Shown one piece after another: positions 1 to 64,000 of a stretch of 64,000 nucleotides of DNA. How positions within the stretch are numbered: position 1 is the first letter of the stretch; every line of letters begins with the position of its first letter. The position numbers and the translations under genes are program-made. The notes under the pieces are model-generated. The model saw nothing but the letters and a program-made list of their open reading frames with translations, had not been told where the DNA came from and did no database searches. The stretch comes from Candidatus Levyibacteriota bacterium (GTDB lineage: Bacteria; Patescibacteriota; Microgenomatia; Levybacterales; UBA12049), in the NCBI GenBank assembly GCA_038205015.1, contig JBBRCK010000005.1, positions 1,656-65,655 of the forward strand. The letters run 5' to 3'.

Positions 1-393
1 GGAATATCAGTATTTTTATTAAAGTTTATTCCTTTGGGAAGAGTAATTGTGGACAAAACAGTTGAAACTCCAGAGCAAACAATATTTAAAGTGTATGAAT
101 GCCAAGGCGAACTGGTAGTAACGATTACAACGCTATAACCATTTAGCGTCTTAGCACTGTCGCATTGAGCCACAGGCTTAACCTGAGAAAAAGCTCTTGA
201 TTTAGCTTGATTTAGAGCGTTAACAAAACTATTATGAGCCTGCTCTAATACTTGGGTTTTACTGTATGTTGAAAAAGAGGCGAGGCCTACCGTTGACAAA
301 ACTCCAATTACTGTAAAAACTATTATTAACTCAAGTAGGGTAAATCCTCGAACATTTGAGGCTTGAGACTTAAGATTTGAGATTAATTTCATG
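1..393 (-). CDS. type IV pilin-like protein, N-terminal part only (gene runs off the window start)
   Basis: Reverse strand from the ATG at ~391-393 reads MKLISNLKSQASNVRGFTLLELIIVFTVIGVLSTVGLASF..., a class III prepilin leader with a G|FTLLE cleavage/methylation motif and hydrophobic helix. There is no stop before position 1, so it is absent from the ORF track. Confidence 0.55.
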
Positions 394-850
394 GATTAAT
401 AACCGTATAATAAATTCCGGAGCTACAACCAACTCCACCAGGTGAAGTATTTGTTCCTTGGGAGTCAGCACTATTTTCTAAACATGCACCCAAAGTATAG
501 GTTGATCCCGTAGAACTATAAAAATAACTTCCTGAATTATAACTTCCACCTGGATCACACGGAATTTTTGACATATAAGTAACTGCTGGACTTCCTGCCT
601 GAAGAGAAGACAAACAGGCCCCTAGCGTTGTTCCAGCTGCTGCTTTATAGGTTCCCTGATCAGATCTATAAATTTCCAAAGCCGACTGAAGTTGTCGCAG
701 ATCTGATTTTCTTTGTGCATCCCTGGCTCTTTGTCTTACTCCGATAAAATTTGCCATTAAAAGTGTTGCTAAAACCCCAATAATCCCAACTACTATAAGT
801 AGCTCTACAAGTGTAAAACCTTTTTGTATGTTAAATTTCTTTCTCTTCAT
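389..850 (-). CDS. type IV pilin (prepilin-type N-terminal cleavage/methylation domain protein)
   Basis: MKRKKFNIQKGFTLVELLIVVGIIGVLA: short basic leader, G|FTLVE motif, hydrophobic alpha1 helix; 153 aa; Ser/Thr/Gly-rich C-terminus with a Cys pair. Sits in an operon with pilB/T/C/D. Confidence 0.78.
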   Translation of the reverse strand: MKRKKFNIQKGFTLVELLIVVGIIGVLATLLMANFIGVRQRARDAQRKSDLRQLQSALEIYRSDQGTYKAAAGTTLGACLSSLQAGSPAVTYMSKIPCDPGGSYNSGSYFYSSTGSTYTLGACLENSADSQGTNTSPGGVGCSSGIYYTVINP

Positions 851-1521
851 GGATTTACGTTTGGACTGGAAACTCCAAAATTACATTTCGCACCACATAA
901 ATTTGCTACCGGGACACTTGAACACTCTTTGTTTACATTCAGACTTCCACAAATTTGCGGATCTGTTCCTCTATTTAGGTTAGCATATAAATAATAAGTT
1001 TGTCTATCTGCCGAAACATAATAAGCATAGTTATGTCCTTTTGTTGGATCACTAGGTAAAACATTCATATATGGCTGCCAGGCACTTCCCCAACCAAGAC
1101 AACCACCTGCGGCACTTTGAATTTGATACGTTGCCGCGCACTTTAAAGGATATTTACCATAATCCTGATAATAAGTTTCCAAACCCTTTTGGACTTGAGA
1201 CAAATCCGACTTAATTTTTGCGTCGGAGGCTTTTTTAAACTGGGTCAGGGGATCTAAAACGGCAATCGCCCCCATTGATAGTACAGACAGTATTGCGATA
1301 ACTATTATTAATTCTATTAATGTAAAACCAGAAGCATTGCCTACAATCCTAGGAATTTTGCGACCTGAAGATAAATTAAATTTCCCCAGAAAAGACTGAT
1401 TAAAGCCGCCACGATTAAGAATGGTCCAAAAGGAAGACTGTCCTTTAAATAATCCTTTTTTCTCCATAAAACTAGTATGATAGAAGCTATTGCTCCTGTC
1501 AAGAAAGCGATATAAAAACAA
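847..1521 (-). CDS. type IV pilin/pseudopilin-like protein (true start uncertain)
   Basis: Contains ...GNASGFTLIELIIVIAILSVLSMGAIAV prepilin motif and a Cys-rich C-terminal domain. The longest ORF overlaps the pilD 3' end by ~180 nt in another frame, so the real start is probably an internal or non-ATG codon near 1370-1400. Confidence 0.6.
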   Translation of the reverse strand: MFLYRFLDRSNSFYHTSFMEKKGLFKGQSSFWTILNRGGFNQSFLGKFNLSSGRKIPRIVGNASGFTLIELIIVIAILSVLSMGAIAVLDPLTQFKKASDAKIKSDLSQVQKGLETYYQDYGKYPLKCAATYQIQSAAGGCLGWGSAWQPYMNVLPSDPTKGHNYAYYVSADRQTYYLYANLNRGTDPQICGSLNVNKECSSVPVANLCGAKCNFGVSSPNVNP

Positions 1522-2147
1522 ACAATTATAGCTGGAAAACCAAGAATTAACCCTAAAAGAAATGATAATTTTATATCTCCACCGCCCATCCCTTGTTTTT
1601 TGGTTAAAACGTAAAACCCAACCGATATTAAAACAAAAAATGCAAAGCTTATGACTCCAGACAGGAAATGATTAAGAAAATCTTGGCTTTGAAAAATTAA
1701 TAGATAAATTAGGCTTAAAACAATACCTGCTAAAGTGATTTTATCTGCAAGAATTCCAAATTTTATATCCTGAAAAAATAACACAATAAATGCCGAAACA
1801 ATTGCTAAATAATAAATCAAAATGATTAGCGATTGGGGATTAAGATTTGCAAATTCATTGGAAATTGTAAATATGTAAGTTAAAATAAACAATGTTCCTG
1901 TTGAAATCTCAATAACCGGATAAAATATTGAAAGCTTAGCGTGACAATACCTGCATTTACCCTTAAGCATTAAATAGGATACAACCGGAATTAAATCTAA
2001 AGCTCCTAACTCTTTCTTACACTTATCACAACGAGACCTATCCTTAACTACGGTTTCATTTTTAGGAATACGGTCAACTAAAACATTTAAAAAAGAACCT
2101 AAAAATAAACCAAGAATGAAAATTAGAAATATGTTGATGAGGATCAC
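1341..2147 (-). CDS. pilD: prepilin peptidase (A24 family)
   Basis: N-terminal CxxC...CxxC zinc motif (CDKCKKEL...CRYCHAKL), polytopic membrane protein, GGGDIKL catalytic-Asp region typical of A24 prepilin peptidases. Confidence 0.85.
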   Translation of the reverse strand: MILINIFLIFILGLFLGSFLNVLVDRIPKNETVVKDRSRCDKCKKELGALDLIPVVSYLMLKGKCRYCHAKLSIFYPVIEISTGTLFILTYIFTISNEFANLNPQSLIILIYYLAIVSAFIVLFFQDIKFGILADKITLAGIVLSLIYLLIFQSQDFLNHFLSGVISFAFFVLISVGFYVLTKKQGMGGGDIKLSFLLGLILGFPAIIVCFYIAFLTGAIASIILVLWRKKDYLKDSLPFGPFLIVAALISLFWGNLIYLQVAKFLGL

Positions 2148-2151
2148 CTAC

Positions 2152-2742
2152 TTATCTTGTGCACCAGTAGCATGATGTTGGGTTGGCATCTTTATGAGCA
2201 GTGGTATCGCATAACACTCCAGCGTCTACTCCGGCAACAGTGTAATGGGTATTTGCATTGTGAAGGATTGATTTTGACGATGGATTAAAACATCCAACTG
2301 TCTGATTATTTGCCACTTCTTGGGTAATAAAGATGTATTTTAAATTATTAGATGTAGCAAACGCCTGTTTTAATTCATTATCTCCTATAAGCGCTGTTGT
2401 ACAATCATTCATAGCGCCTGTTGAAAGAAGTGATACATCTCCTGTTGGTACCGCACCAGCATGGCAATTTGCTCCGCCGTTTGCAACCGTATCCCATGGA
2501 TAAGCAGAATGAGTTGTGTAATATCTGGTAGTTGCGTTAAGCCATTCAACCAAAGCATTAGTGGTATTAGTATCTTGTGCTTTTTTGAGTTGTTCAAATG
2601 GATCGATGGTTGCAACAAGTGCTGCTGCCAAAACTCCGAGGATTCCAATAACGACTAAAAGTTCAATTAAAGTAAAACCTGACTTTATATTTTTTCTAAG
2701 GTTTTTGAAATATGTTTTCATGTACTTATTAATAATAGTCAT
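2152..2742 (-). CDS. type IV pilin (prepilin N-terminal domain), Cys-rich C-terminus
   Basis: ...RKNIKSGFTLIELLVVIGILGVLAAALVA prepilin motif; probable start at the second Met (MKTYFKNLRKNIKSG|F). 8 Cys in the C-terminal domain. Confidence 0.75.
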   Translation of the reverse strand: MTIINKYMKTYFKNLRKNIKSGFTLIELLVVIGILGVLAAALVATIDPFEQLKKAQDTNTTNALVEWLNATTRYYTTHSAYPWDTVANGGANCHAGAVPTGDVSLLSTGAMNDCTTALIGDNELKQAFATSNNLKYIFITQEVANNQTVGCFNPSSKSILHNANTHYTVAGVDAGVLCDTTAHKDANPTSCYWCTR

Positions 2743-2782
2743 AATAAAAAGTTCTTGTCAATAGGCATTTTGAAGCTAGTTT

Positions 2783-3994
2783 TTAATTAATACTCGAAAT
2801 TAAACTATAAATTGGAGTAATAACTGAGATTATTAAAAAGGCAACGCCGATACCTAAAATTATCATAATAAAAGGTTCCATTGCTGTTGTTAAAGTTTTT
2901 ACTGTTTCGTCAACCTCTCTCTCAAAGTATTCTGACGCTTTTCCTAAGGTTTCATCTATTTTTCCTGTTTGTTCACCAACTTTTACCAGCTGAATTAAAA
3001 GCGGCGGGAAAATAGGATAATAACTCATTGCATCGCCAATTGTGACACCTTTTTCGACTTGTTTTGAAATATCTATTATTGCATTTTTAAAAATTACGTT
3101 TCCTGTGGTATCGGCTGTTTCGACCAAAGATTCAACTACTAGGGTACCAGTTCCAACCAGCAAGCCAAAAGTTCTTGCAAATTCGGCTAAAATTGTTTTT
3201 GAAATAAGTTTTCCAAAAACAGGAGTCCTTAAAAGAGTAGCGTCGATTATTGCTTCACCTTTTTCCGTTTTAGCCCATTTCCTATAACCAAAAATACTAA
3301 GTCCTATTGCCCCCAGCACAAGTGGCCAAAAACCAATCATAAAATTAGAAAGTCCAACCAGAATTTGAGTCGGTAAGGGAAGTGGAACATTAAGATTTAC
3401 ATATAATAAAGTTAATTGGGGAATAACAAAAATCATCATAATTGACATAATTACCACCATTAAAATTACAACTATTACCGGATACATTAAAGCTCCTTTA
3501 ATGGTACCTTTTAGCTTGGCTTGTTTTTCTAAATTATCTGCCAAACGCGATAAAACCTTATCCAAAAGTCCCGATATCTCACCGGCTTTAATAATAGAAA
3601 TAAAAATGGGGGTAAAAACTTTTGGATGTTTTTCAAGAGCCTGAGAAAATGTTTTTCCCTCCTGAATATCGTTAATAACCGTAGTCACTACCTCTGCCAT
3701 AAAAGGATTTTGCATCTGCTCTTTCAAAATCTCTAAAGCCCTCATTAAAGTAAGACCCGAAGCAAGCATTGAGGATAATTGTCGGGTAAAAAGTACTAAA
3801 TCGTTTTGCTTAACTTTCTTTAAAAACGGAAGATTTGACCAAGGCTTATTATTTGCGGTTACGATTTGAACAGGAATAAGTTCTTTACCTCTTAAGTAAT
3901 CTGCCGCCACCTCGATATCTTTTGCATCTAAAAGTCCTTGTACTAATTTTCCGTCTTTGGACACAGCCTTGTATCTTAATTGCATATTATCCAA
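2783..3994 (-). CDS. pilC: type IV pilus assembly platform protein PilC (GspF family)
   Basis: 403 aa, two GspF-like repeats each with TM segments (..LASGLTLMRALEIL.. / ..TFGLLVGTGTLVVESL..). Located between pilT and the pilins. Confidence 0.85.
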   Translation of the reverse strand: MDNMQLRYKAVSKDGKLVQGLLDAKDIEVAADYLRGKELIPVQIVTANNKPWSNLPFLKKVKQNDLVLFTRQLSSMLASGLTLMRALEILKEQMQNPFMAEVVTTVINDIQEGKTFSQALEKHPKVFTPIFISIIKAGEISGLLDKVLSRLADNLEKQAKLKGTIKGALMYPVIVVILMVVIMSIMMIFVIPQLTLLYVNLNVPLPLPTQILVGLSNFMIGFWPLVLGAIGLSIFGYRKWAKTEKGEAIIDATLLRTPVFGKLISKTILAEFARTFGLLVGTGTLVVESLVETADTTGNVIFKNAIIDISKQVEKGVTIGDAMSYYPIFPPLLIQLVKVGEQTGKIDETLGKASEYFEREVDETVKTLTTAMEPFIMIILGIGVAFLIISVITPIYSLISSIN

Positions 3995-5054
3995 CCATTC
4001 TTAATAATTCATCCGGTCTAAGGGCGTATGATTTTGCAGTTTCCAAACTAATGGTTCCTGCCAAAACCAAAGAAGCAAGGGAAGATTCTAAAGTTATCAT
4101 TCCCGCGTCCTGAGAAGTTTGAATAATCGAATCTATTAAATGAGTTTTTCCCTCCCTAATATTGGTAGCTATGGCAGAAGTACCGGTTAGAACTTCAACT
4201 CCCGGAACTCTTCCTCCGTCAATTTTTGGAATAAGACGTTGAGAAACAACACCTTTTAATGTAGCTGCAAGCTGGCTTCTAACCTGGGTCTGCTGGGAAG
4301 CGGGGAATGAATCGATGATTCTGTCAATTGTTTGGGACGCTGAATTTGTATGAAGAGTTGAAAAAACTAAATGGCCGGTTTCGGCAATCGTTAAAGCGGC
4401 TGCAATTGTTTCGGGATCTCTCATTTCTCCGATCAAAACAACATCCGGATCTTCTCTTAAAGCACTTTTTAAAGCTAAAGACCATGAATGAGTATCAATA
4501 TCCATTTCACGTTGGGAAATCATACTTTTTCCACCCGGATAAACGTATTCAATCGGGTCTTCAATGGTTAAAATATGTACTGCGTTATTCAAATTAATTT
4601 CGTTCATTATTGCTGCAATGGTGGTAGATTTTCCCTGACCGGTTGGTCCGGTTACCAAAATAAAACCTTGTTTTAAAGCTGAAAAACTGTGTAAAATTCT
4701 AGGAAGTTTTAATTCTTCAATTGTTCTAATAATCGGCTGCAAAAATCTAAAGGCAGCCGAAAGCGCACCTCTTTGATAATAAATATTTGACCTAAATCTT
4801 CCAAGCTCTCCGTAAGAACCCCCGCCGAATCCAAAAGAAAAATCGATTTCTTTATTATTGATTAGCATTTCTTTTTGGTCGGGTTTTAAAATTCCAAAAA
4901 TCATTTCTTCCATAATCTGAGACGTTAAAGGAGGATAGTTAGACATGTATCTTAAATTTCCATCAATTCTTACTGCCGGAGGAACACCGGGTAAGAGATG
5001 CAAATCGGATGCATTATTTTTTATTGTTAAATCTAAAAGTTCGTGTATCGTCAT
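3987..5054 (-). CDS. pilT: twitching-motility/retraction ATPase PilT
   Basis: 355 aa; ASDLHL...PPAVRIDG N-terminus, Walker A GPTGQGKST, HILTIEDPIEY, GEMRD, TGHLVFSTLHT motifs of PilT-type hexameric ATPases. Confidence 0.85.
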   Translation of the reverse strand: MTIHELLDLTIKNNASDLHLLPGVPPAVRIDGNLRYMSNYPPLTSQIMEEMIFGILKPDQKEMLINNKEIDFSFGFGGGSYGELGRFRSNIYYQRGALSAAFRFLQPIIRTIEELKLPRILHSFSALKQGFILVTGPTGQGKSTTIAAIMNEINLNNAVHILTIEDPIEYVYPGGKSMISQREMDIDTHSWSLALKSALREDPDVVLIGEMRDPETIAAALTIAETGHLVFSTLHTNSASQTIDRIIDSFPASQQTQVRSQLAATLKGVVSQRLIPKIDGGRVPGVEVLTGTSAIATNIREGKTHLIDSIIQTSQDAGMITLESSLASLVLAGTISLETAKSYALRPDELLRMVG

Positions 5055-5059
5055 ATTCT

Positions 5060-6799
5060 TTATTCTTGAGCTACTCTAAGTACTTCTTCAACGGTTGTTG
5101 TCCCGGCGAGTACTTTTAAGTAACCATCCTGTTTCATGGTTATCATTCCCTCGGCAACTGCTTCTTTTTCTATTGTACCTGAATCGGCATGCTGCAATAC
5201 AAGACCCGCAATTTTTTCCGTAATCGTCAAGGTTTCAAAAATTCCTACTCTCCCCAGATATCCGGATTGACCACACTGGTCACAGCCTTTGCCTTTATAA
5301 AATTTTATTTCTTTTTGATCTAATGGGAAATATTTTCCTAAAACAACTTTCATTTCATCAACAATCTGTTGCGGGGGGACATAATCCACTTTGCATGTCT
5401 TGCAAATTTGCCTGACAATTCTTTGTCCTAAAACCGCATTCATCGTTGAAGCCAGTAAAAATGTTTCTGCCCCTAAATCCAAAAGCCTAGGAAGCGCTCC
5501 TGTAGCATTGGACGTATGAAGCGTTGAAAAAACCAAATGGCCGGTTAAAGCTGCTTGAATTGCCAACTCGGTTGTTTCTTTGTCACGTATTTCTCCTACA
5601 AGGATAATGTTAGGATCTTGCCTTAAAAACGACCTTAATCCTTCGGCAAAAGTTAAGCCAACGGCCGGATTTACCTGAACCTGATTAATTCCCGGCATCT
5701 GATACTCAATAGGATCTTCCAACGTTGAAATATTAACCCTGGTCGTGTTTAGTTTATTCAAAACCGAATATAAAGTAGTAGTCTTACCCGAACCGGTTGG
5801 TCCTACTACTATAATAATACCGTGAGGTCTAAGCATTGCTGTTTCTAAATTTCGAAGTGACGAACCGTTTAATCCAAGCTCTTCCAAAGAGGGGACACCG
5901 CCCGATTTTCGAAGAAGCCTCATTACGATTTTCTCGCCAAATGAAGTTGGCAAAACAGAAATTCTAAGATCGACCTCTTTATCTTCGACTTTAAAATTAA
6001 AACGCCCATCCTGTGGAGTACGGTGTTCATCGATTTTCATTTCGGCTAAAATTTTGATTCTTGAAATTACCGCTTCCTGGACGCTTTTAGGAAGCGAAAG
6101 CCTATCGTATAAAATTCCGTCAATTCTGTATCTAACCCTTACTCTATCCTCTTGCGGTTCAATGTGAACATCGGAAGCCCTGCTGGTTACGGCATATTCC
6201 AAAATTGTTGAAACTATTTTTGCAATTGGAGCTTCTTTAATAATCTGGGCAATCTGATTAGTGTCAATGGTTTTAATTTTCCCCCTATCTTCGGTTTCTT
6301 TTATTGCAGCTCCGACTTCTCCTACCAATTCCTGCCTATACTGCTCACTAATTGCTTTATCTACTTCAGTTTTAGAAGATGCAAAAGCCTTTATGGTAAG
6401 ATTTGTTTTTTCTCTTACAAAAGTTATTGAATCTAAATCTACAGGATTACTCATCGCAATCGAAAGAGATTGATTTTTATCATCATAAGCAAAAGGAATA
6501 AGCGAGAATCTTTCGGCAACTGCTCTTGGAACAAAACTTAAAGCTTCGGGAGAAAAAGAGGCAGTTTCTAAATCAACATAGGGAATATCCCAAAGCTTGG
6601 CCTTTGCCCGGGAAACCTTTTCGTCCGAAACAATTGCCAAAGCCTCAAGTATTGATTCTTCGGGCACTCCTTTACTTGCGCTTTTTACTTTAATATCATC
6701 GTATTGCTCTTGTGTTAAGAGCTTATCGGCAAATAAAATGTCAGCAAGACTTTGATTTTCGGATTGTTCTTGAATTTGTGTAGTAGTTAAATCGGGCAT
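5060..6799 (-). CDS. pilB: type IV pilus assembly ATPase PilB (GspE family)
   Basis: 579 aa; Walker A GPTGSGKTTT, GEIRD, TGHLVFSTLHT, C-terminal tetracysteine zinc motif CKTCK...CDQCGQSGY typical of PilB/GspE. Confidence 0.9.
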   Translation of the reverse strand: MPDLTTTQIQEQSENQSLADILFADKLLTQEQYDDIKVKSASKGVPEESILEALAIVSDEKVSRAKAKLWDIPYVDLETASFSPEALSFVPRAVAERFSLIPFAYDDKNQSLSIAMSNPVDLDSITFVREKTNLTIKAFASSKTEVDKAISEQYRQELVGEVGAAIKETEDRGKIKTIDTNQIAQIIKEAPIAKIVSTILEYAVTSRASDVHIEPQEDRVRVRYRIDGILYDRLSLPKSVQEAVISRIKILAEMKIDEHRTPQDGRFNFKVEDKEVDLRISVLPTSFGEKIVMRLLRKSGGVPSLEELGLNGSSLRNLETAMLRPHGIIIVVGPTGSGKTTTLYSVLNKLNTTRVNISTLEDPIEYQMPGINQVQVNPAVGLTFAEGLRSFLRQDPNIILVGEIRDKETTELAIQAALTGHLVFSTLHTSNATGALPRLLDLGAETFLLASTMNAVLGQRIVRQICKTCKVDYVPPQQIVDEMKVVLGKYFPLDQKEIKFYKGKGCDQCGQSGYLGRVGIFETLTITEKIAGLVLQHADSGTIEKEAVAEGMITMKQDGYLKVLAGTTTVEEVLRVAQE

Positions 6800-6844
6800 T
6801 ACTATTATAGTAGAAAAAAATGTGGTATAAAGTCAATTAGTTTT

Positions 6845-7501
6845 ATGCAAAGTGCGATAATCGTAGGCCTAGAAGAGAAGGCAAAAGAAAGGGTTTGGGA
6901 AATTGCCAAAGACAATAATGTCTCCAAATTTGACGTAGAAATTTTGGAAACCGAAAAAGCTCTAGGGATTCCCGATGTCAGATTATTACAAAAAAGGGTT
7001 TTTCTAAAACCTTTAAAAGGGGATAAAAAAATGATTGTAATAGAAGCTTTTTTTGGAGCAACACCGGAAGCACAAAATTCACTTTTAAAAGTCTTGGAAG
7101 AGCCACCAATTAGCACAATAATGATTATTCTTGCTAAAACAACCGACTTTTTACTTCCTACAATTCTTTCCAGATGTACAATTTTAGAAATTACAAAAAA
7201 GAAAAAATTAACAGACGAAGATTTAGAAAAAAACTTAAATATTCTAAAACAGATTAAACAAAATAAAGTTGGAAAAGGTTTTTTGTATGCGCAAAATAAT
7301 GGAAAGAGCAGGGAGGAAGCATTAGTTTTTATAGAAGATTTAATTGTTTCACTACATTCAACAATTACTAAAACAAACAATGATTTTTCTCTGAAAGAAA
7401 TTCAGAAGATGTTAAAAGAGTTACAAAAATTTCGTAAAATTATCAAAACAACCAATATAAATATTAGGTTTACTTTAGAAAATTTATTTTTGAATTTTTA
7501 A
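6845..7501 (+). CDS. holB: DNA polymerase III delta-prime subunit-like clamp-loader protein (short form)
   Basis: LLKVLEEPP box and sensor-1 SRC motif (TILSRCTIL) of clamp-loader AAA+ subunits. The P-loop region is degenerate or absent, as in delta-prime. Confidence 0.6.
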   Translation: MQSAIIVGLEEKAKERVWEIAKDNNVSKFDVEILETEKALGIPDVRLLQKRVFLKPLKGDKKMIVIEAFFGATPEAQNSLLKVLEEPPISTIMIILAKTTDFLLPTILSRCTILEITKKKKLTDEDLEKNLNILKQIKQNKVGKGFLYAQNNGKSREEALVFIEDLIVSLHSTITKTNNDFSLKEIQKMLKELQKFRKIIKTTNINIRFTLENLFLNF

Positions 7502-8725
7502 ATGAATCAGGAAAACAATCTTAGATTATTGGCCAAAATATCACTGATAGTTTTTGCGTATATTTTAATTTACTTTTTCTATAATGGTTTTCTTGTAAAA
7601 ATATACGAAGGAGACAGTCTAAATTATCACATTCCCATTGCCAAAGCTTTTTTAAATGGAACCATAATCAACCCGGTCCATATTAACGGAAATAGTTTTT
7701 TAAGATATTATCCTGGCTCATCCGAGGGAATTTTGGCAGCATTGATTTTGATTGGACTGCCGATGAGCATTTTCAACGTACTTGCAGCTATTTTTCTTTT
7801 TATCGTGCTTATTTATTCAGGAAAGAAATTTGAATTAAATAACTACTTATCAATTATTTTTGCTTCAAGTATTGTTACGCTACATACTATTATTAGATGG
7901 ATTAATACACAAGTAATCGACTCTTGGATCGTGGCATTTTTTATGCTGACTTTGGCCCTTTTACAAAAACCGGAAAAGAAAATAAGTTATTTTTTACTGC
8001 TTGGCTTATCTTCCGGAATGTTAATTGGCACGAAGTATACCGGCTTAATTTATTTAATTGTTTTACTTATTTTTCATTTCCAAAAACTTATAAAAGTATT
8101 AAACCTAAAGCAGCTTTTATATTTTTTAATTCCATTCACAATCTTGGGGCTTATTTGGTATTTTAGGAACTTAATTGTAATTAATAACCCTCTATATCCT
8201 TTTCCATTTTTATTCTTTAAGGGGGTACATATGGATTTTCAAAGCAATAACGTTTTAAGAGCTTTTTTCTACCCGGATGGAATTGTCAGGTTTTTAAATG
8301 GAGCACTTAGCGAATACGGACTATGGATAATTTCACTTTTTGCCCCGCTTTTATTTCTATTTAAGAAATTTAGACATGATAAAAATTTGTCAAAGGCAAG
8401 AATGTTAATTTTTATCGCAATAATAAATTTTGGGGTGTTTTTATTTCTTCCTTCGGACAAGTACTATCATATTGTAGTTTCTGTTTTTAGATATAGCTAT
8501 CCCGTATTTGTACTGGTAATTCTAAGCTTTTTCGTAATTGCTCAAAAATTAAAAAAAGATTTATTAATTGCATTTTTAGCTCTTACCGGATTAATAATTA
8601 TTCCCGAAATTAGATTACTGCCAAAACTTATGTTTATATTTATACCGGTTGCCATTGGTATATTTTATTTTGAAGAAATTTATTCTTTTATGAAAAATAA
8701 AGTGCGTTTAAAAGGTGGAAAATAA
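7502..8725 (+). CDS. polytopic membrane protein, GT-C-like (ArnT/PMT-type) glycosyltransferase candidate
   Basis: 407 aa with >=10 predicted TM helices and an N-terminal loop containing an acidic motif (YEGDSLNYHIP), resembling GT-C lipid-linked-sugar transferases. Adjacent to a DPM1-like GT2. Confidence 0.45.
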   Translation: MNQENNLRLLAKISLIVFAYILIYFFYNGFLVKIYEGDSLNYHIPIAKAFLNGTIINPVHINGNSFLRYYPGSSEGILAALILIGLPMSIFNVLAAIFLFIVLIYSGKKFELNNYLSIIFASSIVTLHTIIRWINTQVIDSWIVAFFMLTLALLQKPEKKISYFLLLGLSSGMLIGTKYTGLIYLIVLLIFHFQKLIKVLNLKQLLYFLIPFTILGLIWYFRNLIVINNPLYPFPFLFFKGVHMDFQSNNVLRAFFYPDGIVRFLNGALSEYGLWIISLFAPLLFLFKKFRHDKNLSKARMLIFIAIINFGVFLFLPSDKYYHIVVSVFRYSYPVFVLVILSFFVIAQKLKKDLLIAFLALTGLIIIPEIRLLPKLMFIFIPVAIGIFYFEEIYSFMKNKVRLKGGK

Positions 8726-9373
8726 ATTTTACTCCGGTGATTGTTTTTAGCTTTGATTTACCCCATTTTCTGGCGTTTTCCCTTGATGGCACCTCAACTA
8801 TTTTTAAACCTTTTTTTAATGCATTAACCACCATTTCTTGTTCTAGTTCATGCCCGTTAGCTTTTAAATTAAGTTTTGATATGGAAGACTTTCTTAAAGC
8901 TCGGAAACCAAAAAGTATGTCACTAAAATTTGAGCTAAATCTTTTATTAAGTAAATAAACCAGAAAATCCGAACCGCTGGACCTAAGAAGCCCTTGGAAA
9001 TCCATTTTTAAATCAAAACTTCCACCGGTTCTTCTTGAGCCGATTACCACATCGGCTTTTTCTTCAAAAAGGGGAGTTAGAATTTTTGGGATGTCTTTAT
9101 AATCTGATGAGCCGTCTGCATCAAAAATTAAAATATACTCATACTTTGCTTTTTTAAAACCCATTCTGACCGCTTCGCCCCGTCCTTTTCCATGATCAAG
9201 TATGTATCTTGCATTAACTTTTTTAGCAATTGCTTTAGTATTATCTTTTGAGTGCCCGTCAATTACAATAATATCGTTTGAATAAGCTTTAATGCTTTTG
9301 AGAACTTTTTCCAAGCCCTCTGCTTCGTCTTTGCAAGGAACAAGAATGCTTACTTTATCTTTGTTATATCTCA
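8688..9373 (-). CDS. family 2 glycosyltransferase (polyprenyl-phosphate sugar synthase, DPM1/GtrB-like)
   Basis: Starting at the internal Met MRYNKDKVSILVPCKDEAEG...IIVIDGHSKDNT...ILIFDADGSSD (DxD), a classic GT2 fold. The upstream part of the 293-aa ORF looks non-coding. Confidence 0.75.
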
Positions 9374-9424
9374 TAATATTTGGGATTATACCACAGGCTT
9401 TTCTTTTAGAATTTGTTTTGCGGA

Positions 9425-9452
9425 TTGACAAATTATTTCCTAACAATATAAT
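9425..9452 (+). promoter_or_regulatory. sigma-70-type promoter TTGACA-N16-TATAAT ending ~10 nt before the ATG of the 9462 ORF (predicts a leaderless mRNA)
   Basis: ggaTTGACAaattatttcctaacaaTATAATaaacttacaATG read directly; no room for a Shine-Dalgarno sequence. Confidence 0.5.
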
Positions 9453-9461
9453 AAACTTACA

Positions 9462-9674
9462 ATGGCAGTAGAAGCACCAGGGCAAAAAGGCTACGTTCCA
9501 ACAAGTATTTGGCCTACGGAAATTTTTCCTGAACCAGGTACGTGCCTCATAAAACCGATGGGTCCTCAAGAAGAAGTAATTGATTTAGGACAACCCGTTA
9601 ATCCCGGACAACTAGACCTTGGATTTACAATTTATCCAAAAATCCCCCAATCCATATTAAGAAAGCTCGTGTAA
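9462..9674 (+). CDS. hypothetical small Pro-rich protein (70 aa)
   Basis: ORF directly downstream of a consensus promoter; no recognisable domain. Confidence 0.35.
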   Translation: MAVEAPGQKGYVPTSIWPTEIFPEPGTCLIKPMGPQEEVIDLGQPVNPGQLDLGFTIYPKIPQSILRKLV

Positions 9675-9738
9675 TCCACTATCACCACATATAATTTTTG
9701 TGTTGACATCTCTATATTTAATATACAATAGTATTCTT

Positions 9739-10284
9739 ATGGATGAGCATGGAGATATTCCCGCAGGAGAACCGGAAACCCCACCGGATGCAGAACAAGT
9801 AATTCTCGAAAACGTGGCAAGATTATTAGGCTCTAAAGATGGACCTCAACCGACAATACATTCTGGTTTAGACGCTATAGTACCGGTCGAGGATTTATTA
9901 GAAATTGATAGAAGAGCAGAAAGAATTTCCTTATCTTCGGCGCAAACCGGAGATGTTATTTGGTGGAAAACACAAAGCGGAACCAACGGATATTTTTTGG
10001 TGAATGAGGCCTATACAAACAGTGGAAATGGCCTAAACGGAATAAAAGATGGAATTGGTAAATTTTTAATCACCAGAAGAGAAGGTCATCCCTTAGGGGA
10101 TCAAAACGGAGAAGGAAACATCATGGGAGCAACTCTAGGCGGAATGTTAAAAAAGGACACTATAATGAAAGGTGCTCAGTTGGAATACGAAATCACAGTA
10201 AGCGAAGCCCCTGCTAAACAATATAAAACAACTTCTGTAACAGAAATGGGTATCATAAAAGCTGGACAACTATCTCAAAAATAA
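9739..10284 (+). CDS. hypothetical protein (181 aa from the internal Met MDEHGDIPAGE...)
   Basis: A TTGACA...TACAAT promoter lies inside the 5' end of the long ORF, so the start at ~9739 is preferred. Acidic N-terminus, Gly/Asn-rich middle, C-terminus ...KAGQLSQK. No recognisable domain. Confidence 0.5.
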   Translation: MDEHGDIPAGEPETPPDAEQVILENVARLLGSKDGPQPTIHSGLDAIVPVEDLLEIDRRAERISLSSAQTGDVIWWKTQSGTNGYFLVNEAYTNSGNGLNGIKDGIGKFLITRREGHPLGDQNGEGNIMGATLGGMLKKDTIMKGAQLEYEITVSEAPAKQYKTTSVTEMGIIKAGQLSQK

Positions 10285-10298
10285 CCTCGGAAAATTTG
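10273..10298 (+). repeat. 26-bp element TCTCAAAAATAACCTCGGAAAATTTG spanning the stop codon of the 9739 ORF; copy 1 of 2
   Basis: Near-identical copy at 10938-10962 (TCTCAAAAATAACTCCGGAAATTTG), each followed by a -10-like box for the next gene. Confidence 0.6.
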
Positions 10299-10332
10299 TT
10301 CTTAAAGTAAAAAGTGATACAATTCACAAATT

Positions 10333-10521
10333 ATGTCAGAAACAGAACAAAAAATAGGTAAACTACCACAACAAACCGGAGAACAATTTAAAAAAAGTGT
10401 GGTTGCTGCTCTTTTACTTGGTGACATGGGGAACATGATGCTGCAATTTCCCGAGGAAATTCTTTCGGTAGTTTTCAAAGATAATTCCGATAAAGCTTCT
10501 GAACAACCGGAAAGAACATAA
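10333..10521 (+). CDS. hypothetical small protein (62 aa)
   Basis: ORF preceded by a TTGTTC-N16-TACAAT-like promoter ~9 nt upstream; no known domain. Confidence 0.35.
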   Translation: MSETEQKIGKLPQQTGEQFKKSVVAALLLGDMGNMMLQFPEEILSVVFKDNSDKASEQPERT

Positions 10522-10584
10522 TCAAAAGCCGCAGAAATTTTCCACCGCTAATCTTTAACGTTTAAATTAAACCAAAATAGTTAA

Positions 10585-10613
10585 TTGACAAACATGCTTC
10601 TCAATTTTATAAT
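10585..10613 (+). promoter_or_regulatory. perfect consensus sigma-70 promoter TTGACA-N17-TATAAT ending 6 nt before ATG 10620 (leaderless)
   Basis: aaTTGACAaacatgcttctcaatttTATAATgcgctaATG read directly. Confidence 0.55.
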
Positions 10614-10619
10614 GCGCTA

Positions 10620-10949
10620 ATGTTAGAAGCATGGATTGAAGCAAGAGCCAAAACCCAACATTTAGAACAAGCAGTGGACGTTTTTACTCACGAAGAATTA
10701 ATCAGACAACAAAGAGAAAGAGAAGTAACAATTACAGAAATTCAGCAAACCGGTGACAGCTTACACTATGGAGGATTTTTTAGAATAATGAATAATCATT
10801 TAGGAACAAATGTTAACAGCCTAGATATACATGAAAGAGCAATGCTTTTATCTGCTGTCAAAGATTTATCTAAAGCCTTTGGACCAAACGGAGTAACGGG
10901 AATGTTTCGAACTTGGCAAAACGGGCAAGCCTCCTTGTCTCAAAAATAA
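10620..10949 (+). CDS. hypothetical protein (109 aa)
   Basis: ORF immediately after a perfect promoter. The C-terminus ...GQASLSQK resembles the C-terminus of the 9739 ORF and is followed by the same 26-bp repeat. Confidence 0.5.
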   Translation: MLEAWIEARAKTQHLEQAVDVFTHEELIRQQREREVTITEIQQTGDSLHYGGFFRIMNNHLGTNVNSLDIHERAMLLSAVKDLSKAFGPNGVTGMFRTWQNGQASLSQK

Positions 10950-10962
10950 CTCCGGAAATTTG
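10938..10962 (+). repeat. copy 2 of the 26-bp stop-codon-spanning element
   Basis: TCTCAAAAATAACTCCGGAAATTTG; see 10273-10298. Confidence 0.6.
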
Positions 10963-10996
10963 AGTTTTAACCTCACTTATACTAAAATACCATGCT

Positions 10997-11431
10997 ATGG
11001 TTGAATACGGAATACATAGGGTAGAGGTTATTAATTCAAATGGAGACATCGAGCTTTATTCTTCAGTACAGAATTGTAAAAATGCCCACGAAAAAAGATT
11101 AGAGGGAAAATTTAACTCCTTTAAACAAGCTTCAAGAAAAAAATTTATAGATAGAACAGCATGGCGAAGTTTAGAGATACCATATGTTCCGGTAACAATT
11201 GGTGCTTTAACAGGCGCTGTAGGAAGTGTGGTACCAAATATTCTACACGGGCACCCCGATAAGCTAAGGGATGTTTTTATACTCGTGAGTGCGTTAGCGA
11301 TCTCCGAAATTGGTGCAAAAGTAAGAACTACAGCAATGGCGGAAAGATATAAGGCTGACCAACAAAGACTTGCTCTTAAGCAAGCAGAACTAGAACAACA
11401 AAAAGTTTTCCGCACTTCATTTCCGTATTAA
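10997..11431 (+). CDS. hypothetical protein with one or two hydrophobic segments (144 aa)
   Basis: Preceded by TTGAGT-N17-TAAAAT. Contains VPVTIGALTGAVGSVVPNIL and VFILVSALAISEIGA hydrophobic stretches plus a C-terminal coiled-coil-like region (ADQQRLALKQAELEQQK). Confidence 0.45.
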   Translation: MVEYGIHRVEVINSNGDIELYSSVQNCKNAHEKRLEGKFNSFKQASRKKFIDRTAWRSLEIPYVPVTIGALTGAVGSVVPNILHGHPDKLRDVFILVSALAISEIGAKVRTTAMAERYKADQQRLALKQAELEQQKVFRTSFPY

Positions 11432-11500
11432 ACAAGCTATCTTAATTTTAAAAAATGGCTTCTTACCTCTAGAAATTAATCAAAAATTTTGTTAAACTAG

Positions 11501-13477
<1,977 letters not shown>

Positions 13478-13496
13478 CCTCTTTTTAAAATCCGTC

Positions 13497-13550
13497 TTGA
13501 CAAAAATTTAACGAATGCTGTATGCTATTTATATCCCCCCATAGGGGATA
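13497..13550 (+). promoter_or_regulatory. cop operon promoter (TTGACA-N18-TATGCT) followed by a CsoR-type operator palindrome TATCCCC-N5-GGGGATA
   Basis: cTTGACAaaaatttaacgaatgctgTATGCTatttaTATCCCCccataGGGGATAacatATG. The GC-rich inverted repeat overlaps the transcription start immediately upstream of csoR. Confidence 0.55.
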
Positions 13551-13554
13551 ACAT

Positions 13555-13824
13555 ATGTATAGACCTAAAGATACGCAAGAAAGGATACTTCATAGATTAA
13601 AGATTGCCAGGGGACATTTAAATAAAGTGATAACAATGGTTGAGGAAGACAAGTATTGCATAGATGTTTTACATCAATCTCAAGCAATTCAAGCGGCTTT
13701 AAAAGAAACCGACTCGGTAGTTTTGGAAAATCACTTAAGGACCTGCGTTGCCGATTCCATAAAATCAGGTAACCAGGAAGAGGCCGTAAAAGAAGTAATG
13801 GAGGTTTTTAAAAAGAAGAACTAA
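13555..13824 (+). CDS. csoR: copper-sensing transcriptional repressor CsoR (CsoR/RcnR family)
   Basis: 89 aa, four-helix-bundle family signature with the Cys-His-Cys metal ligands (KYCIDVLHQ ... NHLRTCVAD). Directly upstream of copA. Confidence 0.8.
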   Translation: MYRPKDTQERILHRLKIARGHLNKVITMVEEDKYCIDVLHQSQAIQAALKETDSVVLENHLRTCVADSIKSGNQEEAVKEVMEVFKKKN

Positions 13825-13916
13825 TGAGCCCCGATAAGATTTTAATCACAATTATAGGAATAGCTTCAATAATTTTTACTTACTGGTATTTTTTGGCAAA
13901 AAAACAAGATGAATAA
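13824..13916 (+). CDS. small single-TM ORF (~30 aa) between csoR and copA
   Basis: [30 protein letters not shown]; the start overlaps the csoR stop (TAATG) and the stop overlaps the copA start (gATGAATAA). Coordinates approximate, +/-1. Confidence 0.3.
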
Positions 13917-16128
13917 AAATACTTATTTTATAAAAGGCATGCATTGTGCATCTTGCGTTAATGTTTTGGAAAGATCGTTGAAAAAAGTCAACGGAGTCGA
14001 AGATGCAAACGTGAATTTGGCCACTGAAAAAGCCACTGTTACTTTTAATCCTCAAATTGTAAATGAAAAAAAACTGGCTTCAACTGTTGCAAGCGTTGGG
14101 TACGAAATGGTTTTAGAAGATAGAAATATGCATCATGACCATATGAAGGAAGAAAAGAAAGTGGAATTACGAATACTTAAAAAGAAAGTAATTTTAAGTC
14201 TTTTCCTGGGAAGTTTAATTATTTGGGGAAGTTTTCCCGGGCTATCAAAAACTGCGCCTTTAATCTTACAAAACTTCTTTATCCAATTTCTTTTGGCAAT
14301 TCCTGTTCAATTCTGGGCAGGCTTAGAATTTTATAAAGCAGCTATTCCAGCCCTACGGCATAGAAATGCCAATATGGACACTCTAGTTGCATTGGGAACT
14401 TCTGTTGCTTTTATTTATTCATCTGTAGTTATATTTTTTCCTCGATTATTTAACTCAATTGGCGTTGTTGCTATGCCTTACTTTGATATTTCTACTATTA
14501 TAATAGGCTTAATTTTATTGGGCAGATATTTAGAAGCAAAAGCCAAAGCCGGAACATCAGAAGCAATTAAAAAATTAATGGGTTTATCGCCAAAAACTGC
14601 AAGAGTTATAAGAAATGGAAAAGAAATTGATATCTCGATAGAAGAAGTTTTAATCGGCGATATTATAAGAGTAAGACCCGGGGAGAAAATTCCGGTTGAC
14701 GGAACAGTAACTGAGGGAAATTCATCAGTTGATGAAAGCATGATTACGGGAGAAAGTATTCCGGTTGAAAAAATAAAAGGAAACGTTGTAATTGGGGCAA
14801 CAGTAAATAAATCGGGAACATTTTTATATAAAGCAACAAAAGTAGGAAGCGCAACCATGCTTTCTCAAATTATCAAACTTGTTCAAGATGCTCAAGGAAG
14901 TAAAGCTCCAATTCAGCGAATCGCAGATTTAATTTCTTCATATTTTGTTCCAATAGTCATTATGCTTTCTTTATTAACTTTTGTTATTTGGTATGATTTT
15001 GGACCAGGCTTAATCTTTTCTCTTTTAAGTATGGTTTCTGTATTAATTATTGCTTGCCCTTGTGCAATGGGACTTGCCACTCCAACTGCCGTTATGGTTG
15101 GTACAGGAAAGGGTGCGCAAAATGGAATTTTAATAAAAGAGGCAAAGAGTTTAGAAATTGCCCATAAAATCAACACCGTTGTTTTTGATAAAACAGGAAC
15201 CTTAACCAATGGCAAACCTCTGGTAACGGATGTAATTTCAAAAGATAAAAATCAAAAGTTATTACAACTGGCTGCATCACTTGAAAAAGTTTCCGAACAT
15301 CCTTTAGCTTTTGCAATTTTACAAAAAGCTCAGGAAGAACAACTTAACTTAGATAAGGTAGATCAATTCCACGCTGTTTCCGGATTTGGAGTTGAGGGGA
15401 TTATAAATAAAGAGAGAGTATTCTTCGGCAACAGAAAACTAATGGAGAAAGAAAAAATAAATATAGAAAGTCTTGAAAATAATATTAATAACTTAGAAAA
15501 TCAGGGAAAAACAGTAATGATTTTAAGCATTAATAAATCTGCCCAAGGCTTAATTGCTGTTTCGGATACTATTAAAGACAGCGCGAAAGAAGGAGTTTCA
15601 AATCTCTTAAAAATGGGAATTGAAGTGGTAATGATAACAGGGGATAACAAAAAAACCGCCCAAGCAATTGCTAAAACATTAGGAATAAAAAGAGTGTTAG
15701 CGGAAGTTTTGCCACAAGATAAAGAAGCGGAAATTAAAAAAATTCAAGCTGAGGGAAAAGTTGTCGCAATGGTGGGTGATGGAATAAATGACGCACCTGC
15801 ACTAGCAACTTCGGATATCGGAATTGCAATGGGTTCTGGAACCGATGTTGCAATAGAATCTTCGGATATTACACTAATCAATAAAGACTTACGATCTGTG
15901 TCTTGGGCAATTAATTTATCTAAAAAAACAATGACAACAATAAAATTAAACCTTTTCTGGGCTTTTGGCTATAATATAATATTAATACCCGTTGCAATGG
16001 GAGTTTTATACCCATTTCTACATGTGCTTTTAAATCCAATATTTGCGTCGGCAGCAATGGCACTAAGTTCAATTTCTGTAGTATCTAATTCTTTAAGTTT
16101 AAAAAGAGCAAATATTATAAAAATTTAA
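13909..16128 (+). CDS. copA: copper-translocating P1B-type ATPase
   Basis: N-terminal HMA domain [13 protein letters not shown] motif ([11 protein letters not shown]), DKTGTLT phosphorylation site, [10 protein letters not shown]; 739 aa. Confidence 0.9.
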
Positions 16129-16129
16129 T

Positions 16130-17161
16130 ATGAATAATTTAATTACTATTTTTTTAACCGGTCTTATAACAGGGGGACTAACTTGCATGGCTGTACAGGG
16201 TGGGCTTCTGGCGGCAACTCTTGCACAAAGAGAAGAAGAAAAATTAAAAAATAATCTTAAAAAAGGCGGAAACGCTTTACCGATTTTATCTTTTTTAATT
16301 GCAAAATTAACAGCCTACACAATTTTTGGATTTTTATTGGGTCTTCTTGGATCATTTTTTACTCTCTCTATTAGTGCAAAAGTAATTATGCAAATTGCTG
16401 TTGTAATATTTATGCTGGGAACCGCTTTTAATATTTTAGAGATTCATCCCATTTTTAGATATTTTATAATTCAGCCTCCTAAATTTCTAACTAGACTTGT
16501 AAGAAAACAATCAAAAAGCCAGGATATTTTTGCACCGGCAATACTGGGCGCATTCACTGTTTTTATTCCTTGTGGAACTACGCAGGCAATGATGGCATTA
16601 GCGATAGCCTCAGGCAAGCCAATTTCCGGAGCCTTGATTCTTTTTGCCTTTATTCTAGGAACTTCACCTTTATTTTTTATCTTAGGATATTTTGCAACCA
16701 CGCTTGGAGAAATATTTCAAAAACAATTTATGAGAATTGCAGCAGTTGCCTTAATTATTCTTTCAATTTTTAACTTAAATAATGCGCTTGCATTAACGGG
16801 ATTTAATTTAAATCTAGGTGGAACAGTAAAAAACATTTATTGCACGTTTGCGGTTTGCGATAATAATAACGTTGCTCTAAAAAATAGCGATCCAATTACT
16901 GAAGCAACAATTATCATCGGAAGCACTTCTTACCAACCAAATCAAATTACCGTAAAAAGAGGAGCAAATATTACGCTTCATTTGGTAAATAAAAATGGCT
17001 CAAGCTGCATTCAGGCGTTTACAATTCCTTCTTTAAATATACAAAAAGTTGTTCCACTAGGAAGCTCCGACACTCTTACCTTTACCGCGCCACAAACAGT
17101 AGGCGAATTACCATTTATGTGCTCTATGGGAATGTATCGAGGAGTTATAAAAGTAATATAA
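16130..17161 (+). CDS. membrane protein with a C-terminal Cys/Met-rich cupredoxin-like (Cu-binding) domain; cop operon accessory
   Basis: ~6 TM helices in residues 1-220, then a soluble ~110-aa domain ending LPFMCSMGMYRGVIKVI (C-x-M-x-M, reminiscent of a cupredoxin/CopC-type C-terminal strand). Translationally adjacent to copA and copZ. Confidence 0.4.
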   Translation: MNNLITIFLTGLITGGLTCMAVQGGLLAATLAQREEEKLKNNLKKGGNALPILSFLIAKLTAYTIFGFLLGLLGSFFTLSISAKVIMQIAVVIFMLGTAFNILEIHPIFRYFIIQPPKFLTRLVRKQSKSQDIFAPAILGAFTVFIPCGTTQAMMALAIASGKPISGALILFAFILGTSPLFFILGYFATTLGEIFQKQFMRIAAVALIILSIFNLNNALALTGFNLNLGGTVKNIYCTFAVCDNNNVALKNSDPITEATIIIGSTSYQPNQITVKRGANITLHLVNKNGSSCIQAFTIPSLNIQKVVPLGSSDTLTFTAPQTVGELPFMCSMGMYRGVIKVI

Positions 17162-17164
17162 CAT

Positions 17165-17371
17165 ATGATAAAGAAAAAATTTAAAATATCGGGAATGCAT
17201 TGCACCTCTTGCGCGATGAACATCGACGGAGAATTAGAGGATACAAGCGGAGTCAAACAATCGAACACGCATTATGCAAAATCAGAAACTGAAGTAGAAT
17301 TTGACGAAACTAAATTAACAAGTGCTGACGTAATTAAAATAATTAAAAAAGTAGGATATAATGCTTCTTAA
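17165..17371 (+). CDS. copZ: copper chaperone (HMA domain)
   Basis: 68 aa, GMHCTSCAMNI MxCxxC motif, ferredoxin-like HMA fold length. Confidence 0.8.
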   Translation: MIKKKFKISGMHCTSCAMNIDGELEDTSGVKQSNTHYAKSETEVEFDETKLTSADVIKIIKKVGYNAS

Positions 17372-17940
17372 TGTTTAAAGACCCCATTTTAAATAAATTA
17401 GTAAAAAAATACGGACCACATAAATTTGAAAACCGCTCCGAGCTTTTGTATGAAGAGTTAGTCGAATCAATTATCAGCCAACAATTATCAGGCAAAGCAG
17501 CCGATACTATATTTAAAAGATTTCTAGGTTTATATAGGAATTCTAAATTTCCTCGTCCTGAAGAGCTTTTAAAAACAGATGTTGAAAAATTACGAAGCGC
17601 CGGAATGAGTTATTCCAAAGCGTCATACATTAAAAACATTTCCCAAGCTTTTAGAGATAAACAGTTAGATGTTAAAAAATTAGAAAAAATGTCAGATGAT
17701 GAAATAAAAATAGAACTAACTAAAATAAAAGGAATAGGAAGTTGGACCGCAGAAATGACTTTGATTTTTACTTTGCAAAGAGAAGATATTTTTTCTTTAG
17801 GCGATGCAGGAATCAGAAGGGCAATTAAGAATCTATACAAAATTGAAAAAGAAAAAGATATTCTAAAACTTGCAGAAGAATGGAAACCAAAAAGAAGTTA
17901 CGCCTGTTGGTATTTATGGAGGAGTTTAGAAAATGATTAA
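17371..17940 (+). CDS. HhH-GPD superfamily DNA glycosylase (AlkA/3-methyladenine glycosylase II-like)
   Basis: IKGIGSWTAEMTLIFTLQREDIFSLGDAGIRRA, the helix-hairpin-helix plus Gly/Pro-rich-Asp signature. Confidence 0.7.
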   Translation: MFKDPILNKLVKKYGPHKFENRSELLYEELVESIISQQLSGKAADTIFKRFLGLYRNSKFPRPEELLKTDVEKLRSAGMSYSKASYIKNISQAFRDKQLDVKKLEKMSDDEIKIELTKIKGIGSWTAEMTLIFTLQREDIFSLGDAGIRRAIKNLYKIEKEKDILKLAEEWKPKRSYACWYLWRSLEND

Positions 17941-18511
17941 AGTAATTGCGTTTGATTACGCTGATGTTATAGCCGAGGGCCCGATGTCAAAATGGATTAA
18001 GGAAAATGTAAAACTTGATAAAGAAAAGTTAATAGAATATAAACAACACGTTCATAAATGGGACCTTGGAGAAATGGAACTTAAAAAAGTCTACGGCATA
18101 TTGAGTGAATTAACTGGAATACCGCAGGAATTAATTTGGGAAAAATTTTATGAAAAATCTCTTCCAAATAATGAGTTAATTACTTTAATTAAACAACTTA
18201 AAAAGAGATATAAAATTATAATATTTTCAAATTACATCGGAGAACTTTTGCGAAAACTCTTAAATCATTATGGAATAACAGATTTATTTGATGAAATAAT
18301 AATTTCTTCCGAACATAAGTTAAAAAAACCGGATATAAAATTTTTTGAAGTTTTAGTAAAAAAGTCAGGAGTTAATAAAAAAGAAATTCTATTTACTGAT
18401 GACAGAACGGATAATGTTGATGCATCAAATGCTTTCGGAATTAAAGCTTTTATTTTTACAAACACTAAGCATTTAATCAAAGACTTACAAAATGAAGGTG
18501 TTAAAATTTAA
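17933..18511 (+). CDS. HAD-superfamily hydrolase
   Basis: Motif I IAFDYADVI (DxD), motif III/IV ...ILFTDDRTDNVD; 192 aa. Confidence 0.65.
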   Translation: MIKVIAFDYADVIAEGPMSKWIKENVKLDKEKLIEYKQHVHKWDLGEMELKKVYGILSELTGIPQELIWEKFYEKSLPNNELITLIKQLKKRYKIIIFSNYIGELLRKLLNHYGITDLFDEIIISSEHKLKKPDIKFFEVLVKKSGVNKKEILFTDDRTDNVDASNAFGIKAFIFTNTKHLIKDLQNEGVKI

Positions 18512-18566
18512 TAATAAAAATAGTCTTGAAAAGCTAAATTAATTACCTTATAATGTATAAGTTCTT

Positions 18567-20606
18567 ATGGACTTATCTTTATTATTAACACATAAATTAG
18601 TCATCTCCTTGGGAGCGGGAATCCTCTCCATTCTTTATGCACTCTTCTTATCCTGGCAAATTTTATCTAAAGAGCGTGGCGATAAAAAAATGAATGATAT
18701 CTCCGACGCAATACAAGAAGGCGCAATTGCTTACATGAAACGCCAATACTTAGTTGTTGCAGGAATTGGAGCGGTAATTTTTGTGATTCTATATTTAGCC
18801 TTTAATCCAATCACCGCCATAGGGTTTGCAGTTGGTGCAATTTTTTCAACTATTGCAGGGGTTATCGGAATGAGTATTGCGGTAAGAAGCAATATTAGAA
18901 CCGCACAAGCTGCAAAAAAAGGATTGTCTCAAGCTTTTGATTTAGCATTTAAAGGCGGGGCAGTAACCGGATTAATGGTTGCAGGACTTGCACTTTTATC
19001 GATTACAGGATTTTATTGGTTCTTGGAAAGATACGGAAACGGCAGTCTTCAACCTTTGGTTGCCTTAGGTTTTGGTGGAAGCTTAATTTCTGTTTTTGCC
19101 CGCTTGGGGGGAGGAATTTTTACAAAATCTGCTGATGTAGGAACCGACATGGTTGGAAAAATTGAAAAGAATATTCCAGAAGATGATCCAAGAAATCCAG
19201 GAGTTATTGCCGATTTAGTAGGGGATAACGTTGGAGATGATGCCGGAATGGCAGCTGATCTTTTTGAAACATATGTAATTACCGCAGTTGCAGCAATGAT
19301 TTTAGGAAAATTAACTTTTCCTATGAATCAAACAGTTTTATTTTATCCAATGCTAATTGGCGCAATTTCTATTATTGCTTCAATTATTGGCATATGGTTT
19401 GTTAAGGTTAAGGGAACGGGAATCATGACCGCTTTATACAAAGGACTTGGAGTAGCAATTGCAGTTTCTATCGTCGGATTTTATTTTCTGACTCAAGCGA
19501 TTTTCCCACAAGGATTAGGAGTAATTCCAGCAATTAATCTCTTTTATGTTTCTCTAATTGGATTAGTAATTACCGTTGCCATGGTTGGTATAACAGAGTA
19601 TTTTACGTCCAAAAAATTCTCACCGGTTAAAACAATTGCCAATGCTTCAAATACAGGAAGCGGCACGAATGTAATCGCCGGGTTGGCAATTTCGATGAAA
19701 TCCACTTTAGCACCTATCCTTTTAATCTCTGCAGCAATTCTATTATCTTTTAATTTAGCAGGACTTTACGGCATCGCAATTGCAGCAATGAGCATGTTAT
19801 CACTGGCTGGAATTATAGTTGCAATTGATGCCTTCGGACCGATAACCGATAATGCAGGAGGAATTGCCGAAATGGCAGGGATGGATAAAAAAGTAAGAGA
19901 CGTTACCGACCCACTTGATGCGGTTGGAAATACCACTAAAGCAGTTACCAAGGCTTATGCAATTGGCTCAGCCGGTCTTGCAGCTTTAGTATTATTTTCA
20001 AGCTACACTCAAGAATTGGCAGCTTCAGGAAAAGTCGGAGATGTTTCGGGTCTTTTCTCACTTTCCGATCCAAAAGTCATTGTCGGATTATTTATTGGCG
20101 GAGCTTTGCCATATATTTTTGCGGCTCTAGCAATGGAAGCAGTTGGAAAAGCCAGCGTAGCGGTAGTTAATGAAGTAAGAAGACAATTTAAGGAAATTAA
20201 GGGCTTAATGGAAGGCAAGGCAAAACCGGAATATGCAAAAGCAGTTGATATTGTTACTAAAGCTGCAATCAGAGAAATGATTTTACCAACCGCGATTACA
20301 GTTTTGGCACCAATTGTGGTTGGTTTTGGATTAGGACCAAGAGCTCTTGGAGGAATGTTGGTTGGAAGTATAGTTACGGGACTTTTCCTTGGAATTTCTA
20401 TGACCACAGGCGGAGCAGCTTGGGATAACACTAAGAAATATATCGAAGAAGGAAATTTTGGTGGTAAAGGAAGTTTTGCGCATCAAGCAGCGGTTACCGG
20501 AGACACCGTAGGGGATCCATATAAAGACACTGCAGGACCTGCAATTAACCCAATGATTAAAGTTTTGAATATAGTTGCTCTCCTAATAGCATCATTCTTA
20601 ATTTAA
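18567..20606 (+). CDS. hppA: membrane-bound proton/cation-translocating pyrophosphatase
   Basis: Signature motifs [57 protein letters not shown]; ~16 TM; 679 aa. Confidence 0.92.
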
Positions 20607-20618
20607 TTAATAAAATAA

Positions 20619-23090
20619 ATGGCTGATATCGGTAAACTACAACAAACTGGGATTTCTTCTGAAATGAAACGTGCGTATTTGGATTACGCAATGAGTGTTA
20701 TTGTCTCCCGTGCGCTTCCTGATGTCAGAGACGGATTAAAACCGGTCCATCGAAGAATTCTTTTTGCAATGCACGAGATTAACCTAACGCATAGTGCAAA
20801 ATATTCAAAGAGCGCAACAGTTGTTGGAGAAGTAATGGGAAAATACCATCCCCACGGAGACGTTCCAATTTATGATTCTCTCGTTCGTATGGCACAGGAT
20901 TTCTCCATGCGCTATCCGCTAATTGACGGCCAGGGAAACTTTGGCTCGATGGATGGCGACCCACCGGCAGCAATGAGGTACACCGAAGCAAGAATGGCAG
21001 CAATTACTGCAGAGATGCTTTTGGATATGGAGAAAGAGACCGTAGACTATACTCCTAACTTTGATTCAAGACTTAAAGAACCGGTGTTTTTACCAAGCCT
21101 TCTTCCAAATCTTTTATTAATGGGTGCAGAGGGTATTGCTGTTGGTATGGCAACGAAAATTCCTCCCCATAATTTAGGCGAGGTTATTGACGCAGTGCAG
21201 TATCTTGCAGACAAAGCAAAAATCGGAGTGGAACCAAAAATCTCAATTACATCCGATGTGACAGTTGATGAGCTTTTAGAATTTATCAAAGGACCAGATT
21301 TCCCAACAGCCGGTGCAATTTATGACTGGAATGAAATTAAAAATGTTTATACCACAGGTAGAGGCAGAATTTTGATAAGGGGTAAAGCAGAAATCGAAGA
21401 CATCGGACAGGGAAAAAGTGCCATTATTATTACCGAACTTCCATATCAAGTAAATAAAGCATTACTTGTTGCAAGAATTGCAGAGTTGGCAAAAGATAAA
21501 AAAATAGACGGTATCTCCGACCTTAGAGACGAATCGGATAGACACGGAATAAGAGTTGTGGTTGAACTCAAAAGAGACTCTGCGCCTAAAAAAGTCTTAA
21601 ATAATTTGTTTAAACTAACCAGTCTTCAGACGAGCTTTCCGGCAAACGTTGTCGCCCTGGTTGACGGAACTCCGCAAACTCTTAATCTAAAAACAATCTT
21701 GGAAGAATTTCTAAAACACAGATATTTAGTGGTTAAAAGAAGAAGCGAGTTTGAACTTCGCCAGGCTAAGGCCAGACTCCATATTTTAGAGGGGTTAAAA
21801 ATTGCGGTAGATAATATCGATGCGGTTATCAAAACAATTAGAGAGTCTAAGACTCAAGAGGAAGCAAAACAAAACTTAATGGCAAAATTCAAATTGTCAG
21901 ACCTTCAGGCAACCGCGATTTTGGATATGCAACTTCGTAGATTAGCAGCGCTTGAAAGACAAAAGATTGAAGAGGAGTATCAAATGGTTAAAGAAACCAT
22001 CGATTATCTAGAAGACCTTTTAGCACACCCTGCAAAAATATTAGTTGTTATAAAAGATGAACTTAAAAAGTTAAGAGAAAAATATGCCGATGACAGAAGA
22101 ACAAAAGTTTACAAAAGCAAAGTTGGAGAATTTAGCGATGAAGATTTAATTACCAATGAGCCAACCGTTATAACCTTAACTGATACGGGATATATAAAAA
22201 GACAAAGTCTAACGAGTTTTAAAACACAACACCGTGGAGGAAAAGGAATTAAAGGAATGACCACTAAAGATGAGGATACAATTGCAGATATTAAATACGC
22301 CGAAACCCATGACAACATTTTATTCTTTACCAACAAGGGAAAAGTTTATCAGATTAAAGCATATGAAATAAATGAAAGCTCTAGAACCAGCAAAGGAACA
22401 GCAATAGTAAATCTTTTAAATATCGAAAGCGGAGAAAAAGTAGAAAGCTTTATCAATTATAGAAAAGTTCAGGATGCAAAATATGTTTTCTTAACCACTA
22501 AAAAAGGGACTGTTAAAAAATCGTCTCTAAAAGAATTTGAAAATATTAGAAAGAGTGGAATCCTATCTATAAAATTAGATAAAGACGACGAATTGGTTTG
22601 GAGTAAATTAACCAGAGGTGAAGATGACATACTCTTAGTAACCAGAAACGGAAAATCAATTAGATTCTCAGAAAAAGCAGCCAGACCAATGGGCCGCAAT
22701 ACCAGAGGAGTAAGAGGAATATTAATCGGAAGTGACGATAGGGTTATTCAAATGGATGTCGTTGCAAAAGGCGCAAAGCTGGATGTCTTTACAATTATGG
22801 AAAACGGGCTTGGTAAAAAAACAGCAGTTGAGCAATTTAAAACTCAGGGTAGGGGAGGACAGGGAGTAAAAGTTGCCGAAGTCACTGCAAAAACAGGAAA
22901 AGTTGCATCATCTCAGGTTATTCCTCTTAACGCACAAGAGGTAATCATTACTTCTCAAAAAGGACAGATTGTTAAACTGGAAATAAATTCAATTCCAAGA
23001 CTATCGCGCGCAACACAAGGAGTAATTTTAATGAGATTCTCTAATGAAAACGATCATGTTTCATCAGCAACCTGCATAGAAAGCGCATAA
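20619..23090 (+). CDS. gyrA: DNA gyrase subunit A
   Basis: [35 protein letters not shown], active-site region, C-terminal beta-pinwheel repeats; 823 aa. Confidence 0.95.
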
Positions 23091-23921
23091 ATGAAAATTG
23101 ATGGAAAAGAGATTGCTAGCAATATCCTCAAGGATTTAAAAATAAGAGTTGAAAAACTTAAAGAAAAAAAAATTACACCCCACCTTTATATAATTACATT
23201 TGGAAAAAATCCTCAAACTGAAAGCTACCTTCGGCAAAAGCTTTCAAAAGCAGAAATAATCGGAGCAAAAATAACCATCAAAAGATTTTCTCTTAATACT
23301 TCTGCAAGTTCTATTTATAAATTTATAGAGGAACTGAATAAAGATAAAAAAATCCACGGAATAATTATCCAAAGACCACTTATCAAAAGCTTAGATGAAG
23401 AAAAAACTTCCTTGAGTATAAACTTGCCAAAAGACGTTGACGGATTTCATCCTCATTCCAAGTTTTCCGTACCGGTTGCAATTGCGGTAATAAAACTTAT
23501 TGAATCAACTATTGAAAACGAGAGTATCTTGGAATTTTTAAAATCTAAAAAAATTGTGGTAATAGGGAAGGGAACTACTGCAGGAAAACCAGTAATTAAT
23601 CTTTTAGAAAAATACAAGATTAAATTTAAAAAAGTGGATAGTAAAACAAAGGATAAAAATAAAATATTCAAACTGACTGACATTATAATTTCTGCTGTTG
23701 GAAAAAATATTATTAACAAAGAGAATATTAAAAAAGGAGTTGTTCTAATTGGAATCGGAATGCATACTGGTAGCGACGGAGAATTAAAAGGGGATTATAA
23801 TCAGGAAGAAATTGCAAATAAGGTCTCATTTTATACACCAACACCAGGTGGAGTTGGACCGGTAAATGTAGCAATGCTGATGAAAAACTTAGTTGAAGCC
23901 ACTGAAAATCAAAATCTATGA
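23091..23921 (+). CDS. folD: bifunctional methylenetetrahydrofolate dehydrogenase/methenyl-THF cyclohydrolase
   Basis: MKIDGKEIASNILKDLK..., the YLRQKLSKAEIIG region, NAD(P) Rossmann GKGTTAGKP, C-terminal PTPGGVGPVNVAML. Confidence 0.8.
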   Translation: MKIDGKEIASNILKDLKIRVEKLKEKKITPHLYIITFGKNPQTESYLRQKLSKAEIIGAKITIKRFSLNTSASSIYKFIEELNKDKKIHGIIIQRPLIKSLDEEKTSLSINLPKDVDGFHPHSKFSVPVAIAVIKLIESTIENESILEFLKSKKIVVIGKGTTAGKPVINLLEKYKIKFKKVDSKTKDKNKIFKLTDIIISAVGKNIINKENIKKGVVLIGIGMHTGSDGELKGDYNQEEIANKVSFYTPTPGGVGPVNVAMLMKNLVEATENQNL

Positions 23922-24394
23922 TAAAGCTTGCCACAATGGTTTATCTTCTTAAGGGAAATAAAGTTTTATTCTTGGAAAGAAGAAAGGAAAATGACAAGGT
24001 CCATAAACAAGGAATGCATATTCCAATGGGAGGAAAAGTTGAAAAAGGAGAATCTTTAGAAGATTGCATAAAACGTGAAGCGTTAGAAGAATCCGGAATA
24101 AAAGTTAACTCAGTCGATTTAAAAGGAGTTATATATTTTAGGGACTTTGGAGAAAAAAACGCAGATTGGATTGATTACATTTATGCCTCTGATGACTTCA
24201 AAGGTGAACCAAGAGACGGAAATGAAGGAAGTTTTTTGTGGGTTAAGCTAGAAGATTTTAAAAAACTTAATTTATATGAAGGAGATAAGATATTTATAGA
24301 TTATATTTTTAATAAGAAATATAAATTTTTTGTGGTTGAGTTTCTATATAAAAAATATAAACTTCTAGACCACAAGTTATTAAAAGCTTTTTAA
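23918..24394 (+). CDS. NUDIX hydrolase
   Basis: Nudix box GGKVEKGESLEDCIKREALEESGI (Gx5Ex7REUxEExGU). Confidence 0.7.
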   Translation: MIKLATMVYLLKGNKVLFLERRKENDKVHKQGMHIPMGGKVEKGESLEDCIKREALEESGIKVNSVDLKGVIYFRDFGEKNADWIDYIYASDDFKGEPRDGNEGSFLWVKLEDFKKLNLYEGDKIFIDYIFNKKYKFFVVEFLYKKYKLLDHKLLKAF

Positions 24395-24446
24395 ATTCTT
24401 GACAAACTCCCACAATCTGCTAATAATTAATTAGTTATATTTATTT

Positions 24447-24824
24447 ATGGCTTACAAATCATTTAATCAAAGATTTCCTACATTCAAATGGGTATTATTA
24501 CTGGCAGTAGTTTTTGCGCTCCCTCTTACAATGTGGTCATTAAATAATGTCTCCACAAATACACAGCAACATGCAGCATATACTTGTAGTTCGCTTGGAG
24601 GGGCGTGTACGTCTAATACTATTTGCAAAATGGAAGGTTATGGAACAATATCTGGAGGCGTTTGTACAACAGGAAAGGTTTGTTGCAGATTTACAGCACC
24701 AAAGCTACCTACATGCGTATCTAGAGGCGGAAGCTGTGTAATACCTACAATTTGTCATACGGAAGGAAGAGTAGTATTATCGGGAACATCATGTAGTGGA
24801 GTTACTGTTTGCTGCAAATTCTAA
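24447..24824 (+). CDS. secreted/membrane-anchored Cys-rich protein with two tandem six-cysteine (beta-defensin-like spacing) modules
   Basis: N-terminal hydrophobic signal/anchor (FKWVLLLAVVFALPLTMWSL), then two ~37-aa repeats each C-x6-C-x5-C-x12-C-x5-CC (CSSLGGACTSNTICKMEGYGTISGGVCTTGKVCC / CVSRGGSCVIPTICHTEGRVVLSGTSCSGVTVCC). Confidence 0.6.
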   Translation: MAYKSFNQRFPTFKWVLLLAVVFALPLTMWSLNNVSTNTQQHAAYTCSSLGGACTSNTICKMEGYGTISGGVCTTGKVCCRFTAPKLPTCVSRGGSCVIPTICHTEGRVVLSGTSCSGVTVCCKF

Positions 24825-24861
24825 TCCATTCTTGACATAAACCCATTATTTAACTAGGATA

Positions 24862-25653
24862 TTGTATATGAAAAACTTCTACGAACAATTTAAAACCCCA
24901 CTAGTAACAATTGCTGTTATCTTTGTCGCGCTTTTTCTTTACACAAGATTCGCCGGACCCATTCCTTTTTCTGTAAATAGCGTACAAACTACTAAAACAG
25001 ATTTGTTTTCTGCAAACGGGGAAGGAAAAGCAACAGCTGTACCTGACCAAGCAACAATAGATGCTGGTGTCACAGAAACAGCCACAACGGTTTCCGATGC
25101 ACAAAATAAAGTTAACACTAAGGCTCAAAAAATTATTAACGCTGCAAAAACATTAGGATTAACCGATAAGGACATTAAAACAACTAATTATTCTGTGAAT
25201 CCTAATTATGGAACAGGAGAAATTATGCCGATGATGTATCCACAAAGAGGAGGAAATAATATCACAGGATATACCGCAACTCAAAACCTTGAAATAAATG
25301 TAAAAGATTTGGCAAACGTCAATAAAGTAATTGATACGGCTACTCAAAATGGAGCAAATCTTGTGGGAGGTACCAATTTTACATTTAGTGATTCCTTACA
25401 AACTAAACTTGAAAACCAAGCAAGACAAACGGCAATTAACCAGGCAAAACAAAAAGCTCAAGGATTAGCTAGCGCTGCGGGGCTTAGGCTTGGAAGAGTT
25501 GTTAATGTAGTTGAAAATTCAAGTGGCTTTCCGAGACCGATGATGCTTCAGGCAGATAGTTTAGCGAAAACAGCCGAATCAGCTCCTACCAATGTTACTC
25601 CGGGAGAAAATACGGTAACAATAAACGTTGTCATCTACTACGAAACGTATTAA
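24862..25653 (+). CDS. SIMPL-domain (DUF541, YggE-like) periplasmic/secreted protein with N-terminal TM anchor
   Basis: ITGYTATQNLEINVKDLANVNKVIDTA...GANLVGG.NFTFSD...AKQKAQGLASAAGLRLGRVVNVVE, a typical SIMPL pattern. Confidence 0.65.
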   Translation: MYMKNFYEQFKTPLVTIAVIFVALFLYTRFAGPIPFSVNSVQTTKTDLFSANGEGKATAVPDQATIDAGVTETATTVSDAQNKVNTKAQKIINAAKTLGLTDKDIKTTNYSVNPNYGTGEIMPMMYPQRGGNNITGYTATQNLEINVKDLANVNKVIDTATQNGANLVGGTNFTFSDSLQTKLENQARQTAINQAKQKAQGLASAAGLRLGRVVNVVENSSGFPRPMMLQADSLAKTAESAPTNVTPGENTVTINVVIYYETY

Positions 25654-25658
25654 TCTTT

Positions 25659-26507
25659 TTATTTTAAAAACGGGGCGAATATTTTATTATACTTATCAAT
25701 CATATCAAGTCTTTTATTTACTTCGTCATCTCCACCCTTTATTCTTACTTTCGGCTCACCTTGACCACAATAAAGAGCAACTGCTTTAAATAATGCTTGT
25801 TCATAACTTTTACCTTCGGACATTTGCTTTCTAATATTTCTGTCAAGCATCAATGCTGCTGTTGCAGTATCTTCTCTATCACCTCTATGTCTTTCGTGGA
25901 ATGCTTTTGTATATTCCAGTCCATTAAAAGCGTGCTGCCTAAAATCATTACTCCATCCTATATCTATTTGATATGACCCTTGGACTCTTGAGCTGGCGCG
26001 TGACTTATCAAATGCTCTTGAATTTGGATCTGAGCCTCCACTTTCTTTTTCCTGAGTTACAAATAAAACAATCCATGAAACTTTAGGGTATTTTTTATGA
26101 GCTGCAAGATAAAAGGGTAAATTGCCATGTAAATCAGCTAATATATTATTGTTAAATTTATCGGAGTTTTTTGCAAATTTATAAATAGCATTTGCTTCAT
26201 CTTTAACTTTTTGTGTTTGTTGTTCCTTGTGTGACAACGGCTTCTCCGAAGCAACAGGCGAAGAAGTAGGCGAAGCAACAGGCGAAGGAATAGTTATAGT
26301 TAAATCGTCTGATTTAGGCTGATTATAATCTAAAACCAAAGGATAAAATTCTTCACGCGCAGTTGGAACAAAAATACTAGGATCTCTTCCTTCAGCTGGA
26401 GCAGTTGCTGTTAAAACTGTTCCAGCAACAAGAAAAGACGCGGCAAGTCGCGTTCTTCTGTCTTTAATAATTGTTCTAGCTAAATCTAAGCTTCTTAATT
26501 TTTCCAT
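25659..26507 (-). CDS. secreted hypothetical protein (start at the internal Met MEKLRSLDLARTIIKDRRTRLAASFLVAG...)
   Basis: RR-containing signal peptide, a Pro/Ser-rich linker (PSPVASPTSSPVASEKP), and a C-terminal ~180-aa domain with an E-S-G-G-S...QGSYQI segment faintly reminiscent of lysozyme-like/transglycosylase folds. The long-ORF N-terminus overlaps the next gene and looks non-coding. Confidence 0.45.
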   Translation of the reverse strand: MEKLRSLDLARTIIKDRRTRLAASFLVAGTVLTATAPAEGRDPSIFVPTAREEFYPLVLDYNQPKSDDLTITIPSPVASPTSSPVASEKPLSHKEQQTQKVKDEANAIYKFAKNSDKFNNNILADLHGNLPFYLAAHKKYPKVSWIVLFVTQEKESGGSDPNSRAFDKSRASSRVQGSYQIDIGWSNDFRQHAFNGLEYTKAFHERHRGDREDTATAALMLDRNIRKQMSEGKSYEQALFKAVALYCGQGEPKVRIKGGDDEVNKRLDMIDKYNKIFAPFLK

Positions 26508-26644
26508 AAAAAGTGTTCCCGTTAAGTAATTTGAAGATGAAAACCCCAAAAGAGGAAATAATCTGTATTTATTATAGGGTATGGTATTAGCCTCTGTCAA
26601 CCCCTTATTTGACAACTTATATAAATAAATATAAGATAATTCAA

Positions 26645-27259
26645 ATGAAATATATCTTACCGGCCATATCAGTAATAATTTTAGCCATAATTGTTGGAAT
26701 AGGAGCATTTTATCTTGGACAAAAAACCCTAAATAATAGTCAAGCGGCGACAATACTAACAATCACGGAAAAAGTAAATAATCAAGTAACTCCTAAGCTT
26801 ACCCCAACACCCAACCAAAACCGAGTAATTCAAGCAGGTGGAGCAATAATTTTTTCAAAATATAGCCTTAAACTACCAGAGGGATGGACATCAGAAAGAG
26901 AACAGGGAAAAGATATTGACAAATTAACGCTTACAAAGCTCGGTTATAAGCTGGTGATATACGAAGCAGCTTTTGGTGGCAGTGGATGTCTTTATCCAGA
27001 CGATGCACCTTCGGAAATGGCTCAAAAATTTGTATCTTTTGTAGAAATTTTAAATCCAAACGGATTTGTGTTCAGAAGGGGACAAAGTGATAGTCTTCCT
27101 AATACCTATACTATTTGCCAAAAAAATACAGCTGATAGCTCTTTTGGCTCTCCAACTAATTTCGGAGCAATAAGCCTGACAACTCCAGGAACTCCTGATA
27201 AAAATGCTGTTGTTTTCCCCGAAACAGATGCAATTATTGCGTCTTTAAACAAAGAGTAA
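26645..27259 (+). CDS. membrane-anchored hypothetical protein
   Basis: Internal Met MKYILPAISVIILAIIVGIGAFYLG, a signal-anchor; extracytoplasmic ~180-aa domain, no known motif. Confidence 0.45.
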   Translation: MKYILPAISVIILAIIVGIGAFYLGQKTLNNSQAATILTITEKVNNQVTPKLTPTPNQNRVIQAGGAIIFSKYSLKLPEGWTSEREQGKDIDKLTLTKLGYKLVIYEAAFGGSGCLYPDDAPSEMAQKFVSFVEILNPNGFVFRRGQSDSLPNTYTICQKNTADSSFGSPTNFGAISLTTPGTPDKNAVVFPETDAIIASLNKE

Positions 27260-27260
27260 T

Positions 27261-28259
27261 CTACTTATTTCCACTATGAAAAGCCCTATGGGCATCACGA
27301 AGCTGAGGATCTGTAACGTGAGTATAAATTTGGGTTGTCGCAATATTTTTATGTCCAAGCATTATTTGAACAGACCGAATATCCGCTCCATTTGATAAAA
27401 GATCTGTTGCAAAACTATGTCTTAAAGTATGGACAGAGGGATCTTTGGTAAGCCTAATAAGTTTAGCGTATTTTTTTACAATTCTTTCAATCGACCTTGC
27501 GGTAAGTCTCATCCTCTCTCCTTCATTATCCTCAATGACTGCCCCCGAATATCGTATAAAAAGAGGCTTAAATTTATCCTTTCTTTCTTTTAAATATCTC
27601 TCTATCCAATCGGCAGCTCTGTCCGACACGAAAACCAACCTATGCTTTCTTCCTTTGCCAATAACGCCGAATTCGCGCCTTTCTAAATTAATCTGCTCTT
27701 TGTTTAAGCTGACAAGTTCGGATACACGAAGCCCTGTTGAAAAAAGAAGCTCTAGAATTGCCCTATCACGTATACCATCTTCTTTGGAGGTATCACAGGC
27801 TGTCACAAGCCTATCTACCTCATCTTTCTCCAGAAACTTAACTTCTTTTATCTCAGCTCTGGGAAGGTCAATTTTTGATGGCTCTAAGGTTTTAAAGTCA
27901 TTCTTTATTAAGAAACGAAGAAAACTTCTTAGGGCTATTACATAATAGTTTTGAGTAACTCTTTGAAGAGCAATTTCGCCTTTTATATCTAACTTATTTG
28001 CCAAAAAAACTCTATATTTTCTAATTGTTGGAAGATCTAAGTCCTCTACTGTTTTATCAGGTAGGGAAGTGAAATACCAGTCGCTAAAGACTTTTAGATA
28101 ATGCCTATAATCACGAAGTGTAAGTTTTGAACAATTTTTTTCAATTTCTAAATATTCTAAGAATTGATCAATTAAACCGGGTAATTCGTTGTTCATATTC
28201 TGCGACATGACTAATTTATTATGCGACATAAAAGAATCATTTGTCAAATTTGACCTCAT
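27261..28259 (-). CDS. xerC: tyrosine site-specific recombinase (XerC/XerD-like, phage-integrase family)
   Basis: N-terminal core-binding FLEYLEIEKNCSKLTLRDYRHYL; catalytic R..HxxR..Y block HTLRHSFATDLLSNGADIRSVQIMLGHKNIATTQIYTHV. The probable start is an internal Met (MSQNMNNELPG..). Confidence 0.8.
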   Translation of the reverse strand: MRSNLTNDSFMSHNKLVMSQNMNNELPGLIDQFLEYLEIEKNCSKLTLRDYRHYLKVFSDWYFTSLPDKTVEDLDLPTIRKYRVFLANKLDIKGEIALQRVTQNYYVIALRSFLRFLIKNDFKTLEPSKIDLPRAEIKEVKFLEKDEVDRLVTACDTSKEDGIRDRAILELLFSTGLRVSELVSLNKEQINLERREFGVIGKGRKHRLVFVSDRAADWIERYLKERKDKFKPLFIRYSGAVIEDNEGERMRLTARSIERIVKKYAKLIRLTKDPSVHTLRHSFATDLLSNGADIRSVQIMLGHKNIATTQIYTHVTDPQLRDAHRAFHSGNK

Positions 28260-28290
28260 TTAACCAAATTTGCTATAATCCTTTGTTATT

Positions 28291-28863
28291 ATGGATGAAA
28301 GAGGTAAAAATCCACCATCTGAAGTTATTTATAATCCGCTTCAGGAGAGGCAGAAAAAAATAACCGAGTTTAGACAAAATTTCGGATTATTTTTAGACGA
28401 AAAGAGTTCAAATATAACTCTTGTAAACATTCCCTTTGTGAAAGATATACAAAAACTGATTGTTGCTAATTTTATTAACGGCGTTCCTGCGCCTTTTGAA
28501 TATAACGGTCTGGATAAAGAGCTATTGGAAGTTATCGAAAGATATAAAAAAAGTTATACTCCGGCCACCTTATTAATTGATACTTTTAAATTAGAGGAAT
28601 TTATAGATATGCCCGAAAGCTTAAGACCGTTTGTTGGAAGCGAAATTAAAGCTGTTTCAGAAATTCACGAATTAGTTTCAATGCCAAAACAAGGAGCAAG
28701 CGTCTCAGAAGTAAGGTATTTCTCCTCTGAGTACGAAGACTTACCAATTCATGAATTATGGCAGGCGCAAAGATATAACTTAGATTACGATACTCCCCAG
28801 GATCATTCAAAAACAGGCTTCGGACTACTTATTCCAACACCACAAATTATAAAAGTTAGCTAA
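28291..28863 (+). CDS. hypothetical protein (190 aa)
   Basis: Preceded by an extended -10 TGcTATAAT ~11 nt from the ATG; no recognisable domain. Confidence 0.45.
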   Translation: MDERGKNPPSEVIYNPLQERQKKITEFRQNFGLFLDEKSSNITLVNIPFVKDIQKLIVANFINGVPAPFEYNGLDKELLEVIERYKKSYTPATLLIDTFKLEEFIDMPESLRPFVGSEIKAVSEIHELVSMPKQGASVSEVRYFSSEYEDLPIHELWQAQRYNLDYDTPQDHSKTGFGLLIPTPQIIKVS

Positions 28864-28933
28864 AAACCCCAATAGATAAATTCTAAAACTAATAAAATTG
28901 ACAAGTTAATATTTTTAATGATAATCTAAATCT

Positions 28934-29584
28934 ATGTCCGATCGTAATAATGAACGAGCTCATGTTGAGCACGCGTTTCACGTTGGAGAAAGACGGGAAG
29001 AGCGCAAAAAACTCACTCGAAGAATTAGAAATACCGTAGCCGCAGTTGGAGTAGCAGCAGCATTAAGTCAAACCCCAATTCCGGGGGCCGCGGCTGATTA
29101 TTTAAGTAATATCGGCGTAGACCAAAATAGACCGACTGCAACCGAAGCCAATATGGGAGGAACAACCACCATTACGCTAGATGAAGTTCACTTAGAAAAC
29201 GGTCATACTGTTATCTGGCCTATTTTAAGAAAGAATCCTGCAATTCATGATGGAAAAGATGGCTTAAGCCCTAATGTTGTAAATTGGACTGACGTAGAAA
29301 CCATAAATCATACTCCAATTGACGCTAAATCAGGAACCGAGATTACCATAGCAAACCCAACTTTTGTTATGGGAGAAAATACCGAAGGATCACTGTCCCA
29401 AAAGGGACTTTGGGAAGTTTTGGATATCGTAAAAAAAGATGGCACAGAAGAATTAGATTATGTCAGCGTTAGTGGTAATACCGGAGGCTTCGTAGACTTT
29501 GAACCTAAAGGAATAATGACTCCTATAAGCCAGGCAAATACAACCTTAGAAGATAAATTAGATATTACGACAGTTACACCTTAA
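28934..29584 (+). CDS. hypothetical secreted protein with RR-containing signal peptide (216 aa)
   Basis: KKLTRRIRNTVAAVGVAAALSQTPIPGAAA signal-like N-terminus; beta-rich, Thr/Asn-rich body; TTGACA-N16-GATAAT promoter 8 nt upstream of the ATG. Confidence 0.45.
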   Translation: MSDRNNERAHVEHAFHVGERREERKKLTRRIRNTVAAVGVAAALSQTPIPGAAADYLSNIGVDQNRPTATEANMGGTTTITLDEVHLENGHTVIWPILRKNPAIHDGKDGLSPNVVNWTDVETINHTPIDAKSGTEITIANPTFVMGENTEGSLSQKGLWEVLDIVKKDGTEELDYVSVSGNTGGFVDFEPKGIMTPISQANTTLEDKLDITTVTP

Positions 29585-29585
29585 G

Positions 29586-30392
29586 CTACTTAAAAATATC
29601 TTTCTTTTCTAATTTCCCGGGAAATTTGTTATCAAAAAATAAGTTTGCGATTTTATAAACTCTTTCCGGCGCATCGGTTACATAAAATTTTATTTTTGGC
29701 TTATTCTTTGCATTAACTAAATTATCTTCCTCCAAAAGCTTTTTTAAAGCCTCTGCCGTAGGACTAGCCGAATCAATCAGTTGAATATTTTTCCCGACTG
29801 TTTTTTGAATTAAGTTCTTTAAAATTGGATAATGCGTGCAGCCTAAAATTAGAATATCAACTTGAGAATTCTTATAAACCCTAAGATATTCATCTGCAAT
29901 CAATTTTGAAGCTTTATGAGAAATAAAACCTTCTTCTGCCAACGGCACAAATAAAGGGCAGGCTCTAGCAATAATTTTAAGCTTTTTATCTTGTAAGATA
30001 AGCTTTTTTTCATAGGCCTTACTATTTATTGTTGCTCTAGTACCTATTACGCCGATTCTATGTGTCTTGGAAGCTTTTAGAGCCTTTAAAACAGTAGGTT
30101 CTATTACACCGATAACCGGAACAGGTGAAATTTTTTGAATCTCTTTTAAAGAAGTTGCCGAAATAGTATTACATGCTACCACCAGTGCCTTAACTTTTTG
30201 TTTTAATAGAAATCTTGTAAGTTCTAAAGAAAATTTTGTAATTGTCTTTTTATCTCTAACTCCATACGGAACTCTTGCCGTATCTCCAAGATAGATTATA
30301 GATTCTCTAGGCAAAAGCTTAATAATTGCCTTAACAACGGTCAAGCCTCCTATGCCTGAGTCGAAAATACCGATTGGAAGATTACTGGCCAT
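29586..30392 (-). CDS. murI: glutamate racemase
   Basis: From the internal Met MASNLPIGIFDSGIGGLTVVKAI..., the Asp/Glu racemase signatures (..YLGDTARVPYG.., ..LVVACNTISA.., ..LGCTHYPIL..). Confidence 0.85.
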   Translation of the reverse strand: MASNLPIGIFDSGIGGLTVVKAIIKLLPRESIIYLGDTARVPYGVRDKKTITKFSLELTRFLLKQKVKALVVACNTISATSLKEIQKISPVPVIGVIEPTVLKALKASKTHRIGVIGTRATINSKAYEKKLILQDKKLKIIARACPLFVPLAEEGFISHKASKLIADEYLRVYKNSQVDILILGCTHYPILKNLIQKTVGKNIQLIDSASPTAEALKKLLEEDNLVNAKNKPKIKFYVTDAPERVYKIANLFFDNKFPGKLEKKDIFK

Positions 30393-30476
30393 ATGAAGCA
30401 TGATTATACCACTCTCGAAGCTGGAGAATGTCAATAGTAGGAAATTTTTACAAAATTTAGCTTCAATTAGCCTCAA

Positions 30477-31342
30477 AAAAATAATTATTTATAACCCTAT
30501 AGTAGGGGAGCAGATAATTTTTAACCCTGGGACATAAATAGAGAAATAATTCAAAGGAAGAACAAGTAATTGTAGAAATATAAAATATATTCAGCAAAAA
30601 TTATTATGATTTAAACCACTTCTCCCAGGATTCGAGCCTGAGTGGCGTCGCAAAAGTATTATTGTGCGACATAATCAATAACTCTCTCTTACTGCTTTTA
30701 AACACAATATTTTTGTTAACCGAAACATTAGGGAGGATTGTAAGGCACTCTTTACTCCCATTGACTCACTATTCTCTTGCACAGCATAGTAAAAGTATTT
30801 GCGTGTATGAATTTGCTTTGCCATAAGTTGATTGCCTCTATCCCCGAGAAACTAATTGAGTTGAATTTAGAGCCTTATAACAGTCTAATCATTAATATTT
30901 AGCTTCGAAAACATACAATTTAGATTATATTTATAATGCGACCCATGGAGAAACAAGCGTTCGAGTTTTTTTCGTATCAGCTACCAATTACGTATTAGCC
31001 AAGTTAAACATAGAATATGCATAATATCTCCCGCAAGGAAAGCGAAGCACTAAAGCTGTGAAAAGTAAGGTCAAATACTCGTGAAAATAGAATAAGATAT
31101 CCACATTAGCTTTAAACAACGTCCTATAATTATTTATTCCATTACCATATCAAACTATATCAATAATTACTATATCAAATTTTGTTGGCTGGTTTTTAGC
31201 ACTCTCCTCTTCCCCGCCTTTTCTTAACAAAAAAAAATAATTCCCGAAGCTAAATATTAAATTTTGAGGTTAAATTTGACGTCTAAAATAGGATATTTAG
31301 AAATCTATTCTGTAAAGAAAACAACCTTAATACTCCCCTTTT
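30477..31342. other. ~860-bp region with no ORF >=60 aa in any frame; contains structured elements (hairpin GTCGCA-N12-TGCGAC, a T-arm-like GGCTCGAATCC on the minus strand, a DnaA-box-like TATCCACA, short TATATCAA direct repeats)
   Basis: Direct reading; an unusually long non-coding stretch for this compact genome. Confidence 0.4.
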
Positions 31343-32179
31343 TTATATCCAGTTTGTAAATATAATTAGGAAGATAAATGCCATTGCAGTAAGCCAAAAA
31401 TACTCTAGAATTACGCTTCTAAAAAGACGTTTTTCAAACCAGGCTTGAGATAACCCTACTAAAACATAAAAAATGGCAGTAAGAAAAAGAGCTGCTACCG
31501 TTGGTGAGCTTGGACCAAACCATAAAAACAAAGCTATTTCTACTAAACAGACTGTTAAAGACAAAACCCAAAATACTTGCGCAAAAAGCTTTCTATCTAA
31601 AGAATGTATCCAAATTGCCTGCAAAACAATCGGAAATGTGTAAGCAAAAATTAATAAAAGAGTAATGAAAACATTAATATGAAAGGAGAAGACAACGTTT
31701 GAAAGAAAGAAATAAGATAATAGAGTCAGCACTAAAGTGACTGTTCTGGCTCCGGATAAAAGCGAAATTGTTCTGATAGCGGAGACTGTAAATATATTCT
31801 GACACAAATAAAGTGAATAAAGACCAATCGCATAAAGAGTTGTAATTCCCACTCTTGTCAAAAATCTTGCAGGCACCAAAAGATAAAAAAGCCCAACCGA
31901 CAAACTATAAAAAAATGGGAGAATAAAAATTTGTGGAGTAACATTATCCTTCAAATCTTCTTTTAGAGATAAGTATAAAAAAAAGACGGTAAACAGTGAT
32001 AGTGCAAAAACAATGAGCAAGCCCGATTTACCTAAGATTTGTTCTGCAATAAAAAGTCCCAAAGAAAGAAGGATAACCGAAAAAATAAACCTTTGCCTCT
32101 TGTTATCAAAAATTCTAGCTAACAAATGTTTTACTCGTTTTTTTGTCTTTCCGTTTCCAATAGATTTAATACTTGCCAT
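31343..32179 (-). CDS. polytopic membrane protein, hypothetical
   Basis: 278 aa, 7-8 predicted TM helices; no recognisable motif. Confidence 0.5.
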   Translation of the reverse strand: MASIKSIGNGKTKKRVKHLLARIFDNKRQRFIFSVILLSLGLFIAEQILGKSGLLIVFALSLFTVFFLYLSLKEDLKDNVTPQIFILPFFYSLSVGLFYLLVPARFLTRVGITTLYAIGLYSLYLCQNIFTVSAIRTISLLSGARTVTLVLTLLSYFFLSNVVFSFHINVFITLLLIFAYTFPIVLQAIWIHSLDRKLFAQVFWVLSLTVCLVEIALFLWFGPSSPTVAALFLTAIFYVLVGLSQAWFEKRLFRSVILEYFWLTAMAFIFLIIFTNWI

Positions 32180-32182
32180 ATT

Positions 32183-32905
32183 TTATCCAAGGTTTGTATA
32201 CACTTTTAGAACGTCGTCTAATTCTTCCAGCGTGTTAACAAAATTCTCAATTTTTAAAAGCTTATTTTCTTCTACAACTTCAACTATCACAATCGGCTCC
32301 CTAATTAAATCTGCTTCTACAATTTCTACACCATTTGCAAAAAGTAAATCCTTCACCTTCGCTAAATCGTGCATCGAAGTATAGATAAACACTTCGTCTC
32401 CAACATCCTCTATGTCCTCTGCGCCATCATCAACTGCTAAGGCAAATAAGTCATCAAAGGTTTTTGTATTTTTTTTAACAATAATTCTTCCGATGTGTTT
32501 AAATTGATACGAAACCGAACCCGGCTGACCAAAGCTTGCTCCGGCTTTATTAAAAACGCTTTTGACTTCTGAGGTTGTTCTCATGGAATTATCCGTTGCA
32601 GCTTCAATAATTACCGAAATTCCGCCCGGCGCAAATCCTTCATATATAACTTCCTGCAAGTCTCCCGCATCCTTTTCCGAAGCTCTTTTAATTGCCCTTT
32701 CAATATTTTCTTTGGGCATATTGGCGACTCTAGCCGCATCGATAGCAAGTCTTAATTTAAAGTTAAAATTAGGATCGGTTGTTCCCCCACCCTGCTTGAC
32801 CGCAATGGTAATTGCTTTAGCAAGTTTTGTAAAGGTTTGCCCACGCTTTTGATCGTTTAAACCTTTTTGTCTTTTAATCGTTGACCACTTAGAATGTCCA
32901 CTCAT
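32183..32905 (-). CDS. yebC: YebC/PmpR family DNA-binding transcriptional regulator
   Basis: MSGHSKWSTIKRQKGLNDQKRGQTFTKLAKAITIAVKQGGG..., canonical YebC N-terminus; 240 aa. Confidence 0.85.
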   Translation of the reverse strand: MSGHSKWSTIKRQKGLNDQKRGQTFTKLAKAITIAVKQGGGTTDPNFNFKLRLAIDAARVANMPKENIERAIKRASEKDAGDLQEVIYEGFAPGGISVIIEAATDNSMRTTSEVKSVFNKAGASFGQPGSVSYQFKHIGRIIVKKNTKTFDDLFALAVDDGAEDIEDVGDEVFIYTSMHDLAKVKDLLFANGVEIVEADLIREPIVIVEVVEENKLLKIENFVNTLEELDDVLKVYTNLG

Positions 32906-33000
32906 ATTGCTAATTCGTACTTAATAAATGACTACCAACGCTTAATTATACCTTTTCTCTATTGACTTTTGCAATAAATTTATTGTAGAATTTCTCATCT

Positions 33001-33732
33001 TTGACCTCAAAAATGACACTTAAAAATCAAGCAATTCAAACCGCACTCGAAGGCAACTGGCAGGAAGCAATTGCGTTAAATAAATCTCTTGTTCATGAAA
33101 ATCCGGAAGACATCGATGCCTTAAACCGACTCGCTCTCGCTTACACCATAACTGGAAAAATAAAAGAAGCCAAGTCAGCTTATCAAAAAGTTGTAAAACT
33201 TGATCCCTTAAATCCAATTGCTTTAAGAAATATCAAGAAACTTAAAGAAAAAGGATTTACCATAACAAATGGTGGAACTAACACGCATATAAACAATAAG
33301 TTCTTAGAAGAACCTGGTAAAACTAAAGTAGTTGAACTAGTAAATATGGCTCCACCAAAAATTTTAGAAAGTTTAAGAACAGGACAATCGCTTGAGCTTT
33401 CGGTAAAGAGATTAAAGATATTTGTTTCAATTAACACACAATATGTTGGAGTATTACCAGACGACATTGCAAAGAGACTTACTAAGTTTATTAATGCCGG
33501 TTCAAGATATGACGCCTACGTTAAGTCTTCAAGCCCACATAAAGTATCCGTCTTCTTAAAAGAAATTAAAAAAGCCACGCGTTTTAAAGATCAAAAATCA
33601 TTTACCTCGCTCTCTGAATCACCTTTAGAACTGGATAAAAATGGTAAGTTTAGAGAAAGAGTTGCACAACAAAAAACAAAGGATTTAGAAGAAGTTGAAG
33701 AAAATCAAGAAAACTATTCGGAAGAAGAATGA
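33001..33732 (+). CDS. TPR-repeat protein with acidic C-terminal tail
   Basis: N-terminal TPR-like helices (NWQEAIALNKSLVHENPEDIDALNRLALAYTITGKIKEAKSAYQKVVKLDP); the C-terminal half has no match. Confidence 0.5.
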   Translation: MTSKMTLKNQAIQTALEGNWQEAIALNKSLVHENPEDIDALNRLALAYTITGKIKEAKSAYQKVVKLDPLNPIALRNIKKLKEKGFTITNGGTNTHINNKFLEEPGKTKVVELVNMAPPKILESLRTGQSLELSVKRLKIFVSINTQYVGVLPDDIAKRLTKFINAGSRYDAYVKSSSPHKVSVFLKEIKKATRFKDQKSFTSLSESPLELDKNGKFRERVAQQKTKDLEEVEENQENYSEEE

Positions 33733-33870
33733 CTGTGATAAATCACTCTATTTTTGTCTAAACTCTTTTTAACCTCCTTTACCTCAGGTTTCTCATTAAT
33801 ACTTTTTAAAGACCTTAAGGAAAGTAAAAAAGAAACAATAAATAAAAAGAATACTATTTCTAGAAACATA

Positions 33871-34671
33871 TTAAAAATTTATTTTGCCAACACTATCTTT
33901 TCCTATTGTTATTATAACATCCGCTACAGCCTTTTTATCTAATTTTTCAACTGGAAAGCCCAGAAAATCACTAAGCTTTTTTACCGTGTAAGTATAATCT
34001 CCGAAATACTGTATTTTTGAAGTATTTTCCAAGCTATCGGACCCGGAAACTAAAATTACGTTTCCTCCCATATTTGATATAGCCGTTGCTGCCCTACCCC
34101 CTAACCCAAAAACTGTAGTTGAATTAATTATTTCTATACTTTGGTTTTCTTGATAAATTGACGGGTCTGTAAAAGAAAGCGTAATTACTGTAGACCTCTG
34201 AACAGGATTTAAAGATGAACTAAGTTCCCTAACATAAACCGAACCGTCAGAAACGCTTCGTGAAAAAAGGAAAACTCTAACTACATCAAAAATTGTCATA
34301 TTTTTATAAGAATTTCCTAAAGGTAATAACGATTTAAAAATAGTTGAGGATATATTTTTTTCTGTGATATCATCTGTTGCAACAATAATTCCATCAATTG
34401 GCACTTCCAGTTTTTTTGAAACGTCTTCCGGCTTAATATTTTCATTAATTTTTAAAACGGAAAATGAATTATTTGATGGAGAAAACGACGCAACACTTAA
34501 GGTTTTTTCACTTGAGAATACTACATTAAATTTATGACTTCCGTCAAAATGGCTGTCTCTGACTATAAAGATAATTTTTACAGCAAGAGACATTACGATC
34601 AAACCAACAACTAAAAATACAAAAACGCCTGCAAGCCTAAGATTCTTCCCTTCTCTTCCACTTTTAACCAT
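33871..34671 (-). CDS. membrane-anchored extracytoplasmic protein, hypothetical (possibly LCP-like)
   Basis: N-terminal TM (LAGVFVFLVVGLIVMSLAV) then a ~230-aa domain; weak resemblance only. Confidence 0.4.
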   Translation of the reverse strand: MVKSGREGKNLRLAGVFVFLVVGLIVMSLAVKIIFIVRDSHFDGSHKFNVVFSSEKTLSVASFSPSNNSFSVLKINENIKPEDVSKKLEVPIDGIIVATDDITEKNISSTIFKSLLPLGNSYKNMTIFDVVRVFLFSRSVSDGSVYVRELSSSLNPVQRSTVITLSFTDPSIYQENQSIEIINSTTVFGLGGRAATAISNMGGNVILVSGSDSLENTSKIQYFGDYTYTVKKLSDFLGFPVEKLDKKAVADVIITIGKDSVGKINF

Positions 34672-34674
34672 ATT

Positions 34675-34812
34675 TTAATAATCCTTTTTCTTTTTTTGAA
34701 TCAATTCAGGCATAGTAAATACAGGTGAAGTACCAAATTCACCTTTCGCCTGCTTGTTATCTTTTTTAGGTTTTTTCTTATCTCCCTTATAAAATCCGCC
34801 AAAGCTTCCCAA
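34675..34812 (-). CDS. small basic ORF (~45 aa) with strong Shine-Dalgarno and TTG start, immediately upstream of the 33871-34671 gene
   Basis: Minus strand AGGAGGTGAtttttTTG GGA AGC... gives (M)GSFGGFYKGDKKKPKKDNKQAKGEFGTSPVFTMPELIQKKKKDY*, with the stop 3 nt before the next ATG. Missed by the ORF track because of length/start. Confidence 0.3.
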   Translation of the reverse strand: MGSFGGFYKGDKKKPKKDNKQAKGEFGTSPVFTMPELIQKKKKDY

Positions 34813-34859
34813 AAAAATCACCTCCTAATACTATATAGAATCAATTTTTGACCTTTAAG

Positions 34860-35573
34860 TCAATTGTTTATATTCTGAATTACATTTTTTAGCTCTTGAG
34901 GCAAATTAGATTCCAATTCTATTTTCTTTCCTGTTATAGGATGAGTGAAGCTAATACTTTTTGCGTGTAAAAAAAATCTATCTAATAATATTTTTCTATC
35001 ATTTCTGGCGGTTTTTCTTCCCGCATAAAATTCGTCTCCAAAAATTGGATGATTAAAATATTTAAGATGAACTCTGATTTGATGCGTTCTACCTGTTTTT
35101 GGATGAAGCTCTAAAAGAGTAAACGGTTTTTCAAATTTTTCAATTACTTTATAATGTGTTTCTGCCTCTTTTCCTCCCACCATAACCCCAAATCTTTTTC
35201 TATTCCATGGAAGTCTTCCGATTGGAACTGCAATTGTCCCCTCTTCCGGACTAACATGACCGTGAACTAAAGCTACATAAGTTTTTTCAATTATTCTATC
35301 CTTAAATTGCGCCTGAAGATTTTCAAAACTTTTCTGGTTTTTGGCAACTATTAAAATCCCGGAGGTTTCCTTATCTATTCTATGAACTATTCCTGCTCTT
35401 TTATAAAAATCAGATTCATTATTTTCATTATTATTGAAATTATATTTACTTTCCAGAAAATCTTGAACAGTAACCTGATTAATTGTTGTATCGGCTTTAT
35501 TAACAATAACACCAGCGGGTTTATTTAAAACCAAAACATCCTCGTCTTCAAAAATTATTTCTATATCAATCAT
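34860..35573 (-). CDS. RluA-family 23S rRNA/tRNA pseudouridine synthase
   Basis: ..DVLVLNKPAGVIV.. and catalytic GIVHRIDKETSGILIVAKN (HRLD motif with Asp), ..THQIRVHL.. Confidence 0.8.
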   Translation of the reverse strand: MIDIEIIFEDEDVLVLNKPAGVIVNKADTTINQVTVQDFLESKYNFNNNENNESDFYKRAGIVHRIDKETSGILIVAKNQKSFENLQAQFKDRIIEKTYVALVHGHVSPEEGTIAVPIGRLPWNRKRFGVMVGGKEAETHYKVIEKFEKPFTLLELHPKTGRTHQIRVHLKYFNHPIFGDEFYAGRKTARNDRKILLDRFFLHAKSISFTHPITGKKIELESNLPQELKNVIQNINN

Positions 35574-36262
35574 TTTTTGCTTAAGAACTTATCCATTATT
35601 TCCTGATTGATTAGAATAATTAAAGAAGAAAAGAGTAAAACCAAAAGTGCAATATTCTCTATTTCCAAAAAGGAAAAAGTCTTTATATCTAAAAATAGTT
35701 TGATTATAAAGTAGAAGAAAGAAAACAACGAAAGAAATAATAACGTTAAACTCCCATCTTTTATTTCTCCCCTTGCCGAATACGGATAGATAAGTTTTGT
35801 AAATAATATATAAATTGCTAGAGAGAATACAAAAAATAGATTAAAAAATGTTGTTGTTTTTCCTCCTAAAATTATAAAGTTAATAATAAAACCTATTGGC
35901 AAAACGCTTACAAAAGCCATAATAAATAAATCAATTATTCTACCTGTTGGTATTTTTTTATAATTTGAATAAAAATAAATAAAGATACTTCCCCCAATTA
36001 TTCCACCTATAAGGGAAAAACCGGTAAAGTATGGAAATGCCAGAAAAACTAACGGATTAAAATATTGAAAGCTGTGAGTAAAAACAGCGTACCCAGCTCT
36101 CGAAGAAATAAGCGTAACAAATCCCGTCAAAAAAGCCAAATTAAAAATTCTTTCTATTGAGACATCCTTTCTGGCCATTACAAAATCGTCTTTGGAAAGA
36201 AAATATAAGATATATAAAAATATAAAAAAGCAAAAAAGAATTACAAAAAAAATTAAGTTCAT
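35570..36262 (-). CDS. membrane protein, divergent prolipoprotein diacylglyceryl transferase (Lgt)-like
   Basis: Segments align loosely with Lgt (SSRAGYAVF~GGRIGYVLF; FSLIGGIIGG~SFHGGLIGV; KKIPTGRIIDLFIMAF~RRTKRSFFQVSDFIAP), but the FHGG His and GNFxNxE signature are not conserved. Confidence 0.35.
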   Translation of the reverse strand: MNLIFFVILFCFFIFLYILYFLSKDDFVMARKDVSIERIFNLAFLTGFVTLISSRAGYAVFTHSFQYFNPLVFLAFPYFTGFSLIGGIIGGSIFIYFYSNYKKIPTGRIIDLFIMAFVSVLPIGFIINFIILGGKTTTFFNLFFVFSLAIYILFTKLIYPYSARGEIKDGSLTLLFLSLFSFFYFIIKLFLDIKTFSFLEIENIALLVLLFSSLIILINQEIMDKFLSKK

Positions 36263-36263
36263 A

Positions 36264-37535
36264 CTATTTATCCTTAATTACTATCCTCGTGAGTGCAATT
36301 ATTAACACGATTATTCCAACCAGTGTAATGATAGCTTTTACACCGAATAAATCTGCTAATCCCCCTACCAAAATTACTGGAATGATTGACATTATTCCAA
36401 CAAATGTATTTAAAAACCCGTATATCTTTCCCCTACTCTCATCAGTTGTTTCTTCTTGCAAAGTTGTATTTGCGGGAATAAATACAAATGAAATCGCAAA
36501 CCCCAAAACAAATGCCAAAAATACCATAATATGGAGAATGTTTATTGTTAGAATATGCGGAAGATAAGAATTAATTATATGAACAATTGCTCTAGACTCA
36601 ACTTTCGACCCATAAGGCAGTAAAAGAATAGCAATTCCCATTAAGAAAATGCCGAATTTTGTTAGTTTATCTTTAGATGTTCTATGTAAAAAGCTTCCGA
36701 TAATAATCGCTCCCAAAACGACCCCAATTATTGCCGGAGTCACAAATAAAATTGGGAAACTTTCTATTTTTATTTTTAAAACCTGCTCTGCATACCCTGG
36801 CCCAATTGAAGCAAAAGCCAAAATAATAATTTGCACTAGAGTTAATGAGAAAAGTGCATGATACAATTTTTTTGTTTTTGAAATTAGTTGAAGAATAATT
36901 CTTGCTTCTTCTTTAAAACTTAGGGCCTGCTCAACATTTACTCTTGGTTCTATTTTGGATTTTTTAGCTTTTATAAGTAGAATAAAAAATCCGGCAATTA
37001 AAAAGATTACGGATAAAAATATAAAAATATCCGATTTTCCAAATATATAAATAAATGGTCCCGACATGGCATAAGCTAAAAGTATCGATGCATAAATACC
37101 CATACCAAAAAGTGCGTTTGCCGATAACAGCAAATCTTTTCTAACTAAAAGCGGGATGATTGGTGCTTCCGCAGGAACGAAAAATTGTGTAATAATTGCA
37201 ACTCCAAATGCAAAGACATAAACTAAAAATAAATTGCTTTGAAAAAATGCTAACGGAAGAATAAGTAACGCCCTTAAGATATTTGAAATAAACAAAACAC
37301 TCTTTTTATTCCACCTGTCTACTAAAACTCCTGCCAGTATTCCGAATAAAACGTTTGGAATTGTAAAAGCCATAACGACTCCGGCAACTGCGATATTAGA
37401 TTTTGAAATACTAAAAACAACAATTAATAAGGCGAAGTTAAATAGGTTCATCGCAAACATCGAGAAGAATTCGGAGAGTACTAAAAATAAAAACGGCTTT
37501 ATCCTAAGAGTTCTTAAAATAAGGTTTTCATTCAT
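36264..37535 (-). CDS. major facilitator superfamily transporter
   Basis: 12 predicted TM helices; start chosen at MNENLILRTL.. (ATG ~37533-37535) to avoid a 58-nt overlap with efp. The long ORF extends to 37598. Confidence 0.65.
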   Translation of the reverse strand: MNENLILRTLRIKPFLFLVLSEFFSMFAMNLFNFALLIVVFSISKSNIAVAGVVMAFTIPNVLFGILAGVLVDRWNKKSVLFISNILRALLILPLAFFQSNLFLVYVFAFGVAIITQFFVPAEAPIIPLLVRKDLLLSANALFGMGIYASILLAYAMSGPFIYIFGKSDIFIFLSVIFLIAGFFILLIKAKKSKIEPRVNVEQALSFKEEARIILQLISKTKKLYHALFSLTLVQIIILAFASIGPGYAEQVLKIKIESFPILFVTPAIIGVVLGAIIIGSFLHRTSKDKLTKFGIFLMGIAILLLPYGSKVESRAIVHIINSYLPHILTINILHIMVFLAFVLGFAISFVFIPANTTLQEETTDESRGKIYGFLNTFVGIMSIIPVILVGGLADLFGVKAIITLVGIIVLIIALTRIVIKDK

Positions 37536-37539
37536 AGTT

Positions 37540-38100
37540 TTAGGAAGCTTTTTCTGTATAGGCTCCGGTTCTGGTGTCAACTCTAACTTTTTCTCCAATA
37601 TTTATAAACATCGGCACTTTTACTATTAAACCGTTTTCAAGTTTTGCTTCTTTAAATACATTGGTTGCCGAATTTCCCTTAACTCCGGGAGGAGTTTCTT
37701 CAACCACAAAAACCATTTTAGGAGGAAGATTAATTGAGAGAGCTTCATCACCTAAAAAACTTAAATTATAACTTTCTCCTTCTTTCAAATAGTAAGTATC
37801 TGTTCCGATAACTTTTAAAAGAACTGATACTTGTTCAAAAGTTGTAGGATTCATAAAATAAGCGTTTTCTCCGTCTTTATATAAATATTGAAGATCTTTT
37901 TTTAAAACTCTTACATCCTGCACCTTAGCGGTGTTAATAAAACTTTTATCAGTTGTTGAGCCACTACGAATGTTTTTAACTTTTACCTTTATGTTTGCGC
38001 TTCCCCTACCCATTTTTATGTGCTCAAAAGTTAATACCTGTAAAAGGTTTCCACTTTCTTCAAAAATTGTACCGGCACGAAGTTCGTTTACAGAAATCAT
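37540..38100 (-). CDS. efp: elongation factor P
   Basis: MISVNELRAGTIFEESGNLLQVL...KMGRGSANIKVKVKN... KOW/OB domains; ATG overlaps the upstream gene stop (ATGA). Confidence 0.9.
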   Translation of the reverse strand: MISVNELRAGTIFEESGNLLQVLTFEHIKMGRGSANIKVKVKNIRSGSTTDKSFINTAKVQDVRVLKKDLQYLYKDGENAYFMNPTTFEQVSVLLKVIGTDTYYLKEGESYNLSFLGDEALSINLPPKMVFVVEETPPGVKGNSATNVFKEAKLENGLIVKVPMFINIGEKVRVDTRTGAYTEKAS

Positions 38101-39086
38101 TTTCTTTTTACACGGATAAGCCCAGAACACGGGATTACCTCTACCCCCTTCTTTTCTAAAATATCTAAGAATAAATTTGCTCCAATTGAATCTGCCGCCA
38201 TATGACCGGTATCTATTACATTTATGTGAAGTTTTTTTAAAACATCTAGTGTTTCATCTGAAACATGCATTTCAACTAAAGTACCTACCCCTGCTTTTGA
38301 AAGTTCTGCATATAACTCTTTTGAGCCGCTTGTTCCCCCTGTAAAACCAACAACAATCTTACCTGCCCTACTATCCATTGAGCCTGCAGCTAGAAAAGGA
38401 CCAGATTTTCCTTTTTTGCTTTCAACAAATTCAGGAATCTCGTTCACATAATCTAGAACCTCTCCTACATTATAAAAAGATTTTTTAGAAAGATAGTCCT
38501 GCATAAATTCATTTCCCAAGTTATCCCAAATTGTGTGAAGAGACATTAATGGAACATTTAAAAGTCTGGCAGTGTCAATTGCTTGACCATGATTTGAAGG
38601 AGATAATTTTCTTTGAACCTGTCCCATTCTTTCTTTCAAAATAGAATGGGCAACGTTAATAGCTACGCCAGCTTGCTCAAACATTTCTGCCTGCATCTCC
38701 ATTACCTCATGAAGACCCGCCAATGCGTAACCTGATGGATGATGGGAAACCAAAAGATCTATTTTTTCTCCCTTTTGATTAAGTCTGTCTAAAAGAAGAA
38801 CTTCGGAGGCATCTGCGTCAATTCCTACCAATATTTTTTTTACTTCTAATTTTGGGTTTCCAAACAAAATTCTAGAATCGGAGTATGGGTTATCTAAGCT
38901 CACTGTATCAAAATATTTTTTCTTTTTTTTAGAAAGCTCATCGTAGGCTTTTTTTGTTCTTTTGAGCTGGTCATCAACTGCTTTTTCCCCTCTTGGATCT
39001 GCTTTTTTGGCCATATCAAGCGCTAAATCATAAATTTGTTGAAGTGTCATAAATGAAAGTATATAATAAATAAGCTTAAAATTCAA
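38097..39086 (-). CDS. Nif3/YqfO-family dinuclear-metal-centre protein
   Basis: ..LLVSHHPSGY.., ..LVEMHVSDE.., GHMAAD.. typical of NIF3 (DUF34); TTG start at 39086 or internal ATG at 39050. Confidence 0.6.
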   Translation of the reverse strand: MNFKLIYYILSFMTLQQIYDLALDMAKKADPRGEKAVDDQLKRTKKAYDELSKKKKKYFDTVSLDNPYSDSRILFGNPKLEVKKILVGIDADASEVLLLDRLNQKGEKIDLLVSHHPSGYALAGLHEVMEMQAEMFEQAGVAINVAHSILKERMGQVQRKLSPSNHGQAIDTARLLNVPLMSLHTIWDNLGNEFMQDYLSKKSFYNVGEVLDYVNEIPEFVESKKGKSGPFLAAGSMDSRAGKIVVGFTGGTSGSKELYAELSKAGVGTLVEMHVSDETLDVLKKLHINVIDTGHMAADSIGANLFLDILEKKGVEVIPCSGLIRVKRK

Positions 39087-39100
39087 AGTTTTAGGCTCTG

Positions 39101-39183
39101 GGCAAGTGGCGGAATGGTATACGCGGTAGTCTCAAAAACTACTAGCCGCAAGGCTGTGAGGGTTCGACTCCCTCTTTGCCCAC
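39101..39183 (+). tRNA. tRNA-Leu (anticodon CAA), long variable arm
   Basis: GGGCAAG acceptor / CTTTGCCC, D-arm GCGGAATGGTATACGC, anticodon stem GTAGT-CTCAAAA-ACTAC (CAA), variable arm TAGCCGCAAGGCTGTGA, T-arm GAGGGTTCGACTCCCTC; CCA not encoded. Coordinates +/-2. Confidence 0.8.
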
Positions 39184-39187
39184 AAAA

Positions 39188-39424
39188 TTAACCAGTTAAG
39201 TCTTTCAAGGAGTCTAATCTTTTTTGTCTGTCATGAGTGTCCCTTGCATCTCTCGCTTCCCTAAATAACCTGAGTACTACTTGATCTTGATCTAAAAGAG
39301 GTAAATCTCTGACATCTGATCTTCGTAGAATATCTTCATGCGTTAAGGAACGAACCATGGTTCTATCTTGACCTGATCTTATAAGTCCTTCTCCTAAAAA
39401 TGCCGGTTTTCTGTTGTTTTCCAT
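39188..39424 (-). CDS. hypothetical small charged protein (78 aa)
   Basis: Preceded on the minus strand by TTGACA-N17-TAAAAT 8 nt from the ATG; Arg/Asp-rich, no known domain. Confidence 0.4.
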   Translation of the reverse strand: MENNRKPAFLGEGLIRSGQDRTMVRSLTHEDILRRSDVRDLPLLDQDQVVLRLFREARDARDTHDRQKRLDSLKDLTG

Positions 39425-39552
39425 AAAAAAGAATTTTATTCTTTTAGCTATTAATTGTCAATCTTAGAATGCAAAAAATTAAACTAATCCTTAAAGCTAA
39501 AGCCGACGGACTAGTTTAATTTTGCATTAATATCCTTTGATGAAACTCAGGA

Positions 39553-39792
39553 TTATAATGTTCCACCTGGTTGCTGTCCTCCTTGATTTGGATCTTGTAC
39601 AGGAACTACTGGTTCTACTGGAGCTTGTGGCTCTGGCATAACAGGAGCTACTGGTTCAGGAACTACTGGTTCTACTGGAGCTTGTGGCTCTGGTTGAACT
39701 GGTGCCTGAGGCATTCCTCCTTGATCTACTACTGGCGCTACAGGCGCGTTTGGGTCAACAACTGGCGTTGGGTTTTGATTTTGATCGTCCAT
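39553..39792 (-). CDS. Pro/Val/Glu-rich repetitive small protein (79 aa), probably disordered
   Basis: MDDQNQNPTPVVDPNAPVAPVVDQ...PEPQAPVEPVVPEPVAPVMPEPQAPVEPVVP..; directly downstream of dnaB on the same strand. The antisense W/Y-rich ORF (39571-39834) is considered an artefact. Confidence 0.4.
   Translation of the reverse strand: MDDQNQNPTPVVDPNAPVAPVVDQGGMPQAPVQPEPQAPVEPVVPEPVAPVMPEPQAPVEPVVPVQDPNQGGQQPGGTL
39602..39693. repeat. tandem 35-bp direct repeat (GGAACTACTGGTTCTACTGGAGCTTGTGGCTCTGG x2, 57-bp period) inside the Pro-rich ORF
   Basis: Read directly; encodes PEPQAPVEPVVP peptide repeats on the minus strand. Confidence 0.7.
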
Positions 39793-39797
39793 TTAAA

Positions 39798-41123
39798 TTA
39801 TTCACCTCCTTCTCTTTTTGTATCCATATTATAAAATTTTATCCTATCTCCTTTGAAAAGTAAATCTACTTCTCCCATTGGCCCATTTCTATGTTTGGCA
39901 ATTAATAATTTTGTAGGAATAATATTCCCCGCTACCTCTGCATCCGTTCGATATAAAAACATTACTACGTCGGCATCCTGTTCTATAGCACCTGACTCCC
40001 TTAAGTCTGCCAGCTGAGGTTTTCTCTCTCCCCTATGCTCAACAGCACGCGACAACTGTGAAACTGCCAATACGGGAATTTTTAATTCTCTGGCTAAATT
40101 TTTTAGTCCTTGGGAAATAATAGAAACTTCTTGAACCCTGTTGTCATATCTTCTTCCCGGATCTGCCAATTGTAAATAATCAACAATTAATAATTTTATT
40201 CCTTGTTCAAGTTGCAACCTTCTGGCTTTTGTACGCATTTCCGAAATTGTAATTCCAGGTGTATCATCAATAAAAATCGGCGCGTCTGCCAACTCACCCA
40301 TAGCCTGGGACAATTTTGTAAAATCGCTTTCTGTTAGTTTTCCTGTTTTTAGTCTCCAAGCATCAACATCCGATTGCCCAATCAACAACCTATCAACTAA
40401 TTCTTCCTGGCTCATTTCCAAAGAAAATATGCCAACCGGAATTTTCTGTTCAATTGCAATATTTTGAGCAATATTAATAACCATTGCTGTTTTTCCTTGA
40501 CCAGGACGCGCTGCCAAAATTAACAAATTAGAAGCTTGCATCCCAGATAAAAGGTTATCTAAATCGTTAAATCCTGTCTTAACTCCTCTATAACCTGCTC
40601 CCTTTTTATGTAAATCATCAATTCTGTCAAAACTCTCGGCAAGACTATCTTTAATCGGAGTAAATCCCCTTAAATTTTGTCCCTGAGAAATTGAAAAAAT
40701 GGCTCTTTCGGCGTTATCTAACAACTTATGAATTTCCTGATCTACTTTGAATGAATCTTCAACAATCTGAGTACCGGCTGTAATTAAATTTCTTTTAGTT
40801 GCTTCTTCTTTAATCATTTGAGCATAGTGCTCAATATTCGCGGCAGTTGGAACGGAGTTTACTAAATCAGAAATATAAGAAGAATCAATTTTTGGTAAGG
40901 TTTTGTTCTTCTTAAGTTTTTCAACCAACGTAATTACGTCAATTGGCTTTCTTTCGTCAAATAACGAAATCATTGCCGAATAAATTATGCCGTTTAAGTC
41001 GTTATAAAAATCTTTCTGAGAAATAATTCCCGACACAAGACCAATTGCATCTTTATCAATAAGGATTGCTCCTAAAACTGAGTTTTCCGCTTCTTCATTA
41101 TGTGGGGGTGTTTTAACTGCCAT
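39798..41123 (-). CDS. dnaB: replicative DNA helicase
   Basis: N-terminal ENSVLGAILID.., Walker A AARPGQGKTAM, ..IVDYLQL.., RecA-like C-terminal domain; 441 aa. Confidence 0.9.
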   Translation of the reverse strand: MAVKTPPHNEEAENSVLGAILIDKDAIGLVSGIISQKDFYNDLNGIIYSAMISLFDERKPIDVITLVEKLKKNKTLPKIDSSYISDLVNSVPTAANIEHYAQMIKEEATKRNLITAGTQIVEDSFKVDQEIHKLLDNAERAIFSISQGQNLRGFTPIKDSLAESFDRIDDLHKKGAGYRGVKTGFNDLDNLLSGMQASNLLILAARPGQGKTAMVINIAQNIAIEQKIPVGIFSLEMSQEELVDRLLIGQSDVDAWRLKTGKLTESDFTKLSQAMGELADAPIFIDDTPGITISEMRTKARRLQLEQGIKLLIVDYLQLADPGRRYDNRVQEVSIISQGLKNLARELKIPVLAVSQLSRAVEHRGERKPQLADLRESGAIEQDADVVMFLYRTDAEVAGNIIPTKLLIAKHRNGPMGEVDLLFKGDRIKFYNMDTKREGGE

Positions 41124-41173
41124 ATTTGTATAAAGACTTTAAGGCAAAATTTAATTTAATGCAAGAGGGTAAA

Positions 41174-41695
41174 TTAGCCAAGAAGCATTATCTCTAATTC
41201 TTCGGGTAATTTATCTTCCGAAACGCTAATTTTCGATGTTTTTACTACGTCTTCTTTACCTAAGGCTTTTGCCCCTTCTTTGGCATGTTGTCCGTATAAA
41301 ATAATAATGCGCGGCTCCATTGCCGTAATTTTAGATTGATTCAACTCAGTATCAACATTTATTACCACAAAGTTATAATCTCCAAGCTTGTCTGCGGAAA
41401 CTTTTTCCAACGAGCTTGATTTTGCAACTATTGCACTTAAGTTATCAAGACTTAATTCATATAGAATATCCCCGTCCGCATTTATAGCAGAAATTTTGAG
41501 TCCTGAAACTTCATATTCCCCTGCTCCCGAAATTGTAACTCTGGAATTATTAACTCTAGAGATGTCAGAATTTTTATCTAAAAGTAAAATTGCGTCTGCA
41601 TCAAATTTTGAAACAGAAGATTGCGGGTCCAGAGCAAGTGTAGTTTTTTTTATTTTTATTTTTAAAGAGTTTTCAGAGAGTGCTTGAAAATCCAT
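41174..41695 (-). CDS. hypothetical protein (173 aa)
   Basis: Beta-rich; no recognisable motif; upstream of dnaB in the same orientation. Confidence 0.4.
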   Translation of the reverse strand: MDFQALSENSLKIKIKKTTLALDPQSSVSKFDADAILLLDKNSDISRVNNSRVTISGAGEYEVSGLKISAINADGDILYELSLDNLSAIVAKSSSLEKVSADKLGDYNFVVINVDTELNQSKITAMEPRIIILYGQHAKEGAKALGKEDVVKTSKISVSEDKLPEELEIMLLG

Positions 41696-41767
41696 AACAA
41701 AAATATCCTAACATATCTAATTTTTCTTGACAAGATAACACTTTTTTCGTATTATCGGATTCTGCAT

Positions 41768-42190
41768 ATGAAACAAGAAAGAGTAATCTTGTCATTTATT
41801 ATGGTGTTAATTGGGCTATTAGTTGCCGGATTAGCATTTTATTTTTACCAAAGTACAAAGGTCGTATCCGACAGATCAAATGCTTCAATTGTTTCTACTC
41901 CAACTCCCACCACCGCGCCAATAATCTTTTTATCTATATCAAATCCAATAAATGAGAGCGTTGTTTCTAATAAAACATTAACTGTTTCTGGAAAAACCGA
42001 ACCGGAAGCAACCGTAATCGTAATTACGGAATCGGGACAGCAAGTTCTTCAGCCATCCTCACAAGGAGACTTTTCCACAACAGTTATTCTAAGCGATGAT
42101 CAAAATTTAATCACAGTTTGGGCACTCACGCCAAATGGTGAGTCAACCAGTATTCAAAAAACCGTAACATATTCGATGGAAAATTTTTAA
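41768..42190 (+). CDS. membrane-anchored protein with Ig-like extracytoplasmic domain, hypothetical
   Basis: Internal Met MKQERVILSFIMVLIGLLVAGLAFYF (TM) then a Thr/Pro linker and an ~90-aa beta domain. Confidence 0.45.
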   Translation: MKQERVILSFIMVLIGLLVAGLAFYFYQSTKVVSDRSNASIVSTPTPTTAPIIFLSISNPINESVVSNKTLTVSGKTEPEATVIVITESGQQVLQPSSQGDFSTTVILSDDQNLITVWALTPNGESTSIQKTVTYSMENF

Positions 42191-42192
42191 AT

Positions 42193-42948
42193 ATGAAAAA
42201 TAAACTCTTTATTACCTTAATATTTATTACTGCTGGGTTTATTTTTGTTCAAACAATTAATGCCGCTACACTAACGCCAACCCAGCCAACTATAAAAAAT
42301 CAGATTGATGAATTAAAAACTAAAATTGCTTCCAAGGTTGCAGAATTAAATTTGGTTGAAAAAAGAGGAATCATCGGAGTTGTAACCGCCTCTTCTGATA
42401 CTCAAATTACTCTCTCCGACATAAATAATAATGTTAGAATTGTTGATGTCGATGAAATAACTAAATTTTTCTCATCAAATTCTAAAACATTCGGAATATC
42501 AGACATAAAAACAGGAACAAGACTTGGAATATTGGGACTTTATAATAAACAATCAAGAAGAATTTTGGCAAGACAAGTAAACGAACTAACAACGGAAGCA
42601 AAGATTATATTTGGCGGGGTAAGCGTGCTTGATAGCAAAAATTTTGAAATTACTTTAATTAAAGAGAATGAGCAAAAAATTGTTATTGAGGTGGCAGATT
42701 TAACTAAAACCTATTCTTACTCCTCTGGGAACCTTGTAAAATTTGGGTTTTCAAAAATAAAATTAACAAACACCGCACTTGCAATCGGCTTTACCGATAA
42801 AAACGACCCGAATAAAATCTTGGCAACAAGGCTAATTATTCTTCCAGACGTAGATTTAACATCAAGAATTAATCTTGCTCCATCCGTTGCGCCTTCTATT
42901 CCTCCGTCAACCGGCTCCGGAATGAAACTCTTTCCAATCAAACGCTAA
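42193..42948 (+). CDS. secreted hypothetical protein
   Basis: Signal peptide MKNKLFITLIFITAGFIFVQTINA; 251 aa, no known domain. Confidence 0.5.
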   Translation: MKNKLFITLIFITAGFIFVQTINAATLTPTQPTIKNQIDELKTKIASKVAELNLVEKRGIIGVVTASSDTQITLSDINNNVRIVDVDEITKFFSSNSKTFGISDIKTGTRLGILGLYNKQSRRILARQVNELTTEAKIIFGGVSVLDSKNFEITLIKENEQKIVIEVADLTKTYSYSSGNLVKFGFSKIKLTNTALAIGFTDKNDPNKILATRLIILPDVDLTSRINLAPSVAPSIPPSTGSGMKLFPIKR

Positions 42949-42988
42949 TTCTCTTTACTTCTTATTATTTTTGTCTGTATAATAAATT

Positions 42989-43999
42989 ATGTTCGAAGAT
43001 TTGAAAAAAGAACTATCATCTTTTAAGCTATTAGCTAGTCTTTTAACAGTTGCTGTTTCAATCTATCTTCTCCAGATTTTTTGGCAGATATTCCAAAATT
43101 TTTTCGACGTTGTAATTATTCTTGTTGTTGCCTGGTTGTTAAGTTTTATACTCGAACCATTAGTAGATTTAGTTTCTAAATTCTCAAAGCTTTCAAAAGT
43201 TTTTGCTGCACTACTGGTATATATTTCTTTTGGAATTTTATTTACCCTGATGATATTTATTTTTATTCCTATAATTACATCGCAATTTCAATCCCTTTCT
43301 AAAATTATTCCTCAATTCCTATCTTCTTATCCGGTTTATTTAAAAGCTTGGAATAACGCAGTTGAAGGTTCAGTAAATATATTAATATCTTTAATACCCT
43401 CTCTTGCAACTGCATTTATAGATATAATTTTTATACTATTTCTATCATTTTATTTAATTATCGATAAGGATAAAATTAATGAGGAGCTATATAAACTAGC
43501 ACCTAATAGTTGGCATAAAAATTTAAAGTTTGTCCAAAAAGTTGTTAACAGTACTTTTTCATCTTTTTTACAAATTCAAGTAATCTTTGGCATCATTGCC
43601 GGAATTACAACCTGGATGGTTCTAACAATTTTTGGAGTTAATTTTGCCGCATCAATTTCTTTTTTAGCCGGTATCTTAACCGTTATCCCTCTGATTGGTC
43701 CACTTTTAGCCTTAGTTCCACCTATTTTCGTAGTGTTAGCAACTAATCCAAATAATCTTACTCTTGCTCTAATCATTCTTGCAATCCTACTTCTTATTCA
43801 ACAGATTATGCTTAATTATATCGGGCCGAAACTAATGGGAAGAGCTTTTAAACTTCATCCCATTGTTGTTTTCTTATCAATCATCATTGGTTATAAAATT
43901 GCCGGAGGGTTCGGAGCTGTTTTTGCCGTGCCAATTCTTGGAATTGCTGTAATAGTTTTAAAGGAGCTTGGGCACTACTTCATAAACCCCGAAAAATAG
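42989..43999 (+). CDS. AI-2E family (PerM/YhhT-like) transporter
   Basis: 8 TM, conserved C-terminal block ..IPLIGPLLALVPPIFVVLA.. and ..GAVFAVPILGIAVIVLKE. Confidence 0.75.
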   Translation: MFEDLKKELSSFKLLASLLTVAVSIYLLQIFWQIFQNFFDVVIILVVAWLLSFILEPLVDLVSKFSKLSKVFAALLVYISFGILFTLMIFIFIPIITSQFQSLSKIIPQFLSSYPVYLKAWNNAVEGSVNILISLIPSLATAFIDIIFILFLSFYLIIDKDKINEELYKLAPNSWHKNLKFVQKVVNSTFSSFLQIQVIFGIIAGITTWMVLTIFGVNFAASISFLAGILTVIPLIGPLLALVPPIFVVLATNPNNLTLALIILAILLLIQQIMLNYIGPKLMGRAFKLHPIVVFLSIIIGYKIAGGFGAVFAVPILGIAVIVLKELGHYFINPEK

Positions 44000-44021
44000 A
44001 AAATTATGATATCATATAGCT

Positions 44022-45242
44022 ATGGTAAACGTACAAACTCTTAAAGGTTTTCGTGATTTTTTGCCCTCCCAGGTAAGAAAAAGAGAATATGTTTTAAACA
44101 TCTTAAAAAAGGTGTTTGAGTCTTATGGCTTCCAACCCCTAGAAACCCCGGCATTAGAATATGAAGAACTATTAACCGGAAAATACGGAGCTGAAGGAGA
44201 CAAGTTAATGTATAAATTTGTCGATAATGGGGAAAGGAAAGTTGCACTTAGATACGATCAAACTGTTCCCTTGGCAAGGGTAATTACTCAATATCAAAAC
44301 GAGCTTACCCTTCCCTTTAAAAGGTATCAGATCCAAAACGTCTGGAGAGCGGATAACCCGCAAAAAGGTAGATATAGGGAATTCTTGCAAGTTGATGGAG
44401 ACATTGTTGGAGCTTATTCCCCTTCTTCTGATGCAGAAATAATTGCAATTGTGATAAAGAGTCTACAAAATTTAGGATTCAAAAAATATAAAATTTTAAT
44501 AAACGATCGGATGCTTTTTGCAAACCTTCCAAATTTGGGTATTTGCGATAAAGATATATCTGCCTTTATCAAAGCTATCGATAAGCTTAAAAAAATAGGT
44601 AAAGAAAAAGTTATTGAAGAACTTACTAAAAATGGCATTGCAAAAGAAAAAGCAGAGTATTTACTGGGTACTTTAGAGTCAGAAAAACCAACTCAAAGAA
44701 TTAGCGACATATTTTTAGCACTAGATAAATTGAATATAGATATGAAATCAGTTGAATTTTTGCCGAATCTCGCAAGAGGCCTAGATTATTACACCGGTAT
44801 GATTTTTGAGGTTGAAATAGAAGATTACGATGCTGGATCAATTGCTGGTGGAGGAAGATATGATAATTTAATTGGCTTGTTTGGTGGAAAAGATATTCCA
44901 GCTGTTGGCTTTGCGTTTGGATTTGACAGGGTTATCGAAGCAATGGAAAATTTAGATTTGTTTCCAAAAAATTTAAATAAAAATAACGTCTTCATTGCCT
45001 TTTCAACTGCGGAGCTACAAGATAAAGCTATAAAAATAACTTCAGAACTTAGAGACAAGGATATAAATGCTGAATATTATTTAGGAGATACAAATTTGGA
45101 AAAACAATTAAAATACGCGGACAAAAAACAAATTCCCTACTCTATTGTTGTTTTGGAAAATGAATTAAACTTTAAAGATATGCAGCAAAGAACTCAAGAA
45201 ACTTTATCTTTAGAAGAAATTATTAAAAAACTTAAAAACTAA
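44022..45242 (+). CDS. hisS: histidine--tRNA ligase
   Basis: MVNVQTLKGFRDFLP.., class II aaRS motifs (..FKRYQIQNVWRADNPQKGRYREFLQVDGDI.., ..GGGRYDNL..), C-terminal anticodon-binding domain. Confidence 0.9.
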   Translation: MVNVQTLKGFRDFLPSQVRKREYVLNILKKVFESYGFQPLETPALEYEELLTGKYGAEGDKLMYKFVDNGERKVALRYDQTVPLARVITQYQNELTLPFKRYQIQNVWRADNPQKGRYREFLQVDGDIVGAYSPSSDAEIIAIVIKSLQNLGFKKYKILINDRMLFANLPNLGICDKDISAFIKAIDKLKKIGKEKVIEELTKNGIAKEKAEYLLGTLESEKPTQRISDIFLALDKLNIDMKSVEFLPNLARGLDYYTGMIFEVEIEDYDAGSIAGGGRYDNLIGLFGGKDIPAVGFAFGFDRVIEAMENLDLFPKNLNKNNVFIAFSTAELQDKAIKITSELRDKDINAEYYLGDTNLEKQLKYADKKQIPYSIVVLENELNFKDMQQRTQETLSLEEIIKKLKN

Positions 45243-45964
45243 CTAAATTCTGCTAGCGCTTTTGAAACATCTTCCAACGTAGTTTTTCCCAAACCTACAT
45301 AATTTTCTAAGATTTGAGTTTTTTTAAGAATATTTTCTTTATTAGTTGCAAATTGATGCGGATCAGAAGTTTTTATAAAAGTATCGGTTTCTTTATCCCA
45401 CTCAAATATTGTATGTCCCATCGGATTACCCTCTGCGACATAATGAACTTCGTAAACTTGAGACAATCTTCTTTTTGCATTTGCCGGCGTTGTACCAAAC
45501 ACTTCAATATACAAAACCAACTTAATTAAAGAGACATCCTGATCACTTATTGCGTTTTCTCTTGTTAACTGAATTATTGCATCTTCTGCGCTATCGGCAT
45601 GAATACAACCTTGCAGAGAATATCCTTTTTTAACAAGTTCAAAAACCTGTTGAGATTTTTCCCCCCAAATATATCCCGGCACTACAACCGGATTAAATTC
45701 GGAAACTACTAAATATCCTCCCGGCTTCTCAACATTTAAAAGCTTTTTAGTAACTTCTAAATTATCGGAAATATAATGTAACTGCGTACTATCTCTTCTT
45801 AAACCAAGTATGGCTTTAGAAAGAGTCGATTTACCGACATTTTGATAAATTGCAGAAGTTAAAAAGGACGTCTCCTCAGCTACTGCTTCCCATAAAAATC
45901 CCGCAACCTCGGCACTTAAAGTATGATTGCTTATTAAATCCAGTATTGTAAATTTTTGTTCCAT
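45239..45964 (-). CDS. stand-alone PilT/VirB11-like secretion-ATPase core (N-terminally minimal), P-loop NTPase
   Basis: Walker A-like SAIYQNVGKSTLSKAI, Walker B-like GGYLVVSEF, and ..KKGYSLQGCIHADSAEDAIIQL resembling the TGHLVFSTLHT.. His-box region of PilT/VirB11; 241 aa. Confidence 0.4.
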   Translation of the reverse strand: MEQKFTILDLISNHTLSAEVAGFLWEAVAEETSFLTSAIYQNVGKSTLSKAILGLRRDSTQLHYISDNLEVTKKLLNVEKPGGYLVVSEFNPVVVPGYIWGEKSQQVFELVKKGYSLQGCIHADSAEDAIIQLTRENAISDQDVSLIKLVLYIEVFGTTPANAKRRLSQVYEVHYVAEGNPMGHTIFEWDKETDTFIKTSDPHQFATNKENILKKTQILENYVGLGKTTLEDVSKALAEFS

Positions 45965-46045
45965 TACTTAATAAAGATAACGTAAAAAACTTTAAAACGC
46001 AAGATAATTCTTCACAAGAATTATTTAAGAATTTATGCTTAAGTT

Positions 46046-46354
46046 ATGGCGGAGAAGAATAAGGTAAAAGGAAAAATAATTAAAAAAGGTCGTGGCCCAC
46101 ATATAGGATTTACGGGATTTTTTGTAGTAATTACTATTGGTCTTATTTTAATGTTTATGAATATTGGACTAAGTCTTGGTATTACTTTTAGAATCCCTAC
46201 AACCAATGCGAACTTTACTCTTGCAGGTTGTTTGGGAGAAAAAAATAAAGCACTCGCCTCTTTACCAACGTATCTGACTGGAAAATTAGGCGATAATCAT
46301 GATTTCATAAATCATTCAATGACTAATACAATTGGGCCAATCGAAGGCTGCTAA
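46046..46354 (+). CDS. small membrane protein, hypothetical
   Basis: One TM (GFFVVITIGLILMFMNIGL); 102 aa. Confidence 0.35.
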   Translation: MAEKNKVKGKIIKKGRGPHIGFTGFFVVITIGLILMFMNIGLSLGITFRIPTTNANFTLAGCLGEKNKALASLPTYLTGKLGDNHDFINHSMTNTIGPIEGC

Positions 46355-46418
46355 ATAGGAATAATCGGAAACCAACCCGGCTCCCCCTCAATTGGAATAT
46401 ATTTTAAAATAAAATAAT

Positions 46419-46994
46419 TTACGGAGCTTGGTGAACTAAATACTCTTGTAGACTACCATCAAATTGTCCTTTTTCTTTAGATGCATAAAAAAGAGAAACT
46501 TGTACGCCCTCTTGCCAATCAAGACTTCTACCAAAATAACTAACTAAAGAATCCATATGCGCATCAAATACTTCAGAGCTAGATCTAATTGCTACATCTG
46601 CTGCTGCCATACCAAGTGTTCTATCACCAAAATTGAATCTTGCAACTACTTTGGTGTCAGGATATTTATCTCTAGCAAGCTCTAATGCTTTTTGTAGACG
46701 CAATTCTCTATTTGTTGGAAACCAAAGTAAAACGTTATTATCTAATAAAACTCCTGTGGCTGGTTTTTTGTCTAAAAGGTATTCTTTCCAGATGCTGCTT
46801 GATGCTTCACTTCTAAAATCCTGCTCATAAAACTTAAATCCACCAAAATCTCCACCCCTAATCTTCGTTAAAGGATTCTGCTCTTGAGCTAAAACTCTTC
46901 TTCCCGACCTAGTTCCTTTACCTGTTTGTACTACTCTTTTTGCGTCTATACCTAAATAATTAGGAGCTTCTTGAGTATCTGTGTCTTCTGTCAT
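46419..46994 (-). CDS. hypothetical protein with PIN-like nuclease signature
   Basis: ..ATGVLLDNNVLLWF.. (PIN motif I-like), downstream acidic residues (..LELARD.., ..FGDRTLGMAAADVAI.., ..FDAHMD..); unique 80-aa N-terminal extension. Confidence 0.35.
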   Translation of the reverse strand: MTEDTDTQEAPNYLGIDAKRVVQTGKGTRSGRRVLAQEQNPLTKIRGGDFGGFKFYEQDFRSEASSSIWKEYLLDKKPATGVLLDNNVLLWFPTNRELRLQKALELARDKYPDTKVVARFNFGDRTLGMAAADVAIRSSSEVFDAHMDSLVSYFGRSLDWQEGVQVSLFYASKEKGQFDGSLQEYLVHQAP

Positions 46995-47033
46995 ATATAA
47001 AAGTATTATATCACTAGGACATAAAAATTGAAT

Positions 47034-47288
47034 TTAAAATAAAACGATTGCTTCTAAATCAGCTAACTCTGATTTATATTCATCAGATAACTGACTCCAA
47101 ATAAGAGTATGTGCCAAAATAGCACCCTGTTCTTTTTTCCCCACCAAAGAACCTTCGGCAAGCTGATCCTCAAGTAACAATAAAGAATCTAACTTATTAA
47201 TAGTATCTTGGTCCGGAACAATACAATAATCTCTTCTATCAGGCTCATCGCCTATAATTTCAAGTTTGGGAAATTCTCGCTCTAACAT
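47034..47288 (-). CDS. small acidic hypothetical protein (84 aa), candidate partner/antitoxin of the PIN-like gene
   Basis: Immediately upstream and co-oriented with 46419-46994; pI acidic. TTGCAC-N17-TAGAAT promoter 6 nt before the ATG. Confidence 0.3.
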   Translation of the reverse strand: MLEREFPKLEIIGDEPDRRDYCIVPDQDTINKLDSLLLLEDQLAEGSLVGKKEQGAILAHTLIWSQLSDEYKSELADLEAIVLF

Positions 47289-47385
47289 CTACGTATTCTA
47301 CTACATTGTTATAGGACGTGCAACTGCGTTAGTGGCTTGTTCAACCATCTTGTTTTCAAGCACAAATTAAGCTATAATTATTTTT

Positions 47386-47682
47386 ATGAAATCAGCCGGA
47401 CACCCACAATATTTCGAAAAAGCAGAAGTAGTTTGTGCAGCCTGTGGAGCTAAATTTATAACCGGCTCTACGCTAGAAACTATTCGCGTAGAACTTTGCA
47501 ACAATTGTCATCCTTTTTACACAGGAGAGCAACGGTTTGTTGATACAGGTTCTAGAATCGAAAAATTCCAAAAGAAAGTAGAAACCGGAAAACTTCATGT
47601 TGCCAATAAAAAGGAGAAGGAAGTAAAGAAAGTACAAGGTGCCCCAAAGACTCTTCGAGAGATGTTATTGGAAATTCAATAG
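47386..47682 (+). CDS. rpmE: 50S ribosomal protein L31 (type A, zinc-binding)
   Basis: MKSAGHPQY...CAACG...CNNCHPFYTG, the L31 signature; C-terminal Lys-rich extension. Confidence 0.85.
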   Translation: MKSAGHPQYFEKAEVVCAACGAKFITGSTLETIRVELCNNCHPFYTGEQRFVDTGSRIEKFQKKVETGKLHVANKKEKEVKKVQGAPKTLREMLLEIQ

Positions 47683-47700
47683 CTAAATATCCCCACAACA

Positions 47701-48591
47701 ATGGACGATTACAGACAAACACAAATAGCCGAGCTTGATAAAAAAATTGAAGAAACAAAACTTCTTCTTGAAGACCCCCAAATGACAGAAATGGCAAAAG
47801 AGGAAATAGCTAATCTAGAAAAACAAAAAGAAGACATTCTTACGACTTTTCAAGCAAAAGAGGAAGAAACTTCCGGCGAAGATTTAGATGAAAGAAATGT
47901 AATTATTCAAATTTCCGGAGCCGCAGGCGGAGACGAGGCAACACACTGGGCTCAGGAACTTCTAAGAATGTACACCAGATTCGCAGAAAGAAAAGGGTTA
48001 AAAATTGAAAGCTTGGATGAAGATGTTATGAAAATATCAGGACACGGTGCTTTTGAAATGTTTAAATATGAAGCTGGGGTTCACAGAGTTCAAAGAATTC
48101 CAACCACCGAAAAAAGAGGAAGAGTGCATACTTCAACCGCAGCAGTTTCGGTTTTACCAGAACTTGAAGACATAGATTTACATATTAACCCAGACGATGT
48201 AAAGTTTGAAGCATTCAGAAGCGGCGGACACGGAGGGCAAAACGTTAATAAAGTTTCAACTGCCGTAAGATTAGTCCACGTTCCGTCGGGAATTGTTGTA
48301 ACTTGCCAGACTCAAAGATTTCAAGCACAAAATCGGGAAATAGCACTGGAAATGCTTAGAGCAAAACTTTGGGAAATAGAAGTTGAAAAACAACACGGAG
48401 AAATCGCAGGACTTAAAGCAACACAGGTAGGAAGAGGCATGCGCTCTGAAAAAATCAGAACCTACAATTTTCCTCAAGATAGACTTACAGATCATAGAAT
48501 AAATAAGAACTGGAGTAATTTAGAAGTCATTCTAGAAGGAAATATGGATAAAGTAATTGAAGATATGAAAATCCTGGAAAACGAAGTCTAA
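47701..48591 (+). CDS. prfA: class I peptide chain release factor (RF1-like; short N-terminus)
   Basis: GGQ motif ([13 protein letters not shown]), codon-recognition region [15 protein letters not shown] (PxT-type, RF1-like), GGDEA.. block; 296 aa, shorter than canonical RF1/RF2. Confidence 0.7.
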
Positions 48592-50276
48592 ATGTATTTA
48601 TTGTCTTTTTCCCTGAGATCCTCAATCTTATCAATATGATTTTCTAAAATAATCTTAGCAATCTGTCTTCCACCAGCTAGATGAGGCAATATTACATAAT
48701 CTGCTCCCTCTTTATACAAAATTTTTGCATCCCGAGAATCAAGTGCCATCATTACTACTTTTGCACGTCTATTTTCGTGTTTTAGTTCTTTCAACAAGAG
48801 AACATTATCATCCGTGTCGGGAATTGTTGAAATTACCAGTTTTGCATTATCTATTTGTACCCTTTGCTGAATATCTAAATCAGATATATCACCAAAAACC
48901 CGATGAACATTCTTCTTTTCAAATTTCTTAACAACACTTGGATCAAAGTCAACAACTATCACTTCCATATCTCTGTCTTCTAACGCTTCAATAATACTCT
49001 CTCCCATTTGATCTCCACCTATTACAACTACGTGTCCTTTTATATTTTCTAAGTTTTCATCAATTTCAAATATCTCATCTTTTTTAAGATTTGCTCTTTC
49101 CATAAAATCTATTTTTCCCGCAAAAATTCTATAAAGGCTTTTCCAATGAGAAATCATGTAGGTTGAAGTAGCAAAAGTGATAAGACCAACCATCGTAATA
49201 AGTGAAACCGTATTTTGATTAATATGACCAAGCTTAAGACCCAAAAACACCAAAATTAGAGAAAATTCCGATACTTGAGAAAGAGAAACTCCGGTTAAAA
49301 AAGCCGTTCTTTTTCTATAACCTAAGATACTAAAAATAAGCATAACCAAAAATGGTTTTACTAATAAAACGAATATTGACAAAAAAATTGCAGGAATTAT
49401 AATCTGAGAAATATTGGCAAAAGACATCTGAATTCCTAAAAGAACAAAAAATATTACTATAAAAAAGTCTCTTAATATTTTAGCTTTGGCAATTATCTGA
49501 TAATTTACTAAAGAGTTAGCTAGGGCAACCCCTGCTAAAAACCCTCCGATTTCAATTGAAAATCCAACAAATTTAGAGCTAACAACCGCAGCCAAACCAA
49601 AAACCCAAGCTAAGCTTACTAGAAATAATGTTTCAGGAGATTTTGCGATAAATTCAAAAACCTTAGGGAAAATATTCTTGCTTAAATATGCAATTGCACC
49701 AAAGAGAACTGCGGCCTTTACAAAAATTAGACCAAGCGGCAAAATATCTATTCCACCACCCTTTTGTGTGTCAAATCCAGAAAGAAAAATAAGAAAAATG
49801 ATTGCAAAAATATCTTGAAACAAAAGAATTCCCAAAGAAAATTTTGCATGTAAACTGTGCAACTCTCTTTGATCTGACAAAAGTTTTACTACGACTATCG
49901 TTGATGAAAATGTGAGCGCAGTTGCAACATAAAAGGAGGTAATCGTGTCAAATTTAAAAAAGGAGGAAATTAAAAATCCCAAGATAAATGTTCCAAATAT
50001 CTGAGTTAAAGATGACAGAATTAATGCTTTACCCAAAGACATTAATTCCGAAACTCTTATTTCAAGCCCTATCATAAACAAAAGGAGTGTTACTCCAACT
50101 TGAGACATGGTTTGTAACACATCTTTACTTGAGGCTGTAAAAAAGTGGAATGAAGCAATTAATATTCCCGTAAGAATATATGCTAAAATCTCAGGCTGTC
50201 TGAAGAATCTGAAAACTAAAGAAAAAAATGCCGCTATGCAAATAATAACTGTTAGGTCTAAAAATATATTAGCCAT
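48588..50276 (-). CDS. CPA2-family cation:proton antiporter with C-terminal RCK/TrkA-N domain (Kef-type)
   Basis: 12 TM Na+/H+-exchanger-like core, then Rossmann [32 protein letters not shown]. Confidence 0.8.
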
Positions 50277-50308
50277 TAATTATTTATAACAGGCTTAGCT
50301 CTTTCTCG

Positions 50309-51232
50309 TCAATTAAGATACATTATTTCTTCTTCCAATTCTATTCCGAATTTTTCTTTTACTTTGTCTTTTGCTAAATTAATTAAACTTACAACATCAT
50401 CGTATTTTGCATTTCCTACATTCACAATAAAATTGGGGTGTTTTTCGGAAATTTGAGCATCACCAACTCGAATCCCTTTTAGATCACAAAGATATAAAAG
50501 TTTTGCAACCGGAATTACAGGAAATGGGTCATCTTTAATATATTGCATTAGATCAGATTTCAAATTTTCTGGAATTTTTTCAAGCGGAACGTTTTTAAAT
50601 GTGCTTCCAATACTTGGCTTATCCATTGGATGTTTTTCGTTTCGATAATTAATCTTTTCCTGAACAAGTTTTTTTATCGTTTCTTTGTCGCCATTTTTTA
50701 ACGCAAAAATAACGGAAATTATTATTTCGTTTTTTGCAAACGTTTTAAAGATACTGGTTCGATAACCGAATTCACACTCGCTATTACTTCTTATTTTTTC
50801 CTCAAGAGTATCCAAATTAATACTCAAAACTTTCTTTACGCTGTCTTTGCTTTCACCTTTAAATGCACCCGCATTTCCCCTAACAGCCCCTCCGATAGTA
50901 CCGGGCAATCCTCCTGCCCATTCAAAACCGGAAAGCGAATTTTCAATACAAAAATTCAAAAAATCAGAAACTAAAACTCCGGCACCAACAACAACTTCTT
51001 CTCCCCTCTTTTCATTTCCCAAGATGTTATTATGAATAACCAATCCGTGAAAACCTCGTTCACTGATTAAAATATTGGTCCCTTTTCCCAAAGTAAATAT
51101 CTTACCCTTATTTCCCCACTCACTTAAACCCTCCAAAAGCTCTTCTTTTGAATTAATCTCGAGAAAATTAGCTGCATTTCCACCTATTTTATAATTGCTG
51201 TAGTCCTTAAGAGGTACATTTTGTCTAATCAT
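50309..51232 (-). CDS. murB: UDP-N-acetylenolpyruvoylglucosamine reductase
   Basis: FAD-binding PCMH domain (..YKIGGNAANFLEI.., ..FTLGKGTNIL..) and MurB C-terminal domain. Confidence 0.85.
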   Translation of the reverse strand: MIRQNVPLKDYSNYKIGGNAANFLEINSKEELLEGLSEWGNKGKIFTLGKGTNILISERGFHGLVIHNNILGNEKRGEEVVVGAGVLVSDFLNFCIENSLSGFEWAGGLPGTIGGAVRGNAGAFKGESKDSVKKVLSINLDTLEEKIRSNSECEFGYRTSIFKTFAKNEIIISVIFALKNGDKETIKKLVQEKINYRNEKHPMDKPSIGSTFKNVPLEKIPENLKSDLMQYIKDDPFPVIPVAKLLYLCDLKGIRVGDAQISEKHPNFIVNVGNAKYDDVVSLINLAKDKVKEKFGIELEEEIMYLN

Positions 51233-51244
51233 AAAGTATTAAGA

Positions 51245-52531
51245 CTATTTTAGAAGTTCTAGGACAGCTTTTTCAAGTTGAGTATCACGGGCTGGATTTT
51301 TTGCATCAAGACTTACCGAAACATCGGGCGTCAGCCCTTTCCCATGCACCCAAGCTCCCTTTGGAGTAAGCCATTTAGCAATTGTGACATGAAGTCCCGA
51401 TCCCCCGCCCAAATCTTCTGCTGCCTGTACTGTTCCCTTACCGTATGATGTTTCTCCGATTAATTTTGCTCTTCCATAATCTTGTAATGCTCCGGAAACA
51501 ATTTCCGAGGCAGATGCGCTTCCCTTGTTAATTAAAACAACAAGCTTTGGGGTTAATAATATCCCATCTCTTTGAGCGAGTAAGTCGGTCTTAGAATTTC
51601 CGTTATCCTCCGACACCACAACTTTTCCTTTTTGAATAAATTCAGAGGCAATAAAAGTTGCATCTGTTAAATAGCCTCCCGGATTATTCCTTAAGTCAAA
51701 AACTATTCCCTTAACATTTTTATTCTGACTAATTTTATCGGCTAGTCCTTTTACCAAGGTTAACCATTCCTGATTCGTATTGTCACCAAATTGTGAAAGT
51801 CTAATGTAAGCAAATTGTGCGCAATCTGAAGCTGTGCAAGCGTCACCTTTTGCTACAACCGAACAGGTCCCATTTGAACACTTAGCATTCCGTAGGTCCA
51901 TTACAACGCTTTTTACGGTAATTACGTCTCTGGTAATTTTTACGTCCTTTTTTTCCTTGGCATCTTTGTGAATAATTGTAATCCTTACATCTGTTCCCTT
52001 TGTTCCCCTAATCTTATCAACCGCCTGAGAAAGGCTCCAGTTGGCAGTAGATTGACCATCAACAGCGATAATTATGTCTCCCGGCTTTATACCTGCTTTT
52101 TCGGCCGGACTTCCATCTAGAGGAGAAATAACCAATATGTCTTTGTTATCATTTGTTCCAAGCTCTGCGCCAATTCCGGAGAACTGCCCTGCCAAACCTT
52201 GTTTAAAATTGGTATTTTGAACTGGAGGAAGATATAGAGTAAACGGATCACCTAAACTTTGAACCATTCCCGCTATTGCTCCATTTAACATTTTTTGTTG
52301 ATCCAATTTTGATTTATCATAGTAATTTGCTAAAACTTTTTGCCAAACAATCCAAAAGGGACCAAAATCTACATTCGAAACCGCAACGGGCGGCTCTTTT
52401 GAAGAAATATTCAAAATTGGTTTATAATTTTTCCAATCTAAATTTACTTTATTTAATCCGAAATAATATCCACCTAAAAATGCGATGGCAATTATTAAAA
52501 TTACTTGAAAAATATTAAATTTTTTATTCAT
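51245..52531 (-). CDS. ctpA: carboxyl-terminal processing protease (S41 family) with PDZ domain
   Basis: PDZ (..GIGAELG..VISPLDGSPAEKAGIKPGDIIIAVDG..) and S41 catalytic region (..VVLINKGSASASEIVSGALQDYGRAKLIGETSYGKG..). Confidence 0.85.
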   Translation of the reverse strand: MNKKFNIFQVILIIAIAFLGGYYFGLNKVNLDWKNYKPILNISSKEPPVAVSNVDFGPFWIVWQKVLANYYDKSKLDQQKMLNGAIAGMVQSLGDPFTLYLPPVQNTNFKQGLAGQFSGIGAELGTNDNKDILVISPLDGSPAEKAGIKPGDIIIAVDGQSTANWSLSQAVDKIRGTKGTDVRITIIHKDAKEKKDVKITRDVITVKSVVMDLRNAKCSNGTCSVVAKGDACTASDCAQFAYIRLSQFGDNTNQEWLTLVKGLADKISQNKNVKGIVFDLRNNPGGYLTDATFIASEFIQKGKVVVSEDNGNSKTDLLAQRDGILLTPKLVVLINKGSASASEIVSGALQDYGRAKLIGETSYGKGTVQAAEDLGGGSGLHVTIAKWLTPKGAWVHGKGLTPDVSVSLDAKNPARDTQLEKAVLELLK

Positions 52532-53271
52532 AAAATAACTATATTTTTATTTTCCCCGTTTAGGTAAACTTTTTTACTTTTACTTTTTACCAGTTTATCA
52601 AAATCTTCTTTAGAAACAATCGCTAAGCTTATATCGATTGGCTTTTCCGCTAAATCAATAAAATCCGTATCTTCAATTTCTGTTGTAATTATCCCTACTA
52701 CGTCAAGTCCAATTGCTTTAAATAAAGAAATTTTATCAATTGATTTTAAAATTAATATCTTATCTTCTACGTCTTTATCCAAATTTTCCAAAGACTCAAT
52801 ATGCAAAAGTTCACCCGTATTTTCTTTTCCAAGACTGTCAATAGCAACTAAAACATTTTTATCTGTTTTAATCACAATTTTTTCATTATTACAAAAATCT
52901 ATAATTCCTTCAACTGGCGAAATTATCGTCTCGGGATTACCTACACTTGGACTTTTGATTACTAAATTCCCTTTTTCCTCATCAATTTTTATGACAGTTC
53001 CTGATAATTCGCTTAAAACTTGTTTAGAGCCCATTCCTAAAGCGCCCTTTTTTACCGCAACTATATCTCCTTTTTCTACCAAATCGCCTAAGTTTTTTTT
53101 AAGAAATTGGGAAATCTTAGCTGGTGGCACGCTTAATTGCAAGGAAATATTGATAGCAGTTTCACCGTACAAATTCTCTTTTTCTGCTAAAATATCACCC
53201 TCTGATACTTTGTCTTTAACAGAAATTTTAGGATTAAATCCATTTGGAAGGATTATCGGCAGCAAAGTCAT
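52528..53271 (-). CDS. hypothetical protein with barrel-sandwich/lipoyl-like beta motifs
   Basis: Repeated ..GD(I/L)(L/V)A.. and ..SGTVIKID.. beta-hairpin-like segments; no confident family. Confidence 0.35.
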   Translation of the reverse strand: MTLLPIILPNGFNPKISVKDKVSEGDILAEKENLYGETAINISLQLSVPPAKISQFLKKNLGDLVEKGDIVAVKKGALGMGSKQVLSELSGTVIKIDEEKGNLVIKSPSVGNPETIISPVEGIIDFCNNEKIVIKTDKNVLVAIDSLGKENTGELLHIESLENLDKDVEDKILILKSIDKISLFKAIGLDVVGIITTEIEDTDFIDLAEKPIDISLAIVSKEDFDKLVKSKSKKVYLNGENKNIVIL

Positions 53272-53280
53272 TTTTAAATT

Positions 53281-53532
53281 TTAAATGGAAACCACAAATG
53301 GCAAAAGAGCCAAGTGCCTTGCGTGTTTTATAGAAAGCGCAACTCTTTTTTGATGTTTTGAACAAAGACCACTTCTAAGTTTTGGGACAATTTTTGCCCT
53401 ATCGGTTATAAATCTATTTAATACTGCTATGTCTTCAAAAGTTGGTTCTTTTTTTTCTGCACAGAAAAAACATTTTTTTGGTGCATTATTTTTTAAATTC
53501 TTTTTAATTATTCTTCTCTTCTTTTTTGGCAT
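53281..53532 (-). CDS. rpsR: 30S ribosomal protein S18
   Basis: CFFCAEKKEP..., ..RSGLCSKHQKRVALSIKHARHLALLPF, the S18 signature. Confidence 0.9.
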   Translation of the reverse strand: MPKKKRRIIKKNLKNNAPKKCFFCAEKKEPTFEDIAVLNRFITDRAKIVPKLRSGLCSKHQKRVALSIKHARHLALLPFVVSI

Positions 53533-53535
53533 ATT

Positions 53536-54030
53536 TTAAAAAGGTATATCATCTGGCGCTATTTCTTCTTCAGCTGGCGCCTCTTCTTGTGCTGATTCAT
53601 CTTTTTCAATTTTTTCAACTTTCTCAACTTTTTTTGCTTTCTTTGGCTCTTCATCAGACACTGGCTCACTAACAGTATGACTCTCTTCTCCTGGTTTTCG
53701 ACTGTCAAGTAAAATCATGTCGTTGATTACGATTTCTGTGGTTTGTTTTTGTGTTCCATCCTGCGCATTCCAACTTCTGGTTAAAAGCCTACCTTCTACA
53801 AAAACTTTTCTACCCTTAGTAAGAAATTGTGAACATAATTCCGCTAACTTATTCCAAGCAACAATTCTGTGAAATTCAACTTCATCTTTTTTCTCTCCGG
53901 TATCGGTTGTCCAAGACCTATTTGTTGCAACTGAAAAAGAACAAACCGCACTACCACTAGGAGTATATCTAAGCTCTGGATCTCTGGTTAAATTTCCGAT
54001 TAATTGAACTCTATTTAAACTTCTTGCCAT
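53536..54030 (-). CDS. ssb: single-stranded DNA-binding protein
   Basis: MARSLNRVQLIGNLTRDPELRYTPSGSAVCSFSVATN.. OB fold, acidic C-terminal tail ending DDIPF. Confidence 0.9.
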   Translation of the reverse strand: MARSLNRVQLIGNLTRDPELRYTPSGSAVCSFSVATNRSWTTDTGEKKDEVEFHRIVAWNKLAELCSQFLTKGRKVFVEGRLLTRSWNAQDGTQKQTTEIVINDMILLDSRKPGEESHTVSEPVSDEEPKKAKKVEKVEKIEKDESAQEEAPAEEEIAPDDIPF

Positions 54031-54049
54031 ATATTTTATCCCTTTGGGA

Positions 54050-54328
54050 TTATTTAATTCTTAAAAGTAAATGTCTTAAAACTTCATCTGCTGCCAAAAG
54101 TCTTTTTTCTAAATCTTTAGAAAATTCTTCTGTTAATTCAAAAAGATAATTTACATAAAATCCGGAATTTTCTCTTTTTATAGAATAAGAAAGAGGCTTA
54201 TCCCCCAACATATCTTCCTTAGTAAACTTGGCACCTTTTACCCAAGATTTTACTGTTTCTAAAAATTTTTTCCTGTTTACCTCTGTTAAAGATGATTTTA
54301 AAACCAAAACTAACTGATAATTTCTCAT
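54050..54328 (-). CDS. rpsF: 30S ribosomal protein S6
   Basis: From the internal Met MRNYQLVLVLKSSL..; rpsF-ssb-rpsR synteny. Confidence 0.85.
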   Translation of the reverse strand: MRNYQLVLVLKSSLTEVNRKKFLETVKSWVKGAKFTKEDMLGDKPLSYSIKRENSGFYVNYLFELTEEFSKDLEKRLLAADEVLRHLLLRIK

Positions 54329-54375
54329 GTCGGGTTTAATATTACCATACTGGGCATTTTGAAGCAAGAATTAAA

Positions 54376-55332
54376 TTAAGCAGCCTGTTTTAATTGAACT
54401 GCGACCAAATTTCCTCCGGGATGAGCTCCTTCATGCTCACCTGAATATCTTCGGGAAAAAACTAATCTATTTGCCGCGTCCACATATGTGTCTCTTCTTA
54501 TTGCTTGAATATTTTCAGGCCTGATGCCTGCTTGAATTGCTTGCATCTCAAAAGCACTTAGAATATCAACATATCTTTTCTCGGTAGGGTCATCTGTTTG
54601 TTTTGAAGTTATAAAGGGACCCCAGTTTCTTTCGATAATTCCATTTGCTCTTTCTTTAATCTCATTTCCAACTTTCCATTCCTGAGAAATATAATAATTC
54701 TCTTGAGAAACTCCAGGAAAAACAGTAATTATGGCTTTTGACAAATCAACTCCCAATTCATCCTGTAAATACCATAATCCTTGTCTAGTCATTCCAGCGT
54801 TGGTTGCGTCTGCTCCGCTATGGTCTATTGCCACCAAAGGATTCCCAAATTTATCTTTACAATAAATAACTGCAACAGGACAATCCGCAGGTTTTATCAT
54901 TAAAGTAACTTGGGAATCTCTGGTATAAACCATATTGCCAACCACTTTTGTCTTATCTTTTAAAGTATCCAAATCAACTTCTTCAATCTGAGCATCTGTT
55001 CCTTCAAATTTTCCCAAAACCTGAATTATTGGACCAGTAAAACCTTGGGAATCTAAAAATTCTCTGGTATTTCTTTCTCCTGTTACTTCACTTTCTGTTG
55101 ATTTATCAAAAAAAACCGCGGACATATTAGGCGAATCTTTTCCATAAGAAAATCTAGCTAAAACAGGCTTCCCTTCCAAGCTTTCAAGTTTTGAAAAAAG
55201 TCCCACTCTGTTTTCAAACCCAGGAACATATTCAATTTCTGTCAGTTCCTCAACTCTAGTTAAACCTTCTGCCACTTCTGCTTCTCTTATTGCAAATTTT
55301 TGCTCTATCCGGTCTTCCATATTAACTTCCAA
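54376..55332 (-). CDS. YfiH/PgeF (DUF152) family purine-nucleoside phosphorylase/peptidoglycan-editing-factor-like protein, divergent
   Basis: ..KPADCPVAVIY.. (ADC motif), ..IDHSGADATNAG.., C-terminal ..FSRRYSGEHEG....NLVAVQL, resembling the family C-terminus. Confidence 0.5.
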   Translation of the reverse strand: MEVNMEDRIEQKFAIREAEVAEGLTRVEELTEIEYVPGFENRVGLFSKLESLEGKPVLARFSYGKDSPNMSAVFFDKSTESEVTGERNTREFLDSQGFTGPIIQVLGKFEGTDAQIEEVDLDTLKDKTKVVGNMVYTRDSQVTLMIKPADCPVAVIYCKDKFGNPLVAIDHSGADATNAGMTRQGLWYLQDELGVDLSKAIITVFPGVSQENYYISQEWKVGNEIKERANGIIERNWGPFITSKQTDDPTEKRYVDILSAFEMQAIQAGIRPENIQAIRRDTYVDAANRLVFSRRYSGEHEGAHPGGNLVAVQLKQAA

Positions 55333-56389
55333 TCTTGAATTCTACTACATCACCATCTTGCATTACATAATCTTTTCCTTCTAAAAGCGCTTTTCCGTGC
55401 TCGCGGCTTCTCTTCCAACCATTAAATTCTACAAAATCTTTAAAGTGAACGACTTCTGCTTTAATAAATTTTTTCATAAAATCTGTGTGAATTTCTCCGG
55501 CGGAAATTAAAGCAGTTGAACCTTTTTTAATAGTCCACGCCCTTATTTCTTTTTCTCCACAAGTTAAGTAAGAAATTAAATTTAGCATTTTATAACCTTC
55601 CTGTATTACTCTTTCTAGTCCCGAATGCTCAACTCCTAAGGTTTTAAGATAGTCTTTTTGTTCTTCTTCATTTAACTCCGCGAGTTCTGATTCTGTTTTT
55701 GCACAAACTGCAATAACGTCCGGTCCAAAATCTTTACTAAGATCTTCTTCGTCTACATTTGCGATGACAAACATCGGCTTATTGGTCAAGAGTTGAAGAC
55801 TGGTAGTGGCGATTCTTTCTTCTTCTGTTAATAAAACATCTTTTGCAAGACTTCCCTGATTTAGTGCAGGAATTAATTTTTGTACCGCGCTCCACCTATA
55901 CAAATCCTCTTTCGTGGGAGCTTTTTTAGGCTCTCTTTGATTTTGCAAAGTTTCCAAATCAGCCAAAATTAATTCTGCATTAACAACTTCGAAATCATCT
56001 TTCGCATTGCTTGATGAATCACTTCTTACAACGTTATCATCCTTAAAATGTCTTACCACTTGAGCAATTGCGTTAACCTCTCTGATGTGTGATAAGAATT
56101 TATTTCCCAAACCTTCTCCCTGACTTGCACCCTTAACAAGGCCTGCAATATCGACAAAAGAGACAGTTGCAGGAATAATTGGTGGCTCCTTCGGCATTTT
56201 ATGTTCTTCTTTAGTAATTTCTGCTAACTTTAAAAGTCTTTCATCAGGAACAGGAACAATCCCAATGTTTGGTTCTATGGTTGCAAAAGGATAATTTGCC
56301 ACAAAAGCAGTTTGTTTTTTTAACAAGGCGTTAAACAGTGTCGACTTCCCAACATTTGGTAATCCAACAATCCCAATCGAAAGATTCAT
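55322..56389 (-). CDS. ychF: ribosome-binding ATPase YchF (Obg family) with TGS domain
   Basis: GIVGLPNVGKSTLFNALL (G1), ..FATIEPN.. (G2), ..DIAGLVKGAS.., C-terminal TGS/MoaD-like domain. Confidence 0.9.
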   Translation of the reverse strand: MNLSIGIVGLPNVGKSTLFNALLKKQTAFVANYPFATIEPNIGIVPVPDERLLKLAEITKEEHKMPKEPPIIPATVSFVDIAGLVKGASQGEGLGNKFLSHIREVNAIAQVVRHFKDDNVVRSDSSSNAKDDFEVVNAELILADLETLQNQREPKKAPTKEDLYRWSAVQKLIPALNQGSLAKDVLLTEEERIATTSLQLLTNKPMFVIANVDEEDLSKDFGPDVIAVCAKTESELAELNEEEQKDYLKTLGVEHSGLERVIQEGYKMLNLISYLTCGEKEIRAWTIKKGSTALISAGEIHTDFMKKFIKAEVVHFKDFVEFNGWKRSREHGKALLEGKDYVMQDGDVVEFKIGS

Positions 56390-56481
56390 AAGAGAATTAT
56401 ATCAGAATCTTTTTTAACCTACTGTACTTTCGCTTTTTACAGGCGTCAAATAGTAATTAAAATTACATACTGCCTATAAAA

Positions 56482-56913
56482 TTGATATATAATAAAATTA
56501 TGAAAAAGGTCAAAGGATTCTCTGAAGCAGAAAAAACGGCAATGAAAGACCGCGTAGAAGAACTGAAAAGAGACAAAAAAGATGGAGAAAAAGCAGTTCT
56601 TGAAAAAATTGAACAGATGCCTGAACCAGACCGCAGCTTAGCTAAAAAACTTCATGCTCTTATTAAAAAAACAGCGCCAACATTAACTTCCAGAACTTGG
56701 TATGGAATGCCAGCATATGCAAATAAAGAGGATAAGGTTATCTGCTTTTTCCAAAACGCCAGTAAGTTTAAAGTAAGATACGCAACTCTTGGCTTTTCCG
56801 ATGTGGCGAATCTTGATGAGGACGATATGTGGCCGACTTCCTTTGCTCTGAAAAAGCTAACTTCCACAGAAGAAGAAAAAATTACTGCGCTAATAAATAA
56901 AGCAATAAATTAA
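56482..56913 (+). CDS. DUF1801 (YdhG-like) domain protein
   Basis: ..[34 protein letters not shown].., a pattern of the YdhG/iron-chaperone-like family. Confidence 0.5.
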
Positions 56914-56916
56914 AAA

Positions 56917-57615
56917 CTAGATATCCCCCTTAAGGTATTTTTGGCGTAATTCTTCCGGAAATTTTTCTATTGAATATCTAAGTGCAGTTCTACCCATTTT
57001 TTTATAATGTTTTTGTAAAAAATTCTTCTCCTGCCTTAAATCTCTTTTGCCAATTTCTCTTAACATCCAGCCGACTGCTTTTTGTATTAAATCTTCTTTG
57101 TCTTCAATTAACATTTCCGCAATTTTTAATGATGTTTCAAAATTTTTATCTCTTATGAATTCAAAAGTGGAAATTATTGATATTCTTTTTTCCCAAAGAT
57201 TACTACTCTTGGCCAATTTTAATAGAACATCTTTAGGTTTATCAATTAGATATCTACCAACGATTTCGTGCGAAGATAAATCAACTAAATCCCAATTATT
57301 TATATACTTGGTATTCTTTAAATAAAATTCATAAATTTTCTTTCTGTCTTGAAGATTTTTTTTGAAGTTATGAACCAGTATTAAAAGCGCGATTAATCTT
57401 TCTTCATGGATTTTAGACTTTAATAACTCCTGAATTTCTTTAAATTGAAGATTTTTATATTTTATTGCGATTTCTCGAGACTGAGGAACAGTTAATCCTG
57501 CAAATATATCCCCTTCTCCGTATTCTCCTTTTCTTGTTTTAAAAAACCCTTGCAAAAGTACGGCTTTCTTTTTATTCGATAATTTTTCAACTTCTTTTTT
57601 TAAATCTTTAAGCAT
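56917..57615 (-). CDS. DNA alkylation repair enzyme (AlkD/AlkC-like HEAT-repeat glycosylase)
   Basis: ..NNWDLVDLSSHEIVGRYL.., characteristic of the AlkD family; all-helical 232 aa. Confidence 0.65.
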   Translation of the reverse strand: MLKDLKKEVEKLSNKKKAVLLQGFFKTRKGEYGEGDIFAGLTVPQSREIAIKYKNLQFKEIQELLKSKIHEERLIALLILVHNFKKNLQDRKKIYEFYLKNTKYINNWDLVDLSSHEIVGRYLIDKPKDVLLKLAKSSNLWEKRISIISTFEFIRDKNFETSLKIAEMLIEDKEDLIQKAVGWMLREIGKRDLRQEKNFLQKHYKKMGRTALRYSIEKFPEELRQKYLKGDI

Positions 57616-57748
57616 AAATGTGATTTAAATTTACTACCACATTTATTTCTTGTCAACTTATTTAAAATTTGGTTATATTTGTAATTCAAATCACATCCAT
57701 TAATTGTTAAAAATATTAAAGTTATTTTTAAGAAAGGAGGTAAATAAA

Positions 57749-57976
57749 ATGAAGACAATGACTTGTCGACAAATGGGTGGACCCTGCGATGCTTCAATTT
57801 CCGGTGAAAGTGCTGAAGAAATGATGACAAACGGAGCAGCTCATATTTCATCAATGGATGACGAAGGACACAAAAAGGCTGTAGAAATGATGGAAGAAAT
57901 GCAAAACAATCCAGATGCTGGAAAAGTATGGAATGAAGATTTTGCTAAAAAATTTGCAGAACTTCCGGAAGCCTAA
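57749..57976 (+). CDS. DUF1059 small metal-binding protein
   Basis: MKTMTCRQMGGPCDASISGESAEEMMTNGAAHISSM...; strong SD AAGGAGG 8 nt upstream. Confidence 0.55.
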   Translation: MKTMTCRQMGGPCDASISGESAEEMMTNGAAHISSMDDEGHKKAVEMMEEMQNNPDAGKVWNEDFAKKFAELPEA

Positions 57977-57977
57977 A

Positions 57978-58148
57978 TTATTTTTTTCGGGTTAACAAAA
58001 ATATATTCAACAGTAATACTGTCATTAAACCGATGTAAGAAAATATTTGAACATTTGTTCCTTTAAAATTCTCATCAATTCCGTTATATGTCAACCACAA
58101 GATAAAGACAACATTTCCTAGTATTGCAATTACTTTAAGATTCTTCAT
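57978..58148 (-). CDS. small two-TM membrane ORF (56 aa) downstream of the CDF transporter gene
   Basis: MKNLKVIAILGNVVFILWLTYNGIDENFKGTNVQIFSYIGLMTVLLLNIFLLTRKK; weak RBS; missed by the track (<60 aa). Confidence 0.25.
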   Translation of the reverse strand: MKNLKVIAILGNVVFILWLTYNGIDENFKGTNVQIFSYIGLMTVLLLNIFLLTRKK

Positions 58149-58158
58149 AAATTACAAA

Positions 58159-59097
58159 CTATCTTCTTGGTGTATCTAGCTCTACCTGAACGTATTTTGC
58201 CGATGGAACTTCCAATTGAATCCTGTCTTTAATTTCATCTGTTAGTTTTTCTAATTCTCTTGTTCCAAGTCTTGATTTCATGTGCACAAACATATTTACT
58301 AAAAGTTTTTCAGATCCCAAGTGCAATGTTTTTATTTCCAAAACTTCGTCTACCTCCTCTATCTCCAAAGCGGCATTCTTTATTCTTTGCTCAGTTTCCA
58401 CCGAAGCGCTTTTACCAATTAAAAGTTCTCTTATTCCAAGTACTAAAAAAATTGCAAATATTGCCAACACAATTCCAATAACCATTGCTCCTAAACCGTC
58501 AAATCGTTGGTCTCCAGTAAAAGCATAAATTCCAAGAGCAATAGCCCCCAAAAGCGATGCGCAAGTTCCCATTAAATCTAAAATAAAAGTAGTTTTAGTT
58601 TCGACTAAAGAAGATCGGAAAAAAATTTTAAATATTAGTTTTGCCGGTCTTCTTCTTAAAAGACGCATAAAACTTAATGTAAAACCATATCCGTTAGTAA
58701 AAAAAGTCAAAATTAAAATAAATATAGCCAAATTAATATCTCTTATCGGCTCAGGGTGAAAAAACCTTTGCCAACCAAAATAAAATGATAAAGTAGATGT
58801 TAATCCAAACATTACTAACGCCGATAAAAGACTCCAAAAATAAATTTCGGTTCCGTAACCGAATGGATGAATTTTATCTTCTTTTTGATTTGAACGGAAA
58901 AATCCTATTAACAAAAATCCCGAGGATGCTAAATCGGATATCCCTTCTAAAAATTGGGTAAACATTATTATGCTCCCGGAAAGAATTGCAACTGAAAAAT
59001 TTAATACTACATCCAGAACATCTACTAAAAATGACGTAATAATTACTCTTTTTGAAGATATTCTTTGCTCTTTTAAAACTTCTGAAGATTTATCCAT
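58159..59097 (-). CDS. cation diffusion facilitator family metal efflux transporter
   Basis: 6 TM with conserved TM2/TM5 acidic/His sites and a C-terminal cytoplasmic CTD (..LHLGSEKLLVNMFVHM..). Confidence 0.75.
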   Translation of the reverse strand: MDKSSEVLKEQRISSKRVIITSFLVDVLDVVLNFSVAILSGSIIMFTQFLEGISDLASSGFLLIGFFRSNQKEDKIHPFGYGTEIYFWSLLSALVMFGLTSTLSFYFGWQRFFHPEPIRDINLAIFILILTFFTNGYGFTLSFMRLLRRRPAKLIFKIFFRSSLVETKTTFILDLMGTCASLLGAIALGIYAFTGDQRFDGLGAMVIGIVLAIFAIFLVLGIRELLIGKSASVETEQRIKNAALEIEEVDEVLEIKTLHLGSEKLLVNMFVHMKSRLGTRELEKLTDEIKDRIQLEVPSAKYVQVELDTPRR

Positions 59098-59123
59098 TAA
59101 TTTATTATAGCAATAATTTGTTA

Positions 59124-59660
59124 TTAATTTTTAGCTTGCACTAGCGCATCTGTTAAAGATGCAATAAATGCCGGAGACGTAGCTGAAGCGCCCGAAACTC
59201 CACTTACGTTTGCACTCTGTGCTTGTATTGCTTCCTGTTTTAATAAAGGTATTGCCTGAGAATTTATACTACGTGAAGTTCCATTATCATTTGGATATTG
59301 CAGAAAAATCACATCTGTAATTTTTCCACCGTTTATAATTGCTTGCACCTGAATATTTCCATAATATGCATCTTGAACACTTCCCGTAAAGCTTCCATTT
59401 TTATACATTCCCGCGGACACTGGCGTGGTTGTTGGAAGTAGTGGTGGATTTGTTAAAGCAATTGTTGGAAGGGGTTTATTTATATTTTGAACGGGCTTTG
59501 TGGCTTCCGACGGTGTTGGCGTTTCGGTTAAAAAGGGAGTTGGACTTAATTGATTCGGCTTAATACTTACAACAATATCATCACCTAATTTTGCGTTCCT
59601 AAGCCAAACTAAAAAAAATAAAACAGACAAAACCGTGGTAATTTGAAAATATTTTCTCAT
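59124..59660 (-). CDS. extracytoplasmic FMN-binding domain protein (FMN_bind; putative ApbE substrate)
   Basis: Signal anchor; ..YKNGSFTGSVQDAYYGNIQVQAIINGGKITDVIF.. and a candidate flavinylation site ..NVSGVSGASATSPAFI.. ([S/T]GA[S/T]-like). Confidence 0.6.
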   Translation of the reverse strand: MRKYFQITTVLSVLFFLVWLRNAKLGDDIVVSIKPNQLSPTPFLTETPTPSEATKPVQNINKPLPTIALTNPPLLPTTTPVSAGMYKNGSFTGSVQDAYYGNIQVQAIINGGKITDVIFLQYPNDNGTSRSINSQAIPLLKQEAIQAQSANVSGVSGASATSPAFIASLTDALVQAKN

Positions 59661-59716
59661 TATAATACTTAATTATTGTACATAATTTTCTTGAAATTTT
59701 CCTGAAATGATTATAA

Positions 59717-60364
59717 TTACTCTCGGGGACTTTCTTCCGTATGATTCTGATTAAAATTTGAGCTATCTTCTTTTTCCACTTCTTTTCGTCTGTCCTCTGT
59801 TTGTCTTAAAATATGCTCTATTTCTAATTTACTACCATCAGACGCTACTCTACTTGCATCCCGAAGATTATCTCCACTCTCTTTAATTATTTTATTGTTA
59901 ACAACTTTATTGTCACTTAATTCATTCTCATAATCTTTTATAGCATTTATTAAATTAGTTGAATTTTTCTTATTCCTTGGATCTGACAGTAATTTTACCT
60001 CCTGACTTCTCCTTTTTAATATTTCTCCCTTAAATGACGGGCTTACTTTCCTAGCAATATCTTCTGATATTCTTTTTACAGGATATAACGGTTGTCCGGG
60101 AAGACTATCCTGTGCACTAACAAGTGTTGAAAAACTTATAAAAAATAATATTACCAAGACGTAGGCAAAAAGTTGTCTATGAAGAGAAAAAAAGTTTTTT
60201 GAAGTATTTTTTTGTCTTAAAAATTTAGTCTTTATTTCAAAGGACCTTTCTATTTTTATTGAGTTTGAAAAATTCTTTGATAAAAGTGCCAGCTCTTCCG
60301 CTTCTTTATCTGTTGCACCCTCTTGTTTTAATTCTAGAATTAATTTATCTAAATCGTTACTCAT
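59717..60364 (-). CDS. membrane-anchored anti-sigma-factor-like protein (DUF5667-like extracytoplasmic domain)
   Basis: Cytoplasmic N-terminus, one TM (LFAYVLVILFFISFSTLV), extracytoplasmic ..PGQPLYPVKR..; ATGA overlap with the upstream ECF sigma gene. Confidence 0.5.
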   Translation of the reverse strand: MSNDLDKLILELKQEGATDKEAEELALLSKNFSNSIKIERSFEIKTKFLRQKNTSKNFFSLHRQLFAYVLVILFFISFSTLVSAQDSLPGQPLYPVKRISEDIARKVSPSFKGEILKRRSQEVKLLSDPRNKKNSTNLINAIKDYENELSDNKVVNNKIIKESGDNLRDASRVASDGSKLEIEHILRQTEDRRKEVEKEDSSNFNQNHTEESPRE

Positions 60365-60864
60365 TTTATTAATATTTCTTTTAATTTCTTAAGTCCTCTA
60401 AATTGTAATACTCTTATATTTACTTCTGTTGTGTCTAAAATTTCGGCAGCCTCTTTTGCAGATAAATCATCTACGAATCTTAATAACACAACCTCTTTTA
60501 GATTCTCTGGTAAAAATTTAAGGGCATTGTTAATTTTTCTTAAATTTTCATCTTTATGAATTCTCTCTATTAAATCTTCATCATAAGATGGCTCAAGGCC
60601 CATTTCTACTGTTTCTTCCAAAGAAACTTTTTTACCGTTTTTATGTTTTCTATAATGGTCTATTAAAATATTTTTGGCTGTTTTATACAATAATGCTTGT
60701 ATAAAATCATGCTTTAGCTTTTTCCAATTTTTCCAAATTCTTAAAAAGGCTTCGCTCGTAATATCCTCTGAAAGATAAGGATCTGAGGTACTTAAGTATA
60801 TGTACCTGTAAATTTTGTCCGAATATTTTATGTAAATAGTTTCGAATTCTTTTGAAAATTGCAT
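60361..60864 (-). CDS. ECF-subfamily RNA polymerase sigma factor (sigma-70 regions 2 and 4)
   Basis: Region 2 (..DITSEAFLRIWKNWKKL.., ..LYKTAKNILIDHYRK..) and region 4 HTH (..VVLLRFVDDLSAKEAAEILDTTEVNIRVLQFRGLKKL..); start at the internal Met MQFSKEF... Confidence 0.8.
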   Translation of the reverse strand: MQFSKEFETIYIKYSDKIYRYIYLSTSDPYLSEDITSEAFLRIWKNWKKLKHDFIQALLYKTAKNILIDHYRKHKNGKKVSLEETVEMGLEPSYDEDLIERIHKDENLRKINNALKFLPENLKEVVLLRFVDDLSAKEAAEILDTTEVNIRVLQFRGLKKLKEILIK

Positions 60865-60928
60865 CAAACATATTTTATCACACCAATATATGTAACGAAT
60901 ATTTTTGTGTTTCGTTATAAATTTTGTT

Positions 60929-61432
60929 ATGAACAAAACAATCACCATATTATTCTTAGCATTACTACTTATACTTACGCAAAATAAGACTCTTTCACTT
61001 GCCCAAACTAAATCTACAAATATTAATAATCAAATTGCAATCAGTGATGATTCAGATAAAGTTGAGATTTCAGATGATAATCACGGCAATTTAAACAGTG
61101 CGTCAAACACTAATAAAAATGACTATGAGAATGAATCTGAGGATGATAGTATTAACGGAAGAAAAATTGTTGCCAAACCTGCTTTATCGCTACCTCTACT
61201 AAAAGTGACTCCAACTGTTACTATTACTCCAACAACTACTCCTACTACGCCAGCTCTTGGAGTTTCTGGTAACTCATCTGATAACATAGTCGTAACCCCT
61301 ACACCTACTACCCAACAGTTAAGCCTACAGGATTCTAAAACAGAAAGTCCAAGCGCAGGTTTTGATTTTATGAAAGAAATAGAAAAACTTTTAATTTCTT
61401 TAAAAAAGATCATCTTTAATACTCTAGGTTAA
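60929..61432 (+). CDS. secreted Thr/Pro-rich hypothetical protein
   Basis: Signal peptide MNKTITILFLALLLILTQNKTLSLA; acidic N-domain; TPT repeats (TITPTTTPTTP..TPTPTT); divergent from the ECF sigma operon. Confidence 0.45.
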   Translation: MNKTITILFLALLLILTQNKTLSLAQTKSTNINNQIAISDDSDKVEISDDNHGNLNSASNTNKNDYENESEDDSINGRKIVAKPALSLPLLKVTPTVTITPTTTPTTPALGVSGNSSDNIVVTPTPTTQQLSLQDSKTESPSAGFDFMKEIEKLLISLKKIIFNTLG

Positions 61433-61528
61433 ATTAATAACTTGCTGTTAATATGAATACTGTCCTTGGGGCCTTAAAAGATATAATTAGTTTTATAAAA
61501 TATTTCTACTTCGGAGAGATAATTTGAC

Positions 61529-63061
61529 TCAAACTTTCTCTACATAACCAGGGAAAAAGTCTGTAATAATTTGCCTTCTTGATATATGTAAGCTTTTTAA
61601 AGTCTTCTCAAAATTCTGAACCATTAATTGCGGTCCGGAAATATAATATGTACGGTTTTTATAATCCGGCATTTCTTCGGCAATCATTTCTTGAGTAATA
61701 TATCCAACTTTCCCTGACCAACTTTGGGGAATATTGTCTTTATCTGTTAATGTAAAAATTGTTTTTACCCCATTTGCAACTGCAGTATTCAGAGTATCTA
61801 TAAAAAGAATCTCATTTGCTGTTCTGTTTGAGTAAAACAAAACAATATTTACTGAGAGATTTTTATCGGTAATGTACTTAATCATACTTCTAAATGGCGC
61901 TATTCCAACTCCCCCTGCAACAAATACCAGAGGCTTTTTTAAATCTTTTGGCAAGGTAAAATCTCCTGCCAATTGAGATGCAATAATTTTGTTTCCCTGC
62001 ATTATACCCAACAGTTCTTTTTTATATGTACTTGATGGATCATAAAACTTAACTGTCATAAATATATCGCTCTCCGTTGGAGATGAGGCAATACTAAAAT
62101 ACCTTCTATTTCCTCTCGAATCAGTGTTTTTATGAGGAAGAGTCCATTCCATGTACTGCCCTGGGATAAACTTAAAATCAGGCGTTCTATCGAATGCAAA
62201 AGCATAAGTGTCAGGTGATAATTGTTTTTTCCATTTTAAAGATAAATCTAATCTATAATTCGAACTTATAAAATACGAAAACACATTACCTATAATTAAG
62301 GCCATTTCGGGCGTAAAACCAAAGCTAATTAACCTAAGTTGCGGCGTTGCGTATAAAATAGCAACTAAATATCCATAATATCCCTGAAGCTTATTTGTTG
62401 TGGGAGAAGTCATGGGCTCTGTTAACATTACAAAAGTAAAGAAAAATAAAGCAGAATCTAATACACTTAACTTCCAGGTCGTTAATACGGATATTAAAGA
62501 TGCAGAATGTAACAATGATCCGATTGTAAGTACTAAAAGATAAACTATTAAAAAACTAAAGACTAATTTTTCTCTTCTAATTTTTCTTACCAGCAAAAGT
62601 CCACCAATAAAAACAAATGGCAACATTATTGGCGTACCTACCCACCAGGTTGCGCTGTTATTAGTTAAAAGCGCAATAATAACAACTGCCGCGGCAGCAG
62701 GATTGAATAAATGTCTTTTCTCCACGGTTAAAAGATATTTAACACCCATCGCAAAGACAGACGCTTCAATTAAAAATTTAAGATTAGTAGGAAATGAAAG
62801 TGGAATTATTAAAGCTAAAATAAGTGCCGTAATAAAAACAGACTCTACATTAGTAATTGCATTAAATAGTTTCGCTAGTAAAAAATTTGAAGCAAAACAA
62901 ACAACTACCAAAATTAGTGAACTGATAATTATATCTAGTGGACTAAAGGGTAAAAAATGAAAAAAGCCAAAAAGAATCGATATTAAAATTAATACGATTA
63001 AATAATACAGAGTTAATCTGTACATTGTTACCTTATTTAAAAGCGAGTCGATTAATTCCAT
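61529..63061 (-). CDS. fusion protein: N-terminal RnfD/NqrB-like membrane domain plus C-terminal ferredoxin-NADP-reductase-like FAD/NAD(P)-binding oxidoreductase domain
   Basis: N-terminal ~300 aa polytopic with ..RHLFNPAAAAVVI.. (the RnfD/NqrB NPA-type motif) and ..FVMLTEPMTSPTT.. (resembles the flavinylated region of RnfD/NqrB). C-terminal domain has RRYFSIASSP (RxYS FAD site) and GGVGIAPFRSM (NAD(P) site). Confidence 0.6.
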   Translation of the reverse strand: MELIDSLLNKVTMYRLTLYYLIVLILISILFGFFHFLPFSPLDIIISSLILVVVCFASNFLLAKLFNAITNVESVFITALILALIIPLSFPTNLKFLIEASVFAMGVKYLLTVEKRHLFNPAAAAVVIIALLTNNSATWWVGTPIMLPFVFIGGLLLVRKIRREKLVFSFLIVYLLVLTIGSLLHSASLISVLTTWKLSVLDSALFFFTFVMLTEPMTSPTTNKLQGYYGYLVAILYATPQLRLISFGFTPEMALIIGNVFSYFISSNYRLDLSLKWKKQLSPDTYAFAFDRTPDFKFIPGQYMEWTLPHKNTDSRGNRRYFSIASSPTESDIFMTVKFYDPSSTYKKELLGIMQGNKIIASQLAGDFTLPKDLKKPLVFVAGGVGIAPFRSMIKYITDKNLSVNIVLFYSNRTANEILFIDTLNTAVANGVKTIFTLTDKDNIPQSWSGKVGYITQEMIAEEMPDYKNRTYYISGPQLMVQNFEKTLKSLHISRRQIITDFFPGYVEKV

Positions 63062-63063
63062 AT

Positions 63064-63801
63064 TTAATTAGTGTACCTACTAAAACCTTCGGTATAAACT
63101 GCCTGCTTATCCCTCCTTATAATATAACTCTCAAATCCCTTTAACGTTACTATAAAGTCTAAACCTTTTTCTCCCATCGCAAATATTGCCGTTGCGAATC
63201 TGTCTGCTTCGTAAACATTTGGACCGATTACCGTAACGCTAACAATTTCACCAACATTATCTTTATTCTTTGGATTATAAATATGCCCCCCTCTTATATA
63301 GTTTCCCGAAGTTGCAATTCCTTTATCGCTTAATTTTACAATCTTTATTATTTCTTTTATGTTAAACGGATTTTGAATCCCAATTTTCCATTCTTTTCCC
63401 TTTTCATCTTTCCCATAAACCTGTATGTCTCCGGCAATTTCAACATAGATATTTTTATATCCCTTTTTAAGTAATTTTTTCGCTCCCTCATTAATTGCGT
63501 ATCCTTTGACAACTCCCGAAGGATCTAAAATTCCTTTATTATTAATATCAAAAAATCCATTTGTTTCCTGTTTTGTTTTTTCACACAAAAAAAGAATATT
63601 CTTCATTTCCTTACTATAATCTGATTCTTTTAGCTCTCCTCTGTTAATCTGAGAAATTTCACTGTCTTTTTTGTAAGTACTAAATTTTTTGTCAATATAG
63701 TGAAAATACGAAAAAACTTCATTAATATCTTCTTCTTTTATATCTCTATCAGCAACCTGTATCGTAACAGGCATACTCATAATGATTGCGGTTTTTTTCA
63801 T
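63064..63801 (-). CDS. apbE: FAD:protein FMN transferase (ApbE family)
   Basis: ..GIATSGNYIRGGHIYNPKN.. and ..EADRFATAIFAMGEKGL.. ApbE signatures; start at the internal Met MKKTAIIMSMPVTIQV.. Confidence 0.7.
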   Translation of the reverse strand: MKKTAIIMSMPVTIQVADRDIKEEDINEVFSYFHYIDKKFSTYKKDSEISQINRGELKESDYSKEMKNILFLCEKTKQETNGFFDINNKGILDPSGVVKGYAINEGAKKLLKKGYKNIYVEIAGDIQVYGKDEKGKEWKIGIQNPFNIKEIIKIVKLSDKGIATSGNYIRGGHIYNPKNKDNVGEIVSVTVIGPNVYEADRFATAIFAMGEKGLDFIVTLKGFESYIIRRDKQAVYTEGFSRYTN

Positions 63802-63825
63802 TCGTTCTTTAAGATAAAAAAATTC

Positions 63826-64000
63826 TATTCTTCCAATTCTTTGGCGGCGTTTCGATAAGCACAATAATCACAAGCTGATAAAGAATTTGGAATTGTGCTT
63901 AAATTTAGACATTTATAAGCATCTTCAACCGTTTTGCCAACCCAAGAATCATCTCCAATATATGGAATAATTTTTATATCAAACTCAAGTTTTGCATCAA
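63826..64000 (-). CDS. C-terminal fragment of a PP-loop ATPase-like protein (QueC-like CxxCxxRxxA zinc motif); gene continues beyond the window end
   Basis: Reverse frame reads ...IIPYIGDDSWVGKTVEDAYKCLNLSTIPNSLSACDYCAYRNAAKELEE*; only ~58 codons visible. Confidence 0.3.

Follow-up and report, generated by a model that had tools for sequence, protein, structure and literature searches.

UP elements such as that of rrnB P1 consist of A/T tracts at -40 to -60, which are bound by the alpha-CTD of RNA polymerase. Leaderless transcription units with sigma-70-type promoters have been mapped genome-wide in Mycobacterium, Streptomyces and Deinococcus. An example of such mapping is reportedly the work of Cortes et al. 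in 2013. Integron cassette arrays carry IntI, attC-type structured inverted repeats and a common Pc promoter. Horizontally acquired genomic islands are recognised by mobility genes, a tRNA or att target, flanking direct repeats, a patchy presence among relatives, and a composition or codon usage atypical of the host. Patescibacteria were previously reported to be rich in unknown genes, and the FESNov catalogue covers uncultivated taxa (PMC10849945).

The window analysed here is the whole stretch of 64,000 nucleotides (64 kb) in which a block of five small genes is found upstream of gyrB. The host is probably a small, AT-rich bacterium of the CPR/Patescibacteria type. A sequence-only reading of the window had described the block as a mosaic, possibly horizontally acquired cassette array. 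After the analyses reported below, we consider it probable that the block is ordinary resident chromosome, namely five small protein genes, each transcribed on its own as a leaderless, monocistronic unit, in a turnover hotspot between holB and gyrB. Like integron cassette arrays, the block contains same-strand small ORFs of unknown function and a repeated junction element, and it lies in a variable region; unlike these arrays, it has neither IntI nor an attC-type structured inverted repeat, and each ORF has a promoter of its own instead of a common Pc. The repeated element (33 nt) was found behind just two of the five genes and gave no inverted-repeat fold (z +0.9 to +1.1). Coordinates of all features are compiled in Table 1.

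Table 1. Position of the variable interval, genes, promoters and junction modules in the window
Feature	Position	Strand	Description
Variable interval	7502-11506		between core genes holB (6845-7501) and gyrB (11507-13477)
Gene 1 promoter	9425-9452	+	TTGACA-N16-TATAAT, 12/12; 9 nt to ATG
Gene 1	9462-9674	+	70 aa; 26% Pro+Gly; in-frame codon log-odds 0.27
Gene 2 promoter	9703-9732	+	TTGACA, TACAAT 9724-9729 (N15) or AATAGT 9727-9732 (N18); ATG 9 or 6 nt on
Gene 2	9739-10284	+	181 aa; conserved family without Pfam model
Junction module copy 1	10273-10305	+	last codons and stop of gene 2 (TCTCAAAAATAA), spacer, GGAAAATTTG at 10289-10298; its TTG opens the gene 3 -35
Gene 3 promoter	10296-10323	+	TTGTTC-N16-TACAAT, TGn extended -10 (TGaTACAAT); 9 nt to ATG
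Gene 3	10333-10521	+	62 aa; in-frame codon log-odds 0.41
Gene 4 promoter	10585-10613	+	TTGACA-N17-TATAAT, 12/12; 6 nt to ATG
Gene 4	10620-10949	+	109 aa; orphan by the searches run; codon log-odds 0.37
Junction module copy 2	10938-10970	+	TCTCAAAAATAA, spacer, GGAAATTTG at 10954-10962; its TTG opens the gene 5 -35
Gene 5 promoter	10960-10988	+	TTGAGT-N17-TAAAAT, 9/12; 8 nt to ATG
Gene 5	10997-11431	+	144 aa; orphan by the searches run; codon log-odds 0.22

Coding status and composition of the block

The five same-strand ORFs of 70, 181, 62, 109 and 144 aa listed in the sequence-only reading were confirmed by ORF calling on the + strand, and a Logan assembly made independently from this sample (L004) yielded the identical set of five gene calls. 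All five are real genes that bear the host codon signature in the called frame. Their in-frame codon log-odds were 0.22-0.42 (host mean 0.35 +/- 0.12); the value of gene 1 compares with a 95th percentile of 0.02 for off-frame values. In genes 1 and 3, the in-frame log-odds lay inside the host coding range and far exceeded those of all five other frames, and both genes had the gradient GC1>GC2>GC3 that is typical of host genes.

The two short ORFs might nevertheless be untranslated, with their promoters driving small non-coding RNAs, or might be annotation artefacts. Such an interpretation would fit their small size, the lack of relatives in the searches that were made and the unusually high Pro and Gly content of gene 1. 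The host-like log-odds and GC gradient argue against it, as does the position of the ATGs at leaderless distance from the -10. Furthermore, nothing was detected with Rfam at E<=1, and the junction RNAs were no more structured than shuffled sequence. We therefore regard untranslated ORFs as very unlikely. A non-coding RNA at the block was rejected since the Rfam search over 8500-12500 (E<=1) was empty and ARAGORN detected just a tRNA-Leu at 39100, which was also the only Rfam match in the whole window at gathering threshold.

The block had been thought to be GC-richer than its flanks and to differ in codon usage. Total GC was indeed mildly raised: the window has 34.3% on average (sd 2.4% for 2-kb pieces) and the block 37.7%, which corresponds to the 92nd percentile and equals the GC content of gyrB, pilB, gyrA and the H+-PPase gene. 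Codon usage and GC3 (0.26-0.29 for the five ORFs, host range 0.19-0.32) were typical of the host. The contrast described earlier is one with the two genes directly upstream of the block, which are very AT-rich (29% GC). Thus, GC3, codon log-odds and total GC did not set the block apart from its host in the manner of a genomic island.

Promoters abutting the start codons

An individual -35/-10 pair in front of each gene, with the -10 close to the start codon, had been proposed as well. Both observations held: every gene has its own pair, those of genes 1 and 4 matching the consensus perfectly and that of gene 2 at 10/12 positions, and the -10 elements end 6-9 nt ahead of the ATG without a Shine-Dalgarno (SD) sequence. 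No SD-like core (GGAG, GAGG, AGGA) was present upstream of any of the five genes. In gene 4, the A of the ATG falls at the canonical start-site distance from the -10. Promoters of gene 2 orthologues in four relatives (L001, L003, L007, L009) likewise end 5-8 nt ahead of the ATG.

As a trait peculiar to the block, this layout was not sustained, since throughout the 64-kb window promoters generally abut start codons without SD, at many housekeeping genes too. A -10 hexamer with at least five of six matches ends 4-12 nt ahead of the first ATG in 22 of the 63 window genes, and any SD-like core is present in just 6 of the 63. Strong promoter-like sites abut a start codon in 20 out of 54 cases, compared with 6% of random positions. 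Perfect (12/12) consensus sites occur four times in the window versus 0.07 times in Markov simulations; two of the four are located inside the 2-kb block, a clustering that the reading as resident chromosome does not account for.

According to the reading as resident chromosome, RNA polymerase with the primary sigma factor would start transcription at, or 0-3 nt from, each ATG, and ribosomes would initiate directly at the 5'-terminal AUG of the transcripts. The two perfect promoters would lead to strong, constitutive expression of genes 1 and 4. The terms leaderless and highly expressed are used here as predictions from spacing and consensus match. The block resembles the leaderless units mapped in Mycobacterium, Streptomyces and Deinococcus in that the -10 ends about 6-9 nt from the start codon, no SD is present and each gene has a promoter. 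It differs from them in that the layout is read from sequence spacing, and that it is apparently the default for housekeeping genes too, in a CPR-like bacterium. In the literature, no direct statement on leaderless or SD usage in CPR was found. The window offers clear evidence, at the sequence level, for a largely SD-less, putatively leaderless expression regime with an E. coli-like -35/-10 consensus in a probable CPR bacterium.

The main value of the locus is a negative one. Perfect promoters, leaderless spacing, a mild rise in GC and domain-less ORFs are not marks of a foreign island in such a genome, because the organism builds its ordinary genes in the same style.

The interval between holB and gyrB

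The block is preceded by pilB, holB, a gene for a membrane protein of 407 aa and a GT2 glycosyltransferase gene, and is followed by gyrB. The latter two upstream genes and the block make up the whole variable interval. Glycosyltransferases had been named upstream of the block; this applies to 8688-9374 only, which matches Pfam GT2, and the 407-aa membrane protein is without Pfam match. The gene 1 promoter is arranged back-to-back with the -10 of the GT2 gene (TATAAT, - strand, 9390-9385).

The accessory nature ascribed to the block proved correct in the sense of non-conservation, as the region upstream of gyrB lacked homologues of all five genes in contigs with a GyrB 89-91% identical to that of the window. 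The block was absent from this position in L010-L015, which are genus-level relatives, not strains. In L014 (GyrB 90%, PilB 78% and HolB 50% identical), pilB-holB and gyrB have the same order and orientation, and the gap between holB and gyrB is occupied by 16 different genes on 8.2 kb. A tblastn search (E<1) with the interval genes of the window found none of them in L014. A synteny scan of GTDB with HolB returned solely an unrelated match in Lachnospiraceae. Since the gene content upstream of gyrB changes completely between genomes whose GyrB proteins are about 90% identical, the holB-gyrB interval is, by these comparisons, a hotspot of gene turnover. It resembles flexible islands and turnover hotspots between core genes in that the flanks pilB-holB and gyrB are kept and the content is unrelated in relatives. 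It is unlike flexible genomic islands in having neither mobility genes nor a compositional anomaly. The differences may reflect long divergence rather than recent exchange, the relatives being related only at the genus or family level (HolB 50%). The hotspot can be used for studying the origin and loss of orphan genes in reduced genomes.

The products of genes 1, 3, 4 and 5 had no counterparts in the searches made. Gene 1 matched no family in Pfam, PHROGs, PADLOC or NCBIfam and formed a singleton cluster at 90% identity; the same was true of gene 3, again a singleton at 90% identity without family match. The search for distant homologues covered genes 2, 4 and 5. Gene 4 retrieved only itself among 5.8 billion clusters and had no PDB match by sequence, and the distant-homologue search with gene 5 gave a self-match only. 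By these searches, genes 4 and 5 are orphans. Paralogy of the block proteins with small proteins of the variable regions of sister genomes was rejected, as phmmer --max gave nothing below E 0.3 except for gene 2.

The last protein (gene 5) had been credited with transmembrane segments and a coiled coil. Two hydrophobic segments are present at about residues 61-79 and 93-111, followed by a Q/E/K-rich C-terminus, and their strength is borderline (Kyte-Doolittle-19 peaks 1.55 and 1.44). A ribosome-inactivating protein was rejected for gene 5: the PDB match to trichosanthin had an E value of 0.5, the catalytic Glu was unaligned and a short 'ERYK' patch alone matched. The products of genes 1-4 are presumably cytoplasmic and that of gene 5 weakly membrane-associated, and all would be lineage-specific and fast-evolving.

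These results were weighed against an accessory island of the horizontally acquired or cassette type, which would have brought a defence, toxin/immunity or effector set into the region ahead of gyrB. An island would agree with the complete difference of the interval between genomes with about 90% identical GyrB, with four of the five genes being without relatives in the searches run (narrower for genes 1 and 3), with the junction element repeated behind two genes, and with a total GC at the 92nd percentile. Host-typical GC3 and codon usage oppose it, and the usual hallmarks were missing: no integrase was encoded among the neighbours at 2152-18511, no tRNA was detected at the block and no direct repeats flank it. 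Scans of IMG/VR viral contigs with all five proteins and tblastn searches of INPHARED and PLSDB with the concatenated proteins were empty. A phage, plasmid or mobile origin was rejected on these grounds, and a fold search of the gene 2 model against BFVD also gave no viral homologue. The absence of recognisable domains, as had been stated, was confirmed: PADLOC was empty, and Pfam, NCBIfam and PHROGs gave nothing at E<=1 beyond chance-level matches. No homology to defence or toxin-antitoxin systems was found, and inspection by eye revealed no signal-peptide-like hydrophobic N-terminus in the five proteins. By these searches, the block proteins form no recognisable defence, toxin or mobile-element system. 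Moreover, gene 2 appears to be a resident, lineage-wide gene (see below). Altogether, an acquired island is quite unlikely, and the suggestions of horizontal acquisition, of a defence, toxin/immunity or secreted-effector set and of a mosaic of foreign cassettes were not supported. A Phage_integrase gene was noticed in a different genome (L010), 10 kb downstream of gyrB.

Gene 2 and the junction module

Two features of the block, the gene 2 family and the GGAAAATTTG motif at the gene junctions, are concrete unknowns that can be tested. Three homologues of gene 2 were found at 57-61% identity. A profile search among 1.84 billion cluster representatives returned 34 at E<=1e-3 and 19 at E<=1e-10, so that the family comprises about 34 clusters at 50% identity (alignment A2). 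Its members share similarity over the full length with the motifs GDVVWW, GYF, GA..GG and MGIIKA..L; in A2, D72, G107 and G130 are invariant and W75 and W76 nearly so. The residues that stay invariant are structural ones (Gly, Asp, Trp), which suggests purifying selection on the family. The start codon at 9739 is supported by the N-termini of orthologues.

Neither Pfam nor PDB nor NCBIfam gave a match to gene 2 by sequence, and the family members were found only in metagenomic and MAG contigs. By these profile searches, gene 2 is a member of a small conserved, lineage-restricted family without Pfam model. It is similar to the lineage-restricted families of the FESNov type in its conservation, in the lack of Pfam, NCBIfam and PDB matches and in its restriction to metagenomic and MAG contigs; it differs from them in that its genomic context is not conserved. 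An earlier AF2 model built from four sequences (pLDDT 49) was unusable. The final AF2 model had a pLDDT of 85 overall and of >90 over about residues 60-175, and predicts a disordered N-terminus, two helices and a beta-rich domain. Foldseek searches of this model against PDB and BFVD gave no match at E<0.07; the predicted beta-rich fold, conserved in the lineage, may be previously unseen.

In one relative (L007), the gene 2 orthologue is located near holB. Because of this position and the lineage-wide family, gene 2 looks vertically inherited and resident, not imported. Elsewhere, relatives of gene 2 lie among housekeeping genes: the neighbours are trxB/trxA in L009 and L019, the dnaK-clpB region in L016, uvrC-secG-SBP in L021 and small hypothetical genes otherwise. 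A conserved neighbourhood of the family was rejected, as no consistent partner occurred across these contigs. The contig of one relative contains a 23S rRNA with a group I intron and a LAGLIDADG ORF, with which the placement in the CPR agrees.

Two block proteins had been reported to end in a common G-Q-x-LSQK tail followed by a 26-bp DNA element. The repeat is real and covers 33 nt; the wording of the tail was slightly loose, as gene 2 ends with KAGQLSQK* and gene 4 with NGQASLSQK*, whose last codons (...SLSQK*) fall within copy 2 of the module. The two copies share 79% of their 33 nt, the bases in common including 13 that span the stop codon, and the pattern was found at genes 2 and 4 only in the 64 kb (chance expectation 0.03 matches), which bears out the internal duplication that had been suspected. 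Intrinsic terminators between the genes were rejected: the junction RNAs formed no hairpin and were folded no more stably than shuffled sequence (z -1.0 to +1.9), and a scan for consensus terminators was at chance level. For the repeated element, the most plausible reading is a duplicated promoter-upstream module. Under the resident-chromosome reading, the common tail and the DNA element would stem from a short duplication (about 45 bp) of the gene 2 3' end plus the upstream half of the next promoter, this half consisting of an A-tract and then GGAAAATTTG, whose TTG would be the -35.

The GGAAAATTTG motif recurs at gene junctions of related genomes, upstream of the -35 or overlapping it. The form GGAAA(A)TTTG was enriched over simulated sequence in L001 (4 observed, 0.08 simulated), L003 (3 and 0.16) and L005 (2 and 0.04); the loci are few and were selected by way of gene 2. 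Could the motif instead be bound by a regulator of its own, or be a junction for recombination, rather than a generic UP/-35 element? The module would then mark the small genes of the clade's variable arrays and either control them or allow their exchange. Several observations are in favour. Intergenic copies in the 64-kb window are confined to the block. In L001, L003, L005 and the holB-gyrB interval of L014, most spacers that separate small hypothetical genes are occupied by the motif, which is found in both orientations and keeps its G flanks (GGGGAAAATTTGGGG). In L001 and L003, it persists 3' of the gene 2 orthologues though the next genes are unrelated and have full promoters of their own; this could point to a different role, e.g. 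as operator, roadblock or recombination junction. Against this stand the -35 function of the TTG, the A-tract plus TTG arrangements that also precede housekeeping promoters (e.g. 28250 and 28898), the lack of a candidate regulator or recombinase gene nearby, and the small sample selected via gene 2. A regulon or shuffling system of this kind is considered unlikely.

In a more far-reaching version, the stop-codon-overlapping module (A-tract/TAA, 3-8 nt, GGAAAATTTG) would act in a CPR clade as a portable junction element, that is a promoter-borne cassette system without integrase. The module would end the upstream ORF and launch the leaderless downstream gene, and would serve as operator of a dedicated regulator and/or as homology patch for swapping small orphan genes. 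We regard this as unlikely. If true, it would explain why the motif is retained 3' of gene 2 orthologues although each genome has a different gene next to it, why it occurs in most spacers of the relatives' small-gene arrays, and why two unrelated block proteins have the LSQK* tail in common.

In the resident-chromosome reading preferred here, GGAAAATTTG most likely serves promoters that directly adjoin the preceding stop codon, either in the manner of a UP element or as an operator. The TTG of the motif would simply be the -35, because in at least 6 of the roughly 12 cases with the same orientation a good -10 follows at 16-17 nt. Unlike UP elements, the motif is flanked by conserved G residues and is not bound to one orientation, and the distal tract overlaps the last codons and the stop of the upstream gene. 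As in UP elements, two A-rich tracts are located directly upstream of the -35, at about -40 to -60, in positions compatible with distal and proximal subsites. The A-rich tract CAAAAATAA and GGAAAAT precede the TTG of the -35 at both block junctions and at five junctions in relatives.

Gene layout, coding status and base composition

The five small genes (genes 1–5, the block) are flanked by a divergent glycosyltransferase gene and gyrB (see table). Further upstream lie a type IV pilus operon (pilin, pilC, pilT, pilB) and holB, and downstream csoR, a copper ATPase, a DsbD/cupredoxin protein, HhH-GPD, HAD, an H+-pyrophosphatase gene and gyrA. An 8.3-kb segment identical to that of the window, with the five genes called alike, was recovered in L004, a Logan assembly made independently from one sequencing run; the arrangement is therefore not an assembly chimera.

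Coordinates of the block, its promoters and start-abutting promoter sites elsewhere in the window
Feature	Position	Strand	Basis
Start-abutting promoter site outside the block	6804–6831	−	
GT2 glycosyltransferase gene, divergent from the block, upstream edge	8688–9374	−	Pfam GT2
Gene 1 promoter, TTGACA-N16-TATAAT, 12/12	9425–9452	+	consensus scan
Gene 1, 70 aa	9462–9674	+	ORF call
Gene 2 promoter, TTGACA-N18-AATAGT	9703–9732	+	consensus scan; alternative TTGACA-N15-TACAAT by sequence reading
Gene 2, 181 aa	9739–10284	+	ORF call
Junction element after gene 2	10273–10305		
Gene 3 promoter, TTGTTC-N16-TGaTACAAT	10296–10323	+	sequence reading
Gene 3, 62 aa	10333–10521	+	ORF call
Gene 4 promoter, TTGACA-N17-TATAAT, 12/12	10585–10613	+	consensus scan
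Gene 4, 109 aa	10620–10949	+	ORF call
Junction element after gene 4	10938–10970		
Gene 5 promoter, TTGAGT-N17-TAAAAT	10960–10988	+	consensus scan
Gene 5, 144 aa	10997–11431	+	ORF call
gyrB, downstream edge of the block	11507–13477		
Start-abutting promoter site outside the block	17334–17362		
Start-abutting promoter site outside the block	18526–18554		
Start-abutting promoter site outside the block	28250–28279		
Start-abutting promoter site outside the block	28898–28925		
Start-abutting promoter site outside the block	42954–42983		
Gene preceded by a start-abutting promoter site	55322–56389	−	
Gene preceded by a start-abutting promoter site	58159–59097	−	

Codon log-likelihood ratios were calculated with 54 host genes as training set. 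The in-frame values of genes 1–5 (0.27, 0.42, 0.41, 0.37 and 0.22) compare with 0.35 ± 0.12 for in-frame 70-codon chunks of the host and with an off-frame 95th percentile of 0.02, and the ratio was negative in every non-called frame of each gene. Judged by the called against the other frames, all five ORFs are genuine coding sequences, and none has a foreign codon signature.

The GC enrichment claimed in the sequence-only reading is weakly true of total GC, which amounts to 37.7% in the block and corresponds to the 92nd percentile of 2-kb windows (mean 34.3%, sd 2.4%; whole window 34.3%). It does not extend to third positions or codon usage, which are host-like: GC of the block ORFs is 0.37–0.39 and GC3 0.26–0.29, within a host GC3 range of 0.19–0.32 (GC/GC3 of gyrB 0.376/0.283, of pilB 0.393/0.302). 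The raised total is due to amino-acid composition (GC1 and GC2) without a different mutational background, and the visible step is a contrast with two very AT-rich genes just upstream (0.29).

Products of genes 1–4 contain no hydrophobic segment (maximum KD19 ≤1.16) and are therefore probably cytoplasmic. The transmembrane segments suggested earlier for gene 5 are borderline: its product has two hydrophobic helices (1.55 and 1.44) ahead of a charged tail rich in Q, E and K and may be a small membrane-hairpin protein.

Promoters and probable leaderless layout

The consensus promoters and short spacings attributed to the individual genes were confirmed. The −10 hexamer ends 9, 9 (or 6), 9, 6 and 8 nt before the ATG of genes 1–5, respectively, and none of the five is preceded by a Shine-Dalgarno (SD)-like core. 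At a loose threshold the region contains 10 promoter-like sites versus 11.2 in shuffled sequence. Perfect 12/12 sites number four in the 64-kb window versus 0.07 in first-order Markov simulations, and two of the four are in the block.

Leaderless promoters had been regarded as a trait of the block; the same layout was found throughout the window, housekeeping genes included. A start codon (ORF of at least 50 codons) follows 4–12 nt downstream of 20 of the 54 sites scoring at least 10/12, a distance found for 6% of random positions, and 17 of these 20 sites lie outside the block. Examples are pilB, the GT2 gene, the H+-pyrophosphatase gene and the genes at 17371, 24868, 26609, 28291, 28934, 33001, 42989, 55322–56389, 56917–57615 and 58159–59097. 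In a survey of 63 non-overlapping ORFs (100 aa or longer), a −10 hexamer matching at least 5/6 positions ended 4–12 nt before the first ATG in 22, and a GGAG, GAGG or AGGA core (mostly AGGA) was present in only 6. Orthologues of gene 2 on other contigs have TATAAT-5 nt-ATG (L003 and L007) or TAGTAT-8 nt-ATG (L009). Most first-in-operon genes here and in relatives thus appear to be expressed from E. coli-like promoters as mRNAs that have neither leader nor SD.

The block consists of five coding ORFs; each has a promoter of the primary-sigma type at the leaderless distance that is the norm of this genome, and by sequence its units resemble the leaderless sigma-70 genes of actinobacteria and Deinococcus. 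Its own contribution is density, five probably monocistronic units in succession, together with its pair of perfect promoters. Transcription of each gene would begin separately, at its ATG or within 0–3 nt of it, and translation would proceed without SD pairing. Strong expression is expected of genes 1 and 4 because of their perfect promoters, and read-through from upstream promoters probably raises downstream expression, terminators being absent.

Two further promoter arrangements were observed elsewhere in the window. A perfect TTGACA-N16-TATAAT at 49376–49403 (+) lies inside and antisense to a 562-aa gene (48588–50276, −) and has no ORF of 50 codons or more after it; it is a candidate promoter for an antisense or small RNA. 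At 26571–26637, divergent promoters stand back to back, 8 bp apart: a perfect TTGACA-N18-TATAAT (−, 26600–26571) and TTGACA-N17-TAAGAT (+, 26609–26637). Since the former is situated inside ORF 25659–26762, the true start of this ORF is probably downstream of the listed TTG or first ATG.

Variability of the holB–gyrB interval

The 90%-identity GyrB cluster has six other members, and contigs were retrieved for four. The block, singled out earlier as accessory, is absent upstream of gyrB on these contigs: no relative of genes 1–5 was detected within 7.6–10 kb upstream of gyrB (tblastn at E<1; phmmer --max). In contig L014 (GyrB 90%, PilB 78% and HolB 50% identical) the order pilB(−)-holB(+) ... 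gyrB(+) is kept, and the interval of 8.2 kb between holB and gyrB is occupied by 16 unrelated genes, including Ham1, HIT, CutA1, a tRNA-synt_2 protein and many small hypotheticals. In contig L012 (GCA_040959955.1) about 12 small hypothetical genes follow one another on the same strand, and L010, L011 and L013 carry yet other genes upstream of gyrB. Different contents between kept anchors identify 7502–11506, with a membrane protein and the GT2 gene included, as a replaceable segment. As HolB is only 50% identical, these comparisons are at genus or family level, and the differences could stem from long divergence of rapidly evolving genomes no less than from recent exchange.

Horizontal acquisition of the block, put forward as possible in the sequence-only reading, is disfavoured by its host-like GC3 and codon usage, by the absence of integrase, tRNA and flanking repeat at its borders, and by the lack of relatives of any of the five proteins in viral contigs, phage genomes and plasmids. 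It is not a compositional genomic island, and it differs from an integron array in that IntI and attC structure are absent and each gene has its own promoter. The suggested defence or toxin set fared no better: the five proteins obtained only chance-level scores against Pfam, PHROGs, PADLOC and NCBIfam, and the block is not a known defence or toxin-antitoxin system. The interval is thus variable and free of mobile, defence and phage signatures. The sequence features noted earlier are real, but the locus is best regarded as an unremarkable run of lineage-specific small genes at a hotspot of gene turnover, probably expressed in the leaderless manner normal for this genome.

The array of L012 upstream of gyrB ends with small proteins built like that of gene 5 (7150–7524; also 2718–3119 and 3746–4117), having one or two Gly/Ala-rich hydrophobic helices and then a charged tail; no sequence similarity to gene 5 was detectable. 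A second variable spot adjoins gyrB on its downstream side (window 13555–17161). The copper cluster (csoR, P-type ATPase, DsbD/cupredoxin) is directly downstream of gyrB in the window and L012; its place is taken by an AAA_18 kinase-like gene in L010, L011 and L013 and by an alpha/beta hydrolase in L014 and L015.

The gene 2 family and the junction module

The remaining interest of the locus lies in the family of gene 2 and in the GGAAAATTTG junction module. In the searches run, one of the five proteins (gene 2) belongs to a conserved family and the other four have no relatives: genes 4 and 5 matched only themselves among 5.8 billion protein clusters, and genes 1 and 3 were singleton clusters in a narrower search than that for genes 2, 4 and 5. 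Homologues of gene 2 were found at 57–61% identity, and a profile search of 1.84 billion cluster representatives yielded 34 matches at E≤1e-3, 19 of them at E≤1e-10, mostly of 165–225 aa. In the alignment D72, G107 and G130 are invariant and W75 and W76 almost so; the recurring motifs are GDVVWW, GYF, GA..GG and MGIIKA..L. No member matches Pfam, the profile matched no PDB sequence, and the predicted structure, a confident model, had no PDB or viral fold match. It can be placed among the conserved, uncharacterized protein families of uncultivated lineages.

Homologues have no constant partner gene, and their setting is chromosomal, among housekeeping genes, in every contig: pilB(−)-holB-NUDIX(−)-homologue in L007 (PilB 83%, HolB 50% identical to those of the window), trxA-trxB-homologue-tRNA-23S rRNA in L009, homologue adjoining trxB-trxA-HMA-dsbD-copA-csoR in L019, hrcA-grpE-dnaK-dnaJ-vapBC-homologue-...-clpB in L016 and uvrC-secG-SBP-homologue in L021. 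Twice they are near landmarks shared with the window, namely holB and the csoR-copA-dsbD cluster.

Two members, P0015 (L016/L017/L018 6001–7176) and P0016, are about 391 aa long with a C-terminal extension of about 180 residues without Pfam domain; P0015 is encoded inside the hrcA-grpE-dnaK-dnaJ...clpB region, with a VapBC-like pair on one side and a T4SS-pilin-like gene on the other. The orthologues on two JGI metagenome contigs (L007 2786–3311, L008 3–528) are both shifted by +1 through one additional G in a run of Gs at the GRFLITRREGH motif; decay to a pseudogene, a sequencing error in the homopolymer and a natural frameshift are the candidate explanations. The 23S rRNA gene directly downstream of the homologue in L009 (11378–15665, between a tRNA and 5S rRNA) spans 4.3 kb and contains a group I intron (14097–14325) and a LAGLIDADG homing-endonuclease ORF (13486–13986), as is typical of CPR bacteria. 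Taken with the pilus genes, the small size of the proteins and the SD-less style, this points to a probable CPR/Patescibacteria affiliation of the organism.

The tail and DNA element said to be shared by two genes of the block were verified. The two junction elements are 79% identical without gaps and agree fully in TCTCAAAAATAAC, a stretch covering the final codons and the stop codon. A 24-nt pattern made from the pair occurs only at these two places in 64 kb (0.03 expected by chance). Orthologue P0002 ends in ...QLTQK, the DNA 3' of its stop being ACTTCCGGGGAAAATTTGG, the same element, and many family members end in IIKAxxLxxx; by this comparison the LSQK-type tail is native to the gene 2 family. 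In the likeliest history, about 45 bp (the 3' end of gene 2 and the next spacer) would have been duplicated onto the end of gene 4, supplying gene 4 with its ...SLSQK terminus and stop, and gene 5 with the upstream half of its promoter.

The core GGAAA(A)TTTG is enriched in relatives, with 4 copies in L001 (3.1 kb; 0.08 simulated), where two more promoters have upstream variants by eye, 3 in L003 (2.3 kb; 0.16) and 2 in L005 (0.9 kb; 0.04). L014 has 3 intergenic copies, all within the holB–gyrB interval and one directly upstream of gyrB. An alignment of seven junctions from four genomes, with unrelated upstream genes, gave A-rich last codons, TAA, 3–8 nt, GGAAAATTTG(G)TTTT, about 12 nt and the −10. 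For six copies at least (the two of the block, L003-250, L003-1957, L014-4053 and L001-2535) the TTG of the motif is 16–17 nt upstream of a good −10 and is therefore the −35; other copies are 3–5 nt upstream of a separate −35. One of the latter, in reverse orientation, precedes the perfect TTGACA-N16-TATAAT of a minus-strand gene of L001, and a further single copy is situated where the promoters of a gene 2 orthologue and its neighbour diverge.

The most economical reading of the GGAAAATTTG element is a promoter-upstream module, in which two A-tracts would occupy the distal and proximal UP subsite positions ahead of the −35. It would be packed against the preceding gene, the stop codon and last Lys/Gln codons forming part of it, and would be common, as a duplicate, to genes 3 and 5. 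A plain UP element fits poorly with the conserved G flanks, the confinement of intergenic copies in the window to the block, and the motif's retention behind gene 2 orthologues that are followed by unrelated genes with promoters of their own; an operator or a recombination junction is therefore a possible role beside that of a promoter-upstream module. An intrinsic terminator was ruled out, since the junction RNAs form no hairpin (z +0.6 to +1.1).

At 29605–29628, at the convergent ends of genes 28934–29584 (+) and 29586–30476 (−), lies a perfect 16-bp palindrome, AATTTCCCGGGAAATT, with the same GGAAATTTG core. In L001, a hairpin-capable element of about 30 nt (TTCCGTTATAACATTGT[T/A]AT[T/A]ACGAGG) is repeated on the minus strand (735–705 and 30–1), 60–70 nt downstream of two reverse GGAAAATTTG copies without a following ORF; these repeats may be small-RNA units or terminators.

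What the first reader, a model, noticed from the sequence alone, without database searches (positions are those of the whole stretch)
59124..64000. Compact flavin-based transmembrane electron-transfer module (ApbE, RnfD-like::FNR fusion, extracytoplasmic FMN-binding protein) next to an ECF sigma/anti-sigma pair and a CDF metal exporter
Three components sit within 5 kb. They are an ApbE flavin transferase, a single polypeptide joining an RnfD/NqrB-type membrane domain to a cytoplasmic FNR-like NAD(P)H:FAD oxidoreductase domain, and a signal-anchored FMN_bind protein with an SGASAT-type candidate flavinylation site. The membrane domain carries the family's FNPA and FxMxTExxTSP hallmarks. Together they predict the chain NAD(P)H to FAD, to membrane-embedded covalent FMN, to extracytoplasmic covalent FMN, to an external acceptor. 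That is a minimal quinone-independent extracellular or periplasmic reductase. The window shows no cytochromes, quinone biosynthesis or Nqr/Rnf partner subunits. The downstream operon of ECF sigma, anti-sigma (DUF5667-like), FMN_bind, CDF and a small TM ORF suggests envelope or metal-stress control. The RnfD-like::FNR fusion architecture is unusual, and its link to an extracytoplasmic flavoprotein could be a new minimal electron conduit, for example for metal reduction or redox maintenance in an organism without a respiratory chain.
Basis: partly seen in the sequence, partly recalled or inferred. Interest (0 to 1): 0.8.

Follow-up and report, generated by a model that had tools for sequence, protein, structure and literature searches.

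The report
Already-described NQR/RNF-like flavin electron conduit
The flavin module is real: a flavin transferase, an RnfD-like membrane protein fused to an NAD(P)H-oxidising domain, and a tethered outside FMN protein. But it is a member of the "NQR/RNF-like" system already described by comparative genomics in 2021 and 2024, common in Patescibacteria and Chloroflexota and still untested experimentally.

Summary
The membrane domain of the 510-aa fusion has an RnfD/NqrB fold and the C-terminal half is an FNR-type dehydrogenase.

The architecture is not new. It is the key gene of the "NQR/RNF-like" system of PMC8238504 (2021), which PMC11334425 (2024) modelled further.

Relatives occur in at least 414 species-level genomes. 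In 61 of 80 loci examined the genes form a tight FMN_bind-ApbE-fusion operon. The ECF sigma/anti-sigma and CDF linkage is found in only one other genome, so it is a lineage-specific rearrangement.

- The TSP threonine is not a flavinylation site, and the membrane domain has no canonical ApbE motif.
- The acceptor in the FMN_bind protein is Ser159 (SGVSGAS), not the Thr of SAT.

Most likely path: NAD(P)H, FAD, non-covalent flavin(s) in the RnfD-like domain, covalent FMN on the tethered outside protein, then an unknown acceptor.

One puzzle remains. Every ApbE in these clusters lacks an export signal although its substrate domain faces outward.

Verdict: real, ordinary member of a known but uncharacterised family. 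Interest is modest.

The parts
63064..63801 (-). ApbE-type FAD:protein FMN transferase. It is a short form of 245 aa with no signal peptide, lipobox or TM segment. The ORF could extend to a TTG at 63864.
   Evidence: Pfam ApbE 4.9e-43. It aligns to solved ApbEs and keeps the ATSGNY and GGHIYNP motifs, but lacks about 46 residues of the canonical enzyme. The N-terminus MKKTAIIMSMPV begins directly in the ApbE fold, as in about 70 orthologues. The gene was called as 245 aa on the source contig.
62258..63061 (-). RnfD/NqrB-like membrane domain of the fusion protein (residues 1-268). It has 10 TM helices with both ends in the cytoplasm.
   Evidence: Pfam NQR2_RnfD_RnfE 1.1e-10. A family profile hits NqrB at 3e-6 and RnfD at 4.2e-6. 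The AF2 model has pLDDT 87 and pTM 0.86. The only significant Foldseek PDB hits are RnfD (TM-score normalised to the query, TMq, 0.69-0.75) and NqrB (TMq about 0.6). Lys+Arg count is 15 in the predicted inside loops and 1 in the outside loops (sequence, helix limits).
61529..62254 (-). FNR-type NAD(P)H:FAD dehydrogenase domain of the fusion protein (residues 270-510, stop codon included).
   Evidence: Pfam NAD_binding_1 3.3e-16. PDB sequence hits include cytochrome b5 reductase 1.3e-10 and NqrF 9.2e-10. Foldseek matches two-domain FNR folds with target-normalised TM-score 0.7-0.8, including NqrF and the SpNOX dehydrogenase domain. RRYFS and GGxGxxP are invariant.
60929..61432 (+). Gene for a secreted Thr/Pro-rich protein of unknown function. 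It is convergent with the fusion gene and divergent from the sigma gene, so it splits the module into two transcription units.
   Evidence: ORF. It was called as a 167-aa gene on the source contig. It has no Pfam hit. A homologue sits at the same position in L076. The N-terminus MNKTITILFLALLLILTQNKTLSLAQ looks like a signal peptide (sequence).
60361..60864 (-). ECF-type sigma factor with regions 2 and 4 only. The ORF could start as far upstream as 60948.
   Evidence: Pfam Sigma70_r2 4.9e-10 and Sigma70_r4_2 8.3e-11. It was called as 167 aa on the source contig.
59717..60364 (-). Putative single-pass anti-sigma factor. Its start overlaps the sigma stop by 4 nt.
   Evidence: Position and overlap. 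It has one hydrophobic segment (residues about 64-84). DUF5667 is only a weak match (E = 0.0094, below cutoff). Homologues lie next to sigma genes in L057, L076 and L079.
59124..59660 (-). Membrane-anchored FMN_bind protein. It has an N-terminal signal anchor, a Pro/Thr-rich linker of about 60 aa and an 88-aa FMN-binding domain. The flavinylation motif SGVSGAS is encoded at 59184-59204, with Ser159 as acceptor.
   Evidence: Pfam FMN_bind 3.4e-7. It hits the solved FMN-binding domain 8p2a at 1.9e-11, with S159 aligned to the flavinylated Thr. The motif is conserved in 75 orthologues (S70 G74 A75 [T58/S17]). It is the only motif-like site in all six frames of the window. Charge bias supports an N-in/C-out orientation.
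58159..59097 (-). Cation diffusion facilitator (metal efflux), 26 nt downstream of FMN_bind.
   Evidence: Pfam Cation_efflux 3.3e-21; ZT_dimer 7.6e-6, 26.3 bits, just below its 26.7-bit cutoff. It is linked to the module in only 2 of 80 related loci.
57978..58148 (-). Small 56-aa ORF with two hydrophobic segments, 10 nt downstream of the CDF gene. It is probably the last gene of the sigma operon.
   Evidence: ORF. No Pfam hit. No homologue was found in related loci.

Best explanation
The region encodes a member of the published "NQR/RNF-like" flavin system: a two-subunit, quinone- and cytochrome-independent conduit plus its flavin transferase.

**Proposed path**
1. The cytoplasmic FNR-type domain of the 510-aa fusion oxidises NAD(P)H on FAD.
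2. Electrons cross the membrane through non-covalently bound flavin(s) in the 10-TM RnfD/NqrB-like domain. This uses, in reverse, the riboflavin (cytoplasmic side) to FMN (outer side) wire of RnfD/NqrB.
3. Electrons arrive at an FMN attached covalently by ApbE to Ser159 of the membrane-tethered, outside-facing FMN_bind protein.
4. That protein passes them to a so far unknown extracytoplasmic acceptor.

**Shown here:** domain content, folds, topology, motif conservation and operon conservation.

**Inferred:** cofactor occupancy, the direction of flow, the acceptor and any ion coupling.

In this lineage the usual FMN_bind-ApbE-fusion operon has been rearranged. FMN_bind is now co-transcribed with an ECF sigma/anti-sigma pair and a CDF exporter, so its expression may respond to an envelope or metal signal.
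For: **Membership**
- PF03116 and PF00175 occur in one protein. This is the published key-gene definition.
- ApbE is adjacent and FMN_bind lies four genes away.

**Fold and topology**
- The membrane domain matches only RnfD and NqrB in the PDB (query-normalised TM-score, TMq, up to 0.75).
- The C-terminal half matches FNR, NqrF and NOX-type dehydrogenases.
- There are 10 TM helices with 15 Lys/Arg inside and 1 outside. This places the FNR domain in the cytoplasm.
- FMN_bind orthologues have an N-flank net charge of about +2.4 and a C-flank net charge of about 0, which places the domain outside.

**Flavinylation**
- The motif x-x-[V/I]-S-G-A-[T/S] is nearly invariant in 75 FMN_bind orthologues.
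- S159 aligns to the flavinylated Thr of 8p2a.
- ApbE is linked to the fusion gene in 69 of 80 loci. The three genes form a same-strand operon in 61 of 80.

**Mechanistic precedent**
- In RNF and NQR, electrons pass from the FMN of RnfG/NqrC to the FMN of RnfD/NqrB and then to riboflavin about 8 Å away on the cytoplasmic side (PMC12174285).

**No partner genes**
- No Rnf or Nqr partner subunit, cytochrome or quinone gene was found in the window.
- The recurrent gene families within 6 kb of the fusion gene in 80 genomes are regulators and ABC transporters only.

**Published model**
- The same model is proposed in PMC8238504 section 13 and PMC11334425 section 9.
Against: - No member of the family has been tested experimentally. 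None was found in the searchable literature.
- The cluster's ApbE has no export signal in any of about 70 orthologues. Canonical ApbE must be periplasmic to act on outside substrates (PMC12052999). How Ser159 becomes flavinylated is therefore unexplained.
- The window motif has Ser instead of Asp at position 1 and a Ser acceptor. Both are reported to lower flavinylation efficiency, but not to abolish it.
- Flavin binding in the membrane domain is inferred from homology only. The canonical covalent site is missing.
- No acceptor gene is conserved next to the operon.
- Only 64 kb of the genome is visible.
Confidence: 0.7

Rival explanations
1. Redox-driven, or gradient-driven, ion translocation. 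The RnfD-like domain keeps the putative cation pathway of NqrB/RnfD. Electron transfer between NAD(P)H and the outside flavin would then be coupled to Na+ or H+ movement. This would give an organism without a respiratory chain a minimal redox pump, or allow it to use a gradient made by the H+/Na+-PPase to push electrons.
For: - F207 is invariant and aligns to the NqrB gate residue F338.
- E215 is near-invariant and aligns to NqrB D346.
- NqrB/RnfD is related to the ammonium/urea channel family and is one proposed ion path (PMC12174285).
- The window also encodes a membrane pyrophosphatase and a Kef-type exchanger.
Against: - The second gate residue F342 is Val here.
- The periplasmic loop region, including NqrB A263 whose backbone carbonyl helps coordinate Na+, is deleted.
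- A competing model places ion transport in RnfA/E, which are absent here.
- Nothing in the sequence demonstrates coupling.
Confidence: 0.1
2. ApbE would flavinylate the Thr of TEPxTSP in the membrane domain as well as the Thr of SAT in FMN_bind.
For: - T218 is invariant.
- Canonical RnfD and NqrB do carry a covalent FMN.
- An A-[S/T]-W-W element in the shortened TM5-TM6 loop keeps Ser or Thr at position 138 in 89% of close homologues and 77% of distant ones.
Against: - T218 matches no position of D-x-x-[S/T]-G-A-[S/T]. By alignment with NqrB D346 it lies at the cytoplasmic end of TM8.
- Around T138 only the Ala at position -1 fits the motif. The residue is Ile, Gly, Ala, Asn or Val in 11-23% of homologues.
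- PMC11334425 reports loss of the site in this family.
- The six-frame scan found one motif only, in FMN_bind.
- The FMN_bind acceptor is Ser159, not Thr161.
Confidence: 0.04
3. A fragment or spare subunit of a canonical Rnf or Nqr complex encoded elsewhere in the genome.
For: Only 64 kb of the genome can be inspected. Public annotations name homologues 'RnfABCDGE type electron transport complex subunit D'.
Against: - The fusion to an FNR domain replaces the RnfC or quinone output.
- The canonical flavinylation loop is deleted.
- The three-gene operon is conserved in 61 of 80 genomes, and the recurrent gene families within 6 kb of the fusion gene are regulators and ABC transporters, not Rnf or Nqr genes.
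- None occurs in the window.
- The carriers are mainly Patescibacteria. That this group generally lacks Rnf and Nqr is background knowledge, not tested here.
Confidence: 0.03
4. An entirely cytoplasm-facing or flavin-handling system. Because ApbE is cytosolic, flavinylation and the FMN_bind domain would be inside. Alternatively, the RnfD-like domain, a relative of solute channels, would move flavin across the membrane and not electrons.
For: - The ApbE has no signal peptide in about 70 orthologues.
- Cytosolic ApbEs are known and serve cytosolic substrates (PMC12052999).
- The RnfD/NqrB fold is distantly similar to Rh and urea transporters (E > 0.4).
Against: - The positive-inside bias of 75 FMN_bind orthologues puts the domain outside. 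The N-flank carries up to +8 in Chloroflexota.
- The Pro/Thr-rich linker is typical of surface proteins.
- RnfG and NqrC, the homologous subunits, are outside.
- The published AlphaFold-multimer model docks the FMN_bind subunit on the outer face.
- A fused NAD(P)H dehydrogenase has no obvious role in a transporter.
Confidence: 0.08

Closest known systems
NQR/RNF-like flavinylation-associated system (PMC8238504, eLife 2021, section 13; PMC11334425, mSystems 2024, section 9)
   Same: - The key gene is the same: an N-terminal NqrB/RnfD (PF03116) membrane domain fused to a C-terminal PF00175 NAD-binding domain.
- It is associated with ApbE and with a membrane-anchored FMN_bind (NqrC/RnfG-like) protein.
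- The membrane domain has no canonical flavinylation site.
- The predicted flow is one-way, from NAD(P)H to an outside flavin.
- The taxa include the candidate phyla radiation.
   Different: - The gene order differs. Here FMN_bind is separated from ApbE-fusion by a convergent gene and lies behind an ECF sigma/anti-sigma pair and ahead of a CDF gene. This order is shared with only 1 of 80 loci.
- This survey finds the family far more widespread (at least 414 species-level genomes against 127 clusters reported).
- This survey also finds that the cluster ApbE never has an export signal. Neither paper mentions this in the passages read.
RnfD-RnfG / NqrB-NqrC half of the RNF and Na+-NQR complexes
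   Same: - The 10-TM RnfD/NqrB fold (query-normalised TM-score, TMq, up to 0.75).
- The FNPA and F-x-M-x-T-[D/E]-P motifs.
- A single-TM-anchored outside FMN-binding partner flavinylated through an S-G-A-[T/S] motif.
- In RNF and NQR this pair forms a trans-membrane flavin wire (FMN, FMN, riboflavin).
   Different: - There are no RnfA/E, RnfB, RnfC or NqrA/D/E/F partners.
- The periplasmic loop with the flavinylated Thr (NqrB T236) is deleted.
- The cytoplasmic partner is a fused FNR domain, in place of RnfC Fe-S clusters or ubiquinone.
- The proposed flow is outward only, not semicircular.
- The FMN_bind domain is a minimal 88-aa type. By sequence it is closest to domains of multi-flavinylated proteins (8p2a), not to NqrC or RnfG.
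NOX/FRE-type and MsrQ-like::PF00175 trans-membrane reductases (for example Streptococcus pneumoniae NOX)
   Same: The design logic is the same. A membrane redox domain is fused at its C-terminus to a cytoplasmic FNR-type NAD(P)H:FAD dehydrogenase that feeds electrons outward. The dehydrogenase domain is a Foldseek match (8qq1, 8qt6).
   Different: The membrane conduit here is an RnfD-like flavin-binding domain. It is not a di-haem ferric-reductase domain, and the module has no haem ligands or cytochrome.
Listeria monocytogenes flavin-based extracellular electron transfer (Ndh2, EetA/B, PplA, FmnB)
   Same: - NADH-derived electrons reach an ApbE-flavinylated surface FMN_bind protein in a monoderm.
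- The candidate role is the same: NAD+ regeneration or reduction of external iron or flavin.
   Different: - The Listeria route goes through a quinone pool and EetA/B.
- Its ApbE (FmnB) is a secreted lipoprotein supplied with FAD by an ECF exporter (PMC9973259 abstract).
- Here there is no quinone step and ApbE appears cytosolic.

Membership tests
NQR/RNF-like system (operational definition of PMC8238504) | One protein with an N-terminal PF03116 (NqrB/RnfD) domain and a C-terminal PF00175 domain | tested here: met
   PF03116 at 41.9 bits (cutoff 27.7) and PF00175 at 60.3 bits in the 510-aa protein. The definition is quoted.
NQR/RNF-like system (operational definition of PMC8238504) | Encoded within five genes of an ApbE or FMN_bind gene (a flavinylation-associated gene cluster) | tested here: met
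   ApbE ends 2 nt upstream of the fusion gene. FMN_bind is the fourth gene downstream.
NQR/RNF-like system (operational definition of PMC8238504) | [quoted passage not shown] | tested here: inconclusive
   No SignalP tool was available. FMN_bind has an N-terminal hydrophobic anchor with positive-inside bias but no good signal-peptidase site. ApbE has no signal.
NQR/RNF-like system (PMC11334425) | The membrane subunit lacks the flavinylation site conserved in NqrB/RnfD | tested here: met
   The fusion protein has no D-x-x-[S/T]-G-A-[S/T] motif. The NqrB 208-272 loop is reduced to about 10 residues. A residual A-[S/T]-WW element is S/T in only 77-89% of homologues.
Canonical RnfD / NqrB subunit | 10-TM RnfD/NqrB fold and family HMM match | tested here: met
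Canonical RnfD / NqrB subunit | Covalent FMN on a Thr in an ApbE motif in the periplasmic TM5-TM6 loop | tested here: not met
   The motif rule is from PMC12052999.
Canonical RnfD / NqrB subunit | Co-encoded with RnfA/B/C/E/G or NqrA/C/D/E/F | tested here: not met
   None was found in the window. The recurrent gene families within 6 kb of the fusion gene in 80 related genomes are regulators and ABC transporters only. The rest of this genome is not visible.
FNR-like NAD(P)H:FAD oxidoreductase (FAD_binding_6 + NAD_binding_1) | Two-domain FNR fold with an R-x-Y-S-type FAD motif and a G-x-G-x-x-P nucleotide motif | tested here: met
   NAD_binding_1 at 3.3e-16. Foldseek target-normalised TM-score is 0.7-0.8 to cytochrome b5 reductase, NqrF and flavohaemoglobin reductase domains. 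R319-R-Y-F-S323 and G383-G-x-G-x-x-P389 are invariant. Pfam FAD_binding_6 itself was not reported for this protein at E <= 0.01, although PF00970 is on record for some homologues.
ApbE FAD:protein FMN transferase | ApbE fold/HMM with the catalytic His region | tested here: met
   PF02424 at 148 bits. ATSGNY...GGHIYNP aligns to ATSGDY...SHIIDP of solved ApbEs.
ApbE FAD:protein FMN transferase | N-terminal signal peptide or lipobox giving an extracytoplasmic location (typical of ApbEs that serve outside substrates) | tested here: not met
   The protein starts in the first strand of the fold, and no hydrophobic segment occurs even in the longest ORF. The same holds in about 70 orthologues. The requirement is described in PMC12052999.
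FMN_bind (NqrC/RnfG-like) ApbE substrate | PF04205 domain with a D-x-x-[S/T]-G-A-[S/T] motif and an N-terminal membrane anchor | tested here: met
   PF04205 at 3.4e-7. The motif is S-G-V-S-G-A-S159. Position 1 is Ser, not Asp; Asp to Ala is reported to have a minor effect. S159 aligns to the flavinylated Thr. The motif is conserved in 75 orthologues. The anchor is shown.
FMN_bind (NqrC/RnfG-like) ApbE substrate | Covalent FMN actually attached | not testable with these tools
   This needs mass spectrometry or in-gel fluorescence.
ECF sigma / anti-sigma pair | Sigma with regions 2 and 4 only, followed by a co-transcribed single-pass membrane protein | tested here: met
   Sigma70_r2 and r4_2. 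There is a 4-nt overlap with the next ORF, which has one hydrophobic segment. The DUF5667 assignment of the anti-sigma is below the Pfam cutoff, so it is inconclusive.

The most novel reading that the evidence does not exclude
The two-subunit module is a minimal ion-translocating redox machine. The RnfD-like domain keeps part of the NqrB/RnfD cation pathway (F207 aligns to F338, E215 to D346). It would couple NAD(P)H-to-outside-flavin electron transfer to Na+ or H+ export. That would give Patescibacteria, which lack a respiratory chain, a way to build membrane potential.

A second unexcluded reading concerns the signal-less ApbE. It may flavinylate the FMN_bind protein in the cytosol before Sec export. 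This would remove the need for an FAD exporter. I put its probability at about 0.25.
Probability: 0.08. Interest if true: 0.8.

Novelty: new member of a known kind. Interest (0 to 1): 0.33.

Why it matters
Patescibacteria have tiny genomes without respiratory chains or quinones (background knowledge, not tested here), yet many keep this three-gene flavin module. It is one of their few candidate routes for moving reducing power across the membrane. Possible uses are NAD+ regeneration, iron reduction and surface redox repair.

The module has been known from comparative genomics since 2021, so this window adds no new kind of system. It adds three smaller points:
- The family is much more widespread than the 127 clusters first reported.
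- Its dedicated ApbE is consistently signal-less. This challenges the assumption that flavinylation of outside proteins happens outside the cell.
- In one Levybacteria-like lineage the outside subunit has come under an ECF sigma/anti-sigma pair next to a metal exporter. That arrangement could point to a physiological trigger.

Tried and rejected
**Rejected**
1. *TSP threonine as a flavinylation site.* Rejected by motif comparison and by alignment to NqrB and RnfD.
2. *A-[S/T]-WW in the TM5-TM6 loop as a vestigial covalent site.* It is Ser or Thr in 77-89% of homologues but lacks the rest of the motif. A profile alignment places it next to NqrB G273, not T236. I left this as inconclusive and unlikely.
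3. *ECF sigma, anti-sigma or CDF as part of the system.* Rejected as a general feature by the survey of 80 species-representative loci.
4. *A conserved fourth component or terminal reductase next to the operon.* Clustering of neighbouring ORFs gave only OmpR-type two-component systems (17 loci), MacB-like ABC/FtsX/HlyD sets (about 10-17 loci), ECF sigmas (11) and a small secreted protein (8). There was no redox enzyme.

**Uninformative or empty**
- The promoter and terminator scan of 57600-64000 gave counts close to those from shuffled sequence.
- The Rfam scan found no riboswitch, only one tRNA.
- The literature search found no experimental work on this family.
- The NQR/RNF-like sheet of the 2021 supplement is truncated in the held copy. 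The authors' own signal-peptide calls for these ApbEs could not be read.
- The full-length model in Foldseek returned only FNR-domain hits. The membrane domain had to be modelled separately.

Full report
**1. What is in the sequence**

The region holds a run of minus-strand genes:
- ApbE, 63064-63864. The probable start is the MKK codon at 63801, giving 245 aa, as called on the source contig.
- A 510-aa fusion protein, 61529-63061.
- A sigma factor, 60361-60864 (ORF up to 60948).
- A single-pass membrane protein whose start overlaps the sigma stop by 4 nt, 59717-60364.
- An FMN_bind protein, 59124-59660.
- A CDF transporter, 58159-59097.
- A 56-aa hydrophobic ORF, 57978-58148.

Pfam confirms the assignments: ApbE 4.9e-43; NQR2_RnfD_RnfE 1.1e-10 and NAD_binding_1 3.3e-16 in the fusion; Sigma70_r2 and r4_2; FMN_bind 3.4e-7; Cation_efflux. 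ZT_dimer scores 26.3 bits, just under its 26.7-bit cutoff.

- DUF5667 on the anti-sigma candidate is below the Pfam cutoff (E = 0.0094).
- FAD_binding_6 is not reported at E <= 0.01.

It encodes a secreted Thr/Pro-rich protein with no Pfam hit, and it was called as a gene on the source contig. It is convergent with the fusion gene and divergent from the sigma gene. The module is therefore split into two transcription units: ApbE-fusion, and sigma-antisigma-FMN_bind-CDF-small ORF. Intergenic gaps in the second unit run from -4 to 56 nt.

**2. The fusion protein**

An AlphaFold2 model built on 26 homologues is confident (pLDDT 83, pTM 0.78). The C-terminal half (residues about 270-510) is a two-domain FNR fold:
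- PDB sequence hits include cytochrome b5 reductase (1.3e-10) and NqrF (9.2e-10).
- Foldseek target-normalised TM-scores are 0.7-0.8 to b5 reductases, NqrF and flavohaemoglobin reductase modules. The dehydrogenase domain of S. pneumoniae NOX also matches.
- R319-R-Y-F-S323 and G383-G-V-G-I-A-P389 are invariant.

The membrane domain was modelled alone (pLDDT 87, pTM 0.86). In the PDB it matches only RnfD (9eri_D, 8rbq_D, 8ahx_D, 7zc6_D; query-normalised TM-score, TMq, 0.69-0.75) and NqrB (TMq about 0.6). The next hits are Rh and urea channels at E > 0.4. A profile of 26 diverse family members hits NqrB at 3e-6 and A. vinelandii RnfD at 4.2e-6.

The model has ten helices. Lys+Arg counts are 15 in the loops predicted inside and 1 in the loops predicted outside. 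The inside set includes RKIRREK at 159-165 and the stretch after TM10. The protein is therefore N-in and C-in, and the FNR domain is cytoplasmic. This agrees with the 10-TM topology of RnfD/NqrB (PMC12174285).

**3. Flavinylation sites**

ApbE recognises D-x-x-[S/T]-G-A-[S/T] and modifies the last residue. Asp to Ala has a minor effect, and a Ser acceptor works less well than Thr (PMC12052999).

A six-frame scan of the whole 64-kb window finds one motif-like site, SGVSGAS in FMN_bind.
- In 75 orthologues the motif reads [D51/N16/S6]-x-[V/I]-S70-G74-A75-[T58/S17].
- Ser159 of the window protein aligns with the flavinylated Thr of the solved FMN-binding domain 8p2a (1.9e-11).
- The acceptor is therefore Ser159, not the Thr of "SAT".

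- It matches no motif position.
- It aligns with the NqrB D346 segment at the cytoplasmic end of TM8.
- The NqrB loop that carries the flavinylated Thr236 (residues about 208-272) is reduced here to about 10 residues (N134-T143).
- A residual A-[S/T]-W-W element keeps Ser or Thr at position 138 in 89% of close homologues and 77% of distant ones. It is Ile, Gly, Ala, Asn or Val in the rest, and it lacks the other motif positions.

This agrees with the published statement that the NQR/RNF-like membrane subunit lacks the NqrB/RnfD flavinylation site (PMC11334425).

**4. It is a known family**

PMC8238504 (eLife 2021) defines an "NQR/RNF-like system". Its key gene is exactly this one: an NqrB/RnfD (PF03116) membrane domain fused to the PF00175 NAD-binding domain, inside a flavinylation gene cluster. 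The paper reports 127 clusters in 127 genomes, mainly Actinobacteria and the candidate phyla radiation. [quoted passage not shown]

PMC11334425 (mSystems 2024) adds an AlphaFold-multimer model of the Ktedonobacter pair. It proposes that the covalent FMN of the outside subunit samples a non-covalent flavin site in the membrane subunit.

I found no experimental study of the family.

**5. How common it is, and in what context**

- The window protein has an identical copy in public data. The top 120 listed homologues nearly all have the same two-domain architecture, and several are named Levybacteria or Patescibacteria.
- The membrane domain alone finds 1527 clusters at 50% identity (316 at E <= 1e-30).
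By record title, the 80 best-matching genomes span many Patescibacteria classes, Chloroflexota and one Thermoleophilia.

In 80 species-representative loci:
- 61 have the same-strand operon FMN_bind-ApbE-fusion.
- ApbE is present in 69 and FMN_bind in 71.
- An ECF-type sigma lies nearby in 11, an anti-sigma homologue in 3 and a CDF in 2.

Only L076, whose fusion protein is 65% identical, shares the window's order: fusion, Thr/Pro-rich gene, sigma, anti-sigma, FMN_bind, CDF. The nearest Levybacteria-type loci (L005, L006) have the canonical order, and L006 has a CDF 2 kb downstream.

Other recurrent neighbours are regulators and ABC transporters (details in the tried-and-rejected field). There are no cytochromes, Rnf or Nqr partner genes, or candidate terminal reductases.

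The window itself has none of these. It looks like a typical Patescibacteria segment, with type IV pilus genes, a membrane pyrophosphatase and few metabolic genes.

**6. Most likely mechanism**

In RNF and NQR, the RnfG/NqrC FMN passes electrons to the RnfD/NqrB FMN near the outer face. From there they go to a riboflavin about 8 Å away towards the cytoplasm, and then to RnfC or to ubiquinone (PMC12174285). The RnfD/RnfG pair is thus a self-contained trans-membrane flavin wire.

Here the cytoplasmic partner is a fused FNR domain. I propose this path: NAD(P)H, FAD, non-covalent flavin(s) in the RnfD-like domain, FMN on Ser159 of the tethered outside protein, then an external acceptor.

- *Shown:* folds, topology, motif conservation and gene linkage.
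- *Inferred:* flavin occupancy of the membrane domain, the direction of flow and the acceptor.

The roughly 60-residue Pro/Thr linker of the window FMN_bind protein could let the FMN domain swing away from the membrane. Linker length varies widely among orthologues, which range from 135 to 278 aa.

Candidate roles are NAD+ regeneration, ferric reduction and surface redox repair. For ferric reduction, six published clusters carry a VIT1 gene. Nothing here discriminates among them.

In this lineage FMN_bind shares an operon with an ECF sigma/anti-sigma pair and a CDF exporter. This hints at metal- or envelope-responsive expression, but only for this lineage.

**7. An unexplained feature**

Every cluster ApbE examined (about 70) begins directly with the first strand of the ApbE fold, MK.TR..MGMP. 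None has a signal peptide, lipobox or TM segment. This includes the window protein, even in its longest possible ORF. These ApbEs are also about 46 residues shorter internally than solved ApbEs.

Yet the only motif-bearing substrate has its domain outside. In 75 orthologues the N-flank net charge is about +2.4 and the C-flank about 0. Chloroflexota N-tails carry up to +8. Canonical ApbE has to be periplasmic to function, and known cytosolic ApbEs serve cytosolic substrates (PMC12052999).

Possible explanations:
- Flavinylation occurs in the cytosol before export. A seven-residue linear motif suffices for ApbE.
- A second, secreted ApbE is encoded elsewhere in the genome.
- ApbE is exported by a non-classical route.

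[quoted passage not shown] That filter may explain why it counted only 127 clusters and judged flavinylation components under-represented in the candidate phyla radiation.

**8. Verdict**

The module is a new member, with a lineage-specific gene rearrangement, of a described but experimentally uncharacterised family.

Noticed in passing
window 63064-63801, and ApbE genes of L005-L083: The ApbE of this cluster type never has a signal peptide, lipobox or TM segment (about 70 orthologues). It also lacks about 46 internal residues of solved ApbEs. Its only motif-bearing substrate is predicted to face outward.
   Followed up: partly
window 13909-17161: A copper-type P1B ATPase with an HMA domain (13909-16128) is followed directly by a DsbD_2::Cupredoxin_1 fusion protein (16130-17161). 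This could be a second, thiol-based trans-membrane reductant conduit with a cupredoxin-like outside domain.
   Followed up: no
window 60929-61432 (+): A secreted Thr/Pro-rich protein of 167 aa with no Pfam match. It lies between the fusion gene (convergent) and the sigma gene (divergent), and a homologue sits at the same place in L076. It is a possible target of the ECF sigma.
   Followed up: partly
window 18567-20606 and 48588-50276: A membrane-bound H+/Na+ pyrophosphatase (Pfam H_PPase 1.6e-257) and a Kef-type Na_H_Exchanger with a TrkA_N domain. These are the visible ion-motive devices in an organism with no respiratory genes in the window.
   Followed up: no
window 389-6799: A type IV pilus gene cluster: three N_methyl pilin-like genes, a prepilin peptidase (A24), a T2SSF platform protein and two T2SSE ATPases. 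I recall such clusters as typical of Patescibacteria.
   Followed up: no
L006 5173-6245, L043 5247-6995, L055 5946-6952: Some relatives carry two FMN_bind genes in the operon. They are either in tandem or flank ApbE, which suggests duplication of the outside subunit.
   Followed up: no
L011, L026, L028, L045, L063, L068, L070, L071 (flanks of the operon): A MacB-like ABC ATPase, an FtsX-type permease, an HlyD-like adaptor and a small secreted protein recur next to the three-gene operon in about 10 genomes. OmpR-type two-component systems recur in 17.
   Followed up: partly
record titles (for example L009, L014, L063, L068, L071): Several contigs that carry typical Patescibacteria-type operons are titled 'uncultured Gammaproteobacteria bacterium'. 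This is probably an automatic mislabel of the MAGs.
   Followed up: no
window 27261-28259: A tyrosine recombinase (Phage_integrase with an N-terminal SAM-like domain), flanked by several ORFs without Pfam matches (25659-27259, 28291-29584). It could be XerC/D or a small mobile element.
   Followed up: no

What the first reader, a model, noticed from the sequence alone, without database searches (positions are those of the whole stretch)
61529..63061. Single-polypeptide RnfD/NqrB-like membrane domain fused to FNR-type NAD(P)H oxidoreductase
In canonical Rnf and Nqr complexes the FMN-carrying membrane subunit (RnfD/NqrB) and the NADH-oxidising flavoprotein (RnfC/NqrF) are separate proteins. Here one 510-aa ORF has ~7 TM helices with the family's NPA-type motif (RHLFNPAAA) and a Thr-rich TEPMTSPTT segment, followed directly by an RxYS/GxGxxP ferredoxin-reductase-type module. 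This may be a stripped-down two-flavin transmembrane oxidoreductase.
Basis: partly seen in the sequence, partly recalled or inferred. Interest (0 to 1): 0.65.

Follow-up and report, generated by a model that had tools for sequence, protein, structure and literature searches.

The report
Known NQR/RNF-like flavin electron exporter
The 510-residue gene is a real fusion of an RnfD/NqrB-type membrane domain to an NAD(P)H-oxidising flavoprotein, but it belongs to the "NQR/RNF-like" system already described by comparative genomics in 2021 and 2024, which is thought to pass electrons from NAD(P)H across the membrane to a flavin-carrying partner protein outside the cell.

Summary
ORF 61529-63061 (-) encodes 510 aa with an N-terminal PF03116 (NQR2_RnfD_RnfE) membrane domain and a C-terminal FNR-type FAD/NAD(P)H module. 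It is not a frameshift artefact: thousands of homologues are about 510 aa long and have the same junction. The AlphaFold2 model is confident, and the membrane domain alone matches only RnfD and NqrB chains in the PDB.

The architecture is not new. It is the "NQR/RNF-like" system of Méheust et al. 2021 and Huang et al. 2024, defined as a PF03116+PF00175 fusion with ApbE and an FMN_bind partner. All three parts are in the window: ApbE lies directly upstream, and the FMN_bind partner (59124-59660) lies downstream, behind a sigma/anti-sigma pair.

TEPMTSPTT is the family's T(D/E)P transmembrane motif (E215 = NqrB D346, a riboflavin ligand). The loop that carries the flavinylated Thr in RnfD/NqrB is deleted, and the covalent flavin site is Ser159 of the partner.

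The four NqrB riboflavin-ligand positions are conserved. This fits a wire NAD(P)H → FAD → non-covalent flavin → partner FMN → unknown external acceptor.

One point is unexplained: the linked ApbE lacks any signal peptide in all 69 related loci that encode one.

Novelty: already known. Interest is low to moderate.

The parts
61529..63061 (-). Fusion gene (510 aa + stop): RnfD/NqrB-like membrane domain fused to an FNR-type FAD/NAD(P)H module
   Evidence: ORF. Pfam PF03116 + PF00175. Homologues about 510 aa long. AlphaFold2 model with pLDDT 87.2 and pTM 0.82.
62258..63061 (-). Membrane domain, aa 1-268, about ten helical segments, RnfD/NqrB fold
   Evidence: Domain model pLDDT 89.7. The top 15 Foldseek PDB hits are all RnfD or NqrB chains (TM-score on query 0.57-0.77, E 7.6e-6 to 2.7e-3); the next hits have E>0.6. 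Family profile against E. coli RsxD: E 1.5e-19.
62696..62704 (-). N120-P121-A122, the family's NPA motif. N120 aligns with NqrB N203 (a riboflavin isoalloxazine ligand). H117, three residues upstream, aligns with NqrB N200.
   Evidence: Alignments. Ligand list from PMC9325719. N120 is present in 102/102 and H117 in 100/102 family members.
62624..62665 (-). Short extracytosolic loop (aa 133-146, with A137-T138-W139-W140). It replaces the ~85-residue 'five-helix linker' that carries the flavinylated Thr in RnfD/NqrB.
   Evidence: Profile positions 142-147 correspond to RsxD 143-227, which contains DGISQAT187PLD. P121..G153 spans 31-36 residues in all 102 members. Position 138 is S in 60, T in 19 and another residue in 23 of 102.
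62402..62419 (-). E215-P-M-T-S-P220, the T(D/E)P transmembrane motif. E215 aligns with NqrB D346 and RsxD D289. It is not a flavinylation site.
   Evidence: Alignments. NqrB D346 hydrogen-bonds the riboflavin ribityl chain. E/D215 is present in 102/102 members.
61532..62257 (-). FNR-type module (aa 269-510): FAD-binding beta-barrel plus NAD(P)H-binding Rossmann-like domain. It has no ferredoxin domain.
   Evidence: NCBIfam and PDB alignments to whole FNR modules. Foldseek TM-score on target 0.7-0.8 to cytochrome b5 reductase and the NqrF FAD domain. The whole protein has a single Cys, C55.
62093..62104 (-). R320-Y-F-S323, the R-x-(Y/F)-(S/T) FAD-binding motif
   Evidence: Read directly from the sequence. 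R320 is present in 102/102, F322 in 96/102 and S/T323 in 102/102 members.
61895..61915 (-). G383-G-V-G-I-A-P389, the GxGxxP nucleotide-binding motif
   Evidence: Read directly from the sequence. G384 is present in 100, and G386 and P389 in 102, of 102 members.
61553..61555 (-). F503, the C-terminal aromatic residue. By alignment coordinates it corresponds to NqrF F406.
   Evidence: Query 350-505 aligns with NqrF 249-408 of 8a1t_F. F503 is present in 101/102 members.
63064..63801 (-). ApbE flavin transferase (245 aa from the ATG at 63801), ending 2 nt before the fusion gene's start codon. It has no N-terminal signal peptide.
   Evidence: Pfam ApbE, E 4.9e-43. Gene call on L081. ApbE sits next to the fusion in 68 of 80 related loci. 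No hydrophobic N-terminus in 69/69.
59124..59660 (-). FMN_bind partner (178 aa): N-terminal membrane anchor, a Pro/Thr-rich tether, and an FMN-binding domain with the flavinylation motif V-S-G-A-S159. The Ser159 codon is 59184-59186.
   Evidence: Pfam FMN_bind, E 3.4e-7. Orthologous to the operon-encoded partners (E 2.5e-54 to L004), and the SGA(S/T) motif is conserved in all aligned partners but one, which has GGAT. The charge bias around the anchor indicates N-in/C-out.
59717..60864 (-). Context only: an ECF-type sigma factor (60361-60864) and a membrane anti-sigma-like protein (59717-60364), lying between the fusion gene and the FMN_bind gene
   Evidence: Pfam Sigma70_r2/r4; weak DUF5667 hit. 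Orthologues follow the fusion gene in L006 and L004. A sigma factor occurs in only 8 of 80 loci, so this looks like lineage synteny, not a system component.
58159..59097 (-). Context only: a CDF-family cation-efflux transporter, 26 nt downstream of the FMN_bind gene on the same strand
   Evidence: Pfam Cation_efflux, E 3.3e-21. A 66%-identical orthologue lies downstream of the fusion gene in L004. Absent from the other loci.

Best explanation
The gene is the core subunit of an 'NQR/RNF-like' system, a minimal transmembrane electron exporter that uses only flavins.

**Proposed path**
1. The cytosolic FNR-type module oxidises NAD(P)H on its FAD. NADH is the more likely donor.
2. Electrons pass to a non-covalent flavin held in the cytoplasmic half of the fused RnfD/NqrB-fold membrane domain. 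This is the site that binds riboflavin in NqrB and RnfD.
3. They then pass to an FMN that ApbE has attached covalently to Ser159 of a separate FMN_bind protein. That protein is anchored in the membrane by one helix and a flexible Pro/Thr-rich tether.
4. The membrane domain has lost the long loop that carries and caps RnfD/NqrB's own covalent FMN. The partner's FMN is therefore thought to dock in the vacated outward-facing pocket.
5. The partner's FMN then delivers electrons to an extracytosolic acceptor that is not identified here.

**Shown here**
- Domain architecture and fold.
- Deletion of the flavinylation loop.
- Conservation of the riboflavin-ligand positions and of the FAD and NAD(P)H motifs.
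- A conserved three-gene association.
- Absence of Fe-S or haem ligands.

**Inferred**
- Cofactor occupancy.
- Direction of electron flow.
- Docking of the partner.
- Donor specificity.
- The acceptor.
For: **Architecture and fold**
- PF03116 + PF00175 in one protein.
- Confident models: pLDDT 87.2 with pTM 0.82 for the whole protein, and pLDDT 89.7 for the membrane domain.
- The membrane domain hits only RnfD and NqrB chains. The C-terminal half hits FNR-family modules, including the NqrF FAD domain.

**Fit to the published system**
- It meets the published operational definition and model.

**Conserved partners**
- The order FMN_bind → ApbE → fusion is found in 50 of 80 related loci, with variants in most of the others.
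- The window has ApbE adjacent and an orthologous FMN_bind gene 1.9 kb downstream.

**Flavin sites**
- The RsxD 143-227 loop that contains T187 has no counterpart. The helix V-VI linker is short in all 102 members.
- The NqrB riboflavin ligands T162, N200, N203 and D346 align with T78, H117, N120 and E215. These positions are conserved in 100-102 of 102 members.
- In Rnf, the covalent FMN of RnfD, the riboflavin and a cytosolic cluster lie 7.7 and 11.7 Å apart. The RnfD fold can therefore span the membrane with two flavins.
- The partner carries the conserved motif SGA(S/T) and an N-in/C-out anchor.

**No other cofactors or subunits**
- The fusion has one Cys, so an Fe-S cluster or a c-type haem is excluded.
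- No RsxA, B, C, E or G homologues occur in the window or in the 81 related loci.

**Donor**
- Position 417 is acidic in 90 of 102 members. From general knowledge of FNR-family enzymes, this is typical of NADH-preferring members.
Against: - No experiment on any member of this family was found in the searchable literature. Cofactor content, direction of flow and acceptor all rest on homology.
- The linked ApbE has no signal peptide or membrane anchor in 69 of 69 cases, although its presumed substrate domain is extracytosolic. How and where flavinylation happens is unexplained.
- The residue equivalences with NqrB rest on a weak pairwise alignment (the first segment scores 4.5 bits). The equivalent RsxD alignment is stronger.
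- I could not inspect model coordinates, so I did not measure distances between the FAD site, the putative flavin pocket and the outer pocket.
- No terminal reductase or other acceptor-related gene recurs in the neighbourhood.
- In this window the partner gene is not in the same operon as the fusion gene.
Confidence: 0.75

Rival explanations
1. The ORF is an assembly or frameshift artefact that joins a separate rnfD-like gene to an FNR-like gene.
Against: - 6816 homologues exist, and the best 120 are about 510 aa long with both domains.
- At least 589 species-level genomes encode full-length relatives.
- An identical protein sits on an independent Logan assembly contig.
- The junction is 40-44 residues long in all 102 diverse members.
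- AlphaFold2 packs the two halves confidently, with pTM 0.82.
Confidence: 0.01
2. It is a divergent RnfD/NqrB subunit of a conventional multi-subunit Rnf or Nqr ion pump whose other subunits are encoded elsewhere in the genome.
For: - PF03116 scores above its gathering threshold.
- The protein has the RnfD/NqrB fold.
- The NPA and T(D/E)P motifs are conserved. In RnfD these include the proposed Na+/riboflavin site, N124/D248.
Against: - The flavinylated five-helix linker is deleted.
- No RsxA, B, C, E or G homologues occur in the window or in 81 related loci.
- The C-terminus, which in RnfD holds RnfC, is replaced by a fused FNR module.
- The conserved partners are only ApbE and FMN_bind.
Confidence: 0.03
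3. The flavinylated FMN_bind domain is cytosolic, or is flavinylated and acts on the cytosolic face. It would relay electrons between the FNR module and the membrane domain. The membrane domain would then reduce a membrane or external acceptor by itself, or would use the redox reaction to move an ion.
For: - The linked ApbE has no export signal in 69 of 69 loci, so a cytosolic substrate would be the simplest reading.
- For the Levybacteria-like partners, including the window's, the K/R counts on the two sides of the anchor are equal at 3 and 3.
Against: - Across the family, the charge bias of the partner's anchor gives N-in/C-out in 50 cases and N-out in none.
- The N-terminus before the anchor is only MKK or MRK, which is hard to translocate.
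- The long Pro/Ser/Thr-rich tether after the anchor is typical of extracytosolic linkers.
- The loss of the outer capping loop of RnfD opens a pocket on the outer face.
- The published AlphaFold-Multimer model docks the partner on the extracytosolic side.
Confidence: 0.1
4. The architecture is as in the best explanation, but the specific physiological job is reduction of metal at the cell surface (for example Fe(III) to Fe(II) for uptake or homeostasis), not a general electron sink.
For: - Méheust et al. note that six NQR/RNF-like clusters carry a VIT1 ferrous-iron transporter.
- In the window a CDF cation-efflux gene follows the FMN_bind gene by 26 nt. An orthologous CDF gene lies near the system in L004.
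Against: - A CDF gene was found in only 1 of 80 related loci.
- No metal-uptake genes recur.
- The local association is explained equally well by Levybacteria-specific synteny.
Confidence: 0.2

Closest known systems
NQR/RNF-like flavinylation-associated system (Méheust et al. 2021, eLife, PMC8238504; Huang et al. 2024, mSystems, PMC11334425)
   Same: - A single protein with an N-terminal PF03116 domain and a C-terminal PF00175 domain.
- Clustered with ApbE and an NqrC/RnfG-like FMN_bind protein.
- The membrane domain lacks the NqrB/RnfD flavinylation Thr.
- Found in the candidate phyla radiation.
- Proposed one-way flow from NAD(P)H to an extracytosolic FMN.
   Different: - **Gene order.** The usual order is FMN_bind → ApbE → fusion. 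In the window the FMN_bind gene has moved 1.9 kb downstream, behind an ECF sigma/anti-sigma pair and next to a CDF transporter.
- **Acceptor residue.** It is Ser (SGAS) in the window and its Levybacteria-like relatives, and Thr in most others.
- **Distribution.** My scan finds the family in at least 589 species genomes, with many Chloroflexota. The 2021 survey reported 127 genomes.
RnfD / NqrB, membrane subunits of the Rnf and Na+-NQR complexes (PDB 7zc6_D, 8rbq_D, 9eri_D, 7xk3_B)
   Same: - Same fold.
- Same NPA and T(D/E)P motifs.
- Counterparts of the NqrB riboflavin ligands T162, N200, N203 and D346 are T78, H117, N120 and E215.
- The C-terminus is on the cytoplasmic side.
   Different: - The ~85-residue linker between the two five-helix halves is reduced to about 10 residues. 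In RnfD/NqrB this linker bears the flavinylated Thr and caps the FMN.
- N200 is replaced by His.
- There are no RnfA/E, RnfB/C or NqrA/D/E partners.
- A dehydrogenase module is fused to the C-terminus.
NqrF FAD/NADH domain and other FNR-family reductases (cytochrome b5 reductase, flavohaemoglobin reductase domain, BenC, Fre)
   Same: - Two-domain FNR fold.
- R-x-(Y/F)-(S/T) and GxGxxP motifs.
- A C-terminal aromatic residue that aligns with NqrF F406.
   Different: - No N-terminal membrane helix and no 2Fe-2S ferredoxin domain as in NqrF; the protein has one Cys.
- Not specifically NqrF-like. Flavohaemoprotein, BenC and cytochrome b5 reductase score as well or better.
NOX/FRE-type NAD(P)H oxidases and ferric reductases (for example Streptococcus pneumoniae NOX, PDB 8qt6)
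   Same: The same design logic: a membrane electron-wire domain followed directly by a cytosolic FNR-type dehydrogenase domain in one polypeptide. The dehydrogenase domains match structurally.
   Different: The NOX wire is two b-type haemes in a six-helix ferric-reductase domain. Here the wire is an RnfD-fold domain with no haem ligands and is presumably built of flavins. It needs a separate flavinylated partner.
Listeria-type flavin-based extracellular electron transfer (Ndh2, EetA/B, PplA, FmnB)
   Same: NADH-derived electrons are delivered to an ApbE-flavinylated, membrane-tethered extracytosolic FMN_bind protein.
   Different: That system passes electrons through a quinone pool and uses an exported lipoprotein ApbE (FmnB). 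Here there is no quinone step, and the ApbE has no export signal.

Membership tests
NQR/RNF-like system (Méheust 2021 operational definition) | One protein with an N-terminal NqrB/RnfD domain (PF03116) and a C-terminal NqrF-type NAD-binding domain (PF00175) | tested here: met
   Both families score above their gathering thresholds in the 510-aa protein. The definition is quoted.
NQR/RNF-like system (Méheust 2021 operational definition) | Lies in a flavinylation-associated gene cluster: ApbE and/or FMN_bind within five genes, and at least one of them with a predicted signal peptide | tested here: met
   ApbE is the adjacent upstream gene, and FMN_bind is the fourth gene downstream. FMN_bind has an N-terminal hydrophobic anchor by hydropathy. 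SignalP itself was not run.
NQR/RNF-like system (Huang 2024 description) | The membrane domain lacks the flavinylated Thr that is conserved in NqrB/RnfD | tested here: met
   The RsxD 143-227 loop with T187 has no counterpart. The linker is short in 102/102 members. The only nearby hydroxyl residue, T138, is not conserved: 23 of 102 members lack S or T there.
NQR/RNF-like system (Huang 2024 description) | An NqrC/RnfG-like partner with an ApbE flavinylation motif | tested here: met
   FMN_bind domain. The motif VSGAS159 aligns with the conserved (D/N)xxSGA(S/T) motif of 69 operon-encoded partners.
NQR/RNF-like system | The two subunits form a complex that transfers electrons from NAD(P)H to the partner's FMN | not testable with these tools
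   This needs biochemistry. Multimer modelling was not available, and no experimental paper was found.
Canonical RnfD/NqrB subunit | RnfD/NqrB membrane fold (two inverted five-helix halves) | tested here: met
   The top 15 Foldseek hits are all RnfD or NqrB chains. The model has about ten helical segments.
Canonical RnfD/NqrB subunit | Covalent FMN on a conserved Thr in the linker between the two halves (RsxD/RnfD T187, NqrB T236) | tested here: not met
   The linker is deleted.
Canonical RnfD/NqrB subunit | Riboflavin-site residues (NqrB T162, N200, N203, D346) | tested here: inconclusive
   The aligned residues T78, H117, N120 and E215 are conserved in 100-102 of 102 members. N200 is replaced by His, the NqrB pairwise alignment is weak, and flavin occupancy cannot be tested here.
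Canonical RnfD/NqrB subunit | Encoded together with RnfA/E (NqrD/E), RnfG (NqrC) and the RnfB/C or NqrA/F subunits | tested here: not met
   No RsxA, B, C, E or G homologues in the 64-kb window or in the flanks of 81 related loci. The only related partner is the FMN_bind protein. The rest of the genome was not available.
FNR-family FAD/NAD(P)H oxidoreductase module | Two-domain fold with the R-x-(Y/F)-(S/T) FAD motif, the GxGxxP nucleotide motif and a C-terminal aromatic residue | tested here: met
   Profile and structural matches. Motif conservation. F503 corresponds to NqrF F406 by alignment coordinates.
NqrF subunit proper | N-terminal membrane helix plus a 2Fe-2S ferredoxin domain ahead of the FAD/NADH module | tested here: not met
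   The FNR module starts directly after the last helix of the RnfD-like domain. The protein has a single Cys. The NqrF equivalog scores 58.9 bits against a cut-off of 295.

The most novel reading that the evidence does not exclude
The two-subunit system may not be just a passive electron exporter. It may keep the ion-coupling site of RnfD/NqrB: N120 and E215 align with the RnfD N124/D248 pair, which has been proposed to bind Na+ and riboflavin. If so, it would be the smallest known redox-driven cation pump, or an ion-gradient-assisted exporter, in organisms that lack a respiratory chain. In addition, its partner may be flavinylated in the cytosol by a signal-less ApbE before export, a maturation route not described for extracytosolic flavoproteins.
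Probability: 0.1. Interest if true: 0.7.

Novelty: already known. Interest (0 to 1): 0.3.

Why it matters
Candidate-phyla-radiation (Patescibacteria) bacteria generally lack respiratory chains and quinones. A self-contained system of two proteins plus a maturase that exports electrons from NAD(P)H would give them a way to regenerate NAD(P)+, or to carry out redox chemistry at the cell surface. It would also be a compact, all-flavin analogue of the haem-based NOX enzymes. The system has been predicted twice by comparative genomics but never tested.

This window adds three things:
- A clear member from a Levybacteria-like genome with rearranged gene order.
- Residue-level targets for testing: T78, H117, N120 and E215, Ser159 of the partner, and F503.
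- The open question of how an ApbE with no signal peptide serves an external acceptor domain.

Tried and rejected
**Hypotheses rejected**
- *Frameshift artefact.* Rejected on conservation.
- *TEPMTSPTT as the flavinylation site.* Rejected. It is the T(D/E)P transmembrane motif.
- *A137-T138-W-W in the short outer loop as a remnant flavinylation site.* It aligns with RsxD QMTSW142, not with T187. It lacks the Asp and Gly of the ApbE motif, and 23 of 102 members have no S or T there. I consider it unlikely but not excluded for individual members.
- *Other Rnf/Nqr subunits nearby.* None found.

**Searches that gave nothing useful**
- *A recurring terminal reductase or acceptor gene in the neighbourhood.* Besides ApbE and FMN_bind, the only recurring neighbours were OmpR-type response regulators (23 of 80 loci) and ABC-transporter components.
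- *Promoter and terminator scan of 58-64 kb.* Promoter-like sites were no more frequent than in shuffled sequence. The terminator-like sites (7, against 2.1 expected) all lie inside coding regions.
- *Rfam and tRNA scans.* They found only one tRNA-Leu, far from the locus.

**Resources not available**
- The NQR/RNF-like sheet of the 2021 supplement, which is truncated in the held copy. I could not check whether that survey predicted signal peptides for these ApbEs.
Full report
**Observation**

The window has an ATG-started ORF of 510 codons at 61529..63061 on the minus strand. Pfam finds NQR2_RnfD_RnfE (PF03116; E 1.1e-10, 41.9 bits against a cut-off of 27.7; two stretches, the better one at residues 150-265) and NAD_binding_1 (PF00175; E 3.3e-16; residues 380-484). 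NCBIfam aligns residues ~280-503 with complete FNR-type reductase modules. Flavohaemoprotein, BenC, Fre and NqrF all match, none at equivalog level.

**Not an artefact**

- A search of 5.8 billion proteins returned 6816 hits at E<=1e-5. The best 120 are 56-100% identical, almost all are 497-518 aa long, and they carry both domains.
- A scan of species-representative genomes found at least 589 genomes that encode full-length relatives. The best 80 are Patescibacteria (Levybacteria are closest at 65% identity; also other Microgenomates, Paceibacteria, Saccharimonadales and Peregrinibacteria) and Chloroflexota.
- The membrane domain alone has 1516 cluster representatives at E<=0.001. Most of the best 150 are about 490-515 aa long.
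- In 102 diverse members (36-49% identical to the window protein) the junction N259..G301 is always 40-44 residues.
- An identical protein lies on an independent Logan contig.

**Fold**

AlphaFold2 with a 50-sequence alignment gives pLDDT 87.2 and pTM 0.82 for the whole protein, and pLDDT 89.7 and pTM 0.88 for residues 1-270 alone.

- Foldseek against the PDB with the whole model finds FNR-family modules: cytochrome b5 reductase, the NqrF FAD domain, flavohaemoglobin and the SpNOX dehydrogenase domain.
- With the membrane domain alone, the top 15 hits are all RnfD or NqrB chains (TM-score on query 0.57-0.77, E 7.6e-6 to 2.7e-3). The next hits are Rh and urea transporters at E>0.6. RnfD itself is known to resemble those transporters.
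- The model has about ten helical segments, as expected for the two five-helix halves of RnfD, not about seven.

**Already described**

Méheust et al. 2021 define an 'NQR/RNF-like' system as a PF03116+PF00175 fusion inside a flavinylation gene cluster. They found it in 127 genomes, mainly Actinobacteria and the candidate phyla radiation. [quoted passage not shown]

Huang et al. 2024 add an AlphaFold-Multimer model. They note that the membrane domain lacks the NqrB/RnfD flavinylation Thr. They suggest that the partner's covalent flavin samples a non-covalent flavin site in the membrane domain.

I found no experimental study of the system.

**The partners are in the window**

- *ApbE.* The gene directly upstream (63064-63801) is an ApbE (E 4.9e-43).
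- *Usual gene order.* In 80 related loci the dominant order is FMN_bind → ApbE → fusion (50 loci, with variants in most of the rest). ApbE or FMN_bind is each present in 68 of the 80.
- *Upstream of ApbE.* In the window's organism the gene upstream of ApbE is a PD-(D/E)XK nuclease-family gene, not FMN_bind.
- *The partner.* An FMN_bind protein is encoded 1.9 kb downstream at 59124-59660. It is orthologous to the operon-encoded partners (E 2.5e-54 to L004). It carries the conserved motif, here V-S-G-A-S159. Ser is the acceptor in the Levybacteria-like group and Thr in most others.
- *How it moved.* Close relatives L006 and L004 have FMN_bind-ApbE-fusion followed by orthologous sigma, anti-sigma and (in L004) CDF genes. 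In the window's lineage the FMN_bind gene has therefore simply moved behind the anti-sigma gene.
- *Regulators and transporter.* The sigma/anti-sigma pair and the CDF transporter are rare elsewhere: sigma occurs in 8 and CDF in 1 of 80 loci. I read them as lineage synteny and not as components of the system.

**The flavinylation site**

A profile of the family's membrane domain aligns with E. coli RsxD (RnfD) at E 1.5e-19, in two blocks. Profile positions 22-141 match RsxD 20-142, and positions 148-263 match RsxD 228-338. RsxD 143-227 contains DGISQAT187PLD, and only six profile positions correspond to it.

In C. tetanomorphum RnfD this segment is the 'five-helix linker', which covers the covalently bound FMN. 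In all 102 family members P121..G153 spans only 31-36 residues.

It is therefore a transmembrane family motif, not a flavin attachment site. The short remaining loop contains A137-T138-W-W. T138 aligns with RsxD T140/S141, the ApbE motif is incomplete there, and 23 of 102 members lack a hydroxyl residue at that position.

**A retained internal flavin site**

The cryo-EM study of V. cholerae NQR places riboflavin inside NqrB on the cytoplasmic side, hydrogen-bonded by T162, N203, N200 and D346. In the pairwise alignment these positions correspond to T78, N120, H117 and E215 of the window protein. Across 102 diverse members:

| Position | Conservation |
|---|---|
| 78 | T or S in 102 |
| 117 | H in 100 |
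| 120 | N in 102 |
| 215 | E or D in 102 |

In Rnf, the covalent FMN of RnfD, the riboflavin and the nearest cytosolic cluster are 7.7 and 11.7 Å apart. The RnfD fold can therefore carry electrons across the membrane with two flavins.

The fusion protein has one Cys and no haem motif, so flavins are the only plausible cofactors.

The FNR module keeps these residues in the 102 members:
- R320 in 102
- F322 in 96
- S or T at 323 in 102
- G384, G386 and P389 in 100-102
- F503 in 101; it corresponds to NqrF F406 by alignment coordinates
- an acidic residue at 417 in 90

By general knowledge of the FNR family, the acidic residue at 417 suggests NADH over NADPH.

**Mechanism proposed**

NAD(P)H → FAD (cytosolic FNR module) → non-covalent flavin in the cytoplasmic half of the membrane domain → FMN covalently bound to Ser159 of the tethered partner → unknown extracytosolic acceptor.

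The partner's FMN is thought to dock in the outer pocket left open by loss of the capping linker. Shown here are the architecture, the loop deletion, the residue conservation and the gene association. Cofactor occupancy, direction of flow, docking, donor and acceptor are inferred.

**An unexplained point**

All 69 ApbE genes linked to the fusion, and the window's own, encode bare domains of about 245 aa. They begin MK.TR.(I/L)MGMP.T.E, with no hydrophobic N-terminus.

The partners begin with MKK or MRK, followed by a hydrophobic anchor and a Pro/Ser/Thr-rich tether. Their charge bias indicates N-in/C-out in 50 cases and N-out in none.

An apparently cytosolic flavin transferase thus serves an apparently external domain. 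Text searches of the two papers did not find this discussed. Three explanations are possible:
- The C-terminal motif is flavinylated before translocation.
- ApbE is exported by a non-classical route.
- The partner has a different topology, which would change the electron path.

**Verdict**

Novelty is 'already known' as a predicted system that has not been characterised experimentally. Interest is 0.3.

Noticed in passing
window 63064-63801 (-); ApbE genes in loci L001-L080: The ApbE linked to this system is a bare domain of about 245 aa, with no signal peptide, lipobox or membrane helix, in 69 of 69 cases. Its presumed substrate domain appears to be extracytosolic. How the partner is flavinylated is unexplained, and text searches of the two papers on the system did not find it discussed.
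   Followed up: partly
window 58159-60864 (-): The FMN_bind partner gene lies in a co-oriented, tightly spaced run: ECF sigma, anti-sigma, FMN_bind, CDF transporter (a 4-nt overlap, then gaps of 56 and 26 nt). It is not next to ApbE as in most relatives. Relatives L006 and L004 keep the usual order, with orthologous sigma, anti-sigma and CDF genes downstream. The partner may therefore have come under ECF-sigma control in this lineage.
   Followed up: partly
window 59184-59186 (-), Ser159 of the FMN_bind protein; partners in L001-L080: The flavin acceptor residue in the motif SGA(S/T) is Ser in the window and in most Levybacteria-like relatives, and Thr in most Chloroflexota and other Patescibacteria. 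The usual Asp upstream of the motif is Ser in the window and in L006 (NVSGVSGAS).
   Followed up: partly
window 60929-61432 (+): A 167-aa ORF, convergent with the fusion gene and divergent from the sigma gene. It has a hydrophobic N-terminus and a Thr/Pro-rich middle, and no Pfam match. It was called as a gene on the Logan contig L081.
   Followed up: no
loci L001-L080, within 5 kb of the fusion gene: OmpR-type response regulators recur near the operon in 23 of 80 related loci. ABC-transporter ATPase, permease and HlyD-like genes recur in 6-13 loci. No terminal reductase recurs.
   Followed up: partly
window 63865-64000 (-) and L081 407-1153: The gene upstream of ApbE encodes a PD-(D/E)XK nuclease-family protein (PF12705), cut off by the window end. 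The same family lies upstream of the operon in four Levybacteria-like loci.
   Followed up: no
window 39100-39183 (+): This is the only RNA gene detected in the 64-kb window, a tRNA-Leu (CAA). Rfam found no other family at gathering thresholds.
   Followed up: no
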